A stretch of 63,317 bases of DNA, counting the filler, from Rhabdomonas costata (Eukaryota): the NCBI GenBank assembly GCA_019059605.1. It is 17 parts of 17 records of this genome, joined end to end, with 100 filler letters (N's around TTAATTAATTAA, not from the genome) between each part and the next. Parts side by side here need not be neighbours in the genome. Positions count along the whole stretch, not along the records: positions 22,423 to 26,053 come from JAHMHO010000656.1; 16 more parts are not named here. One strand, given 5' to 3'. The translations under genes were made by a program, and so were the position numbers. This document shows, piece by piece, positions 1-63,317 of the stretch. How positions within the stretch are numbered: the first letter of the stretch is position 1; each line of letters starts with the position of its first letter. The notes beneath the pieces were generated by a model. The model searched no databases. It was not told the DNA's origin and saw only the letters and a list, made by a program, of their open reading frames with translations.

Positions 1-122
1 GTGTGGGTGTGTTTGGGTGGTGGTGGTAGAAGATGTCTTAGGGGGTTAGGGGGGATGCATGTGTGAGAGACTTTTTCTGTTTCGTCCTGGATGATGTCAT
101 GCGGGTTCATGCAACGAACCAG

Positions 123-2861
123 GCCTCGCTGGAAGAGCTGGCTGGCCAGTTGGCTGCCTCCGACCAGGCGCGGCAACGTCTGGAGGCCCGGATGCTGCTC
201 CGATGTGGGGAGGCTGCCGTGGGGGTGGAGCGGTGGGCGGAACAGAGGCTGCTCTTGCAGAGGCAGGGCCAGACCCCGCCGACCCCTTCAGCCGCAGCCG
301 TGTCCCACCCGGGAAGGGAGCGCAGGTAGGATCCCTCTGTTCCGCAAATCAGCGTTAACACGTGTGGCTATCCAAAGGCACGGGGGCATGGCTCTTATGT
401 GTCGCTTTGCCGCAGCTTTTGGTCACGAAAGGTCGGGCTCGAGCTTATGTTCAGCCCCGTCTTTACTTGGTCGATTTGTGGGTTTTTGTTTCTGTGCACG
501 GCAGGGTGGCCATGGACACGTAACCATAGGACAAATCATAGACCAAGGTGGGGGGTTGTGGGTTTCCTGTTTCTGCCGCAGTGCTTTGGAAGCAGCGGTC
601 TCTCGAGATCAGTCCTCCGACAAGGTATGTGCATTGCTTTGCTGTTTTTTGACCACTTTTGCTTTTTGTGCTTTCACCCAAAACAGCCGTGATTTTATAA
701 GCAAAGACGCGCACTCACCATTTCGAGCCACTATTGTCTGCGAAGCCTTCACGGTCTATTTGTGCTCCAGTACTGTGTCGAGACCTCCACTTGGTGAGTT
801 CTTCCAAGCGACCTTTTGCTTCCACCCGAACAGGTCGACATACTTGCAGCCCAGCGGCTGCTCAGGACGAGCTACCTGGACCTGGCCGTTTCCAGCACGG
901 CCAGCGACAACGTCGCACTGGTTCCTCCCTCACTCCTTTTTTCTTGTGAACGTGTCCTTTGAAGCGAAATGACTTACCTTTCATTTAACCTCTTTGGCCT
1001 TATATCTAACCTCATCATCTGAAGCATATAAAGTATAACGAATATATCCCGTGTATTTTTCCATCACTTGTGTAACTCAGAAAATGGGAATTATAATTAG
1101 TAGGAAGCATGGTCTTCACCCGAAAGAATTCCGCGTGGATGTAGGGCGTATTAGTGCGCAGCGGATTGGTTGCGTTGGGGTCCTTTCCCTCCTTTTCCGT
1201 TGGGGGTGTCTGGGTTCAAGGAACGCCAGCGAGTCTTCAGAAATATAGCTCTGGTGGAAAGAAGCCACATCGAATTGTATATTTGTGTGTGTGGGTGCGC
1301 GCGCGCGCGCGTGCGTATGCATCCTTTCACCCACTTTTATGAACGGGCGGAGACGGCGTTGCTCATTTTTCAAGGGGAAGAGGGGGTGGGGTACGGCGCA
1401 GTTTCTCGAGTCGCGGCTCAGCAGACTCAGAGGTCAGTTGCAGCGCCCCGTGCCCGTTCCGGCCAAAGAGCGACTCAGCCACGTTTACGCCGCGCTGTAC
1501 CAAAACCGCGGACTGGGCATGTGTCATCCCCCCCTCCATCCTCTGCTTGTATCCACTGCCGGGGGATTTGCATGCGGTCTCACCCAGCTGCTGTTGTATT
1601 TGTGGTGTTTTGGAATGGTTCCCTTCGTTCTCTGGAAGTGGATGGGAAACGGCTCGTTGCGATTTGCTGTTACCTTCACTCGCGTCACCCGAGTGTACCC
1701 GATCACCTGCAACTACATCACTGCTGATTACCAACAACCAGCACTGCAATCTCTGCATGTGACGTTTGCTTCTGAAGGCGTTTCAACCAGATAAGTGAAG
1801 AAGTGTGCAAGCTGTAGCGAATAAGTGAACCCGTGTGTATCTGTCGGAGTCATGCAAGTGACCGGTTGCCCTCGCTTGACGCGTTTCAGACGTCCTGCAT
1901 CCGCATGTCCAACTACTTGTAGGGCTAATAAGATCAAAACAGAGTTTGCCTTGTTCAGACCATCCTTCCTGGAATCTTTGCACGGCGTTCACCTCTCAGT
2001 TTCGCCCACGGATGTCCTACCGGTTCTCCCTTTCATTAAGAGGGTTTGAGTGCCTTGGAATGACCGTGTGCGTCTTTTCTTTACATCCCACTGCAGAGAT
2101 GGTGTGGGAGGTACTGCAGCTGGTGTTTGAATCAGAGTACCGTCCCACGGGACGCTCGGCACAATCTGCCGTGCTGGCCGCGGAGGAGAGGTGAGAGTCC
2201 CTGTCTCCACTGCTGTTTGCTTGGGAATGGGCATGGTTGGTTGATTGATGATGTTCGATCACCTTGTATCCCGTCAGATCGATTTCGGTCAAGTTGGATG
2301 ATTACTTTGATCACAAAAATGACCTGAACCCATCAGGGCTGAGTTTGAGCTGGCACCTTGCGTCTTCTCTCACGCCATTGCCAAACAGGGACGCAGACTC
2401 TTCACGTCTACGTCTCTGCAGTACGGTCTTGAACATTGAAAATTTGGCGTATATGCTTTGGAGGGGAAACCATATTGTGTATCTGCTCCACTCACTTTAT
2501 CTTCCATGTTCAGCAAAGACCTCATAGCAGAAACCCTGCTAAGATTCTTTGCATGACCGTCCTATGCTTGCTTGTTTCCGGTGTGATTATGTGACCCCCA
2601 GAAGGGAAGACGGGAATTGCGGATGCATGCGAGTGTGAGTGTATAAGGTGGCGCGGTCCATTAGTACGAAAGTTGGGGGAAACTGGTGTCGTGTCGAAAT
2701 GCAAGCTGCGAAAGAGGCTCGTCGTTCATGGAATTTCGGTCGAGTGAGTTGCTGAGTTGGTGTGGTGTGAAGGGAGAGGCGATGACTTTGACCGCTGCCA
2801 TTTGCGGGCTGTGGGGGTTTGCAGGTTTCGCAGCGATTTCAACACCACCGTTGCTCCTGCG
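123..2861 (+). CDS. Internal exons of an uncharacterised helical/coiled-coil protein (123-325, 582-624, 834-920, 1402-1516, 2097-2190, 2825-2861)
   Basis: Phase-compatible exons read ASLEELAGQLAASDQARQRLE...SALEAAVSRDQSSDK|VDILAAQRLLRTSYLDL...|FLESRLSRLRGQLQ...RGL|EMVWEVLQLVFESE. One junction needs a GC donor (1517). Confidence 0.6.
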
Positions 2862-3627
2862 GTGAATTCCACACCGGTGTGAACGGTTTTTTGACTGGTT
2901 TCTTGAGTTCCTCTGGGGAACAGTGGGGTGGATCACACAATTCGCTGCTGTCCACCACATCACAAAATCTCTGTGGGTTCCAATTTCGACCATTCTCATA
3001 TCCTTCATAGCGTCTCGCTGCATCAAGGTTGTGGATCTTCCCGCTCAGAAGGCGATCATGCTATCCGGGCAGCGGTTGACCTGTTCTCTTTCATGCCTGG
3101 ACTTGCTTACAGATCCTTCTATATACCTATGCCACCACAAGATAGTTGGCATTGTCACACAAACCCATGCAATCTAAATACCTCCCTTTCCCTGCCTTCT
3201 GCTCATTGTATTCCCCACGCAACTGTACGCTTGTGCTTTGCGCGATTGTTGCTGCCGTGTACATCCGGTGTGCATGAAACCCTCAGCTTTGTGCCGCTGC
3301 TACATTTGCACTCGGTTTGTGCGGGCATGCCGTGGATGTTGTTCTGCAACCCATGCAATTCCACGGAGATTTTTTTGCAAGGGTACTCCCTCCCTCTCTC
3401 TGCGGTGTCCGCAGATGCTTCTGCGGGGCGCACAACCTGCGCGTTCCCTGCGTGACGCTTACCAGTGCGAGTGCGCCCGGCTGCAATGCAAGCCCAGCAG
3501 CGCCGTGGTGGCCGTGGTGTGATTTCTCCGCTTTGTGTCAGAGCTGGGATGTTATCAGCAGTGCATTCACCGTCGCAAAAAAGGACACAATGCTCGATCG
3601 CTGTGCGAGTCGTTTCAACCCACCACC

Positions 3628-3727
3628 NNNNNNNNNNNNNNNNNNNNNNNNNNNNNNNNNNNNNNNNNNNNTTAATTAATTAANNNNNNNNNNNNNNNNN
3701 NNNNNNNNNNNNNNNNNNNNNNNNNNN
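3628..3727. other. Artificial contig spacer (44N-TTAATTAATTAA-44N). Identical 100-nt spacers start at 7362, 11103, 14839, 18591, 22323, 26054, 29785, 33505, 37225, 40945, 44675, 48394, 52112, 55884 and 59600
   Basis: Same linker with stops in all six frames, 16 times, separating contigs of near-equal length (about 3.6 kb). Confidence 0.99.
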
Positions 3728-3976
3728 GTTTTGTGTTCTAATATTTGCTTCGATTCTTCATCGTTTTTATCTAACTTATCAGTGGTTTCACTATAGATTT
3801 TTGAACTCGCTGCCACACACCGTTTGGTTCTGGGGCTGTACTCTGTTTCGAATTTTGCGGCTTGGCTTTGTACCCGGTTTTGTAGCCAGCCAAAGGAGTC
3901 GTTCCAGTTTCCCATATCTCCCTTTCGCACCACTTGTTTTACTCCCTTTCCCCCCCCCCTTCTCTTCTTCCTCTTT

Positions 3977-4090
3977 CCCCATGGCGGTGGTGCCCGCAGA
4001 GGTCGTCGGGTAGTCCATTGTGGGGCCGAAGCCGTACAGGTCATCGTCCCGCGAGTCATCTCGCGGGTTCAAGCCCATGATGGCATTCAT
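3977..4090 (-). CDS. First coding segment of a gene truncated by a chimeric junction; resembles the IFT88 N-terminus
   Basis: MNAIMGLNPRDDSRDDDLYGFGPTMDYPTTSAGTTAMG follows a pyrimidine tract and AG. DDLYxG..TAM recalls IFT88 N-termini, but the segment is too short to be sure. Confidence 0.3.
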
Positions 4091-5102
4091 CTCCGGTAAA
4101 TGAGAGAGAAAGAAGACGCGAAAGACAGAGGAAAGAGGAAGAAGAGAAGGGGGGGGGGAACAAACACAGACACAGTGGACAAGGAAGTAGATCTCTACCC
4201 TTCTTGAGGTCGCTCGCACACAAAGGAGTGAATTAGAGAGGGAGACAATGAAAGTGCACAAACAACAGCCCTGTGTAGCACACGTTGACGATCACGGGTA
4301 GGAGGCATCAGCACATCTCGCAAACTTACCATTCTTGACTCGCCCGTTCCGATTAGCTGATAGGAGGGTTAGGGTTGGAAAAGCCTTCGAGCAGTAGAGT
4401 AGTTTCCAGTGCCTGCACCAGCGGTTGGGTTCGATGTAATTGGAAAGCGCACACAATAGAGTATTTTTTGGGGCTATAATGATACGTTTGATGCTAAAGC
4501 GGAGTGTCTTGTCCCTGAATAAGACCACCTAATCCAAAACAGCACCATGACAATTCCAGCACGTAAACCCGAACCAATTAAAATTTAATGCCTTTTTGTA
4601 TCGCTAAAAGGTCGGAAACGCTCTCTCGTTGGACAAACATGCCAAACACGAAAAGAAAATTCTCATAATAACGAAAGTTCTCCAACAACGAAGGGGTCAG
4701 TTGGAGAGCGACGGTTTCTCCTCCTGCATTTCTGTGAAGCGGCGTCGGAGCTGGGAAGGAATGCAGAAGGGCAGGGACGGAGACTGGTTAAGGAAGTGCA
4801 TGACAACGAAAAATAAAAAGCCTTTTGAATAGCAGATAGCGCGGCGAAATGTACACCAACGGCCAATTCACGCCAGAAATTCATAACCAGAACACTGAAG
4901 TTTGCAAAAGAAAAAGTTCACGTGCAAAAGTGAAAAGCGGAAGGAGGGAGTAAAAGGGAGTAAAACAAGTGGTGCGAAAGGGAGATATGGGAAACTGGAA
5001 CGACTCCTTTGGCTGGCTACAAAACCGGGTACAAAGCCAAGCCGCAAAATTCTATAATAGGCTGTACTTCGGAAAGCAAGCGCGCGCGCTCACACGCACG
5101 CA

Positions 5103-5133
<31 letters not shown>

Positions 5134-5479
5134 TATTTGCACAAGGCAGGAGTTCGTTCCGAGTTCTCCCCCAGGCGGGTTTTTGATCGATTCTCCCGAC
5201 TCCACGGCCGTTGCTTGGGGGACGGGGGGCATGACCACCCCTTCACCACCCCTTCCTCCTTGCTGGGCAGAGGTCCTTGGGAAACTTAATTGGCGCATTA
5301 GAGTCGAGGTATTAGAACCACACACACACACATGATGAAATCGGGTGATAGTCTGCACAAACTCCTGGGCCTCCCTCACTTTGCCGCCAAGGCCACCAAC
5401 ACCGGCAACCTGAGCGTGGCCGTAGGCATGGCGCACGTAGGTGATTGCACTGTCCCTGGGGAACCAAAAAGGACCAGGA

Positions 5480-6290
5480 GGGGGCTTAACCCATTGTGAG
5501 AACAGTGCAGTGTCTTGAGCGAATTGGATCGAATGCGATTGACTGCTCGCTAGCTGCAAGTTTTTGGAACTGACGATCACAACAGCCACGCACAGGGCTG
5601 TACGATTGTGGCAAGTTGGTTTGGAATAATGAGACCTTGGACCCGGTTTGATCCACTTCCCATTTCCAACTTGGAAAAGGTGCAAATTATTGTCAAGCAT
5701 GTTCACTCTGGAGGCTTTATAGGTACAGTTCACTACCTTGGTGATCGGTGAGGCATGCTACATGATAGAAATACGGTATATATACATGACATACATGATA
5801 TGCATATAGTAGGCCTCACTGAGGCTTTTGTTAGAGCAGTTAGAGCACACGTTCCGGAGCGGTATAAAATCAGGGCAGCCAGTGTGTCGCCTGATCCTGG
5901 GGTTGACGGTGCTGGCACCCAAACACACCCCCAGTGATCTTCAAAAAAGAAGTTCATTACGCCCACTGTTCTTTCCAATCCATCCTTTAATTTTTTTTAA
6001 ACACTTTTCTCCATTCTTTTCGCTCTCCCTACAGTTGTTGGGTCCCCTCGTCAAACCATCCGGCTGCTGCGGGTAAAAGCAGCGGAAGACTGTGCAACAT
6101 CAACTGGGAAACCTGAACAGGTGCGTGGACAACAGTATTCACAAAAATCAACACCCCAAACATCCAGGCGAACAAGTTGAGCCGGTCCACTACAGCAACA
6201 AGGCCAGCACGCCAGCCACAACCGCATGCTGACAAGCAGCATACCACCCTTCGGTAAGTTTCCGCTTCTGCGCCTCGGCGGCAGAGAAGA
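5480..6290 (-). mobile_element. Degenerate KDZ/CxC-type (HMGXB3-like) transposase relic
   Basis: Motifs in order across frameshifts: KLTEGWYAACQHAVVAG; GPAQLVRL; VDVAQSSAAF..GWF; HYSKPTC/SYSP; AASEQ. Confidence 0.35.
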
Positions 6291-7461
6291 ACTTCTCCAT
6301 TGCCTCGTCAACAGATGGGAGCAGTGCACCGGTTAAAGTTGCAGTTGGGTAGCGGGTGAGAGACATCCGCGGTAGCTGTGCAAAAGTTGGCCATATGACG
6401 CAGCATGACAACGAAATCTGCACACTCGCACGATCAAAATTCTTGAGCCCATCACAGAAAGACATAAGATCAGCTCCACCAAAACTGAGAGATTAGTGGA
6501 GAACATTCCAGACAGTCTTTTAACCCTGTTTTTATGCCGCTGAAAAATGTAGTTTACCCGGTACGTGGAGACGAGCGCAGCCCATGGATGAGGTTTTGGC
6601 CTGGGGAGGCGAAATCCGGTAGGGAAACGAGCTTTGCGCGTCGAAGGCGCGGGGGTTTTTTGGAGTAAATCTTCTGCTCTTTCAGACTTTTAGGTGCACA
6701 GTGCAAAGGCGAAGTTTCGGCCCAAAGAACAGTCTTTTTGAACACAGGCGTGACATAGGCGTTTTTCCGGGGCACGGCGTGCACCTTCAACGCCAAACAT
6801 CAGGCGACACACTGACTGCCCTTATTTAGTACCTCTCAGCCCTAAACCCAGTGCTCGAACTGCTCCGACAAACGTTAGTTTACGGTGGGGTCTACTATAG
6901 TAAAAAGAGCCGAGCTCTCTGTGTGTATGCACACCAGCATTTAGCTACTTTTCTCAACAAGAAACACCGTGCATCCTCGCGAGGAGATCGACCCCGAAAA
7001 GGGTGCGATGCACCTTTCTGATATTTAAAGCCGTTTGACGTCTCTGGATTTTGCGTCGTGAGAAGTCATAGAAATGGCAGATGCAGGCATTTGTACTTTG
7101 GTCCAATTTGCGAGATAACATTAACAAATTGGCAAATTGGCTTTTATGACGCTTTTCGTATTGAGACCCGCGCTCATAAATCTGGTGCATTCAGTGAAAG
7201 AATGGCAAAAGCCATGAGACCGGAATTGCAAGGAAAAGGCACACAAAACCTTCGGCGTACGCATCAGCTCAGCGGCAGCTCTTTTCATTGTCGCGGGGGT
7301 TACGGAAGAAGTCTTTGAAGGCACCTGCCCACCACAATTTTTTTTTGGATAACACCCACACNNNNNNNNNNNNNNNNNNNNNNNNNNNNNNNNNNNNNNN
7401 NNNNNTTAATTAATTAANNNNNNNNNNNNNNNNNNNNNNNNNNNNNNNNNNNNNNNNNNNN

Positions 7462-9832
7462 CACTTCGGGGGAAGAGCGCGGGGGGAGTTCCCCGGGCGG
7501 TGGTCCCACACAACCGCCGCCATCGCGCTGTACACCTCCGGGTTAAGGTACCGAAAGGGCTCGAACTCGAAGAAGCTCGAGGGCTGCAGCAGGCACGCGT
7601 AGCGGCCCAGGGAGGGCGGAAGGTTGCGGCTGGCCCTCAGCTGGGCTCCAACCCAGCCCTCCGCCTCGAACCGTGAGGTTGGCCGCAGGATGGCGCTGGG
7701 GTCTAGGGCACTTAAGTACGAGGCGCGGGCCCACCACACATTGCCCGCATAGAAGTAGTCGGCCGTCGTGGTGTTGTGTATGGGACGAGAGAGATATGCT
7801 CCGTAGGTCTGGTAGTGCTTCAGGAGGATGACCGCCCAGCGGTACATCCACACATTCATCCACACCATGGTGTCGCGCCAGTTCTCCCGTCCAGTTTCGT
7901 TATTCACACCTCCTGAGAAGGCGAGAAGAGTGTTTTTGTTCCATCACTGTTGCTAATCGAACAGCAGAACAGTTCTTCCCTGCCTTGGAGCGCACAGTGA
8001 AATTGTGTTTGTTTGTGCCTGTGGGTTGGTGGGTGGATCGGGTGCCCGTGACCAGTGGTACTGGTGGAAAGCAAAAACACGTGACAACAAACAAAACAAC
8101 TGAGTAACGCTGGACGGCAATCGACTCAGACAGCCAAGAAACACCTCCGGGGCGGATGACGTCCGGGACACCTGTTTGTCTCTCCCAACCAAATTCGTCA
8201 TGAATACCGAGGGATACCTTAGTTAAAGTTTGTCTTCAAACCACACACTATAATGATAATATAGCGTCTGCTATATACAGTAAAAAAGGCGTATAATGGT
8301 ATTACACGCGATATCATACTAGTATAATATTGCCTACAATACTCCATTACAGCTATTATACACATTAAATTGCCCCTTTCACCCCAAAACTTAAAGGCGG
8401 AAAAAAGTTTCCCCAAAAGGAGACATTTCGGACTTACAGAGGTTTGGAGGGGGGAAATTTTTCGATTTTCACCCATATTGTCTCAATGAAATGCGCCCTG
8501 AAGTGTACCCTGATGAATTTGGGTGGATGAGTTGGGTGCTGTTGTTGAACCAGAAAAACACCCCTGCTTCCAAGAATTGCTCACACTTTTCCTGACAGTG
8601 GTTGCATTGAGGCAACTGAAGGAAACTATTCATTTTGATGTGCATTTTTCCTCGGAGTTCTGACAGTTTGGTGTTTGTGTGGAAAACTCTCACTTTGGAG
8701 ATAAAACGGGCCATACATCCGGGTTAAGAGGTGATGTACGTGTCCCCTGGGATTCTAAAAAATACTTTTGCAGGGGGTTTGGAGGCTATGCACATGTCCA
8801 CTGAAATTCCAACAGATATTTTGCAGGAACAACACACAAAAACAGAAAGATAAGACAGATAAGAAAAGGGTACTCGCAAAAAGACACTTCCTTGTTGTGC
8901 AGACAGAGGTGTATTTTAAGAACATGTGACCAACAGGCCCCGACAAAAACGAAAAGACAATAGTAAGTGGTCAAAAAGGGAAACCCTAACAAAAATTTCA
9001 CCGGCAAACGGCAAACGCAAAGCGAAGTGAAGATGACCATGGAGGCCAGAGTAAGAAAGCAACAGAGCGAGAATCAGCAAAAAAGGGGGGGACTGACACA
9101 AAAACAGACCCTTGTTGTGCAGATAGAGAATCAAGTCCTCGGAATGCTGCTGGGCGTACTCCCGAACTGCCCGAAGCGTCGGATACTCAAATGTCTTCAA
9201 GGAGCCCCGGAAAACAACCGTGCAGCCCTCAGGAAGCCTCGGAANTGCAGATAGAGAATCAAGTCCTCGGAATGCTGCTGGGCGTACTCCCGAACTGCCC
9301 GAAGCGTCGGATACTCAAATGTCTTCAAGGAGCCCCGGAAAACAACCGTGCAGCCCTCAGGAAGCCTCGGAAGAAACCTCTCGTCCCCCACAACCCCAAC
9401 GTACAGCGCTGCCCGCCGAAGCAGCCCGCTGAACTCCAGTGCCAACAGCACGCGCTCCGCACTCCTCTGGCTCTGCGGGCCCTGCAGCCCAAGGTGCAGG
9501 AACACCGCCAGACCCCGCGGCGGCGTCCCCAGCGCCTCCCGAAACAGCGGCTCCCACGGGTTGCCCTCCTCGGCGCTCGAACCCCCAAAGGCATCCCACT
9601 GCGTCCGGTTGAAGAACGTCAGGTCCAGCTCCCAAAGGATCCTCTGCATCACCGCAGGGTGGTGCACCTTCTCGGCAAGATTCATGAAGCATTCCGAGGT
9701 GCGGCAAATCGTTGGCTGGGGTGATCCCATCTCGTGGATCGAGGAGGAGGGCAGCGGGAGCGTCACCATCAGACCCACCGTGAACCACACCGCAGCAAGG
9801 AAGCCCAAAAGCAGCTGCCAGCTCAGTGACAT
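7462..9832 (-). CDS. Membrane-anchored putative glycosyltransferase-like protein (YLHNKG...WR..M...GNxWW family); exons 9832-9110 and 7912-<7462; 3' partial
   Basis: N-terminal hydrophobic anchor, then FEYPTL..ILYLHNK|GGVNNETGRENWRDTM..YAGNVWWARASYL..RFEAEGWVG across a phase-1 GT-AG intron. An artefactual ~127-bp duplication surrounds the single N near 9245. Confidence 0.75.
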
Positions 9833-11403
9833 CGGAGCGGGGGAAAAGAAAAAAAAGCTTATACAGTAGAAGTGGAGTGGCGTGAATCTCTTCGCGTGCT
9901 CTCATTGGCAGGATCAGTCCCCCGAGGCGAAACACGGTGCTTACCGTGGTGATGGACGCAGGGGTCCCGCACCGGTCGGTAGGAGAATCGTTCACATTGT
10001 GTTTTCCCTTCATTGTAGCGAGAGCTGCAGAATTTGGGCAGTGCCAGAATAGTGAATCTGCAACACTAAGCGTTTCATCGATCCGAAAAATCTGCACACA
10101 ATTGCATAGGAGGCGAAACACAAGATCCCTCTACTCAACACCCATATGGCAGCGTTCATTTCCCATCCGCTACAAGGAGGGTAAGAAACTTTGCATTCTG
10201 CAGGAAAAAGGAAAACAGCCGAACTCGGATTGATTACAAACATCGGCTGAATTGACGTTGGAAGGGGAAGTGGTAATGGTTACCAGTGGTAACAGAAAAT
10301 TTGGCACACGTGTTATTATTATTAGGTTACGAAGCTGATGCAAGCACCCTCGAAATGACTTCGCCGAGAACCGTCACTCAGTGCAGAAGCTTGCAGTTAA
10401 CCCCGATGGAGTAAAGGAGGACATCGGGGGCTTGAGAGGAGAGGTGGGGAGCGGAGGGAGTCATAAGGTTTGCCAGTGGCAACTAGTGGCAGCAGACCAG
10501 TGTTATGAAAAGTCTGGTAAGGTTAACAAAAACAGGGTTAGGTGAACTGCAACCTGGATGAGTTTATTTTGATGTAATGGGCTTAGGTAAGACTGGGCCT
10601 ACAAAAGTACTGCTAGCCAAGGACCACCTCTTGCTCAGTTTTGGATGAACAGTGGTTCCGCATTAGTTTTGGGCGGATGCCATCCCGCCGCAACGTAGCT
10701 GAACATGTCCTGCGGGGTCAAAAGGGATGCATTATACTCGAATGGTTCATTTAAAAATTGCAGTCACCCACCACCCGGTCCTCAGCAGATCTCCGGAGAC
10801 TGCACAAGCACCGAACGAGAAGAAGTGGTTGCACTGAGACTCTCTTTTAGAAACAAAAGAAAGTCACACCGCAGAACAGCAACAAAAAACGAGCACACAG
10901 GGGCAACTAATTGACAACTTCAGATGACAAAAAGACGGCAAAAAGAGAAAACATCACAGAAGAGCTCAGAAAAAGTATTTTGTATGCACGCAGGGTAAGG
11001 CGTGGGAAGGAAGCATGTTGCGAGGAAAATGGCATCCTGTGATGTGCTTAAAAACTCTAATTGCATTTATTTTAGCAAAATGGAGTTTTTAAACACACCA
11101 CANNNNNNNNNNNNNNNNNNNNNNNNNNNNNNNNNNNNNNNNNNNNTTAATTAATTAANNNNNNNNNNNNNNNNNNNNNNNNNNNNNNNNNNNNNNNNNN
11201 NNGGTTGGTTTTCGGCTCGTACCCTTTTGTGTACGTAGAAACCGGTCGCAATGCTGTTCCCCATTGCGAAGACGTTGCCATCTTTCCTTTTGTGGAGACA
11301 CACATCTGCCAAAATGTCCGTAATTACGAAATTGATGCCTTACCGGAAATAGTTGAAACGTAAAGTTAGGGGCGATGTCCCCGCCGCTGCGGCTGTTTTG
11401 CAG

Positions 11404-13333
11404 GGAGACAGCAACGCGTCGAGCTGCCACCAGTGCGGAGCCTCCTTCGGGATGTTCTCTGTAGTGATGGGCCGAAAGGTCTGCGTGTGTCATCTCTCCG
11501 TTCTGCCCCTGTTTTTGTTGTCCTTCTTCCCTCTTCCTCCGCACAAATACATAAGGAGAGAGGGACAGAGTTTGACACACCCGCGCGGTCATGCTCAGGT
11601 TCTGCACCCTGCACCGCAGAACTGCTCAGTACCACTTAACTCGGCAATGGTTGTAGCTTTTCAGCCCAAGCGCCCGAGATGGGAACTTTATGTTGTTTTT
11701 CTGTTGTTGTTCTGTTTTTTCTGTTGCAAATACCAGGCATAATCATGAATTCGTTTGTTTTCATATTGAAAGCGCCCCTCTGTGCACAAACAGTGGCTTT
11801 GCTTGTTTTGTGTGTGTGTGTGATCCCAGTCAAAAGAAAAGCTGACGAGACGCTATCGAGCGATAAGCACACTGGGTAAGCGCGTTGGGTTGTAGCTCAC
11901 TAGTACCCTAACGCGCCATTGAGGATTCCCAAGAACCTCCGCCCAGCAGCAGACGGTGGATCCACACCCTCGAGAAGCAGGCAGGCAGCGGGAGAGAATT
12001 GGAATTCCCCCTAGAGGCAGAAAAGATCTGCACCAAAGCAACATGCCTTACGCCTTGTTGCGCGGCGTTTGTGTGCGCGTGTGTGCAGCACACCTGTCGG
12101 CTGTGTGGGCTGGCGTTCTGCTCGGCGTGCTGCGACATCTTCACCACGCTGCCCTCGCTGGGGATCCGCCACCCCGTGCGAGTGTGCGCGAAGTGCTACC
12201 GCGTCGTCAAGCACCAGGTATGAGCACGCTCATCACTCACTCACGCATGCACGCTCCCACGCACTCACCACACGGAAAAATCGGAGTCCGCCCAGCCTGT
12301 CACGCTGACGGGAGCCAAGGACTCGGCCACTGTGACGACTGTGACGGAGGGCTCGTGAGATGAGCACTCTATGGCTGCCAATGAGGGTATGCGCCAGATC
12401 GGGTTACTCACGGTACGCACGCAGTTCATCGACGCAGAAGACAGCTAATCACCGTTGGACCGACATATCGCAGAGAGAGAGAGCGCGCACCATCCCCTTA
12501 ACACGCACACACATCACGTCATCTCGCTTCACATATTCTCATATCATGTCGCGTCACTTTTCATCACATCACATCACATCACATCACATCACATCACATC
12601 ACATCTTTTTGACGAACATCGACAGTATTGAGCGTTTGTGACGACGGCATTGGCTCGAAAGTGCAAAGGTACACTAGCGATCGGGAAAGGGGAAACAGCT
12701 GGGGGCATTATAAGGTTTTGGGAGAACGGGGTGGAGCTTGAAGCAGGGGAGAGGAATGGTGGGACAAAATTTTAGGAGGTTTTATTGTCAAATCGCACTT
12801 CATATTATGGCAATCACTCAGATTCCTCAAGCGCGAACACAAGGAGCCTGCCACGAACGCCCAAACTAGATTCGTCGAATGTGCAGCACCAACATGGTCC
12901 CAATGACTAACCGCATGTCTACACACAGAGACGTTCGGGACAGCGGTTGTACCGAGATATGGCGATGAAAAAAGAACCAGACTCCACACACAGACGCACA
13001 CGCTTCTTCAGCGCAAGCAGCACCACCACCGCCAGAAGGGCTCCAGCCTCTGCCCGGGGGACGACCCCACCGCGCACCGCCGATACTCCACGGCAAGCAG
13101 CGTGTGCTCCACGGCGTGCTCCTCGGGCGACCGTGAGGGGCGCTCTCACTCCCTCTCCCTAACGATCTCCGAGAGCTGCGGTGGGGGTGGGGGCGGGTCG
13201 CCGGCCTCCGCCCTGATGGGGACTTCTCTGGCCTCTCCGCTGATGGGGGCGGCTTCGGAGGAGGGCGTGGGCGCGGGTTGGTCTGGGCAGCCCCTGCTCT
13301 TCGCCGTGGACGCGGACCCTGCGCAGCAGCAAG
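11404..13333 (+). CDS. FYVE zinc-finger protein, partial (exons 11404-11478, 12089-12217, 13012-13333)
   Basis: Spliced GDSNASSCHQCGASFGMFSVVMGRK|HTCRLCGLAFCSACC...PVRVCAKCY contains 8 Cys, a RKHxCR basic motif and RVC; introns are GT-AG. Confidence 0.9.
12562..12604. repeat. (CATCA)n microsatellite in an intron
   Basis: Direct tandem pentamer. Confidence 0.9.
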
Positions 13334-15794
13334 GTGTGGGTTTGTGTGTGAGCAGGGTGACCAGTGGACCCAGAAAAAACCAGTTCAATACAATTCAATG
13401 TCACCCAACGCCACTGTTTTTCACATGGGGCAATGAGGTAAAAATTTGTCAATGTTCGATTGAATGTCAGCGAAAAGTTTTCGAAGACCCGAAAACCTCG
13501 CAGTTCAGTGTGAGACACTTCAGAGGTCAATCCGTCCACTTACCGTACCCCTGTCATTCTTTTTCCGCTGTCGTGCTCTCTGAAGAGCTCTTCCCTTTGT
13601 TTTCTCGTCAGTTTTGATCACACTGAGCAAAATCTAACGCGGTGTGGTGGTTTGTGAGTTTTGGCTCCTTCGTTTGCTTACTGGCCGATCCTTTGGAGAC
13701 GCCATGTTTCGCATAGCTGGGGGAGGGGCATTAGTCGGCTCACGTTTAGCAGCGGTTGCTGGACTTTGGAACAGCATCTTTGTGGGCTCGTGTCCAGTTG
13801 AGAGGTCCAGTTTGGCCGTTCACCACATTTAGCGGTACTCAACAACCACACTTACTTCCAGGCCCCGTAGCTGGATATACCTGGCCCCTTAGCTGGTACA
13901 TTCATTCAGGGTAGCTACGAAAGCGATATCTGTTTGCATTGCCCCTCCCTTTACCAACACAGCCAATGCACCACCAAAGAATCTGATCAACCTCTAGAGT
14001 GTCAGCCTTTGCAGTGGCTCTGCGTCCTTGCTGCTTGGTTTCCCAAATGCCCCCCCCCCAAGTATTCGGCCGATGAAATTTGGACTCGCGATCCCGATAC
14101 ATCGTGGGCCATGGGCAACCGCTGGTGAGCCTAGACATAGGGTTCAGTGAGGACGTACTGCCGTGGGCGAAATTGAGGAATTTCGTTCGTGAGGCTGCCA
14201 TATGCTGGAGTGCACCGACGTTGTGAGATGTGGATTGACACCTGAGATGACACTTGAGATGTGGGATTGAGGGGCAAGGAAAGAATTGGTGAGGCATCCT
14301 TTCGGGGTTTTTTAACCACCACCCCTCCCCTGCTTCCCCTCCCTCGTCTGTGTTCTTTCTTCCTGCCGGACCGTGCCACAGATTAAGCTGAAGGGCGGTG
14401 AAGAAGGTCCGGTCGCAGGCTCCGTGACAGACTCCCACCCTGCCCTCGCCTCACCCTCCGGGGTATGGGTCCCGGCACCACCCTTCACCCTTGTGCGTTG
14501 TATGTTCCCGGGTTTCGGGACGGTTTTTATAGGACCTTGTGGAATGCGCTGGTTGCCGCCTCATCCTCATCGTGTTATAAGGTCATGAACCTAGTGAAGT
14601 TGTGAACATTGTCAAGTAAATGAGCACGGGGGTTAATTGTCGTGGTTTATGGTCTCGGTTGTTCGCCTCAACTGAATGAGGGTATGTCGGAGGACGAGAG
14701 GGATCACCGGTGAGACGGAACGGATTGACTTGCTGTGGAATTCGGCTCGTACCCTTTTGTGTACGTAGAAACCGGTCGCAATGCTGTTCCCCATTGCGAA
14801 GACGTTGCCATCTTTCCTTTTGTGGAGACACACACCCCNNNNNNNNNNNNNNNNNNNNNNNNNNNNNNNNNNNNNNNNNNNNTTAATTAATTAANNNNNN
14901 NNNNNNNNNNNNNNNNNNNNNNNNNNNNNNNNNNNNNNGTGTTTTCCAGCGATACGTTTCGGTCCAATTCATTTTGGTTGTGGTGGGGGGCGTTAAACGG
15001 TTTAATGTTGTTGAAGGGTTTAGCAATGTTTAACTTTGTTAAACGGTGTGTTACATGTACATTTCGTTTTGGGGTACCTTTCCTCTGTTTTCTGGTTTGT
15101 TAGAGGCCGAATTGGTCCGTGCCCGGGAACCGCGATGAACCCTTCCCACTAGTTGCCTAACATAAGGGACAAGGTTATTTAGAGGCGCGGCAGGAGCGGG
15201 CGAGGCGAGGCGCCGCGGGAGCCTGCGAGTCAGGCGGGAACGTTGTTTGGAAGGACACAGATTTTTGTAGTAATGCGTCGCAAAAGCGACAAATGGCCAA
15301 TTTTTTACGTTCGTAAAAAAATCGTTTAAAAGCGGAAAATATACTCAAATCCAGGGTTCCCGAAAAGCGGAAAAATTTGTAGAATATCGTGAACTGGAAC
15401 TCGCGATCCTGGTCCGAGGAGCAAAAAGGGGACGGTGCTGAGGCAACCTGAGCCCCCGCACGTACATCACCCACTTGGGCGCGGGGAGGGTGCGGGCACA
15501 CTCCCAGCTATACATACACTCCGGCAAAAAAAAAACACGCCCCTAAGTTCCACGCGGCACCGCTCTGTCCAAGACACCTCGCGATGGGTTCTCCAGGTTC
15601 GTGTGTTTGGCCCCTCGTGAGGGGCCGAATACACCAACCTGAGAACACAGAGCCTGCACCCCAACGGCGAAAGAGAGGGCGACAGTGAAACAAAAACGGG
15701 CCCCATCCACAATTGGAAGGCAACCCCTGGACCCTTGCGTGAACCTTCCTCGTGATTCATATGCACTTTCTCCCCACTCTGCCCAAGGGCTCAG

Positions 15795-18106
15795 GAGCAA
15801 CAGTCCACGCAGCAGCGGCAGGCTGCAGATGCCCTCCGAGCGACCCAGCTTGAGCTCTCGCAGGAGAGATACGCCCGGGGCCAGCTGGAGCGCCGGCTCC
15901 GCGAGATGAGCCACCGGGAGGCGGCCCTGGAGCACCGCTTGGAGGAGGCTGTGTCCAAGCTTGCTCCAGGCGAGGTGGGCTTTCGGCAGCGGATGGTTGT
16001 CTCTGAGGTAATTTTCTGCCCTTTAAAAGTGGGGTTGGCTTTTGCTCTCACTCCATACCAAAAATTAGTTTTTTTTGGCTTGTTGAACTGCCCCGGGCCG
16101 CCCCTTTCGTAGTTACAGCGTTCGCTACTACTTATCGAAAGCTACCAACATTTTTGCGTCGCTATCGTATTTGACGGGGACGTTGCCAGGCTCGGGAGGC
16201 AATTATCGGGAGTATAATTGAATTATGATGGAAAAAGGGCACAATTCAACCATTACGTCTGCAAGCGTTATTTCTTTTTGTCCTTGGCAAACGCTATCGT
16301 GATTTTGACCCCTATTTTTCGTGAAGGGAACACAATTGCGCATTAATGCGAAGAAAAATCTCTGGGGGTGTTCCTTTCTCATGTGCAGGAGATTTGCGCC
16401 GCGCCGACCTCCGTGTTCTTCGACTTCCGCAACAAAAGGCTGGAGGAGCCCCCTGCGATGGGTCCAGAAGTGGGTGACGCCAAGGTGCGCAGAAGGGAGC
16501 ATTGTCGGTCTTGCAGCCACACATCATGCTGCAAGACATTATGCATTCTGGACGAGAGTTGGGACACGGAAAAAAGCGGTAATTTGATGGCATCTTTATT
16601 GGCCCAACTCCGGCCTAGCTCGGCGAACTCCTCTACATACCGCAAAAAAAAAAAGAAAAAAAAAGTTAAGAAACAAATGCGAATGAGCGAAAAGTACAAA
16701 CTCTTGTTTCGCAACTTTTTTTTGCTAACTTTCTTTTACCTCTACAATAGCTGAACGCAAAGGTTTGCTCATGACGTGGTTCTATCGGCGTGTTTCATAT
16801 CCTGGAGGGTGCAGTTTTCCCCCACCTACAGCTTGTGGAGCTTCTGAAGGCTTTGGAAGAGAGCCGGGCCGGTCTGGCCCGACGAGGAGAGCAGCTTGAG
16901 CAGCAGGTCTGGGCTTTGGCGCAGCAGAACAGTGAGCTGCGGGAGATGGTGGCCGCGCGGGACGAAGCCCTACAAAGGGATGGCGGCACCGCTTTCCCTG
17001 CCGCTCACCCGCGGCAGCTCCCAGCGGAAGGGTATTTCAAACATGTTTTTTCGAATCTCTTTCCCACCAGCATGTACACTTTCTGCAAACACGCGTCACT
17101 ACCCTCCCTACCGCCCGTGCAACCATTTTTTTTTGGAAATTATGAAGCGGTGCTGTACATGCAAAAGACCAGAGGCCTGCTTCGGCTTAGCCCTCAATTG
17201 GCTGCCATTCAGTTTTGGTTCCTTCCCGTTTTGCCTTGCGGTTGGTAGCAAAACGGGAAGGAAACCGCAAGGAAGCTCTCTTTTGTGAGGAACCCGGGAC
17301 ATCTGCTGCCTACAAAGAGGGTACAAATGGGAAGAAGCACCGCTCTTAAACCGGGATAAGATGGTGGGAGTGCAACCACCCTGCCCAAATACAGAATTTA
17401 AATGGCGTTGTGTAGTGGATAGCCAAGCTCCCGTCCCTGGTTTTGGACAGCCGACATGTCCCCGGAACCAGTTGAGTGGTCATCAACATTCAGTTGAGTG
17501 GTGGGGATCTGAGGAGGAGTGCCAGTTAATTGGAGGGGATGGCAACGCTACAGGACAGTGCGAGCCCCCTGGCTGCGCGCGTTTTGACCAGGACACCTTT
17601 TCTTTTGTTCCACTTTTCTTTCCAGGTTTCCCCCTTTTCCTCCGTCTTTTCTTTCGCGCACAAACACACACTAGCATATACGAACTTTTTCAGTTCTAGT
17701 CACCCAAACCTAAGTCAACGGTCGGCAGTATTTTACAGAGGATAAGGCATCGATGGAAGGGAAAAACTTGGGGAAAATTATGTTGGAGTACCCCACACAC
17801 ACAAAAAGTGCGCATTCAAGCACTTAGAAGTGTGGTGTCACTCCCCTGACATAGCTGCTGACGTCTGTCTCTGTGTGTATGACTAGTCCTTTTCACATCT
17901 TTTCTCTTTCATGGGGTCCTCCTGGCGACTTCAGGGGGTCCCTCCACAGGCCTTCAATTAGCACGGCGTCCGTCCCTAGTGCTGGAGTACCGCCGCTACT
18001 TCCAGACGAGGTGGTTGCCCTGGAGAGCCTGAACCAGCAGATCGCCTTCCTGCACTCCCAACTGGTGTGCGTGATTGTCGGTGGGCTGAAATTTCACAAG
18101 GAGCCG

Positions 18107-18150
<44 letters not shown>

Positions 18151-18590
18151 CGGACAATGCCAAGCTGCGCAGTTGTGGTGCGTGCGCACTTGCCTCCTAG
18201 TCCCCGCATCGCGCGGTCTGTGCCGCACCCGAGGCATCAGTCTTGTGATAGACCTTTCTCAGTCATTTCTCAGTCGTGCGACTGCTCGAGACTCCGTCAT
18301 CTCCAGGCAACTTATGTCCCCAACCAGGCACCTGCCGACCCCCATGTTTCACAGGGGAAGACCTGGTTAGGGTGGGGCCAGAGTTGCCTTCACCAAATCA
18401 GACCAACGTGGAAGACCAAAAACATGGATTGCAGCCGATTTCTGTTCCTGACAGCATCCGTACCTACCAGTGTTTACCCTTCGCACCCAGCTCAGTGTAT
18501 GGGGGGGGGGGGGCAGGAACAGACTGAGACCGCACTGCGGCAGAAGACCGATCAGCACCACGCAGCGCTGCAGCAGCTCCAACACCCACC
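15795..18590 (+). CDS. Internal exons of a coiled-coil protein (about 15795-15974, 16389-16469/84, 16832-17031, 17935-18064, 18517->)
   Basis: GC-rich AG/GT-bounded exons with heptad-like E/Q/L/R content, e.g. LVELLKALEESRAGLARRGEQLEQQVWALAQQNSELREM. Confidence 0.6.
18112..18146. repeat. (GA)n microsatellite
   Basis: Direct dinucleotide run. Confidence 0.9.
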
Positions 18591-19214
18591 NNNNNNNNNN
18601 NNNNNNNNNNNNNNNNNNNNNNNNNNNNNNNNNNTTAATTAATTAANNNNNNNNNNNNNNNNNNNNNNNNNNNNNNNNNNNNNNNNNNNNGGTTGGGGCT
18701 TGTTTCTTCTTCCAAAGTGGCGAGTTATACTCGAGTTATACTGGGCTCAGGCCGAAGATTCGTTTTGCTGACCTCCTGAATTCATAACCTGTAAGGTGAC
18801 ACTACTGCATTGCTGGATTGCCTGTGTTGAATACTCGAACGAAAACGATCTTCCGGATGCCGGTTCATGGTTTTAACTGCGTTTAACTACCAAAAACTGC
18901 CTGAATCCGGCTGAGTATAGATTGGCTCGCGCAGAAGACAGTTTTTAGACATTCTCTGCGGCGTGTACCGTTCTGTATTGTTCGCGCCCCATACGTCTGC
19001 GTTTTATTCTCGCACCATCTCGTTTTGCTGTTCTTGAAACCTTCTCAACTCCGATGAGATTCGCGGTTGCTGGGATGGGTTGCTTGGATAAAGATCGGAA
19101 GTCGAATCAGAACGGCTGTTTTCGGTGTTTGCGCGGCTTGGTTTCCATCGCGATTAGTGGATGTGAGGATTTTTTTTCATATTCTTAGTTGACTTTCCTG
19201 TTTGATGTATTCAG

Positions 19215-21757
19215 CCACGAGCTTCGAACAGCACTGCACTCGCAGGCCCACTTCAAGCAGGCTGGTCCATCGCACCACCCACTTCAGGCTCTGATCGTTC
19301 CCAGCGAGGAGTACATCGGGCAGAGGCTGCTGCGCAAGCTGGGCTGGCGGTGTGTCATTACGTTTACTATCGCCCCTCTCCCAATTCGAAATTGTCATAC
19401 CAAGTGCCCAAAAGTGCCTAGCATCGAAGTCATGCTGTGAAGCTATGATTTCGGAGTGCCGAGGTCAGTCACAGGACTTGCAACCGCATCGGGGCCCTTC
19501 TCAAATGTTGTGCGCTTGGCGTTTGACCTTTCTGTGTCAACCTTTTTATTACTCGCTGACCGCAGGCCGCCGCCTTGCGTCTGTTTATTTTCTCGACCCG
19601 AATGTTTGACATCTCAACCATATTCAAAATTGGGTTCGCGGCACTCCACTGCCGGCGCCATAGGGTAAGGTCGGCTATGGTATGGTAGATGCAGCCCACA
19701 AAACACAGGGTTGTGCAAAAAGTTTGCATAAGGACATAAAGACATGTGAGAGAGGTCTGAGAAAGTGCGGCAGGACACATGGCATCAAATGGAAACAAAG
19801 ACGTTGTGCCGTGCACAGGGTTGGCGAGGGGATCGGCGAGAAGTTTAGTCGCCGCCCCAAGGTGGCTAGCCCTGCTCGCGAGCTCCCCTCAGGTGCGTCA
19901 CAGCGTGTCTTCAGCTGCGCTCCTCCCCCGGGATTCCGGAAGAAAGTCGAGGAAGAGGATTCTGGAGGTGCGTCGGCGATCGCAGGCGCCCCCGCACAAG
20001 CCGTTGAGGATGCAGAAGACAGCGACGATACCTGCAGTGAGGGTTTGTTAACTCCTCCCCGGGACGTGGAGGTCCAGGAGGTCGCGCAAAGCTCGACGGA
20101 GGGGCTCTTCTTTGGTATACCCTTTCCTTTGCAGTTCACTGTACGACTGAGTTTCTTTGTGTGCATGTGTTTGCCAGGTAGTGCGTGATGGTCACGGTCA
20201 CGGTTTTTCCCCTCCGGCTTTTCTGCAAGAAGCCTTTCTCTATAACGATATAATGATGTGTAATTGACCGAAGGCTGCAGAAAATTCACATTGTTGTTTG
20301 CTGGACAAGGCGCATGTTGATGTTCATATCGGGCTTAGCTTTTCCTCCAAGCTAGTTTGTGTAACACCCTTCACTGGGAATTTGCTCTGGAAAACGGCGT
20401 CAGAACCGCATATGGGTGGAACCGAGTTATCGGGTTTAAGCTACCCGACAGGCTCCTATAGCAGCACAAATTCCTGCACTGCGATTTTGCATCATGCGTC
20501 TGCTTTCAGCCCTTTGTGTCTCCAGGGCTTGGCTTCGACGCGGCCAGGGATGACCCGGAGCTATTCCTGTCGTTGAGCGCGAAGGCCAAGCCTTCCTCCT
20601 CTGGGTTTTCACGAAACTTGAGCCACCAGCTCAAGTTCGGGGCAGGCAACATCTTCGACGATGACGGCACAGGTATTCGCATTTTGGCTTTCGTTTTTTG
20701 TTTTCGAAACAATTGTGTTCGGAGTGGAGGAGTGTTAAATGTACGGCAGTTCTCAACTTTTGACTCATGAGGGTTATTGGAACTATCGTACGGCTTTTGC
20801 GGACGAGTGGGGCGGAGGCCTTGGCGGTCATTGCGGGCGGCTGGTTGGAACATTTTGGTTAGTAGGATTTGTGCCACCTTTGGTTCTTGTGCACGTCTTT
20901 CCAGAAGTCCCTAGCTTTCCATTCTATCAAGTTGTGCGCATCGGATGATGTACTCGTGGCAAGCAATGAGTTTTGGTTGCCTTTATTGCCTCACAAAGGG
21001 ATATACGCCGACGAGCTTGATTACGATATCGACTTGTTGGTCAAGGGGAAGGCTTGTCCTGCTGTGCCGAAGCGAGCTAAGGTGTTCTGCATCAGCGCTT
21101 ATGTGCTTCTGTATTCAAGCCGTCTTGCACCGTTGGGCTCAACTCTCGGCCGACGGCGATGCCACATGGTAAATCCGTAGGTTCATAGCTTGGCACTTTG
21201 ATGGTTGCCAATCAACTCCAGGCATGGCTTAGCGCCATAACCGTCAGGTGGTTTCAAGGCTTCATCGGGGAAGGGGAAGAGAAAAAGCAAGTGACACTTT
21301 GCAGAAAAACAAGAAGGTGTGCCTTTTATTGAGCATGGTGGGAAGCGCATGTCCTGGCGAGGCATTTCTGTAATAAACGTCACCCTGTTTTCAACTCTCT
21401 TACGTTCTTGAGTTTCCTTCTCGCCGTGTTCGTAGCGCACTGTCGGCGAGGCCGAGTCACTTTTCCCGCCCGCGCCGGAAGGCACCTCTGGGGAGACCGA
21501 GACGGGGGAGGGAGTGCTGGGGCTGTTCTCCTCCCGCGGGGGTGGCCCGGGAAGGGCAGGCTCGGCCACTCGGCAGCACCTCAGGCGGCGCTACCCGCCC
21601 CCCGTCGTGCCTGCGGATTTTGTGCCGTACCACAGCCCTCAGGGAGGGGGGACCGCAGCGGTGGACTCCAGGGTTGCCCCCCTGCTGACCCCTTCCATGA
21701 GAGCTCGGCTGTTGGGGACCGCACTGAAGGAGCCCGGCGTGGCGATTCCTCATACCG
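19215..21757 (+). CDS. GPATCH1: G-patch domain protein, GPATCH1/TOUGH-like, partial (exons 19215-19349, 19819-20114, 20526-20672, about 20999-21081, 21436-21757)
   Basis: G-patch IGQRLLRKLGWR|VGEGIG, followed by FSCAPPPG, GLGFD, DDD..IYAD, YPPPVVPADFVPYH and LTPSMRARLLG in the same order as GPATCH1. Confidence 0.75.
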
Positions 21758-22675
21758 GTATGGTGTCGGGATGGTGTCGCAGCGTGTGTTCGTGTTCACC
21801 CCTCAAGATTGGTGCTGAACACTCCTCACACCCTGGTGGTGCTGTTTTGGGATTCAGTCATGGTTTTCTGCTGTGTGCGACTCTGTTATGGGCAGACTGG
21901 GGTGTTTCCATCCCACCGCAAGGGATTGCGGTGGGATGGAAACGGAAACATATTGATAAGCGCTTCGAGCTATTATCATATTGTCCGTCCTTTATTTCCC
22001 TCTTTCGTTCTTACTTGTGTTTTTTTTGCCCACTTGCACACCTTCTCGCCATGCTTCCTTCTTTGAATTGCAGCCCACCCCTTTGTTTCTGTGCACACTA
22101 CCACTAATTTCCTCACTTATTTCCTGTGATGGTTCTGTGGTGGTCCTGTCTTCGCTGTCCTCCGGCTCGCATGCTGCGAACTTTTTTCCCAATGGCGATT
22201 GTTTGGTTCTCTGTTCGCGTTTTCGACATGTTGTGGTTCCTCTGCGTGCAGGTGGGTTTTCCGCCCCAGCTGCACGCAGAGGAACCACAACATGTCGAAA
22301 ACGCGAACAGAGAACCAAACAANNNNNNNNNNNNNNNNNNNNNNNNNNNNNNNNNNNNNNNNNNNNTTAATTAATTAANNNNNNNNNNNNNNNNNNNNNN
22401 NNNNNNNNNNNNNNNNNNNNNNCACAGCAGGTTAGGGAGGAAAATGTCGGAACGCATCGCTTCGGGTAACAAAGGGATCCGCAAACACAAGAAAAAGAAG
22501 CATTACGCCATGAGATACGAGACCAAATTCCAAGGCATCGCAGGACACTCTGGGGATCCGCAATAAACTACTCACTCCTGCCATACCCTTCCATAAACCC
22601 TTCACACAACCAATCGGCTCATAACCGCCGTCAACGTGCCGGGCCCTTTGCAGGTTTTCTTCCTTGCTCCGAAAA

Positions 22676-24736
22676 ATGTCGGACCCCAATCACTGCTGTT
22701 GCGATGCGCTAGTTAAGTTCAGAGACTGGCTAGTGCGACCGTTTTTTTGCGACACGGTGAAGAAGGGGCCCAAGCCAGCCTCCGCGGCTACTTTGGCTGC
22801 AAACGCTGAGGTGAAAGTACAGCTCGATTTCAGCAACAAGCAGGACTTCGAGGATGCCACCCGAGGGCTGATCGCTGCCTTACCCAACAACGGAGTGATC
22901 ACGAACGACTCTGGACAACGCGTTTGGGATTTGACGAAGTTCTCTTTTGTTGACAAGCCCGAGCAGGCCCCGGATACCGTCAACCCAAGTTTGTGGCGCC
23001 AGTCCTGCCTGGTTATGTACAATGGGCTTTTCAAGGTGACCGAGCGGCTCTACCAGGTTCGCAATGCTGACCTCTCCAACATGACTATTTACGAAGGTGA
23101 AACTGGGATCATCGTCGCCGATCCGCTCATTTCCGCCGAAACGGCCAAGGCCGCCCTGGAGCTTTACTACACCTACCGCCCGCGCACACCTGTGAAAGCG
23201 GTCATCTACTCTCACAGCCACGTCGACCATTACGGCGGAGTCAAGGGGGTGGTCACTGAAGAGGACGTGAAGGCCGGGAAGGCTGAAATCATCGCTCCCG
23301 TAGGGTTCATGGAGCACGCGACCTCAGAAAACCTCTACGCTGGCACAATTATGAATCGCCGGGCTCTCTTCATGTACGGCAACGTGCTACCACGATCCCC
23401 GTCCCAGTGCGTTGGCGCCGGTCTGGGTCTCACATGCTCAGTTGGATTGGGGACACTAATCAGCCCCACTGTAAATATTAAGCCCACCGATGACCTCGCC
23501 CAAAACACGGTCATAACCCGCGTTATTGATGGGCTGACATTCGAATTCATGCTCGCTCCTGATACAGAGGCTCCTGCAGAAATGCACTGGTTCGTGAAGG
23601 AGCTCAAGGCTCTCACCGCAGCCGAAAATTGTGTCCACACGCTGCACAATACCTATACGCTGCGCGGTGCAAAGATTCGCGATCCCTTGGCGTGGTCGAA
23701 GTGCCTGGATGACACGTTGACGCGCTGGGGTGACGAGGCTGAAGTCTTGTACGGAATGCATCACTGGCCAGTTTGGGGAGAGGCTGTTCGCGAAAATTTG
23801 AGCCTGGGCCGAGATGCGTATCGGTTCATCAACGACCAGACCCTGCGCTTGGCCAATCTGGGATACGGGCCGGACGACATCGCCAACATGCTGGTCTTCC
23901 CCGAGAAGATTCGCAAGTGCTGGGCTTTGCGTGGTTACTACGGCACCCTATACCACAACGTCAAGGCTACGTACGTCCGGTATCTTGGCTGGTTCAATGG
24001 TAACCCCGCCCTACTGCATGTGCTGCCACCTGTTGAAGCCGCCAAGAATTATGTCGCGTATATGGGCGGGGCGGAGACTGTTCTCCGGAAGGCGAAGGAA
24101 GACTACGACAAAGGGAATTACCAGTGGGTCGCCGAAGTTGCCAGCCGGGTTGTCTTTGCCGACCCGTCGAACCAGGCAGCCTGCGAGCTGGAGGCGGACG
24201 CTCTGGAGCAGATGGGCTATCAGGCAGAGTCCGCGCCTTGGCGCAATTTCTACCTCAGCGGCGCGCAAGAGCTGCGCGAGGGGGTCCACCTGGTCCCCCA
24301 CCAACACAACGCGGATATGATCCATGCCATTTCAACCGCCAGTTTCTTGGATTACGTGGCCATCCGCCTCAACGCTGTGAAAGCTGGTACTATCAAGATG
24401 GTCCTCAACCTGGTTTTCCCAGACACCCTGGAGGACGACAAAATCCATTTGCTGACCCTAACCAATGGTGCTCTCAACCACAGAACCACCAGTCACAAGG
24501 CCGGGGTCTCCGACGCCACGCTGACGTTCACAAACAACAGCACAGGCGTTCAAGGAACGGATGTATTCAAAGCCGTCGCCAGCGGGAAGATGAAGGAGGA
24601 AGACGCGATTCAGGCTGGTGTTCTGGTGGTTGAAGGCGATCCGAAGGCTCTGCCGCAGCTGCTTTCTGTTCTGGACGAGTTCACGGGCGACTTCCCATTG
24701 CTGAAGCCGCTAGATATCCAGCTAGCATCAAAGTAG
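22676..24736 (+). CDS. Alkyl/aryl sulfatase, metallo-beta-lactamase fold (SdsA1/YjcS/BDS1 family), 686 aa, intronless
   Basis: VNPSLWRQ, YSHSHVDHYGG (HxHxDH), EAPAEM, AENCVHTLHNTYTLRGAKIRD, HHWPVWG, RGYYGT, AESAPWRNFYLSGAQELR; C-terminal SCP2-like region; first ATG at 22676. Confidence 0.96.
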   Translation: MSDPNHCCCDALVKFRDWLVRPFFCDTVKKGPKPASAATLAANAEVKVQLDFSNKQDFEDATRGLIAALPNNGVITNDSGQRVWDLTKFSFVDKPEQAPDTVNPSLWRQSCLVMYNGLFKVTERLYQVRNADLSNMTIYEGETGIIVADPLISAETAKAALELYYTYRPRTPVKAVIYSHSHVDHYGGVKGVVTEEDVKAGKAEIIAPVGFMEHATSENLYAGTIMNRRALFMYGNVLPRSPSQCVGAGLGLTCSVGLGTLISPTVNIKPTDDLAQNTVITRVIDGLTFEFMLAPDTEAPAEMHWFVKELKALTAAENCVHTLHNTYTLRGAKIRDPLAWSKCLDDTLTRWGDEAEVLYGMHHWPVWGEAVRENLSLGRDAYRFINDQTLRLANLGYGPDDIANMLVFPEKIRKCWALRGYYGTLYHNVKATYVRYLGWFNGNPALLHVLPPVEAAKNYVAYMGGAETVLRKAKEDYDKGNYQWVAEVASRVVFADPSNQAACELEADALEQMGYQAESAPWRNFYLSGAQELREGVHLVPHQHNADMIHAISTASFLDYVAIRLNAVKAGTIKMVLNLVFPDTLEDDKIHLLTLTNGALNHRTTSHKAGVSDATLTFTNNSTGVQGTDVFKAVASGKMKEEDAIQAGVLVVEGDPKALPQLLSVLDEFTGDFPLLKPLDIQLASK

Positions 24737-25658
24737 CGGTTCCGAGTTCCGCTGCGCTGCGGTTATATACTCCGGGGCATCCCTGAAGATCTTCCTGCCA
24801 ATGAAGAATTAATGTATCCTTATTTGTTGCGGGGTTTGTTGGTGTTTTTTCTTTCTTTTTTTTATGCTCTCGCTTAAAGTCGAGGGAGGGGAGGCTATAT
24901 CTCTTCTCTTTGCACTCATTCTAGCTCATTTTTCTGTGGGACAAATTTTCCCATTTTCTCTGTTTACTCTTCTGAAGTCGGTTGAACCGTTACCGCATGT
25001 GTCTGTGTCTTTGGGCCCCATTTTTTCCGACCGGCCTTGATCAACCCTGGTAGATTCATTGGTTAAGTTCGTGCAAATGATTACCGGCCCCTTTTTGTTG
25101 TTGGTGTAACATTGCCCGTTCTCGCCACTTCGTATATCCCCGACATTTTTCTGGAATATGTCTGAAATGTCAACTTTAGAACCATTTCAGTATGGAAAAC
25201 AAGCACGAACCGAATCAGCGGATTTAACTTCCTTCATAGACGCTCTGATTCTTTTTTTTTTGCTTGCTGCGCAATGAAACCACCTTGCCTTGGCAATGTC
25301 AGTGTGGCAGTGTCTCGTAGCCATGGACAATTTGGGCCTGACCTCAAGTCTTGCTGCTTCAGAATTGCTGCAGCGCCAGCTGTGGTATCCCTCCCCCTCC
25401 ACTTGCTGTGTACTCAACCCGCACCCTTTTCTCTGAGCTCATTTATTTGACCGATAGCTCCCCACTCGTTTTGGCCGATAGTTTTTGTTGGTTTCTATAA
25501 TTACTCAGACTGGACTCCTTTTATGCTGGACACCTTGTCCTATCCGTCCTTGCCCTTAGCCACAACCAATAATATCAGTTCAGTAGAAAAGAACAAAGTG
25601 TAACTCAAGAAGCAAGCTCGTGTTCCAGCCCTTGGGTGATGAAAAATCAACCTCGTTG

Positions 25659-26053
25659 ATGACTCGGCTTCCCATACCGTACCTTTCTGAATGCAGAAGC
25701 CAGTTCACAAGCCGTGTACCCGGTGTCGGCCCTTCCACTTCCGGACGGCAACAAGGAGCTCCTTCCGAGCGGTCAGCGCCCCCTCCCCCTCTTCTTGATT
25801 ATGCGTCCAAGCCATTAAGCCATTTTTCTCACATCTTGAACCGTTTGCATTCTTTTTGTCTTTTCTTTTTGTAGTTTCCTTGCTTTAGCAACGAGTTCGT
25901 CTTCAAAAAAAAACAGAAACAAGAGGCTGCCGTACGCGAGCAGCAGCGCCAGGCGTTGGCCGAGGTGCTCACTTTCCGCCCGCGGATCAATGCGCGCTCC
26001 CAAATGCTGCGCAGCAGGGCCATTCGGCCGTCTCAGATCTCAGCCCCTCCTTT
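25659..26053 (+). CDS. Spliced fragment of an uncharacterised protein with a TFxPxIN motif (exon ending 25771, exon 25889->)
   Basis: SER|NEFVFKKKQKQEAAVREQQRQALAEVLTFRPRINARSQML across a phase-2 GT-AG intron. Confidence 0.5.
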
Positions 26054-29000
26054 NNNNNNNNNNNNNNNNNNNNNNNNNNNNNNNNNNNNNNNNNNNNTTA
26101 ATTAATTAANNNNNNNNNNNNNNNNNNNNNNNNNNNNNNNNNNNNNNNNNNNNGGGTTGTTTGCGCATCAACGTTGGGAGTGCCAAGTGCTTATGGTGCT
26201 ACCGGTAGCAGTTATGCGTCACTGTCCCTGCAGTGTGTTGGAAGCTTCAACATCAACGGTGATGGATTCTGGCAATAGGGGTGATGGAATGAATCGCACC
26301 ATCACCGTTACCTGCTGCCTCAACTCCATAGGTTGGATGTTGGGACTCATTCTAACGTGACTGGTGGGTCCCTGAGTCGCTGCTCGATCACTACACGCTA
26401 GGTTGGTTGTTTCATATCCTACACTCTGTTTGAGTTTGTTACAACTGTGTGGGTTGGGGTCACGACTCCCACTAACGACTGCTCGTGGTTACGATAGTCA
26501 GACAGTAGCGGTGATCTACACGCAAGTAATGGTACTACATGTACACCGCAGCGTTACCCTAAGTGATGTACCAGCACTACCCAACTGTGTGGCTATGACA
26601 GCAGGGCCCATCGAGGGCTAATTTTCTGTTCTTCGGAAAACTTTTCATTCCACACACCACCCTGGCCAAATATTCGAGAAAACAACAAGGCTTACCACTC
26701 AGGACTCTTCCCTTGGCCTTTCACTTTGTGTTTTGTGTTTTGAGGCAGGATTTGTGGAACAAAGGTCAAGTATTTTGCCAATCATCCATTTGTGTGCTGA
26801 AAACCTTGTGCTATTCTCTTATTTCCTCTTCACGTGTGTCTTTCGGGTTTTTCTTTTGCTGAATCATTTTTTATTTGAGAAATACTCTCTGTTCACCCGG
26901 CTTCCGAGTATATCGACAATGAGAGCATGCACTTGCATCATTCTATGCCATTTTGCGTGCGTGGTGCCGTTACGTCCGCCATTTTTCCACTCGCGCCACA
27001 TGCCTTTCGCATTGTGTGCTCGTTGTGCTTGTCCCTCATACCGGACAAGCAACTAGAGCCGAAAGATTTTCCAATTGATTTCACAAAATCCTTTCCAACA
27101 CCCAAGAAACGCCGATATTATCATTCGATCGCCGAGCTTGAATAAAAGAGCACTGGGTATGATTGTGGATTTTTGGCAAATCATAAAAGACAAAAAACAA
27201 AACACTCCCTCCAATTTGATACCCTTTCAAAAGATATTTCATTACTGTAACGTTTTCGCGCAAGAGCGGCATCGTGGGGAATCTGAAGAGAGTTTGGATT
27301 CGGGTGCAGATTCAATCTGTGCCATCGCTAGCCTTCTATACCACTGATTTGCGTCTTTTCTATTGTAGTCTTTTATTCTAGAAAGTAACCTAACACCAAA
27401 TAAACTTGTTTTGTTCTTGTTTTTTCCACTTGCTTTTGCTTTTGATAAGTCGAAAAAGTTGATGGCGTGCAAAAGGTTGATGACACAAACCAGGCGAAAT
27501 AGGATCTAATCCAACCCAACAAGCTCACTCCAAACCATAGTCTACCACAGACCCGTCAAACTCTAATAATTCCACGCCCAAATTGCGTCTAGGAGACGAT
27601 ATTTGACACACGCAACACATGAAAAAGTGTCGGGTTGTCGGTGTGCCGTGTTTGTGTTTGTGTTTGTGTTGGCTGTGTAAGTAGCATTTGGGATGTTGTG
27701 TGTGGTTAACTGCTGCAGCTTTACAAGTACTGAACTACTTAATGAACAAGTGTATGTTACATGTAAGTGCATGTGACAGGTTCTCGTGCATGTGTGGTTT
27801 GTGTCACTGAATAAGATACCTGACAAGGCAGAATTGGGAGTGTCACTTGATTGATACACAGATTGACAAATTTGGTATAGTCACATCAACAATATTGTGA
27901 GTGGCTATAAGACCTTTATGTAGTCTGCCGTGAGAACGTGACCGTCATTGATCTGAACACGTGTAACCAAACCCACAACTAGAACGCTTGTTATGGTACA
28001 ACAGAACCGATCTATGTAGCATGCGCCACATGACACAGTAGGTTATAGCAGTTTGCTATGACTCATATTCATTGCCATTGGAACCAGATCATATTAGTGC
28101 ATAGCAAAACGATATGCGTAGTTACAATAGTAGTTATACGTGTGTACGTTGGTGTAATGGTTCTGTGTCAAGGCGTTACTCACAGCATAGGGCGCTGTAC
28201 ACTGAACCACTATGTGTTTTATAGTGTCATGTCAGTATTCTTGTGGTAAGGTAAACCATGCGCCATCGAATCTATAGTGGTGATATTGGCGTAAAAAACA
28301 TGTCAATTAATGTTATGTGTGGTGGTGCTGTGTTTTTGGTCATGGCATAACTATCGTGGTTGTGTGGACGTACTAAAACGTTTTAACTAAGCTCAAATCT
28401 ATTGATGCCCTATATATCACCTCTCATATCTCCTCTGGTATGTTCCACTAACTGTCAACTACCCATCTTCAGCTGTCGCAAAATCTCTCCCAACATCTTT
28501 GCAACTTGTGGTTGTATATGGTCTTCGATGATCGAGTGACATGCTTCACTCACTGCCTAGTCTCTGGAAGTTTGGATGAACAGTTCTTTAGAAAAACGCT
28601 TCCTCCTCAAAACCTCATTAATCAACCCCTCGATATTCTCCAGTTTTGAAATCACAACCGATCACTCTATCTGATCAACAACCATGGCCATGGCGTAATC
28701 ATCCAACACTGATGGAATGATTCTCAGTGTCTGTAACTGTGTAGATAACTGGACACCCCTGCTCCACTTATTTAACTCCTCCATAGCCTTGGCCATATCA
28801 ACCCCTCCATGTTAAGGAATAAACACTAGATTCGTGATCTATGCATTTTTCTGCCATTGCACTGATTTGAAATCCAATGCACTGAATTAATCCACCTCGT
28901 CGTTTTATCTATCACTTCCGAGCATCTACTATTCAGTCGCCATGCAGTTTCTTCTCGCACCTTCTCTAAATCTGTGGAAGACTTATTAGAGCACTGTACA

Positions 29001-29884
29001 CAAGCCTCATACAGATTGTATAGATTGTCCCTCACAAGCGCATTCATACATGCCAAGTAACGGTTCTCTTCAGGTGTCTAAGTAGTCTTATTAATCTCCT
29101 AAACTCTAATTACAGTAGCTGAAGTCAGTCACAATCCACAAACACTCTGGAAACCAATCCTTTAGTCACACTCTCACACACACAGCTATGAAAGTAGGGA
29201 TGAAACTGAAACGTTTTCTCGGAGAAACTCAAAGAACAACTGTGACACCTCTATCGAGTCACGAGCTGAATCCGGAAGGAGCTACTCTTCGTAAAATTGA
29301 AAAAGTGTTACTTCGCTCAACAGGAAATCGACTTCGTTGGCAACATCTTCCTTGGTGGTGGCATCCTACCAGTCACTGATAAACTGCTGTCAATCTCGTA
29401 ATATCAAACCCCACGAAACGTCTAGTAGATGAAGTCAACAAGTGGAGACATTACATCCATGATGTATTCACAGACAAAACTTGTCTTCGCTTCACGCAAA
29501 CGATGTAAAATCCGATCCCTCGTCAGATTTGATGATTGCACAGACTTCAGGAATTCAACGCGAAAACCGCTTCCGTCCATTAAGTTTTTCTGTACTTCAC
29601 GAGCAGCAGGAAACTGGATGTTGTGAGACCACGTAATGGTTAATGATTCGATGCTTTGTTGGACAGGCAATGATACTGCTTGAAGATTACTTTTTTGCTA
29701 CAAGTACTAACGAGCTCCACAACGACAAGCGAAAGCATTAAAAGTATGGTATGTTGTAGGCAAATGACAGGATATTGGTACCAANNNNNNNNNNNNNNNN
29801 NNNNNNNNNNNNNNNNNNNNNNNNNNNNTTAATTAATTAANNNNNNNNNNNNNNNNNNNNNNNNNNNNNNNNNNNNNNNNNNNN

Positions 29885-31271
29885 GTGTTGGGGTGTTTGG
29901 GGTGGTGGGTGGTGACAGCCCACAGGGGCGGTATGGCTGACCCGCGGGAGGGCCATCGTCTACGTCCGAGCCCACCCCCTGCAGCCAGGGGTGTGCCAGA
30001 GCGGCCTCCGCCGTTAGGCGCTGGGAGGGATCCCAGGCAAGAAACCGCGCAGCAAAAGCAAACAACCCCTTTGTTTTAGAGGAGTTGAAGGCAGGGATGG
30101 AGGGACAGTTTATGGCGTAGTGCGTTTCGGCGGAGAAAGGCACTCACAAGCCCGAGAAATGAGGACCATGGACATCAGGTCAGTCATTTTAAAACCTTCA
30201 ACTTCTGCCAATAGGCTTTCTGACAATTATTTATGACGCTGATCTGTTTCATAACCTCCAGATTCCGGTGCTTGACACATAGAGATGCGCCAAAAATATT
30301 CGGGTTAGGCGCCGAGTCCGTTTTTCAGGACAGAAGCTGCCCCAAAAAAGTTCATCCTATTGGGAACACAGAGTAAACTCACTCACAGTGTAGATCCCGA
30401 ACCTGAGCTCTGTCCTGGTGACAAAAGCCTCCGTTGCGGAGGTGACCTACGTTACCCACTTTTGATTTCGGAACTTTTTGGACGGGGTAAGTTAGGGATG
30501 TACCTAACACTATTTCCAGTTATCCTGTCATACCCTTTATAATGCCAGAAACCAGAAAGGAAGGGATGGGTGCAGAAAACGGGGCGGGTTTGAGGCAAGG
30601 GTCGGGGTGCCTTGTCCTCTGCCGCAGAAGGGTCACAGCGCTCAGCGAAGAAGGAGCACAGCCCGGGGTACTCGCTGCGGTTCACCTGGAAGTTCCGCCG
30701 CAGCTCCTCCGCCCCTCCCGCAGCGGTGAGGGGCTGCACGAGGTCCCCGCGGAACGGCGACCTCTGCGCCATTGCCACTGGAGGGGCTTCCCCGAGGACC
30801 TAGGTACCCCCCCACACACACACACACACCATAACCTGCTCATTCATTGTGGTCCAATCAAAAAGAGATTGCCTTCCGAGCGAGTGTCGAAAACTCCCGA
30901 GGTTTGAACGGGGTTACCGCCCGCGAAATTCTTGAGAGAAACAAGTCGGGACTTTCGGTGTCGACAACGGGGTCATGGGTACAGAAGACACAACATTCCT
31001 ACCAGAATAACGTAGAGCAAGCGACCGTTCGTTCTAGTGCTTCCGAGTGTGGTTAGAGTTAGAGGCACTGTCCATGCAGGGCAAGTTGGCAGCGGTTCCA
31101 GGCACCTTCGCGATGCGCTGGATGCGGTGGGGCCAGTCCTTCTTATACCCCGGCACGAAGACGTTCTTCCCGGTGTACAGAAACAGCAGCAGCGCCCCGA
31201 AGCTCCACATGTCTGATGCAGGGCCCCAGTCCCGGGTCACCAGGGACAGCTCCGGAGCGAAGTAGGGAGTC
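29885..31271 (-). CDS. Protein kinase C-lobe, CMGC-like (exons 31271-31106, 30799-30611, 30068-<29885)
   Basis: PYFAPE, DMWSFGALLLFLYTGK..F, FLAWDPSQRLTAEAALAHPWL (subdomains VIII-XI). Confidence 0.88.
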
Positions 31272-32284
31272 CTCGAACATACACCGCAAGAAACGCTCAT
31301 AAAAGCCCCCTCCAGACCTCTCGAAGGTGCGATGCAGTAGGGGTGAGGAAAGCATTTTTTGCAGTTTCAATACATTTCTTTGAAGTGAACAAAACAAACG
31401 ACCACCGCACACGTCCCTCTGATGTGCATCGATTTACAAAAGAACCCCTAATCTTCATGCTACTCTGAGCCACCTTTTGCAGCCACAGGTGGGGATTAGG
31501 GAAGTTGCGACAATGGCGACACTCCCGTCCGAAATGATGCTCCCAACGAACATGCCCGTGATTCTAAGACGGCATTCTGGCATGTAAGGGCAGTGTATCG
31601 ACCGAAAAATCAGAAAGGTGGAGCACTTGTTCCCGAGGAGGGGTTATTGCAGGGGGTTAGGGGGGATCCAGGCGAAAAATTGAGATACATATGAGTTCCG
31701 GGGACCATTTCGATGCTGCCGCACTGGATTCAATCTTTTATGTTTTAATAAATAAATAAACAATGACAAAACTCGAAATAAAAGGGGGCTTAAAATGGAC
31801 ATTAATTCTGTATCTCGTTACCCCCTTCACCCGCCGGTCAATGTTGGGCCCAAAAATGTGCAGGGCCGGGGGGGACATACTGCGGCCACATTTTCCATTC
31901 CAACATTAACCACATGGGGTTAGGGGGGTCAAATTATTAGTGAAAAATGCCCTAAAATGGCCCCAAAACGGGCAAAATGGCCCCAAAATAGGTCAAAAAC
32001 AGGCAGAAAAATGAGCCCAGTGTATGGCACAGGCGTCATTGTCGGTGGAAGTGGGGTATTTTCGAAACTCTTCATGGTAGCCAATCATTATCGGGAGAAA
32101 ACAGGACCTGGAAAGCCTTAGCAAGGGAGAGGGTGAATTATTGTCCATTTTTTCCGTAGCGATGGCCCCTTTTTAAATCGAGTTTTGTCTACTATTGAAG
32201 GTCATGTTCCGGGAGTGCTTGGGAGCTGGCTTCGTGCGTTGACGAGTGGGTCAGGTCAATTTGCACCGATGGGTTACCATAAGA

Positions 32285-32294
32285 TACGATGGAT

Positions 32295-32346
<52 letters not shown>

Positions 32347-32380
32347 CACGATACGATACGATACTTGACGTGACGTGACA
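32285..32380. repeat. Compound microsatellite (ACGAAC)n-(ACGAT)n-(ACGTG)n
   Basis: Direct tandem repeats. Confidence 0.9.
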
Positions 32381-32445
32381 TAACGTTTCCGCTTCAGAAC
32401 TAGCAAAAAAAAGGAAGAAAGAGAGCAACACCCCGAATGACACAC

Positions 32446-33500
32446 CTGATACGTCACAGCACTGGTTTTCCCAATGATTAGGTAGCCGGAAACATTGATG
32501 GCGACGGCAAGGTACCCTATAGTAGTGCCGCAAAAGGTGATGTAAATTCGTTCGAAACAGGCATCCAGCATCGCTCTCTCTCTCTCTGATTCCAAAACGC
32601 ACCGCAGGAGAACGAGGACACACCAGTAATGCAGACGAGAAGCAGCGACCGAGGAGTAAAGGAATAGGCCGCAAGCATGGAGAGCTCGTTAGAGATCACA
32701 GAAAACAGCAGCGCGGTCGCCGCGGTGAAAGGTGCCTCGTAGAACAGCAGCTGTAGAGCACCCACTTTAAGAGTGTTCTGGCAAAAGGGAAGCAAAGCAT
32801 TTCAAGGGAGCAAAAGGAGCAAAAGAACACAAAAATCTTCTTCCAAATTGAGTTGCAGACAGAATCAACCATTGATTGATTGATTGAAAGCTCTGCCAAA
32901 ACCTCCCCTTTTGATCGTGTTTCCCATCTCCGCTGAAGCAGCACAATAAACACCGTCACTCTCACAACACTACCACCACTTGACAGTGGTGTAATGATAA
33001 TGCTGCCGCGACCCCTTTTTCTCCAATTTACAGAGTTCCCTGAAGCAACGTCCCCGCCACAGCTGCCCCCGCTCCAGCAACCTCAGTCAACAGCACTCAC
33101 CCGCAAAACCCAAATCAACACACAGCTTACAATGAAAACAGTGAAAACCCTCTCAATTGAGCTGGCATCCTTTTTCGCAGGTCATGATTCCGAAAAAAAA
33201 AAGTTCAGTGCAGAATAAGACGGCCACAAACCGCACCTGCAATTGACGAATCCATTCACCGAGAACCTCACCCCACTGCAAAAGCAGCAGTGGATCAGCA
33301 CAAATAATTAATTAAACGCAACTACGTCTGGTGAAACAAGGTGCCTGGTTGGCAAAAAAGGCACTGAAGAACACGACAACCTGCAAGTGGTGGTTGTACA
33401 CTTGGTAGCAAGCCGTGGAAAGTGTGCAGAGGTTGCCGTACAGGAGTCCCTTCCAGCTGAACTGCAGCTCTGTCGCCGTGGATATCACCGAACCCACACC
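32446..33500 (-). CDS. Nucleotide-sugar/triose-phosphate transporter family (SLC35E-like), internal exons 33500-33381, 32777-32624, 32516-32446
   Basis: TELQFSWKGLLYG..STACYQVYNHHLQ|NTLKVGALQLLFYEAP..|GYLAVAINVSGYLIIGKTSAVTYQ. Confidence 0.85.
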
Positions 33501-34258
33501 CCCCNNNNNNNNNNNNNNNNNNNNNNNNNNNNNNNNNNNNNNNNNNNNTTAATTAATTAANNNNNNNNNNNNNNNNNNNNNNNNNNNNNNNNNNNNNNNN
33601 NNNNTTTTGTCGTGTCGTGTGAAGAAAACCGAGGTGTTAACGGAATTGAACTGATTCGGAAGATCAAATACTTCGTTGCATTCACTCTCTATGTGCGGCG
33701 TTCATTGGACCCGTACTGAAGAAGGCGTGCTGCTTCTGTCTTGAAGCTTCCGGTGGAAAGTTGGATGAAAAGGGCATGTACCTGTCCGTGCGGCAGGTTT
33801 TTCATATAGTTGTCAGGGGTCTCCGAGGATAGGGTGACTGACGGAATTTCAGATATTTTGGGCACGCCACTTCTGTTCGAGCAGCCAGATATCGCCAACG
33901 AATTCTCTGACCGTCAATGTCGGGTTCTCTCCTATGGAAAAAGCCTGTGGCGAAATCTCCGGGGCCACACCGAGCATTTTTTCGAGTCCAGCAAAATCGG
34001 TCCCTTGCTGATAATGTGCCCATGTTGAAAGCACTGAGGAGTTGCATTCCTATCATTTACTGGATCACTGGAGTCGTAGAAGGCCTTCCGTCTCTTTGGT
34101 CCGTTTCTCTCTTCCCGCGTTTTGCCCCGCGTGCAGTTCGTTTTTAGCTTTTTTTTTTGCTGAGATGTGAACCCCTCCCACCATCACCCCAGTAGGCCCC
34201 ACTCACACGCTGCTATTTTACGAGAAGGAAGTGATAAGCTGAGTGAGGAGGAGCGGTG

Positions 34259-36636
34259 ATGGTGACCGTTGCGGAGATTCGGGAGGAGTTGACGGCCTCC
34301 CAAAATGCGCGCTACCTGGACTATCAGATCGAGTGGTGGATCTCCCACAAGAAGAACAAGAAACAGGACGTGCTGAAGACGATCAACAACCAGCCCATCA
34401 ATGAAGGCCGGGTCATGGCCATCCTAGGGGACCGGGAGTACCACAGGCTGATCACCCATGAGCTGAACCGGCATGCGTCCCGCAGCCCTTCCCTTCTACA
34501 AGAGACGTGTCGCCACCTCCCCCGCACCACCTTTTTTCTGGCTTATGTTGGAAACGTTCAAAACTTTGTTTCTCCACGTCACGTCACAGCGTGTCACGTC
34601 ACGACGAGCATTCCCCGCAATGACTACTACTTCTCTAGCAGAGCGAATTCTGCTCACAATTCCTTTGGTTGCCGTGTCCCTGACCGATGCTTTCCGTGGC
34701 AATGCTCAAAGCGACCTTTTAATGAGTTATTTTTATTATCGGTTACGATAAAGATCATTTCCAAGGGCTATGACCCTCCCCTTCCTTCCGGTTGCGGATG
34801 TTGAGATGTGAGATGATTACCCCCGGATGTTCCCCCAGACGGTGCCTTAACGTCTACCACATCCCGGAGCAGCACCGCGTGTTGGTGTACATCAACAGCC
34901 GGAACAAGCCCAAGCACGTCAGTGCCCAGGAAACACGGGACTCGGTCCTGCTATTCATGTACTACGTGCAGTACCAATGTGAGGTGTTGACCCCTGTCTC
35001 AACTCCTCCCCCGCGCTGGATTGTTTCGGGTGGACGTCTTGTCGAGATCCCGCTGGGTGGTCAAGCAGGTATAGAGATGACACGCACTTTCTGGGGTACC
35101 CGTGGAAGATTTTACGCCCCACACTTTGCTCAAAAGGGTAAAGTTCAAAAGCAGGAGCTAAGACTTCTTACCACGGGAAAACTAAGGTTGGTTTCTTTTC
35201 GGAACAATTGAGGGCTAAGCTGAAGCAGGCCTGCGGTGTTGTTTATATTCAGCAGGCCTCCCGAAACGCTCCGTCGCTCAGAAGTCTCTGACCTTTCACC
35301 CTCGGCCGGTTGTGGTGCCCCATGGCGGCCCTTTAGTATCCCTTTTGCGCCGCTTCTTTCACCACGCAGCGGAGGTTTCACGGCAAAACTCATGTTCTGG
35401 GCCGACACTTTGTTTTTGCAGCATGTTCCCAACAGGATGCAGGACTTGAGCAAAATTCAGGGTGTGTCCCGAAAAACGCGCAACCCTGTTTTAGTGATAT
35501 TTTGCGTGTCGCTTGCTGTGCGGTATTGAGTGTTCTGCACCTCTACTTAACGCTCACAAACACCAATGCGAGACCAGCGGGCAAAAATACCGGGTATAGG
35601 AATGTAGGAATGCGGAATGAGGGCACCAGGACTTTAGATGGGAGTGCCACCGACGGAGAATTCAGGGTCCGGGTCGAGGTGACCCTTTCTGACTGCGACA
35701 CTCCACCACCACCACCACCCCTACCACTGCCATAACCAGTTGCACGCAGTGCGGGGACGACGTATTTCCTGCTACAAAAGACGAGTGGGGCTGTTGGGGT
35801 CGCAGAGCAAAGAGGGCCCGGGAGCCCAGGCTGAGGTGATCGTGGACATGCTGGGGGGCGCGATGCCCACTCTGATGGAGCTCAAGGAGCAGATCGCGAT
35901 GTTCTCAGGGATCATCGGAAGGTCTCTATCTTCCTCATCACACCAGCGTATTCCCCAGCCACCTTTGCACCCAGTCTCTCTTCTCGACTCGAGCGCACCT
36001 TGTGTGCTGCAAAATAGTTGATCTGTCGGCTGTGATTGATTTCCCCGAACCTTCTCAACTAGGAAGGAGTTTTTGAGGTCACATCTAGAATCCTCACTAA
36101 CTTTTCTCGTGGGCCCCGTATCCGGAGGATCCTGCGCCCTCCTTACCTCCTTGGCTTCTCGTTGGGCGTAGTTAGTGAGTGCGTGAGTGCAGACGCAGAC
36201 CATTCAATTTCAGGGCGGATTGTTCATTTTCCCACGTTTCGGCGAATCCGGGAAGCACACACGTCGACCTTTTGCGGAAAAGTGGCTCAGTATCGCCTGC
36301 TTTCTATGCACTTCCTTTGTGATTGGCGGGGTTTCGGTAAATTTGATGGCCCTGCGCTGGGTTATGGTTTGGTCTGGGTTCAGGTCCTTCCCGAAGATCT
36401 GTGGACAGCTTGTGCTGTGCTGCAATTGGGAGTCCGTGTTCCGCCAGGCCGTGATGGCGCTGGGGCACGCCGCGGGCCTAAGCGCTCTGGTTCTCAGCCC
36501 TGCGGAGCTCCTGCAGCGGTTCACCTCACCTCCATCCCCATTCATCCTCCAGTATTTTTTCCCGAGAGACGGCCGAGACATAGCAAGAAGCAGCTTTGAT
36601 TCCATGATTCTCAACACCTGCCGCCTGCCGGAATAA
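34259..36636 (+). CDS. CRAL-TRIO/Sec14-like lipid-binding protein, apparently complete, about 258 aa (exons 34259-34470, 34839-34978, 35750-35921, 36384-36636)
   Basis: Four phase-compatible exons run from ATG to TAA. RVLVYIN..., EVIVDMLGG..., SFPKICGQLVL..., LSPAELLQRF follow the CRAL-TRIO pattern; the family call is by eye. Confidence 0.65.
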
Positions 36637-37574
36637 TTATTTTTTTTTGGGGGGGGGGGCGTCAACATTTAACGGCATTAAACGTTTCGGACATTGTATC
36701 GATTGGAGATTGGAACAACATTAGAATAGGGGCGGAGGCCAGCCCGCAGCGCGGGAGGCAGCGGACGCATGAGGCGGGGACGTGCCATGGGAGGTCGTGC
36801 ATAATAATTGAACCTTGCTGTATAAGTACGTCAAACCTTCAACACCGTTAAACGCCAAAAAAAAAACCTTCGGGTCAAACACGTCGTATTCTGAGACCGG
36901 GGGGAGGGGTAGGTTAACTGTGCCTGCACTCACGAGATGATGTTTTTTTTAGCGAAAGGGGTTAGGTTAGGTTTACTGTTATAGTGCCCCCTAGATGCCG
37001 ATTTTAGTCTTAAAATTTTTTAAAAACTTCGGCGGTTTATCGGTGTCAAGCGTTTAACACCCCCCTCCCCCCAAAATGCAACACACTGCGGTGCAGGTAT
37101 GGCGTGGAGCACGTCCCGACGGTAGTTGGAGGCCGCTTCGACCTGGAAGCCATGGAGCCGGTAGGGACTCTGATCGCTCGGTGGTTCGCGCACGGGTCCA
37201 ACCACAGGACATTTCCAACACAACNNNNNNNNNNNNNNNNNNNNNNNNNNNNNNNNNNNNNNNNNNNNTTAATTAATTAANNNNNNNNNNNNNNNNNNNN
37301 NNNNNNNNNNNNNNNNNNNNNNNNGTGTGTGAAGAAAAGTTTGGGAACGCTCTTCTTGGTAACTGACCCAGACCTACCCAGACCCAACCTTGTGCAAACC
37401 GGTGTCCAACTCCGTTAGAGGAGCATTAGACGGGCACAACTCTTGAAAGCATTCCCAAACTTTTCTTCACACACACACAGTTTCACCACACCTGCAAAAA
37501 AAAACATTCCGCGCAGCGACATACGACATCCAACACTTCGAGAAAGGTAGAGAAAAACATTCGAATCACACTAC

Positions 37575-39221
37575 CGTGGCTGCGGAAGGGGTGAAGAAGG
37601 CACCCACTCCAGTCTGCACATTGTGCTGGAATTCGCCCACGTACCTTTGGTTTGAGGGGAGAAGGGACACACAGCTGTGCTGTCGCCAGAAACACCTCAC
37701 TTCACTTCACAGTACCACAAGACAAACCTCCGCTTATGTGGAAAAAGGCCACATATAGCCGTAGCAGGCTCCCTTTCTAAGGAAAAGTCAATCCACCCAG
37801 TGCACTATCACATTAGCACACCTGCCATGTCGCAGCGCCGCGGAAGGGTCACTTGCGCCGCTGGTGCCAGACTCGTCCGCGGATGGAGGTGGCCCAGGGA
37901 GGAAGGCACAGCCCAGCCCGTGCAGCTGATCATCGTGAAAGGCACCCTGGTACTCGAAGTAGCCAGTCTGATCGGGTCGGCCATTGCGCTGGTGGCCGTA
38001 GCCATGACGCTTATTGCCCCTCCAGGTGCCGATGTACTCGACCTGTGAATGTGAGGAAGTGTGGTGGGCCCCCGGACACAAGGTTGGATCCGACCTTTGG
38101 CTTCTTGGACTTGAAAAAAAATAGGTTTTCTATGGAAAAGAGTGATGTTCAAAACACAAATAGAATGCAATACCTTAGCCTGCACACACCGTGAGGTTGG
38201 GATTGGAAGTGAAAGAAATCCCCTCGTGTGCTGTAGACAGTGGGCGGCAAACCGTGACCCCGCATCAGCAATGAATGAATATCTCCACCTCATGGGAACA
38301 CCAAAAGAACAACACCTTCTCTCCAGACTGCTCTCAAGAATGCAGTGTGAAACACAAATGCCCCATACACCTCGTACTTCTCACCAGAAGGGTCGGGCTG
38401 AAGAACTTCCTTCTCGCACTCAGGGGGCTTTGGATCCTCTTCCCATGGCTGCGGCAGAGAAGGAAAACCAGATGACAAAGAAAAACTATAGCAACACTTG
38501 CCCTCGTGGCATCCTGCTTCTGTGCTCCCCGTCTCTTCCACACAAAACAAGGACACTTTTTGAAATTTTTGTTCAAAGGGATTGCTTGGTCAGCAAGCTG
38601 GACATCCGACAAGTTCAGGCCAAAAGGGCGTCTGTGCATATGGAGGGAGCTGAGGGTTGAAACCAACAACAATGTCCTCAGGCCGAGGCCGAGGATAAGA
38701 AGCAAAACAAAAGAGCTGCCCCCGTTGAAGCACACCCGTCGGAAGGTTCCCCAGCCGTGCCTTTGGTCGTTGAGCCACCCGCCGTAGTACCTGAGTATTG
38801 CAACCCCCCGAAGAAGGTGGCGTTGTGTTCTTTCGTTTCAGCTTCTGAAAAAACCCCAAACAAATCCCATACACAACCCCCGGACCTGCTCTTGGAGTGG
38901 GAATAGTAGTAGGATCCTTGACCGTGCCTCTTGCCATCCTTCAGCGCGCCTTCGTACTTATCTGAAGTATCAAGAAGGACATGGAGAATGCAAAACTGTG
39001 TCATCATTCTCTGCAACGCTCTTCTTTTGCCTTCTCATGCTCTCCCTAACTCGGCACAGCTTCATGCCTAACTCCACTTTGCCCCCCCCCTTCTTTCTCA
39101 TCTATTCATCTATGGGGTGAGCACTGGAGACTGGTGCGGAAGACCACACAAAGAGGACAAAGGGATGCTACTGGAAGACCTCAGATGTATCAAAAGACGA
39201 ATTCCGGTACACACCATCCAT
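37575..39221 (-). CDS. MORN-repeat protein, 5' part (7-nt first coding exon 39221-39215, then exons near 38960, 38790, 38448, 38042 and 37644)
   Basis: KYEGALKDGKRHGQG, RYYGGWLNDQRHGWG, EYIGTWRGNKRHGYG, EYQGAFHDDQLHGLG, RYVGEFQHNVQTGVG; introns are GT-AG. Confidence 0.9.
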
Positions 39222-40276
39222 GCCCGGTTTGCTTGAGGAAGCCGGACCAAGAGAAGACGTCGAACACTAGGACAACGGCTCCATCACGCAACAGCCACAC
39301 AACAGCAAAGATAGGAAAAATGATCCCTGGAGGTGAAGTGGTCGGGTGGCAAAGGGGAAAAAGGCGCGATGGAAACCTCGTTATTATTTATCTCGTCTCC
39401 TTGGGTCCGAGTGGGTCCCAGTTTGCATCGGAATGGTGGTGGGAAGGAGCGGTAGGAACTTACTCGACGACCCGCAAAACCACAACCCAGAACGAAGGTG
39501 CTGCAGATGAAAAGAGAGATAGCAGACCGCTTTTCATGCCACATTGTCTTTTCCTTTTCAAAGAAGGGAGCCAAGGCGGCCCGTCCCACTCCCCAGGCAT
39601 GAAAGCGCACTTCGGCACAATACGCAGAGCCCAGTTCACATTCATACCGCACAGTGCGGCAAGCGATCACATCACCAGAGAGACCACAAATCCTTTTTTT
39701 CAGACGGCGGGAGTTGCAAAGGGCTTCGGACTGGCGTGGGCGCCCTGCACACTCCTTCCAAAACCTTTCCCCAAGCAGTCGCCCCTTCTGCTAAGCCAGA
39801 AGAAGGTCCTATTGGGGTGGTCGCAGAGGGAGAGGGGAGAGGCTTTCCGCCACCGTAACTTCCTTCGCGGATAGCGATGCCAGGGAAGGCAAACACCGGG
39901 GCTGACCACGTGAGCGGGGAGGAGGGGGGGTAGAAAGAGAGAAGAGAGAAGAGCGAGAGAATGCGCCAAAATTAGCACTATCGACTTTAAACAATGTTCA
40001 GCGTCCAAAGTCCGGCATAGCACCGAAGAACAGTGGAGATTGGAAGAGTTGACAAAATGAAGGGGGGTAGAGAAAGAATAGGAGGAGGTGGGCACGAAAC
40101 ACCACCACGAAACCCTGGGAGTGGAAGAAATGGAGAATGGGTGCAAGAGAGAGAGAGAGAGGAGAAATCAGAGTTTCCATGCTAAGCAACCACCTCAAGG
40201 ATACAAAAACACTTCCAGAGAGAGAAAGGCAGAGAGTCACTGACGCGCATACACCCGCCACCCCTGCTCTCTGTCC

Positions 40277-40882
40277 TCAGCAACCAAAGAACGAGCCGGG
40301 GCTGGGAAACCATGTGGCCCCCAAGCCGCAGGGCTGTGTCAGATTGTGCGTTGCTTTGGCTATGGATGCAAGTGCTTTCAAGCATGAAAGGGTGTCAGGT
40401 GCCTGCAAGTGTTGCTGAAGCCAACGGTTTTGCCGCCGCCGCCGCCGTGTCCTTGTTCTTGTCCACGTAGATGTATGCATATGTGGGAACGAGAAGTGAT
40501 GGATGGGAAACAGAGCAGAGGACCTCAGCGGAGTACGTGTATGCCGAGTACACCGGCGTCCCGCGGTAGTCCGTGCCCGTCGACAGCCCCGTACCCCCGT
40601 GCACCGCGGCAACCATCGCAGACGCTCCGCTGCCGCTGCCGAAGCACGGCGCAGGCGGAGGGCCCGTGATGGCTGCGGTGGGGTTGCACACCACTCCCCC
40701 GTCCTTCAGGTCGGACAGATACTGCACCGCTGTGGCGGTGGCCGTCGCAGAGAAGGGAAACGGCAGCCCCACCATCAGCTCCATGCTGGAGGTGTCCTCG
40801 GAATTCTGGGCGTTGGCGTAGGCCGTGACACTCTGAATGCTGTTGGCGATGAGCTCAGCGTCGTCGATTTTCAGCTCAAAGC
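40277..40882 (-). CDS. Last two exons (40882-40524, 40402-40277) of a protein with weak resemblance to a GH18 C-terminus
   Basis: GC-rich exons with a GT-AG intron; ELMVGLPF...YSAE|APDTLSCLKALASIAK..GLGATWF..stop. The family call is tentative. Confidence 0.45.
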
Positions 40883-43687
40883 CTAAAAAGGAGAATTCAT
40901 GCTGGGCTGAAAGCTCGAATCCTGAAGAGTGAAGATAAACCTAANNNNNNNNNNNNNNNNNNNNNNNNNNNNNNNNNNNNNNNNNNNNTTAATTAATTAA
41001 NNNNNNNNNNNNNNNNNNNNNNNNNNNNNNNNNNNNNNNNNNNNGGTGGTGGGTGTGTTTGGGTGTTTGTGTACCTGCAGATCAACCGGGGTGTGTGAGC
41101 GACATTTGGAGGACATTTGGGAGCCCATGAAGAGTGCATGACGCGTCAGACGGGGTTCCCGAGGCCCCGCGCGCAGTATCGGCCGTAGGTCCCGAGGGGG
41201 ACGCCAAACCTGTGGTGGAGGCGAGAGTTGCATGAGACAGTTAGACGCAGAGCGGACACTGAAGGAGGTGAGGGGGAAGATAATCGCGAGTCCTTCCCAG
41301 AAAAAACTTGCCCTCGCCAAGTGCACAAAGTGGCAGATGGTCTGAGAGGCCCTGTCTAAAATGTAACAAAGAGAGGCAGCTGGCCGCGGACTCAGTGACT
41401 CGGATGACATGCGGGAAAATCCCTGTGGAGGAGAGCCAGCGGTTGAGGAGAAGCGCAAGCAGCCAGCATGCTATGTCATTGGGCACATACTGGTGGATGT
41501 TCAATGCCCTTTAGAAGCTTTGCTTGCTGGAAAGTTTCAGCACTGCCTACCACTGCTCGCGCGTCAGGTTCCCTGCACTGTGTTGCGTTTCTCTTTCCCG
41601 TTGTCCGGCTTTTTATTGTACTGCCCATTTTTTACTGAGTGGCAGCTGCCCTGGGGTTACCGTTCTCTGTTTTAGGCGGTATCCCTGAGCTCCATCACCC
41701 GAGGCGAGCCTATCCAGCACCAGATCGACTTCGGCTTTGGTTGCCTCTTGGTGTCGTTGGAGCTTCGCCCAACCCCTTTGGTGGTTGTACACAACTTGGC
41801 GGCGTCTGGGGCTCCCGCGAAACCCCAGGCTCACATTCCCAATCCCCTCAGGCGCTAAGTGGAGACCCCTTGTCTCGAAGTCGCCTTCGTTGTATGGTTG
41901 TTTCCTGTGCTCTAGATTGATGAGTGTGTGTGTTTATGTGTGTGTTTGTGTGCAATTTGTGGACTTGCCATTTGTGGCATTGCCCTCTCTTGTTTTTCTG
42001 TCTGTTCAATGGGTTTCTTGTTCTGCGCTTCAGCACAAACATTTTCGAACTGTGAGTACCCTCTGCCAACGTTCCACCATGGCTTAAATCTGCTCTCCCC
42101 TCACTCCCGAGCTAAACCTTGGGAGCATTCCTTTTTATAATGCAACGGAACAGTACCCGAAACAAACATACACACCACACGCCTCCTTCCCATGCATCTC
42201 CTTGTGTGTGTGTGTCAGTTCCAACTGTGGGTAGTGGTGACCGCTTCTTTCTGGGATTTGCCGCCACTTACCTGATTCGTTTCGAGCTTTACTATTGATT
42301 TCGGGCTTTTACCGCCCTTCTTTTTTCCTGTTGCGGAGGGATCATTTTTATAATCTGCCTTGCCCCAGCCAATGCATGCTTCCCATTCTCTTCGCATGAA
42401 GGTCTTTTAAAGCCTTCGTGCTCGCCTTACCCGCTTATCAGGACCCTTCCCACAACCCGTGTGAATGCGACCCTTCTTTGGCCCCTCGGTAGCTTATACT
42501 GGTGAGTTTTTCACTCCCTTTTTCTTTTGTGATTTTTCTCTTCTTGGGTTCCCCCCACCCACCCTCTTTTTCTTTTTGGGCCAAGATTGTATTGTGCCCG
42601 TTTCGAGGTCTGTGCTCTCAGTATTTGTGGCGTTTCATGATTGTATCTTTTTCGGCAAAAAAAAGCTTATCTTGGAGCAGGAAATCTTGGATTCCCTGCC
42701 GTTTGACAAGGCTCTGAAAGACATTACTTTGTCTTCCTGGAGTCTTGTCGTGATACATGTTTGCTTCAGCAACCCAAAATTTTGTATCTTGGGTCCTTTG
42801 CCCAAAGGGACTGTAGTCTTTCAAGTAGCCCCTCCTCGTCGCCTTGCGTGCGAGCTTTCTGTGGGTCGGCTTTTTTCTGAAGGAGAGCCACTTTATGAAG
42901 GAAAGCGGTTTGACTTTTGGACGAGGAAGCGTGAATGCCGCCTGTAGCGACAACGAACTTCGAGCATTTGCGTTTTTTTATGCTTTTGGCAGCTAGCATC
43001 ATGGACGTTTTGGCACTCCGGCCAGTGTGTGTGTGTGTGTGAATAGTTTCCTTTTTGTGATCGTTAGTATGTTCTGTTCTGTTCACTTGTTCTTCCTTTT
43101 TTCGTTCGCGTACCAGCGTACCAGCAATTACTGTGGGGAATTCCTAGATTCCTTTCCGTTTGGAAGGGCTTCCGAAGACATTTCCTTGTCTTCCGTGAAG
43201 GTCCCACCAAACGAATGTTTTTGTGCTGCTGCGCTGTTCTCGTCATTTTCGCCAAGAACTCGCCTTTTTGGGGCATGTTTTGCTTCTGTGTTCTGGAACT
43301 GGAAAGCGCAGGTCAATGAAAGCACCGGAAGGTCATAAGATGCGATACGATGCAGCCTTAAACCCTCGACACCAGTGCTGCAACCACATCCTGCCTCCCA
43401 TTGATTCCACCGAAGGTGAAGGACTGTGCCAAATCGTGGATACCCAGCCCCTGGCGAAGGAAAAGGAATCTAGAGGAATCTATGCTTCAATTGGTGCATT
43501 TCACAATGGGCCCGTTTCACCCACGCAGTGGTCAATAATCGTCGTACCAAGGTTTCCGGCAGCCTTGGCGTCACAGGGAAGGAGCTCCAAGACATAAAAC
43601 CCAGGTGAAATTTTCATTAATTCTTTTGCTGCGCTTCAACCCGGATTTTTCGAGCCTTCATCGTCATCATTCTCTCCGCTAGAATGG

Positions 43688-44156
43688 AAGTGGGGGCGAG
43701 GGGTTATAGCGATTTCCGCTGGTAACCGTTGCCAGTGGAAATGGTAACCAGTGGTAACAATTTGTTCAATGGGAGCATATTTGTTGTCAGCCATCCAGGT
43801 TACGTCCCCCGCCGCATCGTGGACTTACGCGCCGCTTCGCCCCTACTATAATTCTGTCCTACTCGTCGGGCCATATCCCAGCCTTTTGGCTAGTCCTTAG
43901 CTAGCAGTAGTTTTCAGCTGCTATGCAAAAACAATCATCTAGGGGGCATCGACAAAGTTTCCCTTTCCCCCTTACACAAAAACGATGTTCTTTCGAGGTT
44001 GCTGGCATGTTTTACCTGATCGGTTTTGGATAATTTAGCAAAAGTTTCATCCATTTCTCGATTGCCAGTGGTAACGATTATCACCGGTAATGGTTACCAC
44101 ACCTCCAGCTCTTAGACGTTACTGGTTACCGTCACCACTCCCCGCCCCCCAACTTC
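43688..44156. mobile_element. Putative MITE with imperfect terminal inverted repeats and subterminal GGTAAC/GTTACC motifs
   Basis: gaagtgggggcg...cgccccccaacttc; many (CCAGT)GGTAAC copies near both ends; a related end lies at about 10257-10293 on another contig. Confidence 0.5.
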
Positions 44157-45054
44157 CACTGGCCCTGGAAATGGAGAGACCATTCCCAGCTGTTCTCCCT
44201 TTCCCATTTTTTATCGAGCGCTGCTCTGCACCCCTTCAGGGAAAGGCTGCTTTTTTTTGGCACTCCCTTCTGCAAAACATTCTGCGCCCGAAAATGGCTG
44301 CTATGTTCGCTCATTCCCCGTATTCCTTCGAAGGTACGTGCGCATGGAAGCGTGACGGAGGGGAAATGTGTGAACTACCTTGTTTTCGCCTTTACGGGGT
44401 GGTTTCTCAGCCTTAGTGGTGGAAACTCAGTGCATTCACCATTCGTCTTTTTCAGCTGTCAGGGAATGCGGGGCGGGTGGAGGGGGCGTGTTGATCCGCA
44501 GCGCTGGTGGAAGCGGAATACTCAGCCTGAGAAAAAATGGAAAATGGAAGATATGCTTCCGAACTCTTCGGTAGAAAAATCCCATGTGCATTGGTCCTCT
44601 TTTACACATACGCGTTACCCCGCTCCCTACTTAACATCAGCTTTCGGTCTTTCTTTTATACTCTCACCCACACANNNNNNNNNNNNNNNNNNNNNNNNNN
44701 NNNNNNNNNNNNNNNNNNTTAATTAATTAANNNNNNNNNNNNNNNNNNNNNNNNNNNNNNNNNNNNNNNNNNNNGGGGTTTGGGCGCACCACACTCGTAC
44801 TAATAGGTCTCTCACAAACCTATTACAGTTTCTGGGAGTTGAAACTTACTATCGCCTTCAAAAAAGACGATACTGAACACTATGTTGAAGATGGGGAAGG
44901 CGAAAGTAAACATGGACTACTGTCTTTTTTGAAGGCGATAGTAAGTTTCAACTCCCAGAAACTGTAATAGGTTTGTGAGAGACCTATTAGTACGAGTGTG
45001 GTGCGTCCAAAGTCCCCAACACCACCGCGTGAAGCTTCTCATTTTCATTCACAG

Positions 45055-48000
45055 GCGAGGTAACCCACGTGTGGCTCTGTCGCTCCTGCTGGGGACTTTG
45101 AGGGAGGAGGAGTCGAATCCTCAGCCGGTGACTTATGTCAACATTTCTGCGCTGTTGACAGAGCTCAACAGGTTTGCGGGTTGGAGTTTAATTTGGGTGG
45201 TTGTGTATTTGGGGATGTTTCTCTTTCCTTCTCCAATCCTTTTACGACCCGCGGAAACAGTTGGCAGAGATGGCCCCAGGTAGGCGGTGTTAGTGGCATA
45301 CCCAAAGCTAATGCCAAGTTGGTGGAGAATTGGAAGGATTGTTTCGGAGGCCATCCCCAAGACGGCCGAGACTCATCAGGGCGAGTCCTCGCGCGGTTGG
45401 AGCGCGGTGCACCTGTGTGGAATTTCTTCGGGAGCATCTTCGCGGAAAATTGGTGTTTGGAAGAGATGCAAAAATGTCGATAGCTCTCGCCATCATCTTT
45501 TGCACGATAACAAACGCAAACACGGAGGAGCATCACGTACCAACCCCCATCTAATGACTTTGCTTCTATGGAAGGCGACTTTGATTCCGAAATTTTTCTT
45601 GCACAGGCCGGATGAAGCCGCTTTGTATGCGCGTCAAGCCCTCGACCTACTGGCTCGTCGGCGATCTGACTCTTTTCAAGTCAGCGCTGCCGATAGGGCG
45701 GAAGATGCCCGGCTGCTGGCAACTGCCTACTACAACTTAGCTGCTGCGCAGGAAAGCTGCAGCGCGGTGGAGGAGCGAGCGCGGGCAAGAGGTAACTCTG
45801 CATATTGAACTTTCAGCTGCAGCCACGTTATGTAGGCCAACCCGAGCACAGGTCTAAAACTTCATCATCTGGGTTCATCTAGAGCGACCCTCCGAACCCT
45901 TTTGGTCCAACTACCACCGCAGATGCCCAGTCACTGGAAAACCTTGGGGTCTTGCGGTATCGGAGGCGGGTTGATTTCAAGTTGCTTTCCCGAATTAGTT
46001 ACACTGGAAAAAATCCTGGCATTCCTGGATTGTTTCCAAGTGTCCAAGTGGCTCCCCAAGAAATTTGGTGGCACGGGAAATTATTACAGTAACGTTACAC
46101 ACTGGTTTGCTTCATTGTGGCAGCGATATTGGCACAAAGGCACATTGTTAACTGCACAAAATACAATCCAGCTCCGGGCAGCGGTGCGAAAGTAATTCCA
46201 TCCGTCATTGTAAAGGCAATTCATATGCAAATCTGACTGTGGTACAGCACAGAGGGTTCGAGTTCCCTCGAGCTGAAGTTTCGTCCCTCCAAGTCTCTTC
46301 TCCAGAAGGACAAACGTCAATGTTGTTTATTGCGCAAATGAGGTTTCCCGAGAACTTCCGCCCAGCAGCAGAGGAGTGATCAGAGGGGTGAGGTGAATAG
46401 AATATATAACACTGCGGCCTTTTCCTTAGTTGACACAAAGAACGCCAGAGTACATACTCCACACAAGGAAAATGCCAATTTGACGCGGCTTAGTTTCTTG
46501 TGTTCTAGGGGAAGGGGGGGTGCTTTCTGGCAGACTCCTACGCCACTGCACTGCACCTTGCTAAAGAAGAGCTGGGGCTCGCCGATCCATTGGTTGGGAC
46601 TGTGGAGGAGGCGTTGCAGCAACTTCATGACAAGCTGCCTCTTTTACCGCTTGTTCCACCATCCAGTGGCCACTGGGCTAGCGACTTCATTCCTTCCGTA
46701 CCCACAAAACAAGGCATGAGGTACGAGCGAGCTGTTTCTTTTTTTAACAAACAGGAAAACCCAATCCCTCGAAATGAAGAAGCAGACATTACTTCAGGGC
46801 AGCAGTGAGGGAATTTCTCCCATAGGCGAGGGTTGCTTGACATTGGCCATTTTTTTGCACCGCTTTTTCCGGCTGGTTGCATATTTCGCCCACGTCAAAT
46901 GTTTTTTCTCTCAGGGACTCTCCCGCAAGTGTGCGGCGTCAAAAAGGCCCACCTCCGATTGAGTCAAAGCTCTCCGGCTTGGAGGGCCAACTTCCCCCTC
47001 TCCTTGCAGGTTTGGTTGACTTGGCGGGTTGTGGGGTCACGAGCACACCGTAACCAGTTACTGTGGTGCATTTGCATGAACGCTTTGCTGGCCATCAACT
47101 TCTATTCCTCCTTTTATTTTGCGCCCGGTTTTTTCATTGATAACGCGATCTATTTCAGGCTTTTTCGACCTCAATTTCTTTGAGCGGTTCGCCGTTTTGA
47201 CTTTTCCAATCTGAATATATTGCATTCCATTGCCTATCTTCCGCGAAATCCCCGAAATGTGGGCATAAAAGGTCAAGGATGGGCAGCGACTTCTTCCTCA
47301 TCGTCCTCCTCGGGCAGCGTAACACCGAGCCCAAGGCCGCCCGCGATGCGCCGGATTCCCTTTCTGGTCGATCTGGCGACCGGGGTGAAGTACGCTTTCC
47401 GGGCAAAGGCAGCTTTTCTTTCTCCTTTTTCCCCTTTCCAAGAGTGACCGTGATGAGAGTGGATAAATGCAAACTAAAAGGGCCAAAAAGCGTCAGCTCA
47501 CTCGAAATGTTCCTGCAAGAGGCAGCTCTCTTCCCACAAATCTTCGCGGAATATTGAGTACCCTCAGGATGCAAGTATGAGTTGAACGGTTTTACTATGT
47601 GAAGCAGTGAGATAGGAATTGAGCATTGGGGTGCCTTTACTCAGTACTTTTGATGATGGATTTCGGGTGACTTTGCCCGGGAGTACGATTGACGATCCTT
47701 AGGAGATTGCAGCTTAATGCGACAAACCAAACCAATAAGCGAAGGCCGGTCCGCGGCGCGGCTGAGGTTATAAAATTGAATTGACTTTGACACCCCAATA
47801 TTGAACTTTGAGGTCGGACAACCGTGTTTCGAGTGGCTGAGCCTACCACCTTTTGACAACAAACCGTTTTTAGCACCCCCACTCCACAAAAAATTCATCT
47901 GAACACGGGAACGGCGACGAACGGTTCCGATTGCACCGCGTAAGTAGCCATCGATGGGGGGGATGTTCAGGAGGGCCAGGCAGGCCGTAGCGACCCTGAG

Positions 48001-48187
48001 CTTCTGACAGTGCATCCCGAGCCTCCGCCACAGCTGTCGGGGCCGTGCCGCCACCCTCTGGCTGCGCTTCAATGGGCGCTCTCCCGCAGCCGCGACACTG
48101 TGAAGCTTTTGCCGTGGAAGGGCCTGGGCTCCTCGGAGCTCCTTGTGAACGGCAAGCCGGTGACTGCAGCTGCATTCCTCCGCCCAG
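45055..48187 (+). CDS. TPR-containing protein, internal exons (45055-45171, 45607-45791, 46534-46720, 46915-47009, 47272-47384, 47971-48187)
   Basis: TYVNISALLTELNR|PDEAALYARQAL..LATAYYNLAAAQE..AR|DSYATALHLAKEELGLADPL; all introns are GT-AG and phase-compatible. Confidence 0.75.
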
Positions 48188-49021
48188 GTTTTTTAGCCCA
48201 ACACCCATTGCAAATATTGACCATCTCAATTTCTCCTCCTACTCTTTCCATTCTCCAGTTCTTCCCTCTTCCTTCGACCCTTTCTTCTTTCATTCAGTTT
48301 TTGCTCAGTTTTGCAGTTTTGCTTGCGGAGCGCAGATAGCCCGATGTCTTTCTCTGACTTTTATCTCCGTGCCGCTTTTTTGCACCACCCCCCNNNNNNN
48401 NNNNNNNNNNNNNNNNNNNNNNNNNNNNNNNNNNNNNTTAATTAATTAANNNNNNNNNNNNNNNNNNNNNNNNNNNNNNNNNNNNNNNNNNNNAGTGTAC
48501 AAAAGACACCGGCCCGACGTCGGCTTGGTCATCTTGCCTTTCTCTCTCTCTCTTTGCTTCTGTGTCGCTGTTGTATGTGCCGTACAGCGTTGTGCTTGGG
48601 CATTTCGGTGGGTCTGTTGGTTTCGAAAAAACCACATGAAATGCGCAAATGATGCAAAATGGTTGTAAACTGACCTGCGGCCTACGATGAGGCAGATGTG
48701 TCCAATAGTCTTTTCCATGGGGACGCTTCTGGCTATATTCGGTGTGAGTGCTGCTCAGGCAAACGGTTTTCAAACGTGATTTCACTTGGAACTTCACCTT
48801 CGTTGTGGGTACTGTCGTAAACCCGCCGCTGCTCAGGGCAAGAAACTTCTCAAAAGGGAATCGAACATGCCGTCAAGGGGCACCACAAGGCCGAAGGAGG
48901 AATATCCCTGACCCCACAAGGATCGCGCACGCAGCGTTTTGGGAGAGTGTACAAAACACACCGGCCCGACGTCGGCTTGGCCCTCTGCCGTTTATGCAAC
49001 TCTGTGCGGATTTTTTTTTAG

Positions 49022-49390
49022 GGCCATCCATCCTGAGTCAGGTTTCACCACTGTCCCAGCCCTTGGCCCTAGAGGCATGGCAGCCCTTCTACATCTACGT
49101 GTACGGGGTCTTGCTGAACCCCTCGACGGATCTCTCCGCGTTTGTGCTCACGACCACCACGAGCTGCCTCAACTTTGCCAGCGTCACGATGAGCGCCGTG
49201 TGCGCGTGGAACAACACCTGCCCGGTGGGGGCGATCGAGGCGCAGTCGACGTCAGCGGAGACGGTGATGCCGTACAGCGGTACCAGTCCGGGTATCTACA
49301 AGCTTTGCTACGAGTACACGAACCAGTGGACCTACATCCCATCCGGGACAAGCAACGTCGAGGACAATCAGTACACTTTCACTGTGTACG
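49022..49390 (+). CDS. Symmetric (phase 1-1) exon encoding a beta-rich extracellular module with a GxYKLCY motif
   Basis: 369-nt GC-rich exon between tttttag and gtgtgt; PFYIYVYG..SC..C..SPGIYKLCY..W..FTVY. Confidence 0.7.
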
Positions 49391-51479
49391 GTGTGTCGGG
49401 GTTGTGTGCATTTATGTGTATGTTGAAACGAACGTGGCTTGTGTGCATCGGGTTTCCCGACTGACGCACAGCGCTTGCTATCAACCGCACTTCACATGTT
49501 TTTGCATGAGCGAAAATGTCCTGACATCCGAGGGACAACGTTCATCAATGATGCCAAGGTTGAGCAGCAGAGTTGAAGATACAAAGCCAAGCGCGCGGCC
49601 AAGAAAGCGGGAAGAGGAAGGGAAGGAAACAACACATTGCAGAAGAACGAGGCAATGTTACAGCACATACAGCCTCCCCCGGCTTTGGCCTTTGCCACAC
49701 TGCCGGCACTAGTCTCGTGGGTGTTAGCTACGATTGTAACGGTGCCGAGCAGATCAAGGCAGTAGCATGACTTTGGCGGCGGAGCGCTTCTGTTGGTAAC
49801 ATCGAATGCGTGTTCATCGCTACACCCTGATCTGCGTGGCCAGTTGGCTGTTCAGATCATGAATAGACGAATTCAGAGCGCGGTGGGAGCTTAAGCAATG
49901 GGAAGGTGAGAAAAACAACGAGCAAAAAAGTGGGCAGCAGAAGAAGCACCGAAGATGACCAAACAGCACCCATCCATGACGCCATACACAACCGGGACCC
50001 GAGCTCATGCGCCACTAGTCATTTCCACATTCCTCACCCAGAGAGAGAGAGAGAGAGAGAGGTCATCCCCATGGATGAAGACGATGGGGACATCCTGTAG
50101 GCCATCACCATCTTGATGCGCGTCACCACTTACCTACACTGTGATGTTGCACATGACGCGCAGCAAGGTGTAGCACTTAGGCAGGGGGAACACGGCGAGC
50201 GCGTCACACCTGTGAAAAAAAAGCGAGCGAACAGGCTCGCGGGGGATGCCTGTGCCCCCCCTGCACTGCACTACACTCACATCTAACACATCCATCGAGA
50301 ACAGAGAGGGCTGGACTTGCGCGCGTGAAAACGAGGTTCGAGATTACAGCTCCTTTGAGAGCGAGGGGTACAGCGACATAGGCATAGACACACCCCATCT
50401 TGCTAACACCACAGTTCTTTCCAATCAGTCGTGTGCTTTCCATCGGGAATTTCTTCTTTTCGTTTTCGGTGTAGATCCACACCTATGTCAGAACAAGTGC
50501 AAATAAATTGGGCTTGACGCCCAAGAGGAGCACGACTCTAACAGCACCGGAACGAATTGATGATGACACTCTCTCAGTTAAGGTGGAGAGAGTATCCCCT
50601 CTTCGGCTCGTGGAGACTGTGTGGTGGGAGCCCTCTGTGTCCCGGGGAGCTGGAGAAGTGCACAGGCTCGATAGGAAGGCTGGTAATTTTTCTCTTTGGT
50701 TGACCTCTCTGTTGCAGTACCAGCATCTTCCGCTTTAAAAGGGTGCTGGCCTCCGGTCACCGAAGACCTTCGTCTGAGACAAAAAACTCTGAGACTCTTA
50801 AATTAAACAGTCCCAGGTCTCAGTATGCTCAAAGTTCGTCATTCTTACAAAACCCTCCACAAAAACAGGAATGGCATCCTCGCTGGTTTAAAAATCCTAA
50901 TCTAATTGCTTGACCTCTCGTTTTGTATGATTTTTCTTATTGTGTCAATTTTTACACTAAAGTGTGCACATTGATTTTTGAAGAAATCAACACAGAAGTG
51001 TCCAAACAAGCGAAACAGGTTTTTAAGGGGGCTTCTTTTTTCTTTTTTTGATCCGCTTGATTCGTTACACCACGGCCCTTAATCACTGCAACCTTCTGTG
51101 AACCATGTGATGAACATGCAGAGAAGTAGGTAAGCAATCACAAACAACTAGGGTCTGTATCTCCGCTTGCAAACGCTGCACGAATGCAGGAAACCCAAAA
51201 ACGCGAAGAAGGTGAAACCATTCCAAGCCACTTTCTCCTCTTGATCGACTCCCCTGTCCCTGAGAGAGAGATAGAGCGCTTTCCCCAGCTCCCCAGGGGG
51301 TCGTACAGAGGCTGCAGCTCGTGCGTTGGAGGGCATTCCTTGGGTTCCGTGGGTGAAGCTGCAGTATTCAGAGTAGTTCTCAGCAGGTGGACAAACGCGA
51401 GCAGTGGCCAGCTATGACCGCCCCTTTGCGCAGCAGTTGGTTGATGGTTGGCCGGAAACCTGCTCCCAGGATCGTCTTG

Positions 51480-51720
51480 GTTGGAGCAGAAGCTTTGGTC
51501 CTCGGCACAAAGCTGCACCAAGCTCTGGCGAATCGGTTTGATTGGGAAGCTTCTGATGATGGATGAATCTCCGACCTCTTGGTTCCGGAACCTACAGTGG
51601 CTCATGGTTAACCAGTCTCCCCACTGAACACAACGGTGGCACCGTGTTCACTGCTGTGGAGTGGCAAGCATTGTGCCACCGCCGCCTGGGCCTCCCTTTC
51701 CCTCCAGTGTGGCTTGCGGG
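51480..51720 (+). mobile_element. Relic of an RLE-type (CRE-like) non-LTR retrotransposon, post-RT region
   Basis: YSGSWLTSLPTEHNGGTVFTAVEWQALCHRRLGLP matches the sgaWL..P...f...lr.RLG.P motif that precedes the CCHC/RLE region. Confidence 0.55.
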
Positions 51721-52211
51721 GGATGTGGTGCTCGGTTGGTGCTCGGTAGGACACCTTGGGGGAGCACGCCCTAAGTTCGGCACGTATGGTCGTGCGGCGC
51801 GTATGGTCACCCCAACTTCCCCTGGCGCAGCGGCAGCTCAGCGCGAGACGGAAAAGCTCAGGTCCGACGGGTGCACCAGGCTTCGTTTGAGGCTCCTGCG
51901 CTGAAGCTTGTACGTCGTACGTGGGTAGGTAGAGCTTCTCCTTCTGTTGTTGATTACGCTGCCGCCTCGCGACAGCCTGTGTTTTTTCCTTGTGCACACT
52001 CTGCGTCGGAGGGCTTCGAGTCCCCCAGCTTGCGGGGCTCCCCTTCTTTCCTTCTTCATTCTCGTTCTCTCTGTGTGGACCCCCACTGTCGAGACAAAAT
52101 TCACCAAAAAANNNNNNNNNNNNNNNNNNNNNNNNNNNNNNNNNNNNNNNNNNNNTTAATTAATTAANNNNNNNNNNNNNNNNNNNNNNNNNNNNNNNNN
52201 NNNNNNNNNNN

Positions 52212-52338
52212 AAAGCAAAGCAAAGCAAAGCAAAGCAAAGCAAAGCAAAGCAAAGCAAAGCAAAGCAAAGCAAAGCAAAGCAAAGCAAAGCAAAGCAAAG
52301 CAAAGCAAAGCAAAGCAAAGCAAAGCAAAGCAAAGCAA
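52212..52338. repeat. (AAAGC)n microsatellite at contig start
   Basis: About 25 perfect pentamer copies. Confidence 0.98.
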
Positions 52339-53469
52339 GGTGCACACAGGTTCCCGAGAAATCGGTTTGAACCCAATCTGGACCCTTGCTGAGGGGGGGG
52401 GTCCCTCCGAAATCTCGGTTCCCCTGGGGGCCCGGTAAGGAAGCCCCCTCGACGTCCTTTCGGGAGTAAGCTTCCGGGCAGATACTTCATCGTAAACAGC
52501 CCACGACACGACCATGCGGTCAATACTGGAGTGTTTGAGAGTGTCTGGCCCAATGAGACATGACAAGATGCACTGAGGTGGAATTTAAAGTGAAAATGGG
52601 GTATGCGTGGTACCACGTGACGTGGATAAACTTGCAAACACCTGCAGCGGTAGGAGCTCCTCCAGTAGTGTTTAATATGGGTGGGGCTGAAATGATTGGA
52701 TTTTAGGCTCCTGTAGAACTGTGTCGCTTAACCTTAAATTTTCGGCACGAAATTTACTGAGATAGGTAACAAGAGTACACAATAATAGTATATGGTGCTG
52801 AACTGGACCATTTACCGCAGGCTCACACCCTAAAGGATTCCCTCTTTCGGCATGGTGTCATGAACGCGCGAGGCGCGAGGGTTCTCTGAACTGGCGTTGA
52901 CCACAATCAAGATCCACCTTGGCGTAAAGGGGGGGGGTCACGACATTGAGAAACCCTCCCGCGTCCTCAAACTCGGCCTGCCGTCGGATAGTCTGGCGCT
53001 CGGGGACCCTTTCCCCCCGCTGTACGCCAATGGGGGAGCCTTCTTTTACTGTGGTGGTTTCTCTTCTGTGTCACTCAAGAGTGCACGCGAGACGAGACAA
53101 AAGATCAGATGGGATCATCCTGAGAGTACAACCGTAGTGTTTGTACTGTTCCTCGATCCTCAGTACTTCGCAAAAGCATGTGGAAAGTCAACACAAGTAA
53201 CAGGGTTTACAAGCCCCCCTTGCCGTGCGCTTCCCCGGGTTATTGTGGCCATCACTGCCAACTGTGATTTCAATGCTATCGGCTTTACGGGTTTGCTTTC
53301 GGAGGTTTTGGACAGGTGTGGCTTTGTATGATTCGCTGGAATGCACACCTCCGCCTATATTTCCATCCATCCTTGCAGCGCTTCCATTTGTTTTTAATAT
53401 GGTTCAAGCCTGCACAGTCCTATGGAGAGCTTTGCATTGTTTTATGGAGCCATTCACCTCTTGCCTTAG

Positions 53470-55128
53470 GTATCTCCAAGCCATGTGCGAAGCGATCGTG
53501 CACACCCGAGGAACTCTGGACAAGGTGTGGGAAGTCCACTCTTCTCGCCTAACAAATAATTGTTTTTGAGTTTGCCTTCACTCAAAGGTATTGATTGCCG
53601 GTTTCATTACAAACAATGGAATTTCATTCCAACAGTCTCGCCTCCTTCTCGCCTCCGCATAGGCTCCGGAGATATCTGCAACGTCTTATAAGGCGACTCT
53701 TTCGCGGTCCTTTTTGGAGCTTTCCCTTTGCTTGTTCTCGGACAACCGTTACCCTCCCTGCTTCCGTCACTTCTTCGTTCCTTTTCATCACTCCCGCTTT
53801 TTTGTTGTGAAGTGCTTAGTTTTTCTTTTGGTCGTCGAAAGCGGGATTCTGCCCATTTTTGCGCAGTGTTTCCTCCCCCAGCGTTGTGGTTGGTGTTGGG
53901 GTACATGGGTTTCTCCAATTCCGTGAGTCATTCACCCCTGCGACAGCCTGGGAATTTATATTGGGAGCATGTCTTTCCCCCCGCCTCACCAGCGGCAACG
54001 CCTGTCTCAACATCACGGATTCATTATGAATGCTCAGATTTTTTATGACTCAGTCTTCACTTTTCCGTTTTCTGTTGTGCATCCGCGCATCTCCTTTTCT
54101 CTGGTTGTGTGATTGTGTGCCGCAATTAGTATGGTATGTTTTGCAGTTCATTGGGGACTGCATTATGGCGCTTTGGAACGCCCCGCGCTCTGTGAGGGGC
54201 TACCAGGTGGCCTCTGTGAGGGCGGCAATGGAGATGCAGCGGAGGCTGGTGGCGCTATGGACGGAGTGGGGCGAGGCGGGCCTGCCTCAAATTCGGTGTG
54301 CTTGCATGTACGTGCGTGGTGCTCATGTGGACTTTTGTGTGGCCGCTTTCCGTGGCTGGTGGCAGGAACTGTGACTTGGGATTTGTTGCAATTGCCTCTT
54401 GCTTAGGATGCGAATAGGCATCAACACGGACGCTGTACTTGTGGGGAATGTCGGCTGCGAGCACCGCGTCAATTACACCTGCCTTGGTTTGTCGATTGCT
54501 CTTTGTCGACTTCTTCAAATGGCTTGAGGGTTGCGGGTTGCGCGTTGCGGGGGTGGTTTTGTTTCTGAAAAGTGTTTGATGAATTATGCATGACTGCTTC
54601 TTTGAGAACGGAGGAGGAATGCGTTGAAACACTATTCCCATCTGCATCCCTGGTAAGTTTTTGATTCTCACTTTTGAAAAACCTGAAACCCAGTCAGCTT
54701 ACGGCCGAGAAGATTCAGCTTTCGTCCCTGAGAGAAATTCTACACCATCCAGAGCAATATTTTGGATGCAAAAGCAGATCAAAAATTTGGATCTGGCACT
54801 GTGAAATGCATAATGTCTTCCAAGATACTTTCTCTCTGTGTGGTTTTTGTGGCGTTGAGTGCAGTGATTGATTGGAGCGTTGTGAGCGTTGTGAGCGGAG
54901 GTGCGTCTCATTTCGTTCGCTGCATGATTGTCGGCTTGTTTCCATTCAATGAGGGCGAATTGCATGTTTCCTGCTCCTATTTTTCTTTGGAACTGCAACG
55001 TCGTGTGCATGTGTGGTCAACGGGTGCCCCCACAGTTTTACGTTTTTTATATTCTTTTCCGTTCTACCCCGGTTGCTTCTGCAGGGGACGGGGTCAACTT
55101 GGCGAGTCGCCTGGAAGCTATGAACAAG
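53470..55128 (+). CDS. Class III adenylate cyclase catalytic domain, bacterial-like, partial (exons 53470-53524, 54147-54295, 54407-54486, 55085-55128)
   Basis: GTLDK|FIGDCIMALWNAP..GLPQIR|MRIGINTDAVLVGNVGCEHRVNYTCLG|DGVNLASRLEAMNK; the Lys in DKFIGD indicates ATP specificity. Confidence 0.93.
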
Positions 55129-57652
55129 GCATGCCACTGTCTCCAGACACAGTTGTTGCTGTTTTCTTACCACGAACATCATAACATGGTCTGAATGTCG
55201 ACAAGACGCCAGCAACTTAGTAAGCCCAGCGCCTCGTCTCCACCCGGTAGTCCGTCCATACATATACAATTACCGTACAATACTTGTAACGCTCTCCGCA
55301 GCTCTACAAAACAACGCGCTCCCTACTGGACAGCGTAAGGCTCTACCTCACCTCGAGGTGCCATGACTTCGAGTAGATCTGGTTGCCTAGATTGTCAGGA
55401 AAGATTCACTGATATATCAGGACTTTTTTCCCAAGTTTTTGAGTTTTTGCGTGTTTGGGGGTTTAAGAGAATGTTCTTCGGTTTTTCCTGGAGGTTGCCT
55501 GGGACTTGTAGAACCACTAGAGCGACTGGTGTTTTGTGGCTCTTGGTTTGCACTTGCCGCATTGCGGCTTTTCTTGGCCATAAAGTCATAGCAGCCCGGT
55601 TAACCTGCATAGGGTCCAGGATTCCAGATTACAACTGTAGGTTATATTACACTAGATACTGAAAAGTCTGGACTTTGGCTGCTTTCGGCCTTCGTGTTTT
55701 TACGGGCATTGATTATCCCGTTTATACACATAAGGTCCGTTACAAGGTAAGTGATCAACTGAAGTTTCGCACGTTCCTCTCCTTTTCCACCACAGTCACA
55801 CATTTATATCTCTCATTCCCTGTGTTCCGGAACCCACCTCGCTCCTTTTCTCTTCCCGCCCACCATGTCCTCGGAGCCAGATCNNNNNNNNNNNNNNNNN
55901 NNNNNNNNNNNNNNNNNNNNNNNNNNNTTAATTAATTAANNNNNNNNNNNNNNNNNNNNNNNNNNNNNNNNNNNNNNNNNNNNTTTTGTTGTGAAGCTTT
56001 TTGTCATTATCGCAAGCATGTTGGCAATCACGGGCTGTGGTCATCTGGGTTGTCTCTACTCGCCATGGTGCCCTCTTCGAAATGACCTCTGGTTCTCATC
56101 ATGACCCAGTATCTTCACTTGCACAAAAGTCTGCGTCGTGGCTGGTGAATCTTTCTCCCGTTTTTCTTGCTCCTTTGCGATACCACGCATTTTTGTTGGC
56201 TGGGTTCGCGCTGCGCAGCGGTCGTCAGCTTGTTTATGGTGCTGCTGCTGATTCTCCGCCATTTCTGGGCCCTGGGTCTGTAAGCCTCCCCCCCCCCGGC
56301 CTGCGAAAGTGCCATACTCCCCTAACGTCCCTAGATGGGATCACAACACAGAAGAAGAGAAACGGAAATGCAGGGAAGAGAGGCTACCTTTTGTTCTAGA
56401 TGCGTTGATTTTTGCTTTTTTATGCAAGCCTTCTGGTGCTAACCTGTGGGGCTTTGTGCTTCGGTTCTGCTGGCTGCGTGAGTTTTCCCACCTGCCAGTG
56501 GAGGTTTCTGTTTTGCGAGCGTATGCTCTCTGTTCCCTTGATCTGTGGCTCTCTGCCTCAAACTAGATCTCCAAATCCCTGCAGGCTAGATTCGGGTTCC
56601 CTGCTGCTGTATTTTTGAGGCTCTCTTGCGTGAGCAACACAATTAGAGGATGGTCGTCTTTTCTCACGAAAGCCAGTCCCCCACTCCCCAGGGTGGGGAA
56701 AGGCGTCGTGTGCCTCTATGCTTCGTATCCTTCGTCGGTCATCAGTTTCAGTCTGTTCGAAGCGCCTTCTGTCATGCGATGATTCCTCCTGTCCTGGTGT
56801 TGGCAATTTTTTTGACATCCCCCCACCCATCCCCTCTCTTGTACATAGTGAGGCTGCTATTTTTGTGGTTCATCATGTTCTGCTTTCCCCCAGCTGGTGG
56901 CGTCCGTGTGAATTCTTCACATTGGTTCCAGCAAAACTTGTGGAGAATTCCCGTGCTATCTTTCCCTGGCTGCAGATGCCATCTTTTAATCCGTATAACA
57001 CACATTGCAATTGCGACACACTACAATTGCGGGGTGCAATGCACCGGTGCTGGAGGATTGGATGCTCCCCATTCAGAGATGGTTTCCTGGTCTGTCCTGG
57101 TTTGTCCTTCCTACACATATGGGATATATTGATGCAGCACTAACCTGGCCATTTTACTGGAATTTGAAAACATGCTGCCCATTCTCTCTTTTTAAACAAT
57201 TAAACGGTCCTTTTTATGCTGGTGGAGTGTTGGACATTAATGGGGGGGGGGGTGCGTTTCATATGGTCAAGCAAATCGTTTTCAACCCCTACAGCCGTAA
57301 CGAAAGTGAGATGTACAACTCTTTCTGGCCTTTCTATGCGCTGAAGCGCTTGTGATGCGATGCACAGGGCCATTCACAACAAAGCAAATATATAGACCTG
57401 TCTGGTCATGCTATATCCTTAGGGAATGAGATGGTGCTCATTTGTTTTTTAGCCAGCTTGGTGGAACCTTGGAAAGCACCTCAAATCCGATTCTTTCTCC
57501 CGCTTCGTCCATGCAAGGCAATCTGCTATCTCATCCTTTTCGTGTGTTTTTCTCCAGGCTTTTCAGTTTTTGTACCGACCAATTTTTGTTATATTTGTTT
57601 TTACCACTTTTGAAGGGGCCCTTACCTCGCTTTCTCCGTGAAGCCCCGGAAA

Positions 57653-58530
57653 ATGGAGCCCTTCGTTCCTCGGCGGCACAAGCCTCAGAAGACGTTCAAA
57701 GAGTGGGTGAAATTCTGGTGGCTGCAATTCGACATCTATTCTGGCCTTTCCTGGTTCGAGGATCTGGAGAGGCAGATCTGGGGTACCCCCCCCCGTGGGC
57801 AGCCCCTCCATTTTTTTTAAATCGAAACCTCTGCTGTCTGTCGAAGCAATGGACTCATCGACATTTCACTTGTAATTTCAAAAAAGAGGTGAAAAAGTGG
57901 CACTTTTTTGACTTTCGTCCGCGGATCACACCAGTCCTGACGCCACGCTGATGGTCTCATTTCCTTTTTTCCACCAGACGTGTTCTGCAGGGCCCAACGT
58001 GTTCATAAATAATTTTTAGATTGCATTGACGGCCCAGGGCCTTGTTGCCCACACGACCTGCTTCAGAGGGATTTCCCCAAGCATTCCTGGCTGCTCATTT
58101 CTGATGCGCCCCCTGCATTGCTTAATCCTTCAAGGGTTTCAGTTTACGTGACCATGTAAACTCTAAACTTCCTGGCCCCGTTCCTAAAATTAAAAGGATG
58201 CGTTTAATTAAAAGAATGCAAAGGAGGCGTTTTCACCTTCCAGGCGAAACGCTGTGGAATTTCTTAAATGCATTTGAACGGCCTCGGCTGTTTACAGGTA
58301 TCCGCAAACCCTAAAATTTGCACACTGACATTAATGGATGAGGGCGAATATTCGATGTGTTTACTCGAAGGCGGGTGTTACAAATGTTTGCGTAATTCTA
58401 TGCGTCATTCACCGTAATTTTGCGAGCTTCTCGTCAGCTTGTCACATGCATTTCACTTCTGCTCGCAGTGGTGATTCTTGTGTTCATGCTGCTGGCCTCG
58501 CTGTTTGTCATGTATTGGTTGGTGTCGTGA
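57653..58530 (+). CDS. 63-aa membrane microprotein resembling the serine palmitoyltransferase small subunit (ssSPT); exons 57653-57782 and 58469-58530
   Basis: MEPFVPRRHKPQKTFKEWVKFWWLQFDIYSGLSWFEDLERQIW|VVILVFMLLASLFVMYWLVS*; phase-1 GT-AG intron; one TM helix after the ER motif. Confidence 0.7.
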
Positions 58531-60649
58531 GGAGCATTCTGTCCTACATCAGCAGGGGTCTGGCAGTGATGGAATGCCTGAAAGGGCAGTGCTGAGCCGC
58601 TTCCTGTGTACTGTGTAGTTGCTGGAAGGCACATCCGCTTTTTTTGACCCTCATCCCCGGGGTCTATGCATGTTTGGATCTTCACAAGACAATGTGTTGA
58701 TGCTGTGGAGTTTGTGATTGGCAAAGGTTATACGGGTGTGGCGGGAAGCTCTCCTTCCCTGTGGATGGCATAGGCGCACAATGCTCTCCCTGGGTTCTCC
58801 AGGTTTAATCCGATATCCAGGGGGCTAACAACTACTGTTCTGCTTGGGCCTTGTTATGATTTTTTTTTGAAAATGAACATTATGTAAGCGGCATGGCACG
58901 GTGACTGCATTTATCGAAGGATGGGTTTACAGGTAAACAGGTGTTTTCGCGAACGCCAGCGCCGAGGAGTGGGAAAGGGGGCGCAATTGAGGAGTTTTCC
59001 AACTCTGTCTCCCATCATTCGAATCTTCGTTGACCACCGGTTCGATCTTATCCGATCAATGGAGATTTATCGATATCCAAACGGATGTTGGCCAGTTTCC
59101 AAAGCGTGTGGATAATACGGGAGTGGGGGGGTCAAAAAGACTGAATTCTTAAAGCCCCCCCCCCCGTGTTCGTACCCTCTGACACTCGCGAAAGTCCGAC
59201 TTGGGTCGATCTGCCCGGGTCCTGCAGTGACAGAAGTATTTTTCAAATGAGGCCGGACCTTCACCTAAAACCCATCTGACTCAAACTCTGTGCATTGGAG
59301 GGGGGGAGTACTCTGTGCATTGGAGGGGGGGGGAGTATCATCCTGTGGGTAATGATTACACCAAATCCTTGCGTTGAACAGGCAAAGGCATTAAAGGCCA
59401 TTTGCACATCGGACTGAGTCTCATGCGTCGCCACTCACTCTCCCGCTGTCTCTGGGGTGGTCTGATAGAAAGTGCAGCGTGATTCCAGTTGCAATACAGC
59501 ACTTCAAGAATCACCCTCTAAGAGGAGGAGGGGGGCAGCCAACCCCAATAGAAGCCAGTGACAGTAGACACAAAGAAGAAGCAGAACCCACAACCAACAN
59601 NNNNNNNNNNNNNNNNNNNNNNNNNNNNNNNNNNNNNNNNNNNTTAATTAATTAANNNNNNNNNNNNNNNNNNNNNNNNNNNNNNNNNNNNNNNNNNNNA
59701 CATTTGGGGGGTTTATCAGAGACAAAATAGCCAGCCTTGTTTACGGTTTTGCCCATGGCGCTTTAGAAATTCACGGCACCGCTGTGATTTCAAAACGTCG
59801 AAAGTGAGAACTGTCCATTAAATAAGGACATTCGGACTCTAAAAGCCATAAGGGATTGAAAAACCAAACTGGAATGACCTCTTTTTACACCGCCCGCTTC
59901 CTGACATTTCCGCTTCCCGCGGTTATCTGAACTTTTCATACAAGTCAAATGGGGTTATGCGGCGGAGTCCCCTTCGTCAGACCATAGTGAAATATCTCGA
60001 GCTGAAGGTGGGGCAAGGCTTGAAAATGAACCACGTTAATCGGCCAACAAAGGGGTTGGCCGATTATGACGGTGATAGCCGCCAAATCCCCCCCAACCCG
60101 AAAAACAAATCTGGCTGCCTAAGTCTTCTGGTTTGCCATGTCTAAAAATCCAGCACGCAATTGATATTCAGGGTTTCTTCCATTGCTTTGATGGGGGGTT
60201 CTTTTCGTTCGGCGCCGTGTTTTTATAATCTTTGTGGTTTTTTTCCTTCAGGTGTTTCGCGTGGCGGTCAGGACACAGTTGCGGCGCAACATCCGAGCAG
60301 CCCTCCACCACGACAGCGTCGATGACGGTGTCCACATGGCACGTCTTTAGACATGCCCGCAAACGGGGACTGCAAACCATCTTAAACTCACACAGGTTCT
60401 AAACGCGTTTGTACTGCGTGTCGGCTTTTGTTTACCAAAACGATGCCTTCACCAGTGGGATTGCTCTTTTGGCACCAAGCACTGTGCACGGTGCAAGTTG
60501 CGTTGCTCATTCTGTAAAACATGCACCTCCAAATAAGAAAATTGAACACGAGGTATTGCAATCAGTGGCGCAGGTACTCTTTCAAGCGCAATCATACGTG
60601 GGTTATTCTGAGACTTGTTTTTGTTTAACGATACCTCAAGCACGCTGAG

Positions 60650-60920
60650 AAACGTGATCGATGCCCCAGGATTGTACGTTCCCATCACACTCACCAGCCC
60701 AGGCTGAACCTCCCCGGCCCCAGTCGTGGCAATATGACGATATACAAACTGCACATCGACCGCGGCCCCCAACTCCGCCAGAACCTCACTCTCGCCTTTG
60801 TAGCACGACAGCTCCCGAATATCGTAGCCCCACATCCCACTCAACTCGTACAGGGTCCGTGGTCCTGAGCTGGTGGTGTTGAACGCCTTGAGAACTTCCG
60901 GATCGATGCTTACCGCGGCA
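60650..60920 (-). pseudogene. C-terminal half of an R-S-ExE type mono-ADP-ribosyltransferase domain
   Basis: AVSIDPEVLKAF..GPRTLYELSGMWGYDIRELSCYKGESEVL. Confidence 0.7.
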
Positions 60921-60964
60921 CGGACACCTTCTGAGACACTCGGGGACTCCCTTGGAAGGTCGTT

Positions 60965-62110
60965 TCCACGGACCTCAGCGCAACAATGGCTTCCGTGTGC
61001 TTCTGATCTGCAGCCTTGCGGTACCTCACCATGACCCTGGGCAGGTTCCTATACACCCGTCACCGCCGGTTCCAAAGATCTTCCCCAAGAAGTACTGCGC
61101 AGGTTCTTTGCCACCCCGTGGCCGTTATGACAGCAGATTTACCTGTAGCCCCAGATTTACCTGCGCCAGGGCGTAGCCCTGCTCTGCGGCCTTGCGGAAC
61201 CATTCCGCGGCCGCCACCAAATCGTTAGCCACACCTTCGCCTTTGCTGGTGGCCACTCCTAGATTAAACTGTGCGTCGGCGTGGCCCTGATCGCGGCCCT
61301 GATCGTGGCCCTGATAGCGGCCTTGCGGTACCACTCCACGACCTTCGGCAGGTTCTTTTCCACCCCATCGCCGGTGCTGTGCTTCAAACCCAACTGAACC
61401 TGTGCCGGGGCGAAACCTTTGGCGGCGGCCTTGCCGTACCACTTCACGGCCTCCGACCGGTTCTTTTCTACCCCATCGCCAATGCTATACTTCAACCCCA
61501 AGTGGAACTGCGCCTGGGCGTAGCCCTGCTCTGAAGCTGTCCGGTAACACTCCGCGACCTTCATCAAATCCTTCCCAACTCCACTGCCTTGCTCGAAACT
61601 GACCCCACGTCGAATCGAGCACCGGCATGGTCCTACTCTGCAGCTCTCTGGAAGAAGGCAAATGCTTCCTCATGATTCTCCGGGGGCAGTACAGAGGCAA
61701 AACGCGGGCCAAATCTTCGGCTCAATCCCAGCGCCCACTCTCCTGTGGGGTCGCCCCTCTCCGCGTGCTCCCGAAGTACCCCAGCGGTGGCCACTGGGTA
61801 CGCAGCAGCGGCTGGAGATCGCAGCATCGCCAGTGCCCTGGGGCGTTTCGGCAATTCGCCAGCTCCCGGAAGGCAGCCGCGGTCCTGAGCTGGTTGTGTT
61901 GAACGCCTCCGGGTTGTGGTGAATGAGGTCAGGCAGTAGAAGAAGATTTGAAACTGCGGAGGTCCGGGGAAACGATGCGACGAGTGCAAAGCCGCTGTAA
62001 AGGACTAACGTATGAACGCATGAACGTGGGCCAGAAAGTTGCAGAGACCTGAGCGTAACTTCAGCTTGCGCGTGCCCCTGATCTGCGGCCTTGCGGTACC
62101 GCTCCATGCC
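60965..62110 (-). pseudogene. Intronless Sel1-like repeat array with stops and frameshifts, containing a second scrambled ART fragment (about 61870-62035)
   Basis: Multiple A..WYRKAAxQG.A.AQ..LG..Y..G.GVEKN units; in-frame TAG in RAAE*DHA; a triplicated GGCCCTGATCGC unit near 61283-61322. Confidence 0.85.
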
Positions 62111-63317
62111 CTTCGACAGGACAACAAAAAACGTTAACCTGTTTCCCCCCACCCAACATGCTCATCAGCTCATCATTGATGGCCGAGACTATGCGACCTC
62201 ATCGGTCACCTCCACATGCCATTTCTTTTTTTCTGCCTATTTTTGTCGTGTGTGAGGGCTATTTTAAACCTAATTTTCGCTAATTTGAGCATTTTACGGA
62301 AGTTTTAGGTAAAATTTATCTGTTTTCTGGGGGCCTGCAGGAGACTTCTTAAGCGAGCAAAGGGAGTGCAAGAATCATAGTGCAAGAAGAAATTTCAGGG
62401 GGAGGATTGTGCGTTAGGGTCAAAAAGAGCTCTTGGGCAAGGGGTACCAGACAAATACGGAACTATTTCCCATCTTTTTTCCCGTAAAAACGTAGTGTAG
62501 TGTAGGGTTTAAATACGAAAAAAACGGGAAAATGTCCGTGTGTGTAGACTTTTTTGCGCGAAGTAGTCGGCGTTTCAAGCCTCCGTAGGGCCTTCAAGCC
62601 CCAGGTTTGTGGGGGTGGACTATCCGAAGGAAAAATTCCGGGGCAAAAATTCGACGATTTAAATTTTTCGAACCTAATACCCCCCCCCCCCTCATGAAAA
62701 TTTTCGACTTTTGGGCCCGCGGACATTGCCGAATCTTTTTTCTCAAAAAGCGCCAAAAATCACGCTTTGGTATAAATAGAACGAAGTAGTCTTCGAGTCC
62801 AGCCCGGAGAAGGTGACGTATCCGCCCATTTTGGGGGTCGTAGAACACGAAAAACACGGTTTGGTGCTTCGATTCGACCATCTTGAGGCTGAAAACGCCG
62901 ATTTTTGGCCGAATTTAGGACCTTTTCGGGGCCTGCCTCGGTGGTACCATGCAAGGGTCGAAAATGGGGTGTCCAGGGTGAAAAAATCGACCCTCCGGGA
63001 ATCGACCCAACATGACGTTTCTGTGGTCGGGGGTTCCGAAAAACGCGTTTTTATGCGGATTTGAGGGTTTTTTGAGGCTCTGGGGACGGATTTTGGGGGG
63101 AAAGCCCTGAAAAGAGGGCATTTTGGCGTCGAAACGGGGGCGTAAGTATCCACTTGCCCACCCCCCCTCAGGAGGATCCACATGGCCCCCTCCTGGATGT
63201 CTTGAGCCGCTTCGCGGCCCAAGATCCGTGGAAAGAAGAATCACAGCCACTGCGGCAGCCCCCTAACCCGAGGTAAGTTGCTGGGAGGGGGGGGGGGCGG
63301 AGACCCCCCAGACCCCC

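Follow-up and report, generated by a model that had tools for sequence, protein, structure and literature searches.

Class III alkyl sulfatases have a metallo-beta-lactamase (MBL) fold in which a two-zinc centre activates water, and they convert primary alkyl sulfate esters to the respective alcohol and sulfate. In solved class III relatives, the alkyl chain is held by the C-terminal domain. The zinc ligands of SdsAP (PSdsA) of Pseudomonas sp. S9 (PDB 4NUR) are reported as His192, His194, Asp196, His197, Glu303, Glu322 and His367 (PMC5426288). Members of the family are also described from eukaryotes. Saccharomyces cerevisiae Bds1 is an MBL-type enzyme that is regarded as a horizontal acquisition, with proteobacteria given as the donor (PMC5857272), and is reported to act specifically on primary alkyl sulfates that are unbranched and to be induced by sulfur limitation (PMC5857272, citing Hall et al. 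2005 and Waddell et al. 2017). Entamoeba histolytica is reported to carry five zinc-dependent alkyl sulfatase homologues, SF1-SF5, which are 32-40% identical to SdsA1, were acquired by lateral transfer from a donor stated to be Bacteroides-like, and act in the turnover of its own sulfolipids; according to the same sources, the organism makes PAPS without an APS/PAPS reductase (PMC6801973, PMC11423594). Text searches of the literature turned up no publication describing a euglenid alkyl sulfatase, and the mentions of Euglena in a review on Entamoeba concerned PAPS only.

Here, we analysed an open reading frame (ORF) in a 63,317-nt stretch of DNA, referred to as the window, for which a first-pass annotation had proposed horizontal transfer of a bacterial-type alkyl sulfatase gene into an intron-rich protist genome. 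By description, the ORF can be likened to Bds1, as a eukaryotic alkyl sulfatase of the MBL type with a presumed bacterial origin, and to SF1-SF5, as laterally acquired protist alkyl sulfatases, although the donor differs from that of the Entamoeba enzymes. The transfer of an alkyl sulfatase gene from a bacterium to a protist is plausible, albeit unproven, and would not be very unusual.

Results

The ORF and its predicted product

The window is a concatenation of 17 contigs that are unrelated to one another and about 3.6 kb long (3616-3672 nt each), separated by 16 linkers of 100 nt with the layout N44-TTAATTAATTAA-N44. Since the contigs are only joined by these linkers, the other genes in the window are not physical context for the ORF. 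The features of the ORF and of the contig that bears it are listed in Table 1.

Table 1 Features of the alkyl sulfatase ORF, its contig and the adjoining linkers. Positions count along the window.
Feature	Position	Strand	Details
Linker between the previous contig and the gene-bearing contig	22323..22422	.	N44-TTAATTAATTAA-N44
Gene-bearing contig, 3631 nt	22423..26053	.	GC 0.53; sole DNA in physical linkage with the ORF
Upstream flank	22423..22675	+	GC 0.506; not homologous to bacterial loci; the frame running in from the contig start reaches a stop at about 22566
tttgcag, candidate cis- or trans-splice acceptor	22647..22653	+	Sequence pattern alone; 22 nt between AG and ATG, no ATG between
Alkyl sulfatase CDS, 686 codons plus TAG, uninterrupted	22676..24736	+	ATG 22676-22678, TAG 24734-24736; GC 0.564, GC3 0.688
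N-terminal 31 residues, unmatched in 120 homologues	22676..22768	+	Cys-rich, starts MSDPNHCCC, not hydrophobic; at the signal-peptide position of most bacterial relatives
Metallo-beta-lactamase domain core, best stretch of PF00753 (Lactamase_B), residues 132-225	23069..23350	+	Pfam E 1.4e-15
HSHVDH motif (H180, H182, D184, H185), four of the seven zinc ligands	23213..23230	+	Homologue alignment, mapping to SdsAP
Dimerisation domain PF14863 (Alkyl_sulf_dimr), residues 399-536	23870..24283	+	Pfam E 2e-57
C-terminal domain PF14864 (Alkyl_sulf_C), residues 545-678	24308..24709	+	Pfam E 4.1e-25
Downstream non-coding stretch	24737..25874	.	Stops in all six frames; T-rich and pyrimidine-rich tracts; longest listed frame 84 aa (25620-25874)
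Open frame after a pyrimidine tract and AG, runs off the contig end	25875..26053	+	No homologue found
Linker between the gene-bearing contig and the next, unrelated contig	26054..26153	.	N44-TTAATTAATTAA-N44

Counted from stop to stop, the ORF spans 703 codons, and the runner-up among the 37 window frames of at least 170 aa has 301. It is the sole multi-kilobase open frame in the window, as the first-pass annotation had noticed, and the sole such ORF among the 17 contigs. The matches to the three Pfam families in Table 1 all exceeded the curated cut-offs. In HMMER comparisons, the ORF protein aligned with 4NUR in a single collinear stretch (residues 32-676 on 4-631; E = 1.7e-220) and matched SdsA1 (2CFU) with E = 3e-150, and the six distinct PDB sequences that it hit with E <= 0.001 were all alkyl sulfatases or annotated relatives. 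The three domains are common to SdsAP, SdsA1, Pisa1 (2YHE/4AV7) and YjcS (4PDX). All seven zinc ligands of SdsAP have a counterpart in the ORF protein, the three outside the HSHVDH motif being E298, E317 and H362, and all of them lie in columns with at least 97% conservation across 120 homologues. The earlier claim that the SdsA1/YjcS motifs are intact agrees with these domains and with the retention of 191 of the 197 columns conserved to this degree. The six near-invariant positions that are altered carry the changes A214H, G244Q, G279V, Q280I, R483Q and G520A. Along with these changes, the novel N-terminus and the character of its flanks, the ORF protein differs from the SdsAP group by an insertion of 7 residues near 266-272 and by smaller ones near 588-590 and 622-629. 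The ORF encodes a complete class III alkyl sulfatase with three domains and seven zinc ligands, and the enzyme is probably active.

Relationship to bacterial alkyl sulfatases

Among the best 120 matches of the ORF protein, 119 lay outside the eukaryote set, and the named matches included no fungal names. In the phylogeny, the ORF protein was placed in a clade of 10 sequences with 100/100 support and then in a clade of 12 sequences with the same support, next to which came Fundidesulfovibrio and other Desulfovibrionales. The proteins of the clade comprising P0002-P0010 and P0020 were 65-69% identical to the ORF protein over the full length (75% over 73% of the query for P0020), and the GC3 of this clade was 0.75 versus 0.69 for the ORF. 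The locus of the closest member of this clade, L081 on a 496-kb contig, is gene-dense bacterial DNA, with two TetR genes, SBP_bac_3, CitMHS, a response regulator/HisKA and a cytochrome c3/c7 protein as neighbours. Near-identical sequences were searched for in a collection of 5.8 billion proteins, in GTDB species genomes and in JGI metagenomes. The best bacterial match was 72.7% identical over 1501 nt at the DNA level and 69% identical at the protein level, and near-identity to a bacterial genome, which the first-pass annotation had named as counter-evidence, is thus absent. The phylogeny agrees with the bacterial derivation that had been proposed, with the ORF protein nesting within bacterial sequences, and bacterial ancestry of the ORF, adjoining the Desulfovibrionales, is well supported on these grounds.

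The N-termini of the proteins in this part of the tree were compared by their Kyte-Doolittle maxima. Hydrophobic N-termini were present in nine of the 11 bacterial neighbours (maxima 2.57-3.46) and, within the clade, signal-peptide-like ones in seven of eight sequences, P0005 being the exception. Both the ORF protein (1.41) and its closest relative, RCo004359 (0.64; see below), lack such an N-terminus; that of RCo004359 is shorter than, and unrelated to, the N-terminus of the ORF protein. The missing signal peptide was considered as proof of eukaryotic adaptation and rejected as such, as P0005, P0012 and a Methanosarcina protein also lack one.

The closest relative of the ORF protein

The sequence most similar to the ORF protein, with 70-71% identity, is a predicted protein of Rhabdomonas costata, RCo004359 (EukProt EP00906; P0001), and the two were mutual best matches by similarity among about 8000 scored candidates. 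They were paired in the best tree of three analyses, with a support of 81 in FastTree, an SH-aLRT of 60 in a tree of 46 sequences, and UFBoot/SH-aLRT values of 89/85. A tree constrained to have the window sequence outside was not rejected (delta lnL 2.27, p-AU 0.188), strict quartet site counts for a common eukaryotic origin were uninformative (1/1/2), and no indel shared by the two proteins was found. On these values, the sister relation is not secure. The branch of the window sequence was longer than that of RCo004359 by a factor of about 2.7 (0.51 vs 0.19), and 17 conserved-site changes were specific to the window sequence compared to eight specific to Rhabdomonas.

RCo004359 is known only from a transcriptome-derived protein set. 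This set is reported to stem from a non-axenic culture, with 12% of the robustly placed proteins branching with prokaryotes, and its authors allow for prokaryotic contamination (PMC8219788). The independent transfer proposed in the first-pass annotation finds no support in these results: since the nearest sequence is a protein of the euglenid R. costata, the transfer may be shared rather than unique. The event may be shared or older, or the ORF and RCo004359 may be paralogues.

The flanks of the gene

Non-coding DNA makes up 43% of the contig. Neither the 0.25 kb upstream nor the 1.3 kb downstream of the gene (GC 0.481 for the entire downstream flank) contains an ORF of more than 85 aa in the direction of the gene, all frames being interrupted by stops, and the lack of an operon that had been noted earlier was borne out, as the contig has no adjoining ORF that could form one. 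Of 47 flank peptides compared with 160 bacterial loci, the best reached E = 0.057, and bacterial promoter and terminator signals were not in excess in the flanks. The T-rich downstream tracts had been described correctly: runs of A/T of at least 7 nt occurred 2.28 times per kb after the stop vs 0.16 in the 160 bacterial loci, and purine or pyrimidine runs of at least 15 nt 1.52 times vs 0.06, which corresponds to a 14-25 times higher density. The tttgcag upstream of the ATG is likewise present, as a sequence pattern. In a k-mer log-likelihood comparison, both flanks scored 0.071, a value bracketed by those of the other 16 contigs (0.0445-0.0964), and the ORF itself was compositionally intermediate with 0.0064; 66 of 80 bacterial test loci scored below 0 and 14 above 0 by this measure, which largely tracks GC content. 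The flanks are not bacterial in character and resemble the other 16 contigs.

The first-pass annotation had gone further and described a eukaryotic context, including a spliced gene about 0.9 kb downstream and the genes elsewhere in the window. The supposed spliced gene reduces to the open frame that runs off the contig end, for which a search with 25875-26051 against longer proteins gave 31 candidates, none of them at E <= 1. As to the context, the part that concerns the contig's own flanks stands, as they are non-coding and resemble the other contigs, whereas the window-wide part, along with the comparison with other genes, is an artefact of concatenation.

Discussion

The reading that we prefer, and consider reasonably probable, is that of an intact class III alkyl sulfatase of Desulfovibrionales-like bacterial descent that would reside in the nucleus of a protist, act within the cell and go back to one acquisition before its split from RCo004359. 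The gene goes back to bacteria near the Desulfovibrionales and most likely sits today in a protist's nuclear genome, possibly that of a euglenid or of an organism related to the euglenids. With the novel Cys-rich N-terminus in place of a hydrophobic export signal, the enzyme would act inside the cell, possibly in the cytosol; the role in sulfur scavenging or alkyl sulfate detoxification that the first-pass annotation proposed is conjectural. Since the closest relative is an R. costata protein, the simplest history would be a single acquisition that preceded the split between the two sequences, be it a split of species or of paralogues.

An origin of the entire 3.6-kb contig from an unsequenced bacterium or another contaminant of the culture or sample is unlikely, although the gene itself is typically bacterial and intronless, is the only ORF of its kind among the 17 contigs and has an intermediate composition, and although no eukaryotic gene was identified on the contig and its downstream frame has no homologue. 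Bacterial DNA is a known component of fragmented protist drafts made from non-axenic or amplified material. In the case of the R. costata draft genome, sample 1 is reported as 16S-positive (PMC8219788). Against such an origin stand the large non-coding share of the contig with its 1.3 kb downstream devoid of any ORF showing homology, the density of T-rich and pyrimidine tracts, the host-like k-mer score of the flanks, the lack of any enrichment in bacterial promoters or terminators, and bacterial identities that did not exceed 73% for DNA and 69% for protein in three large collections. A chimera, in which the assembler or the amplification step had fused a bacterial gene with eukaryotic flanks, is scarcely credible. 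Such artefacts are possible in amplified, fragmented assemblies, and both the GC content and the k-mer score of the ORF differ from those of its flanks, but with both gene ends lying inside host-like flanks, two junctions would be needed, both just outside a complete start-to-stop gene, and the flanks hold no remnant of adjoining bacterial genes. It is, moreover, normal for eukaryotic genes that the coding part is richer in GC than its flanks. In R. costata, GC contents of 58.25% for the transcriptome and 51.63% for the genome are reported (PMC8219788).

If the gene is resident in a eukaryote, the window sequence and RCo004359 might still derive from separate acquisitions from closely related donors, or one of them might be a contaminant, so that no shared eukaryotic clade would exist. 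We regard this as rather doubtful: the modest and uneven support for the sister pair, the constrained tree that stands, the lack of a clear shared derived site or indel and the dissimilar N-terminal extensions all speak for it, whereas the pairing of the two sequences in all three analyses, their mutual best similarity and the hydrophobic N-terminus that both lack speak for common ancestry. A resident gene could also be silent or decaying after a recent insertion, being unexpressed or losing its function. The six near-invariant changes and the long branch could mean relaxed constraint, the excess of conserved-site changes over Rhabdomonas points in the same direction, and no identical protein was found in the 5.8-billion-protein collection, eukaryote transcriptome sets included. 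On the other hand, the persistence of 686 open codons despite a branch length near 0.5 changes per site argues for purifying selection, and the metal ligands and nearly all conserved columns are kept. We consider a silent or decaying gene improbable.

Within the preferred reading of a resident, intracellular alkyl sulfatase, a more specific scenario may be sketched, which is speculative and fairly improbable. A euglenid-type lineage might have acquired its alkyl sulfatase as an exported enzyme of sulfate-reducing Desulfovibrionales with which it shared a low-oxygen habitat; the export signal would have been lost, and a Cys-rich tag that might serve as a lipid-anchor site would have been added at the N-terminus; duplication or onward passing would then have given rise to the window and Rhabdomonas copies, and the enzyme would now recycle the cell's own alkyl-sulfate lipids. 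Such lipid recycling would fit the report that R. costata makes PAPS without enzymes reducing PAPS (PMC8219788) and would, if true, be a second independent case of the sulfolipid cycle built by lateral gene transfer that is described for Entamoeba. Should the gene be resident and expressed, it would in any case add a further bacterial class III alkyl sulfatase at work in a eukaryote to Bds1 and the Entamoeba sulfatases, with a donor, relatives of sulfate reducers, that differs from those cases, and it would hint at sulfate ester handling in euglenid-like protists.

Other sequences in the window

As a wider lesson, windows of concatenated short contigs can fake a eukaryotic neighbourhood for an unlinked gene. 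No repeats common to the gene-bearing contig and the other 16 contigs were found, an Rfam scan of the entire window returned no families, and a search of the window for the published R. costata spliced-leader sequence, allowing up to three mismatches, gave no matches. Pfam searches with the 10 longest other window ORFs and with 10 window ORFs ranked by composition both returned no families, and regular expressions for kinase and MORN motifs across the window ORFs retrieved nothing apart from Sel1. A Pfam scan of 139 other window ORFs of at least 110 aa yielded five matches to real families (two Sel1, two MORN and one Pkinase) and one further weak match at chance level. The Sel1 ORF had no near-identical protein in the protein collection, where its best identity was 53-55%. 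For an exon-like ORF on the minus strand (7464-7943), the best match among 1.84 billion representatives was a metagenome protein with 64% identity.

Composition of the window

Sixteen linkers, each consisting of 44 N, TTAATTAATTAA and another 44 N, split the 63,317-nt window into 17 pieces of 3616-3672 nt with GC contents of 0.43-0.54 (0.512 for the whole window). The linker carries stops in every frame and is of a type used for concatenating contigs. Since the window consists of joined pieces, the sulfatase gene is physically linked only to its own contig, and findings leaning on neighbourhood across linker points are unsafe. The small-exon genes and the lack of other long ORFs, which the first-pass annotation had taken as the neighbourhood of the gene, belong to other contigs of the assembly. 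Repeats common to the contig of the gene and any of the 16 other contigs were not detected.

Positions of features in the window
Feature	Position	Strand	Contig	Observation
Linkers	3628-3727, 7362-7461, 11103-11202, 14839-14938, 18591-18690, 22323-22422, 26054-26153 and nine more
Exon-like ORF	7464-7943	-	7462-11102	open up to contig edge
Frame open from contig start	22423-22566	+	22423-26053	stops about 110 nt before sulfatase start
ATG ORF in this frame	from about 22444	+	22423-26053	41 codons
tttgcag	22647-22653		22423-26053
Sulfatase ORF	22676-24736	+	22423-26053	TAG at 24734-24736
Downstream frame	from 25875	+	22423-26053	continues past contig end
GC-poor contig	26154-29784		26154-29784
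SKAKQ-encoding repeat	52214-52435	+	52212-55883	start of contig
Sel1-repeat coding region	61125-62161	-	59700-63317	Pfam E 3.3e-19

The ORF and its product

The predicted ORF was recovered as an ATG-to-TAG frame of 686 codons. Measured from stop to stop, it is the longest frame in the window, with 703 codons versus 301 for the runner-up among the 37 frames that reach 170 aa. As the window protein is collinear with its bacterial homologues, the gene has no intron. The tttgcag motif described upstream is present, with a gap of 22 nt, devoid of ATG, between its AG and the start codon, and so are the T-rich tracts 3' of the stop, along with pyrimidine-rich ones; the approximately 1.1 kb following the stop contain stops in all six frames. 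From the spliced gene proposed further downstream, only a frame opening after a pyrimidine tract and AG could be retained, for which no homologue was found at E<=1 among longer proteins (31 candidates). The frame at the contig start may represent the end of a gene lying upstream, or may have arisen by chance.

Lactamase_B, Alkyl_sulf_dimr and Alkyl_sulf_C were each found by Pfam above their cut-off, and a PDB search gave a single continuous alignment of residues 32-676 to SdsAP/PSdsA (4NUR, E 1.7e-220), the remaining matches being YjcS, Pisa1 and SdsA1. The zinc ligands given for SdsAP in the available part of PMC5426288 (His192, His194, Asp196, His197, Glu303, Glu322 and His367) correspond by alignment offset to H180, H182, D184, H185, E298, E317 and H362, all seven of which are present, in columns conserved to at least 97% among 120 homologues. 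At this threshold, 191 of 197 near-invariant columns are retained, the departures being A214H, G244Q, G279V, Q280I, R483Q and G520A. By every feature accessible to sequence comparison, the window protein is thus a predicted class III alkyl sulfatase.

Bacterial ancestry

Among about 8000 scored candidates, the top match was RCo004359 (70% identity), a predicted protein of the euglenid R. costata in EukProt, followed by metagenome and MAG proteins (65-69%) and then by Desulfovibrionales and others (up to about 62%). Trees were calculated using FastTree (121 rows), IQ-TREE in a quick run (46 rows, including named GTDB genomes) and IQ-TREE in a careful run (24 rows). All three placed the window protein in a clade of 10 rows (support 100) nested in one of 12 rows (100), adjoined by Fundidesulfovibrio and other Desulfovibrionales. 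Of the bacterial homologues located on long contigs, the closest (locus L081; 496 kb, gene-dense DNA), itself a member of the 10-row clade, is surrounded by genes for two TetR proteins, a solute-binding protein, a CitMHS transporter, a response regulator/histidine kinase and a cytochrome c3/c7-TPR protein. The latter (L081 40-1755, +) lies 3 kb upstream of the co-directional sulfatase homologue (4851-6947). Because the trees nest the protein among bacteria and the L081 homologue resides in a bacterial gene neighbourhood, bacterial ancestry of the window protein is well supported.

Neither of the observations named beforehand as speaking against a transfer was made: the highest DNA identity to any compared locus was 72.7% over 1501 nt, far from near-identity to a bacterial genome, and a broad vertically inherited eukaryotic clade was not seen, a single one of the best 120 matches being eukaryotic.

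Probable residence in a eukaryotic genome

Non-coding DNA makes up 43% of the contig, including 1.3 kb downstream without any ORF having homology. None of the genes on the contig could be confirmed as eukaryotic. Remnants of bacterial neighbours were not detected when 47 peptides from the flanks, each 25 aa or longer, were compared with 160 bacterial loci (lowest E 0.057), and there was no enrichment of sigma-70-like promoters (1 observed versus 1.9 expected) or terminator-like sites (3 versus 4.4). Per kb, A/T runs numbered 2.28 in the flank, 0.64 in the other contigs and 0.16 in bacterial loci, and pyrimidine/purine tracts 1.52, 0.64 and 0.06, respectively. In a third-order Markov comparison, which mostly mirrors GC content, both flanks scored 0.071, a value inside the span obtained when each of the other 16 contigs was left out in turn (0.0445-0.0964); of the 80 held-out bacterial loci, 66 scored below 0 and 14 were positive. 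The assembly itself is shown not to be bacterial by its sparse recognisable ORFs; Pfam searches of the window's 139 remaining ORFs of 110 aa or more returned two Sel1, two MORN, one Pkinase and one weak, chance-level match. Rfam families were not found in the window, and the R. costata spliced leader had no match, which is little informative for about 62 kb. Judging by the nearest homologue, the host may be a euglenid or related to one. As the whole gene lies between two host-like flanks, a chimera would require two junctions. On circumstantial evidence, the gene is likely resident in a eukaryote, and the explanation as a whole, a bacterially derived alkyl sulfatase gene in such a genome, is more probably right than not.

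Relation to RCo004359 and to known transfers

The window protein and RCo004359 were sisters in every best tree, with support of 81, 60 and 89/85 for 121, 46 and 24 rows, respectively. When RCo004359 was constrained to group with the bacterial subclade to the exclusion of the window protein, the log-likelihood fell by only 2.27 units (p-AU 0.188), strict quartet site counts were 1/1/2, and no indel shared by the two proteins was found in the quartet comparison. Given the variable sister support, this p-AU, these site counts and the lack of a common indel, a single acquisition for both sequences is only favoured. Two separate transfers from sister donors are possible, as is a contaminant in one of the two data sets. 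According to the accessible part of PMC8219788, the R. costata proteins were predicted from an only partly decontaminated transcriptome, and 12% of those robustly placed group with prokaryotes; contamination may account for part of this 12%, and horizontal transfer for the rest. If the organism of the window is R. costata, the two copies may also be paralogous within one genome.

Bacterially derived class III alkyl sulfatases are already known from eukaryotes, namely yeast BDS1 of proteobacterial origin (Hall et al. 2005, as cited in PMC5857272), sporadic fungal enzymes (excerpts of PMC5857272) and five Entamoeba SFs with a Bacteroides-like donor (excerpts of PMC6801973). Compared to yeast BDS1 and the Entamoeba SFs, the window gene would represent another donor group and another recipient. 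Text searches of the literature turned up no study of euglenid alkyl sulfatases; RCo004359 was already in the public R. costata protein set, unremarked.

Predicted mechanism and role

By homology with SdsA1 and SdsAP, the primary alkyl sulfate ester would be attacked by a water or hydroxide held between two zinc ions, yielding alcohol and sulfate, and the C-terminal domain would house the alkyl chain; zinc-water ester cleavage and the alkyl-chain pocket are family knowledge (parts of PMC5426288 and PMC5857272). Apart from the window protein and the R. costata row, the 10-row clade holds eight members, seven of which have signal-peptide-like hydrophobic N-termini, the exception being the bacterial row P0005. 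The N-terminus of the window protein reaches a Kyte-Doolittle maximum of 1.41, versus 2.57-3.46 in 9 of 11 neighbours, and has 31 unique Cys-rich residues where the hydrophobic stretch is absent. The protein is thus likely to be intracellular, although signal peptides are also absent from some prokaryotic homologues.

A frame kept open over about 0.5 changes per site implies that the ORF has presumably been under purifying selection. The window branch is 2.7 times longer than the Rhabdomonas branch, and this length together with the six altered near-invariant positions suggests that constraint may have shifted. Two roles are conceivable. The enzyme may serve to scavenge sulfur like yeast Bds1, whose induction is triggered by sulfur limitation (excerpts of PMC5857272), or it may, like the Entamoeba SFs, turn over sulfolipids made by the cell itself. 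The latter would be attractive if the host is similar to R. costata, because this species is reported, in the available part of PMC8219788, to make PAPS but to lack enzymes reducing it.

Other features of the window

The exon-like ORF showed 64% identity (E 1.2e-51) to a 164-aa metagenome protein and 75 weaker matches; no Pfam family was found for it. In the GC-poor contig (0.429, clearly below the 0.49-0.54 of the other 16), none of the frames reaches 170 aa. The Sel1 region is split across three reading frames, with one frame change inside a 12-nt tandem repeat, which fits introns or frameshifts; the top identity of its ORF in the protein collection was 53-55%, with nothing near-identical. 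The SKAKQ-encoding repeat comprises about eight copies of a 15-nt unit.
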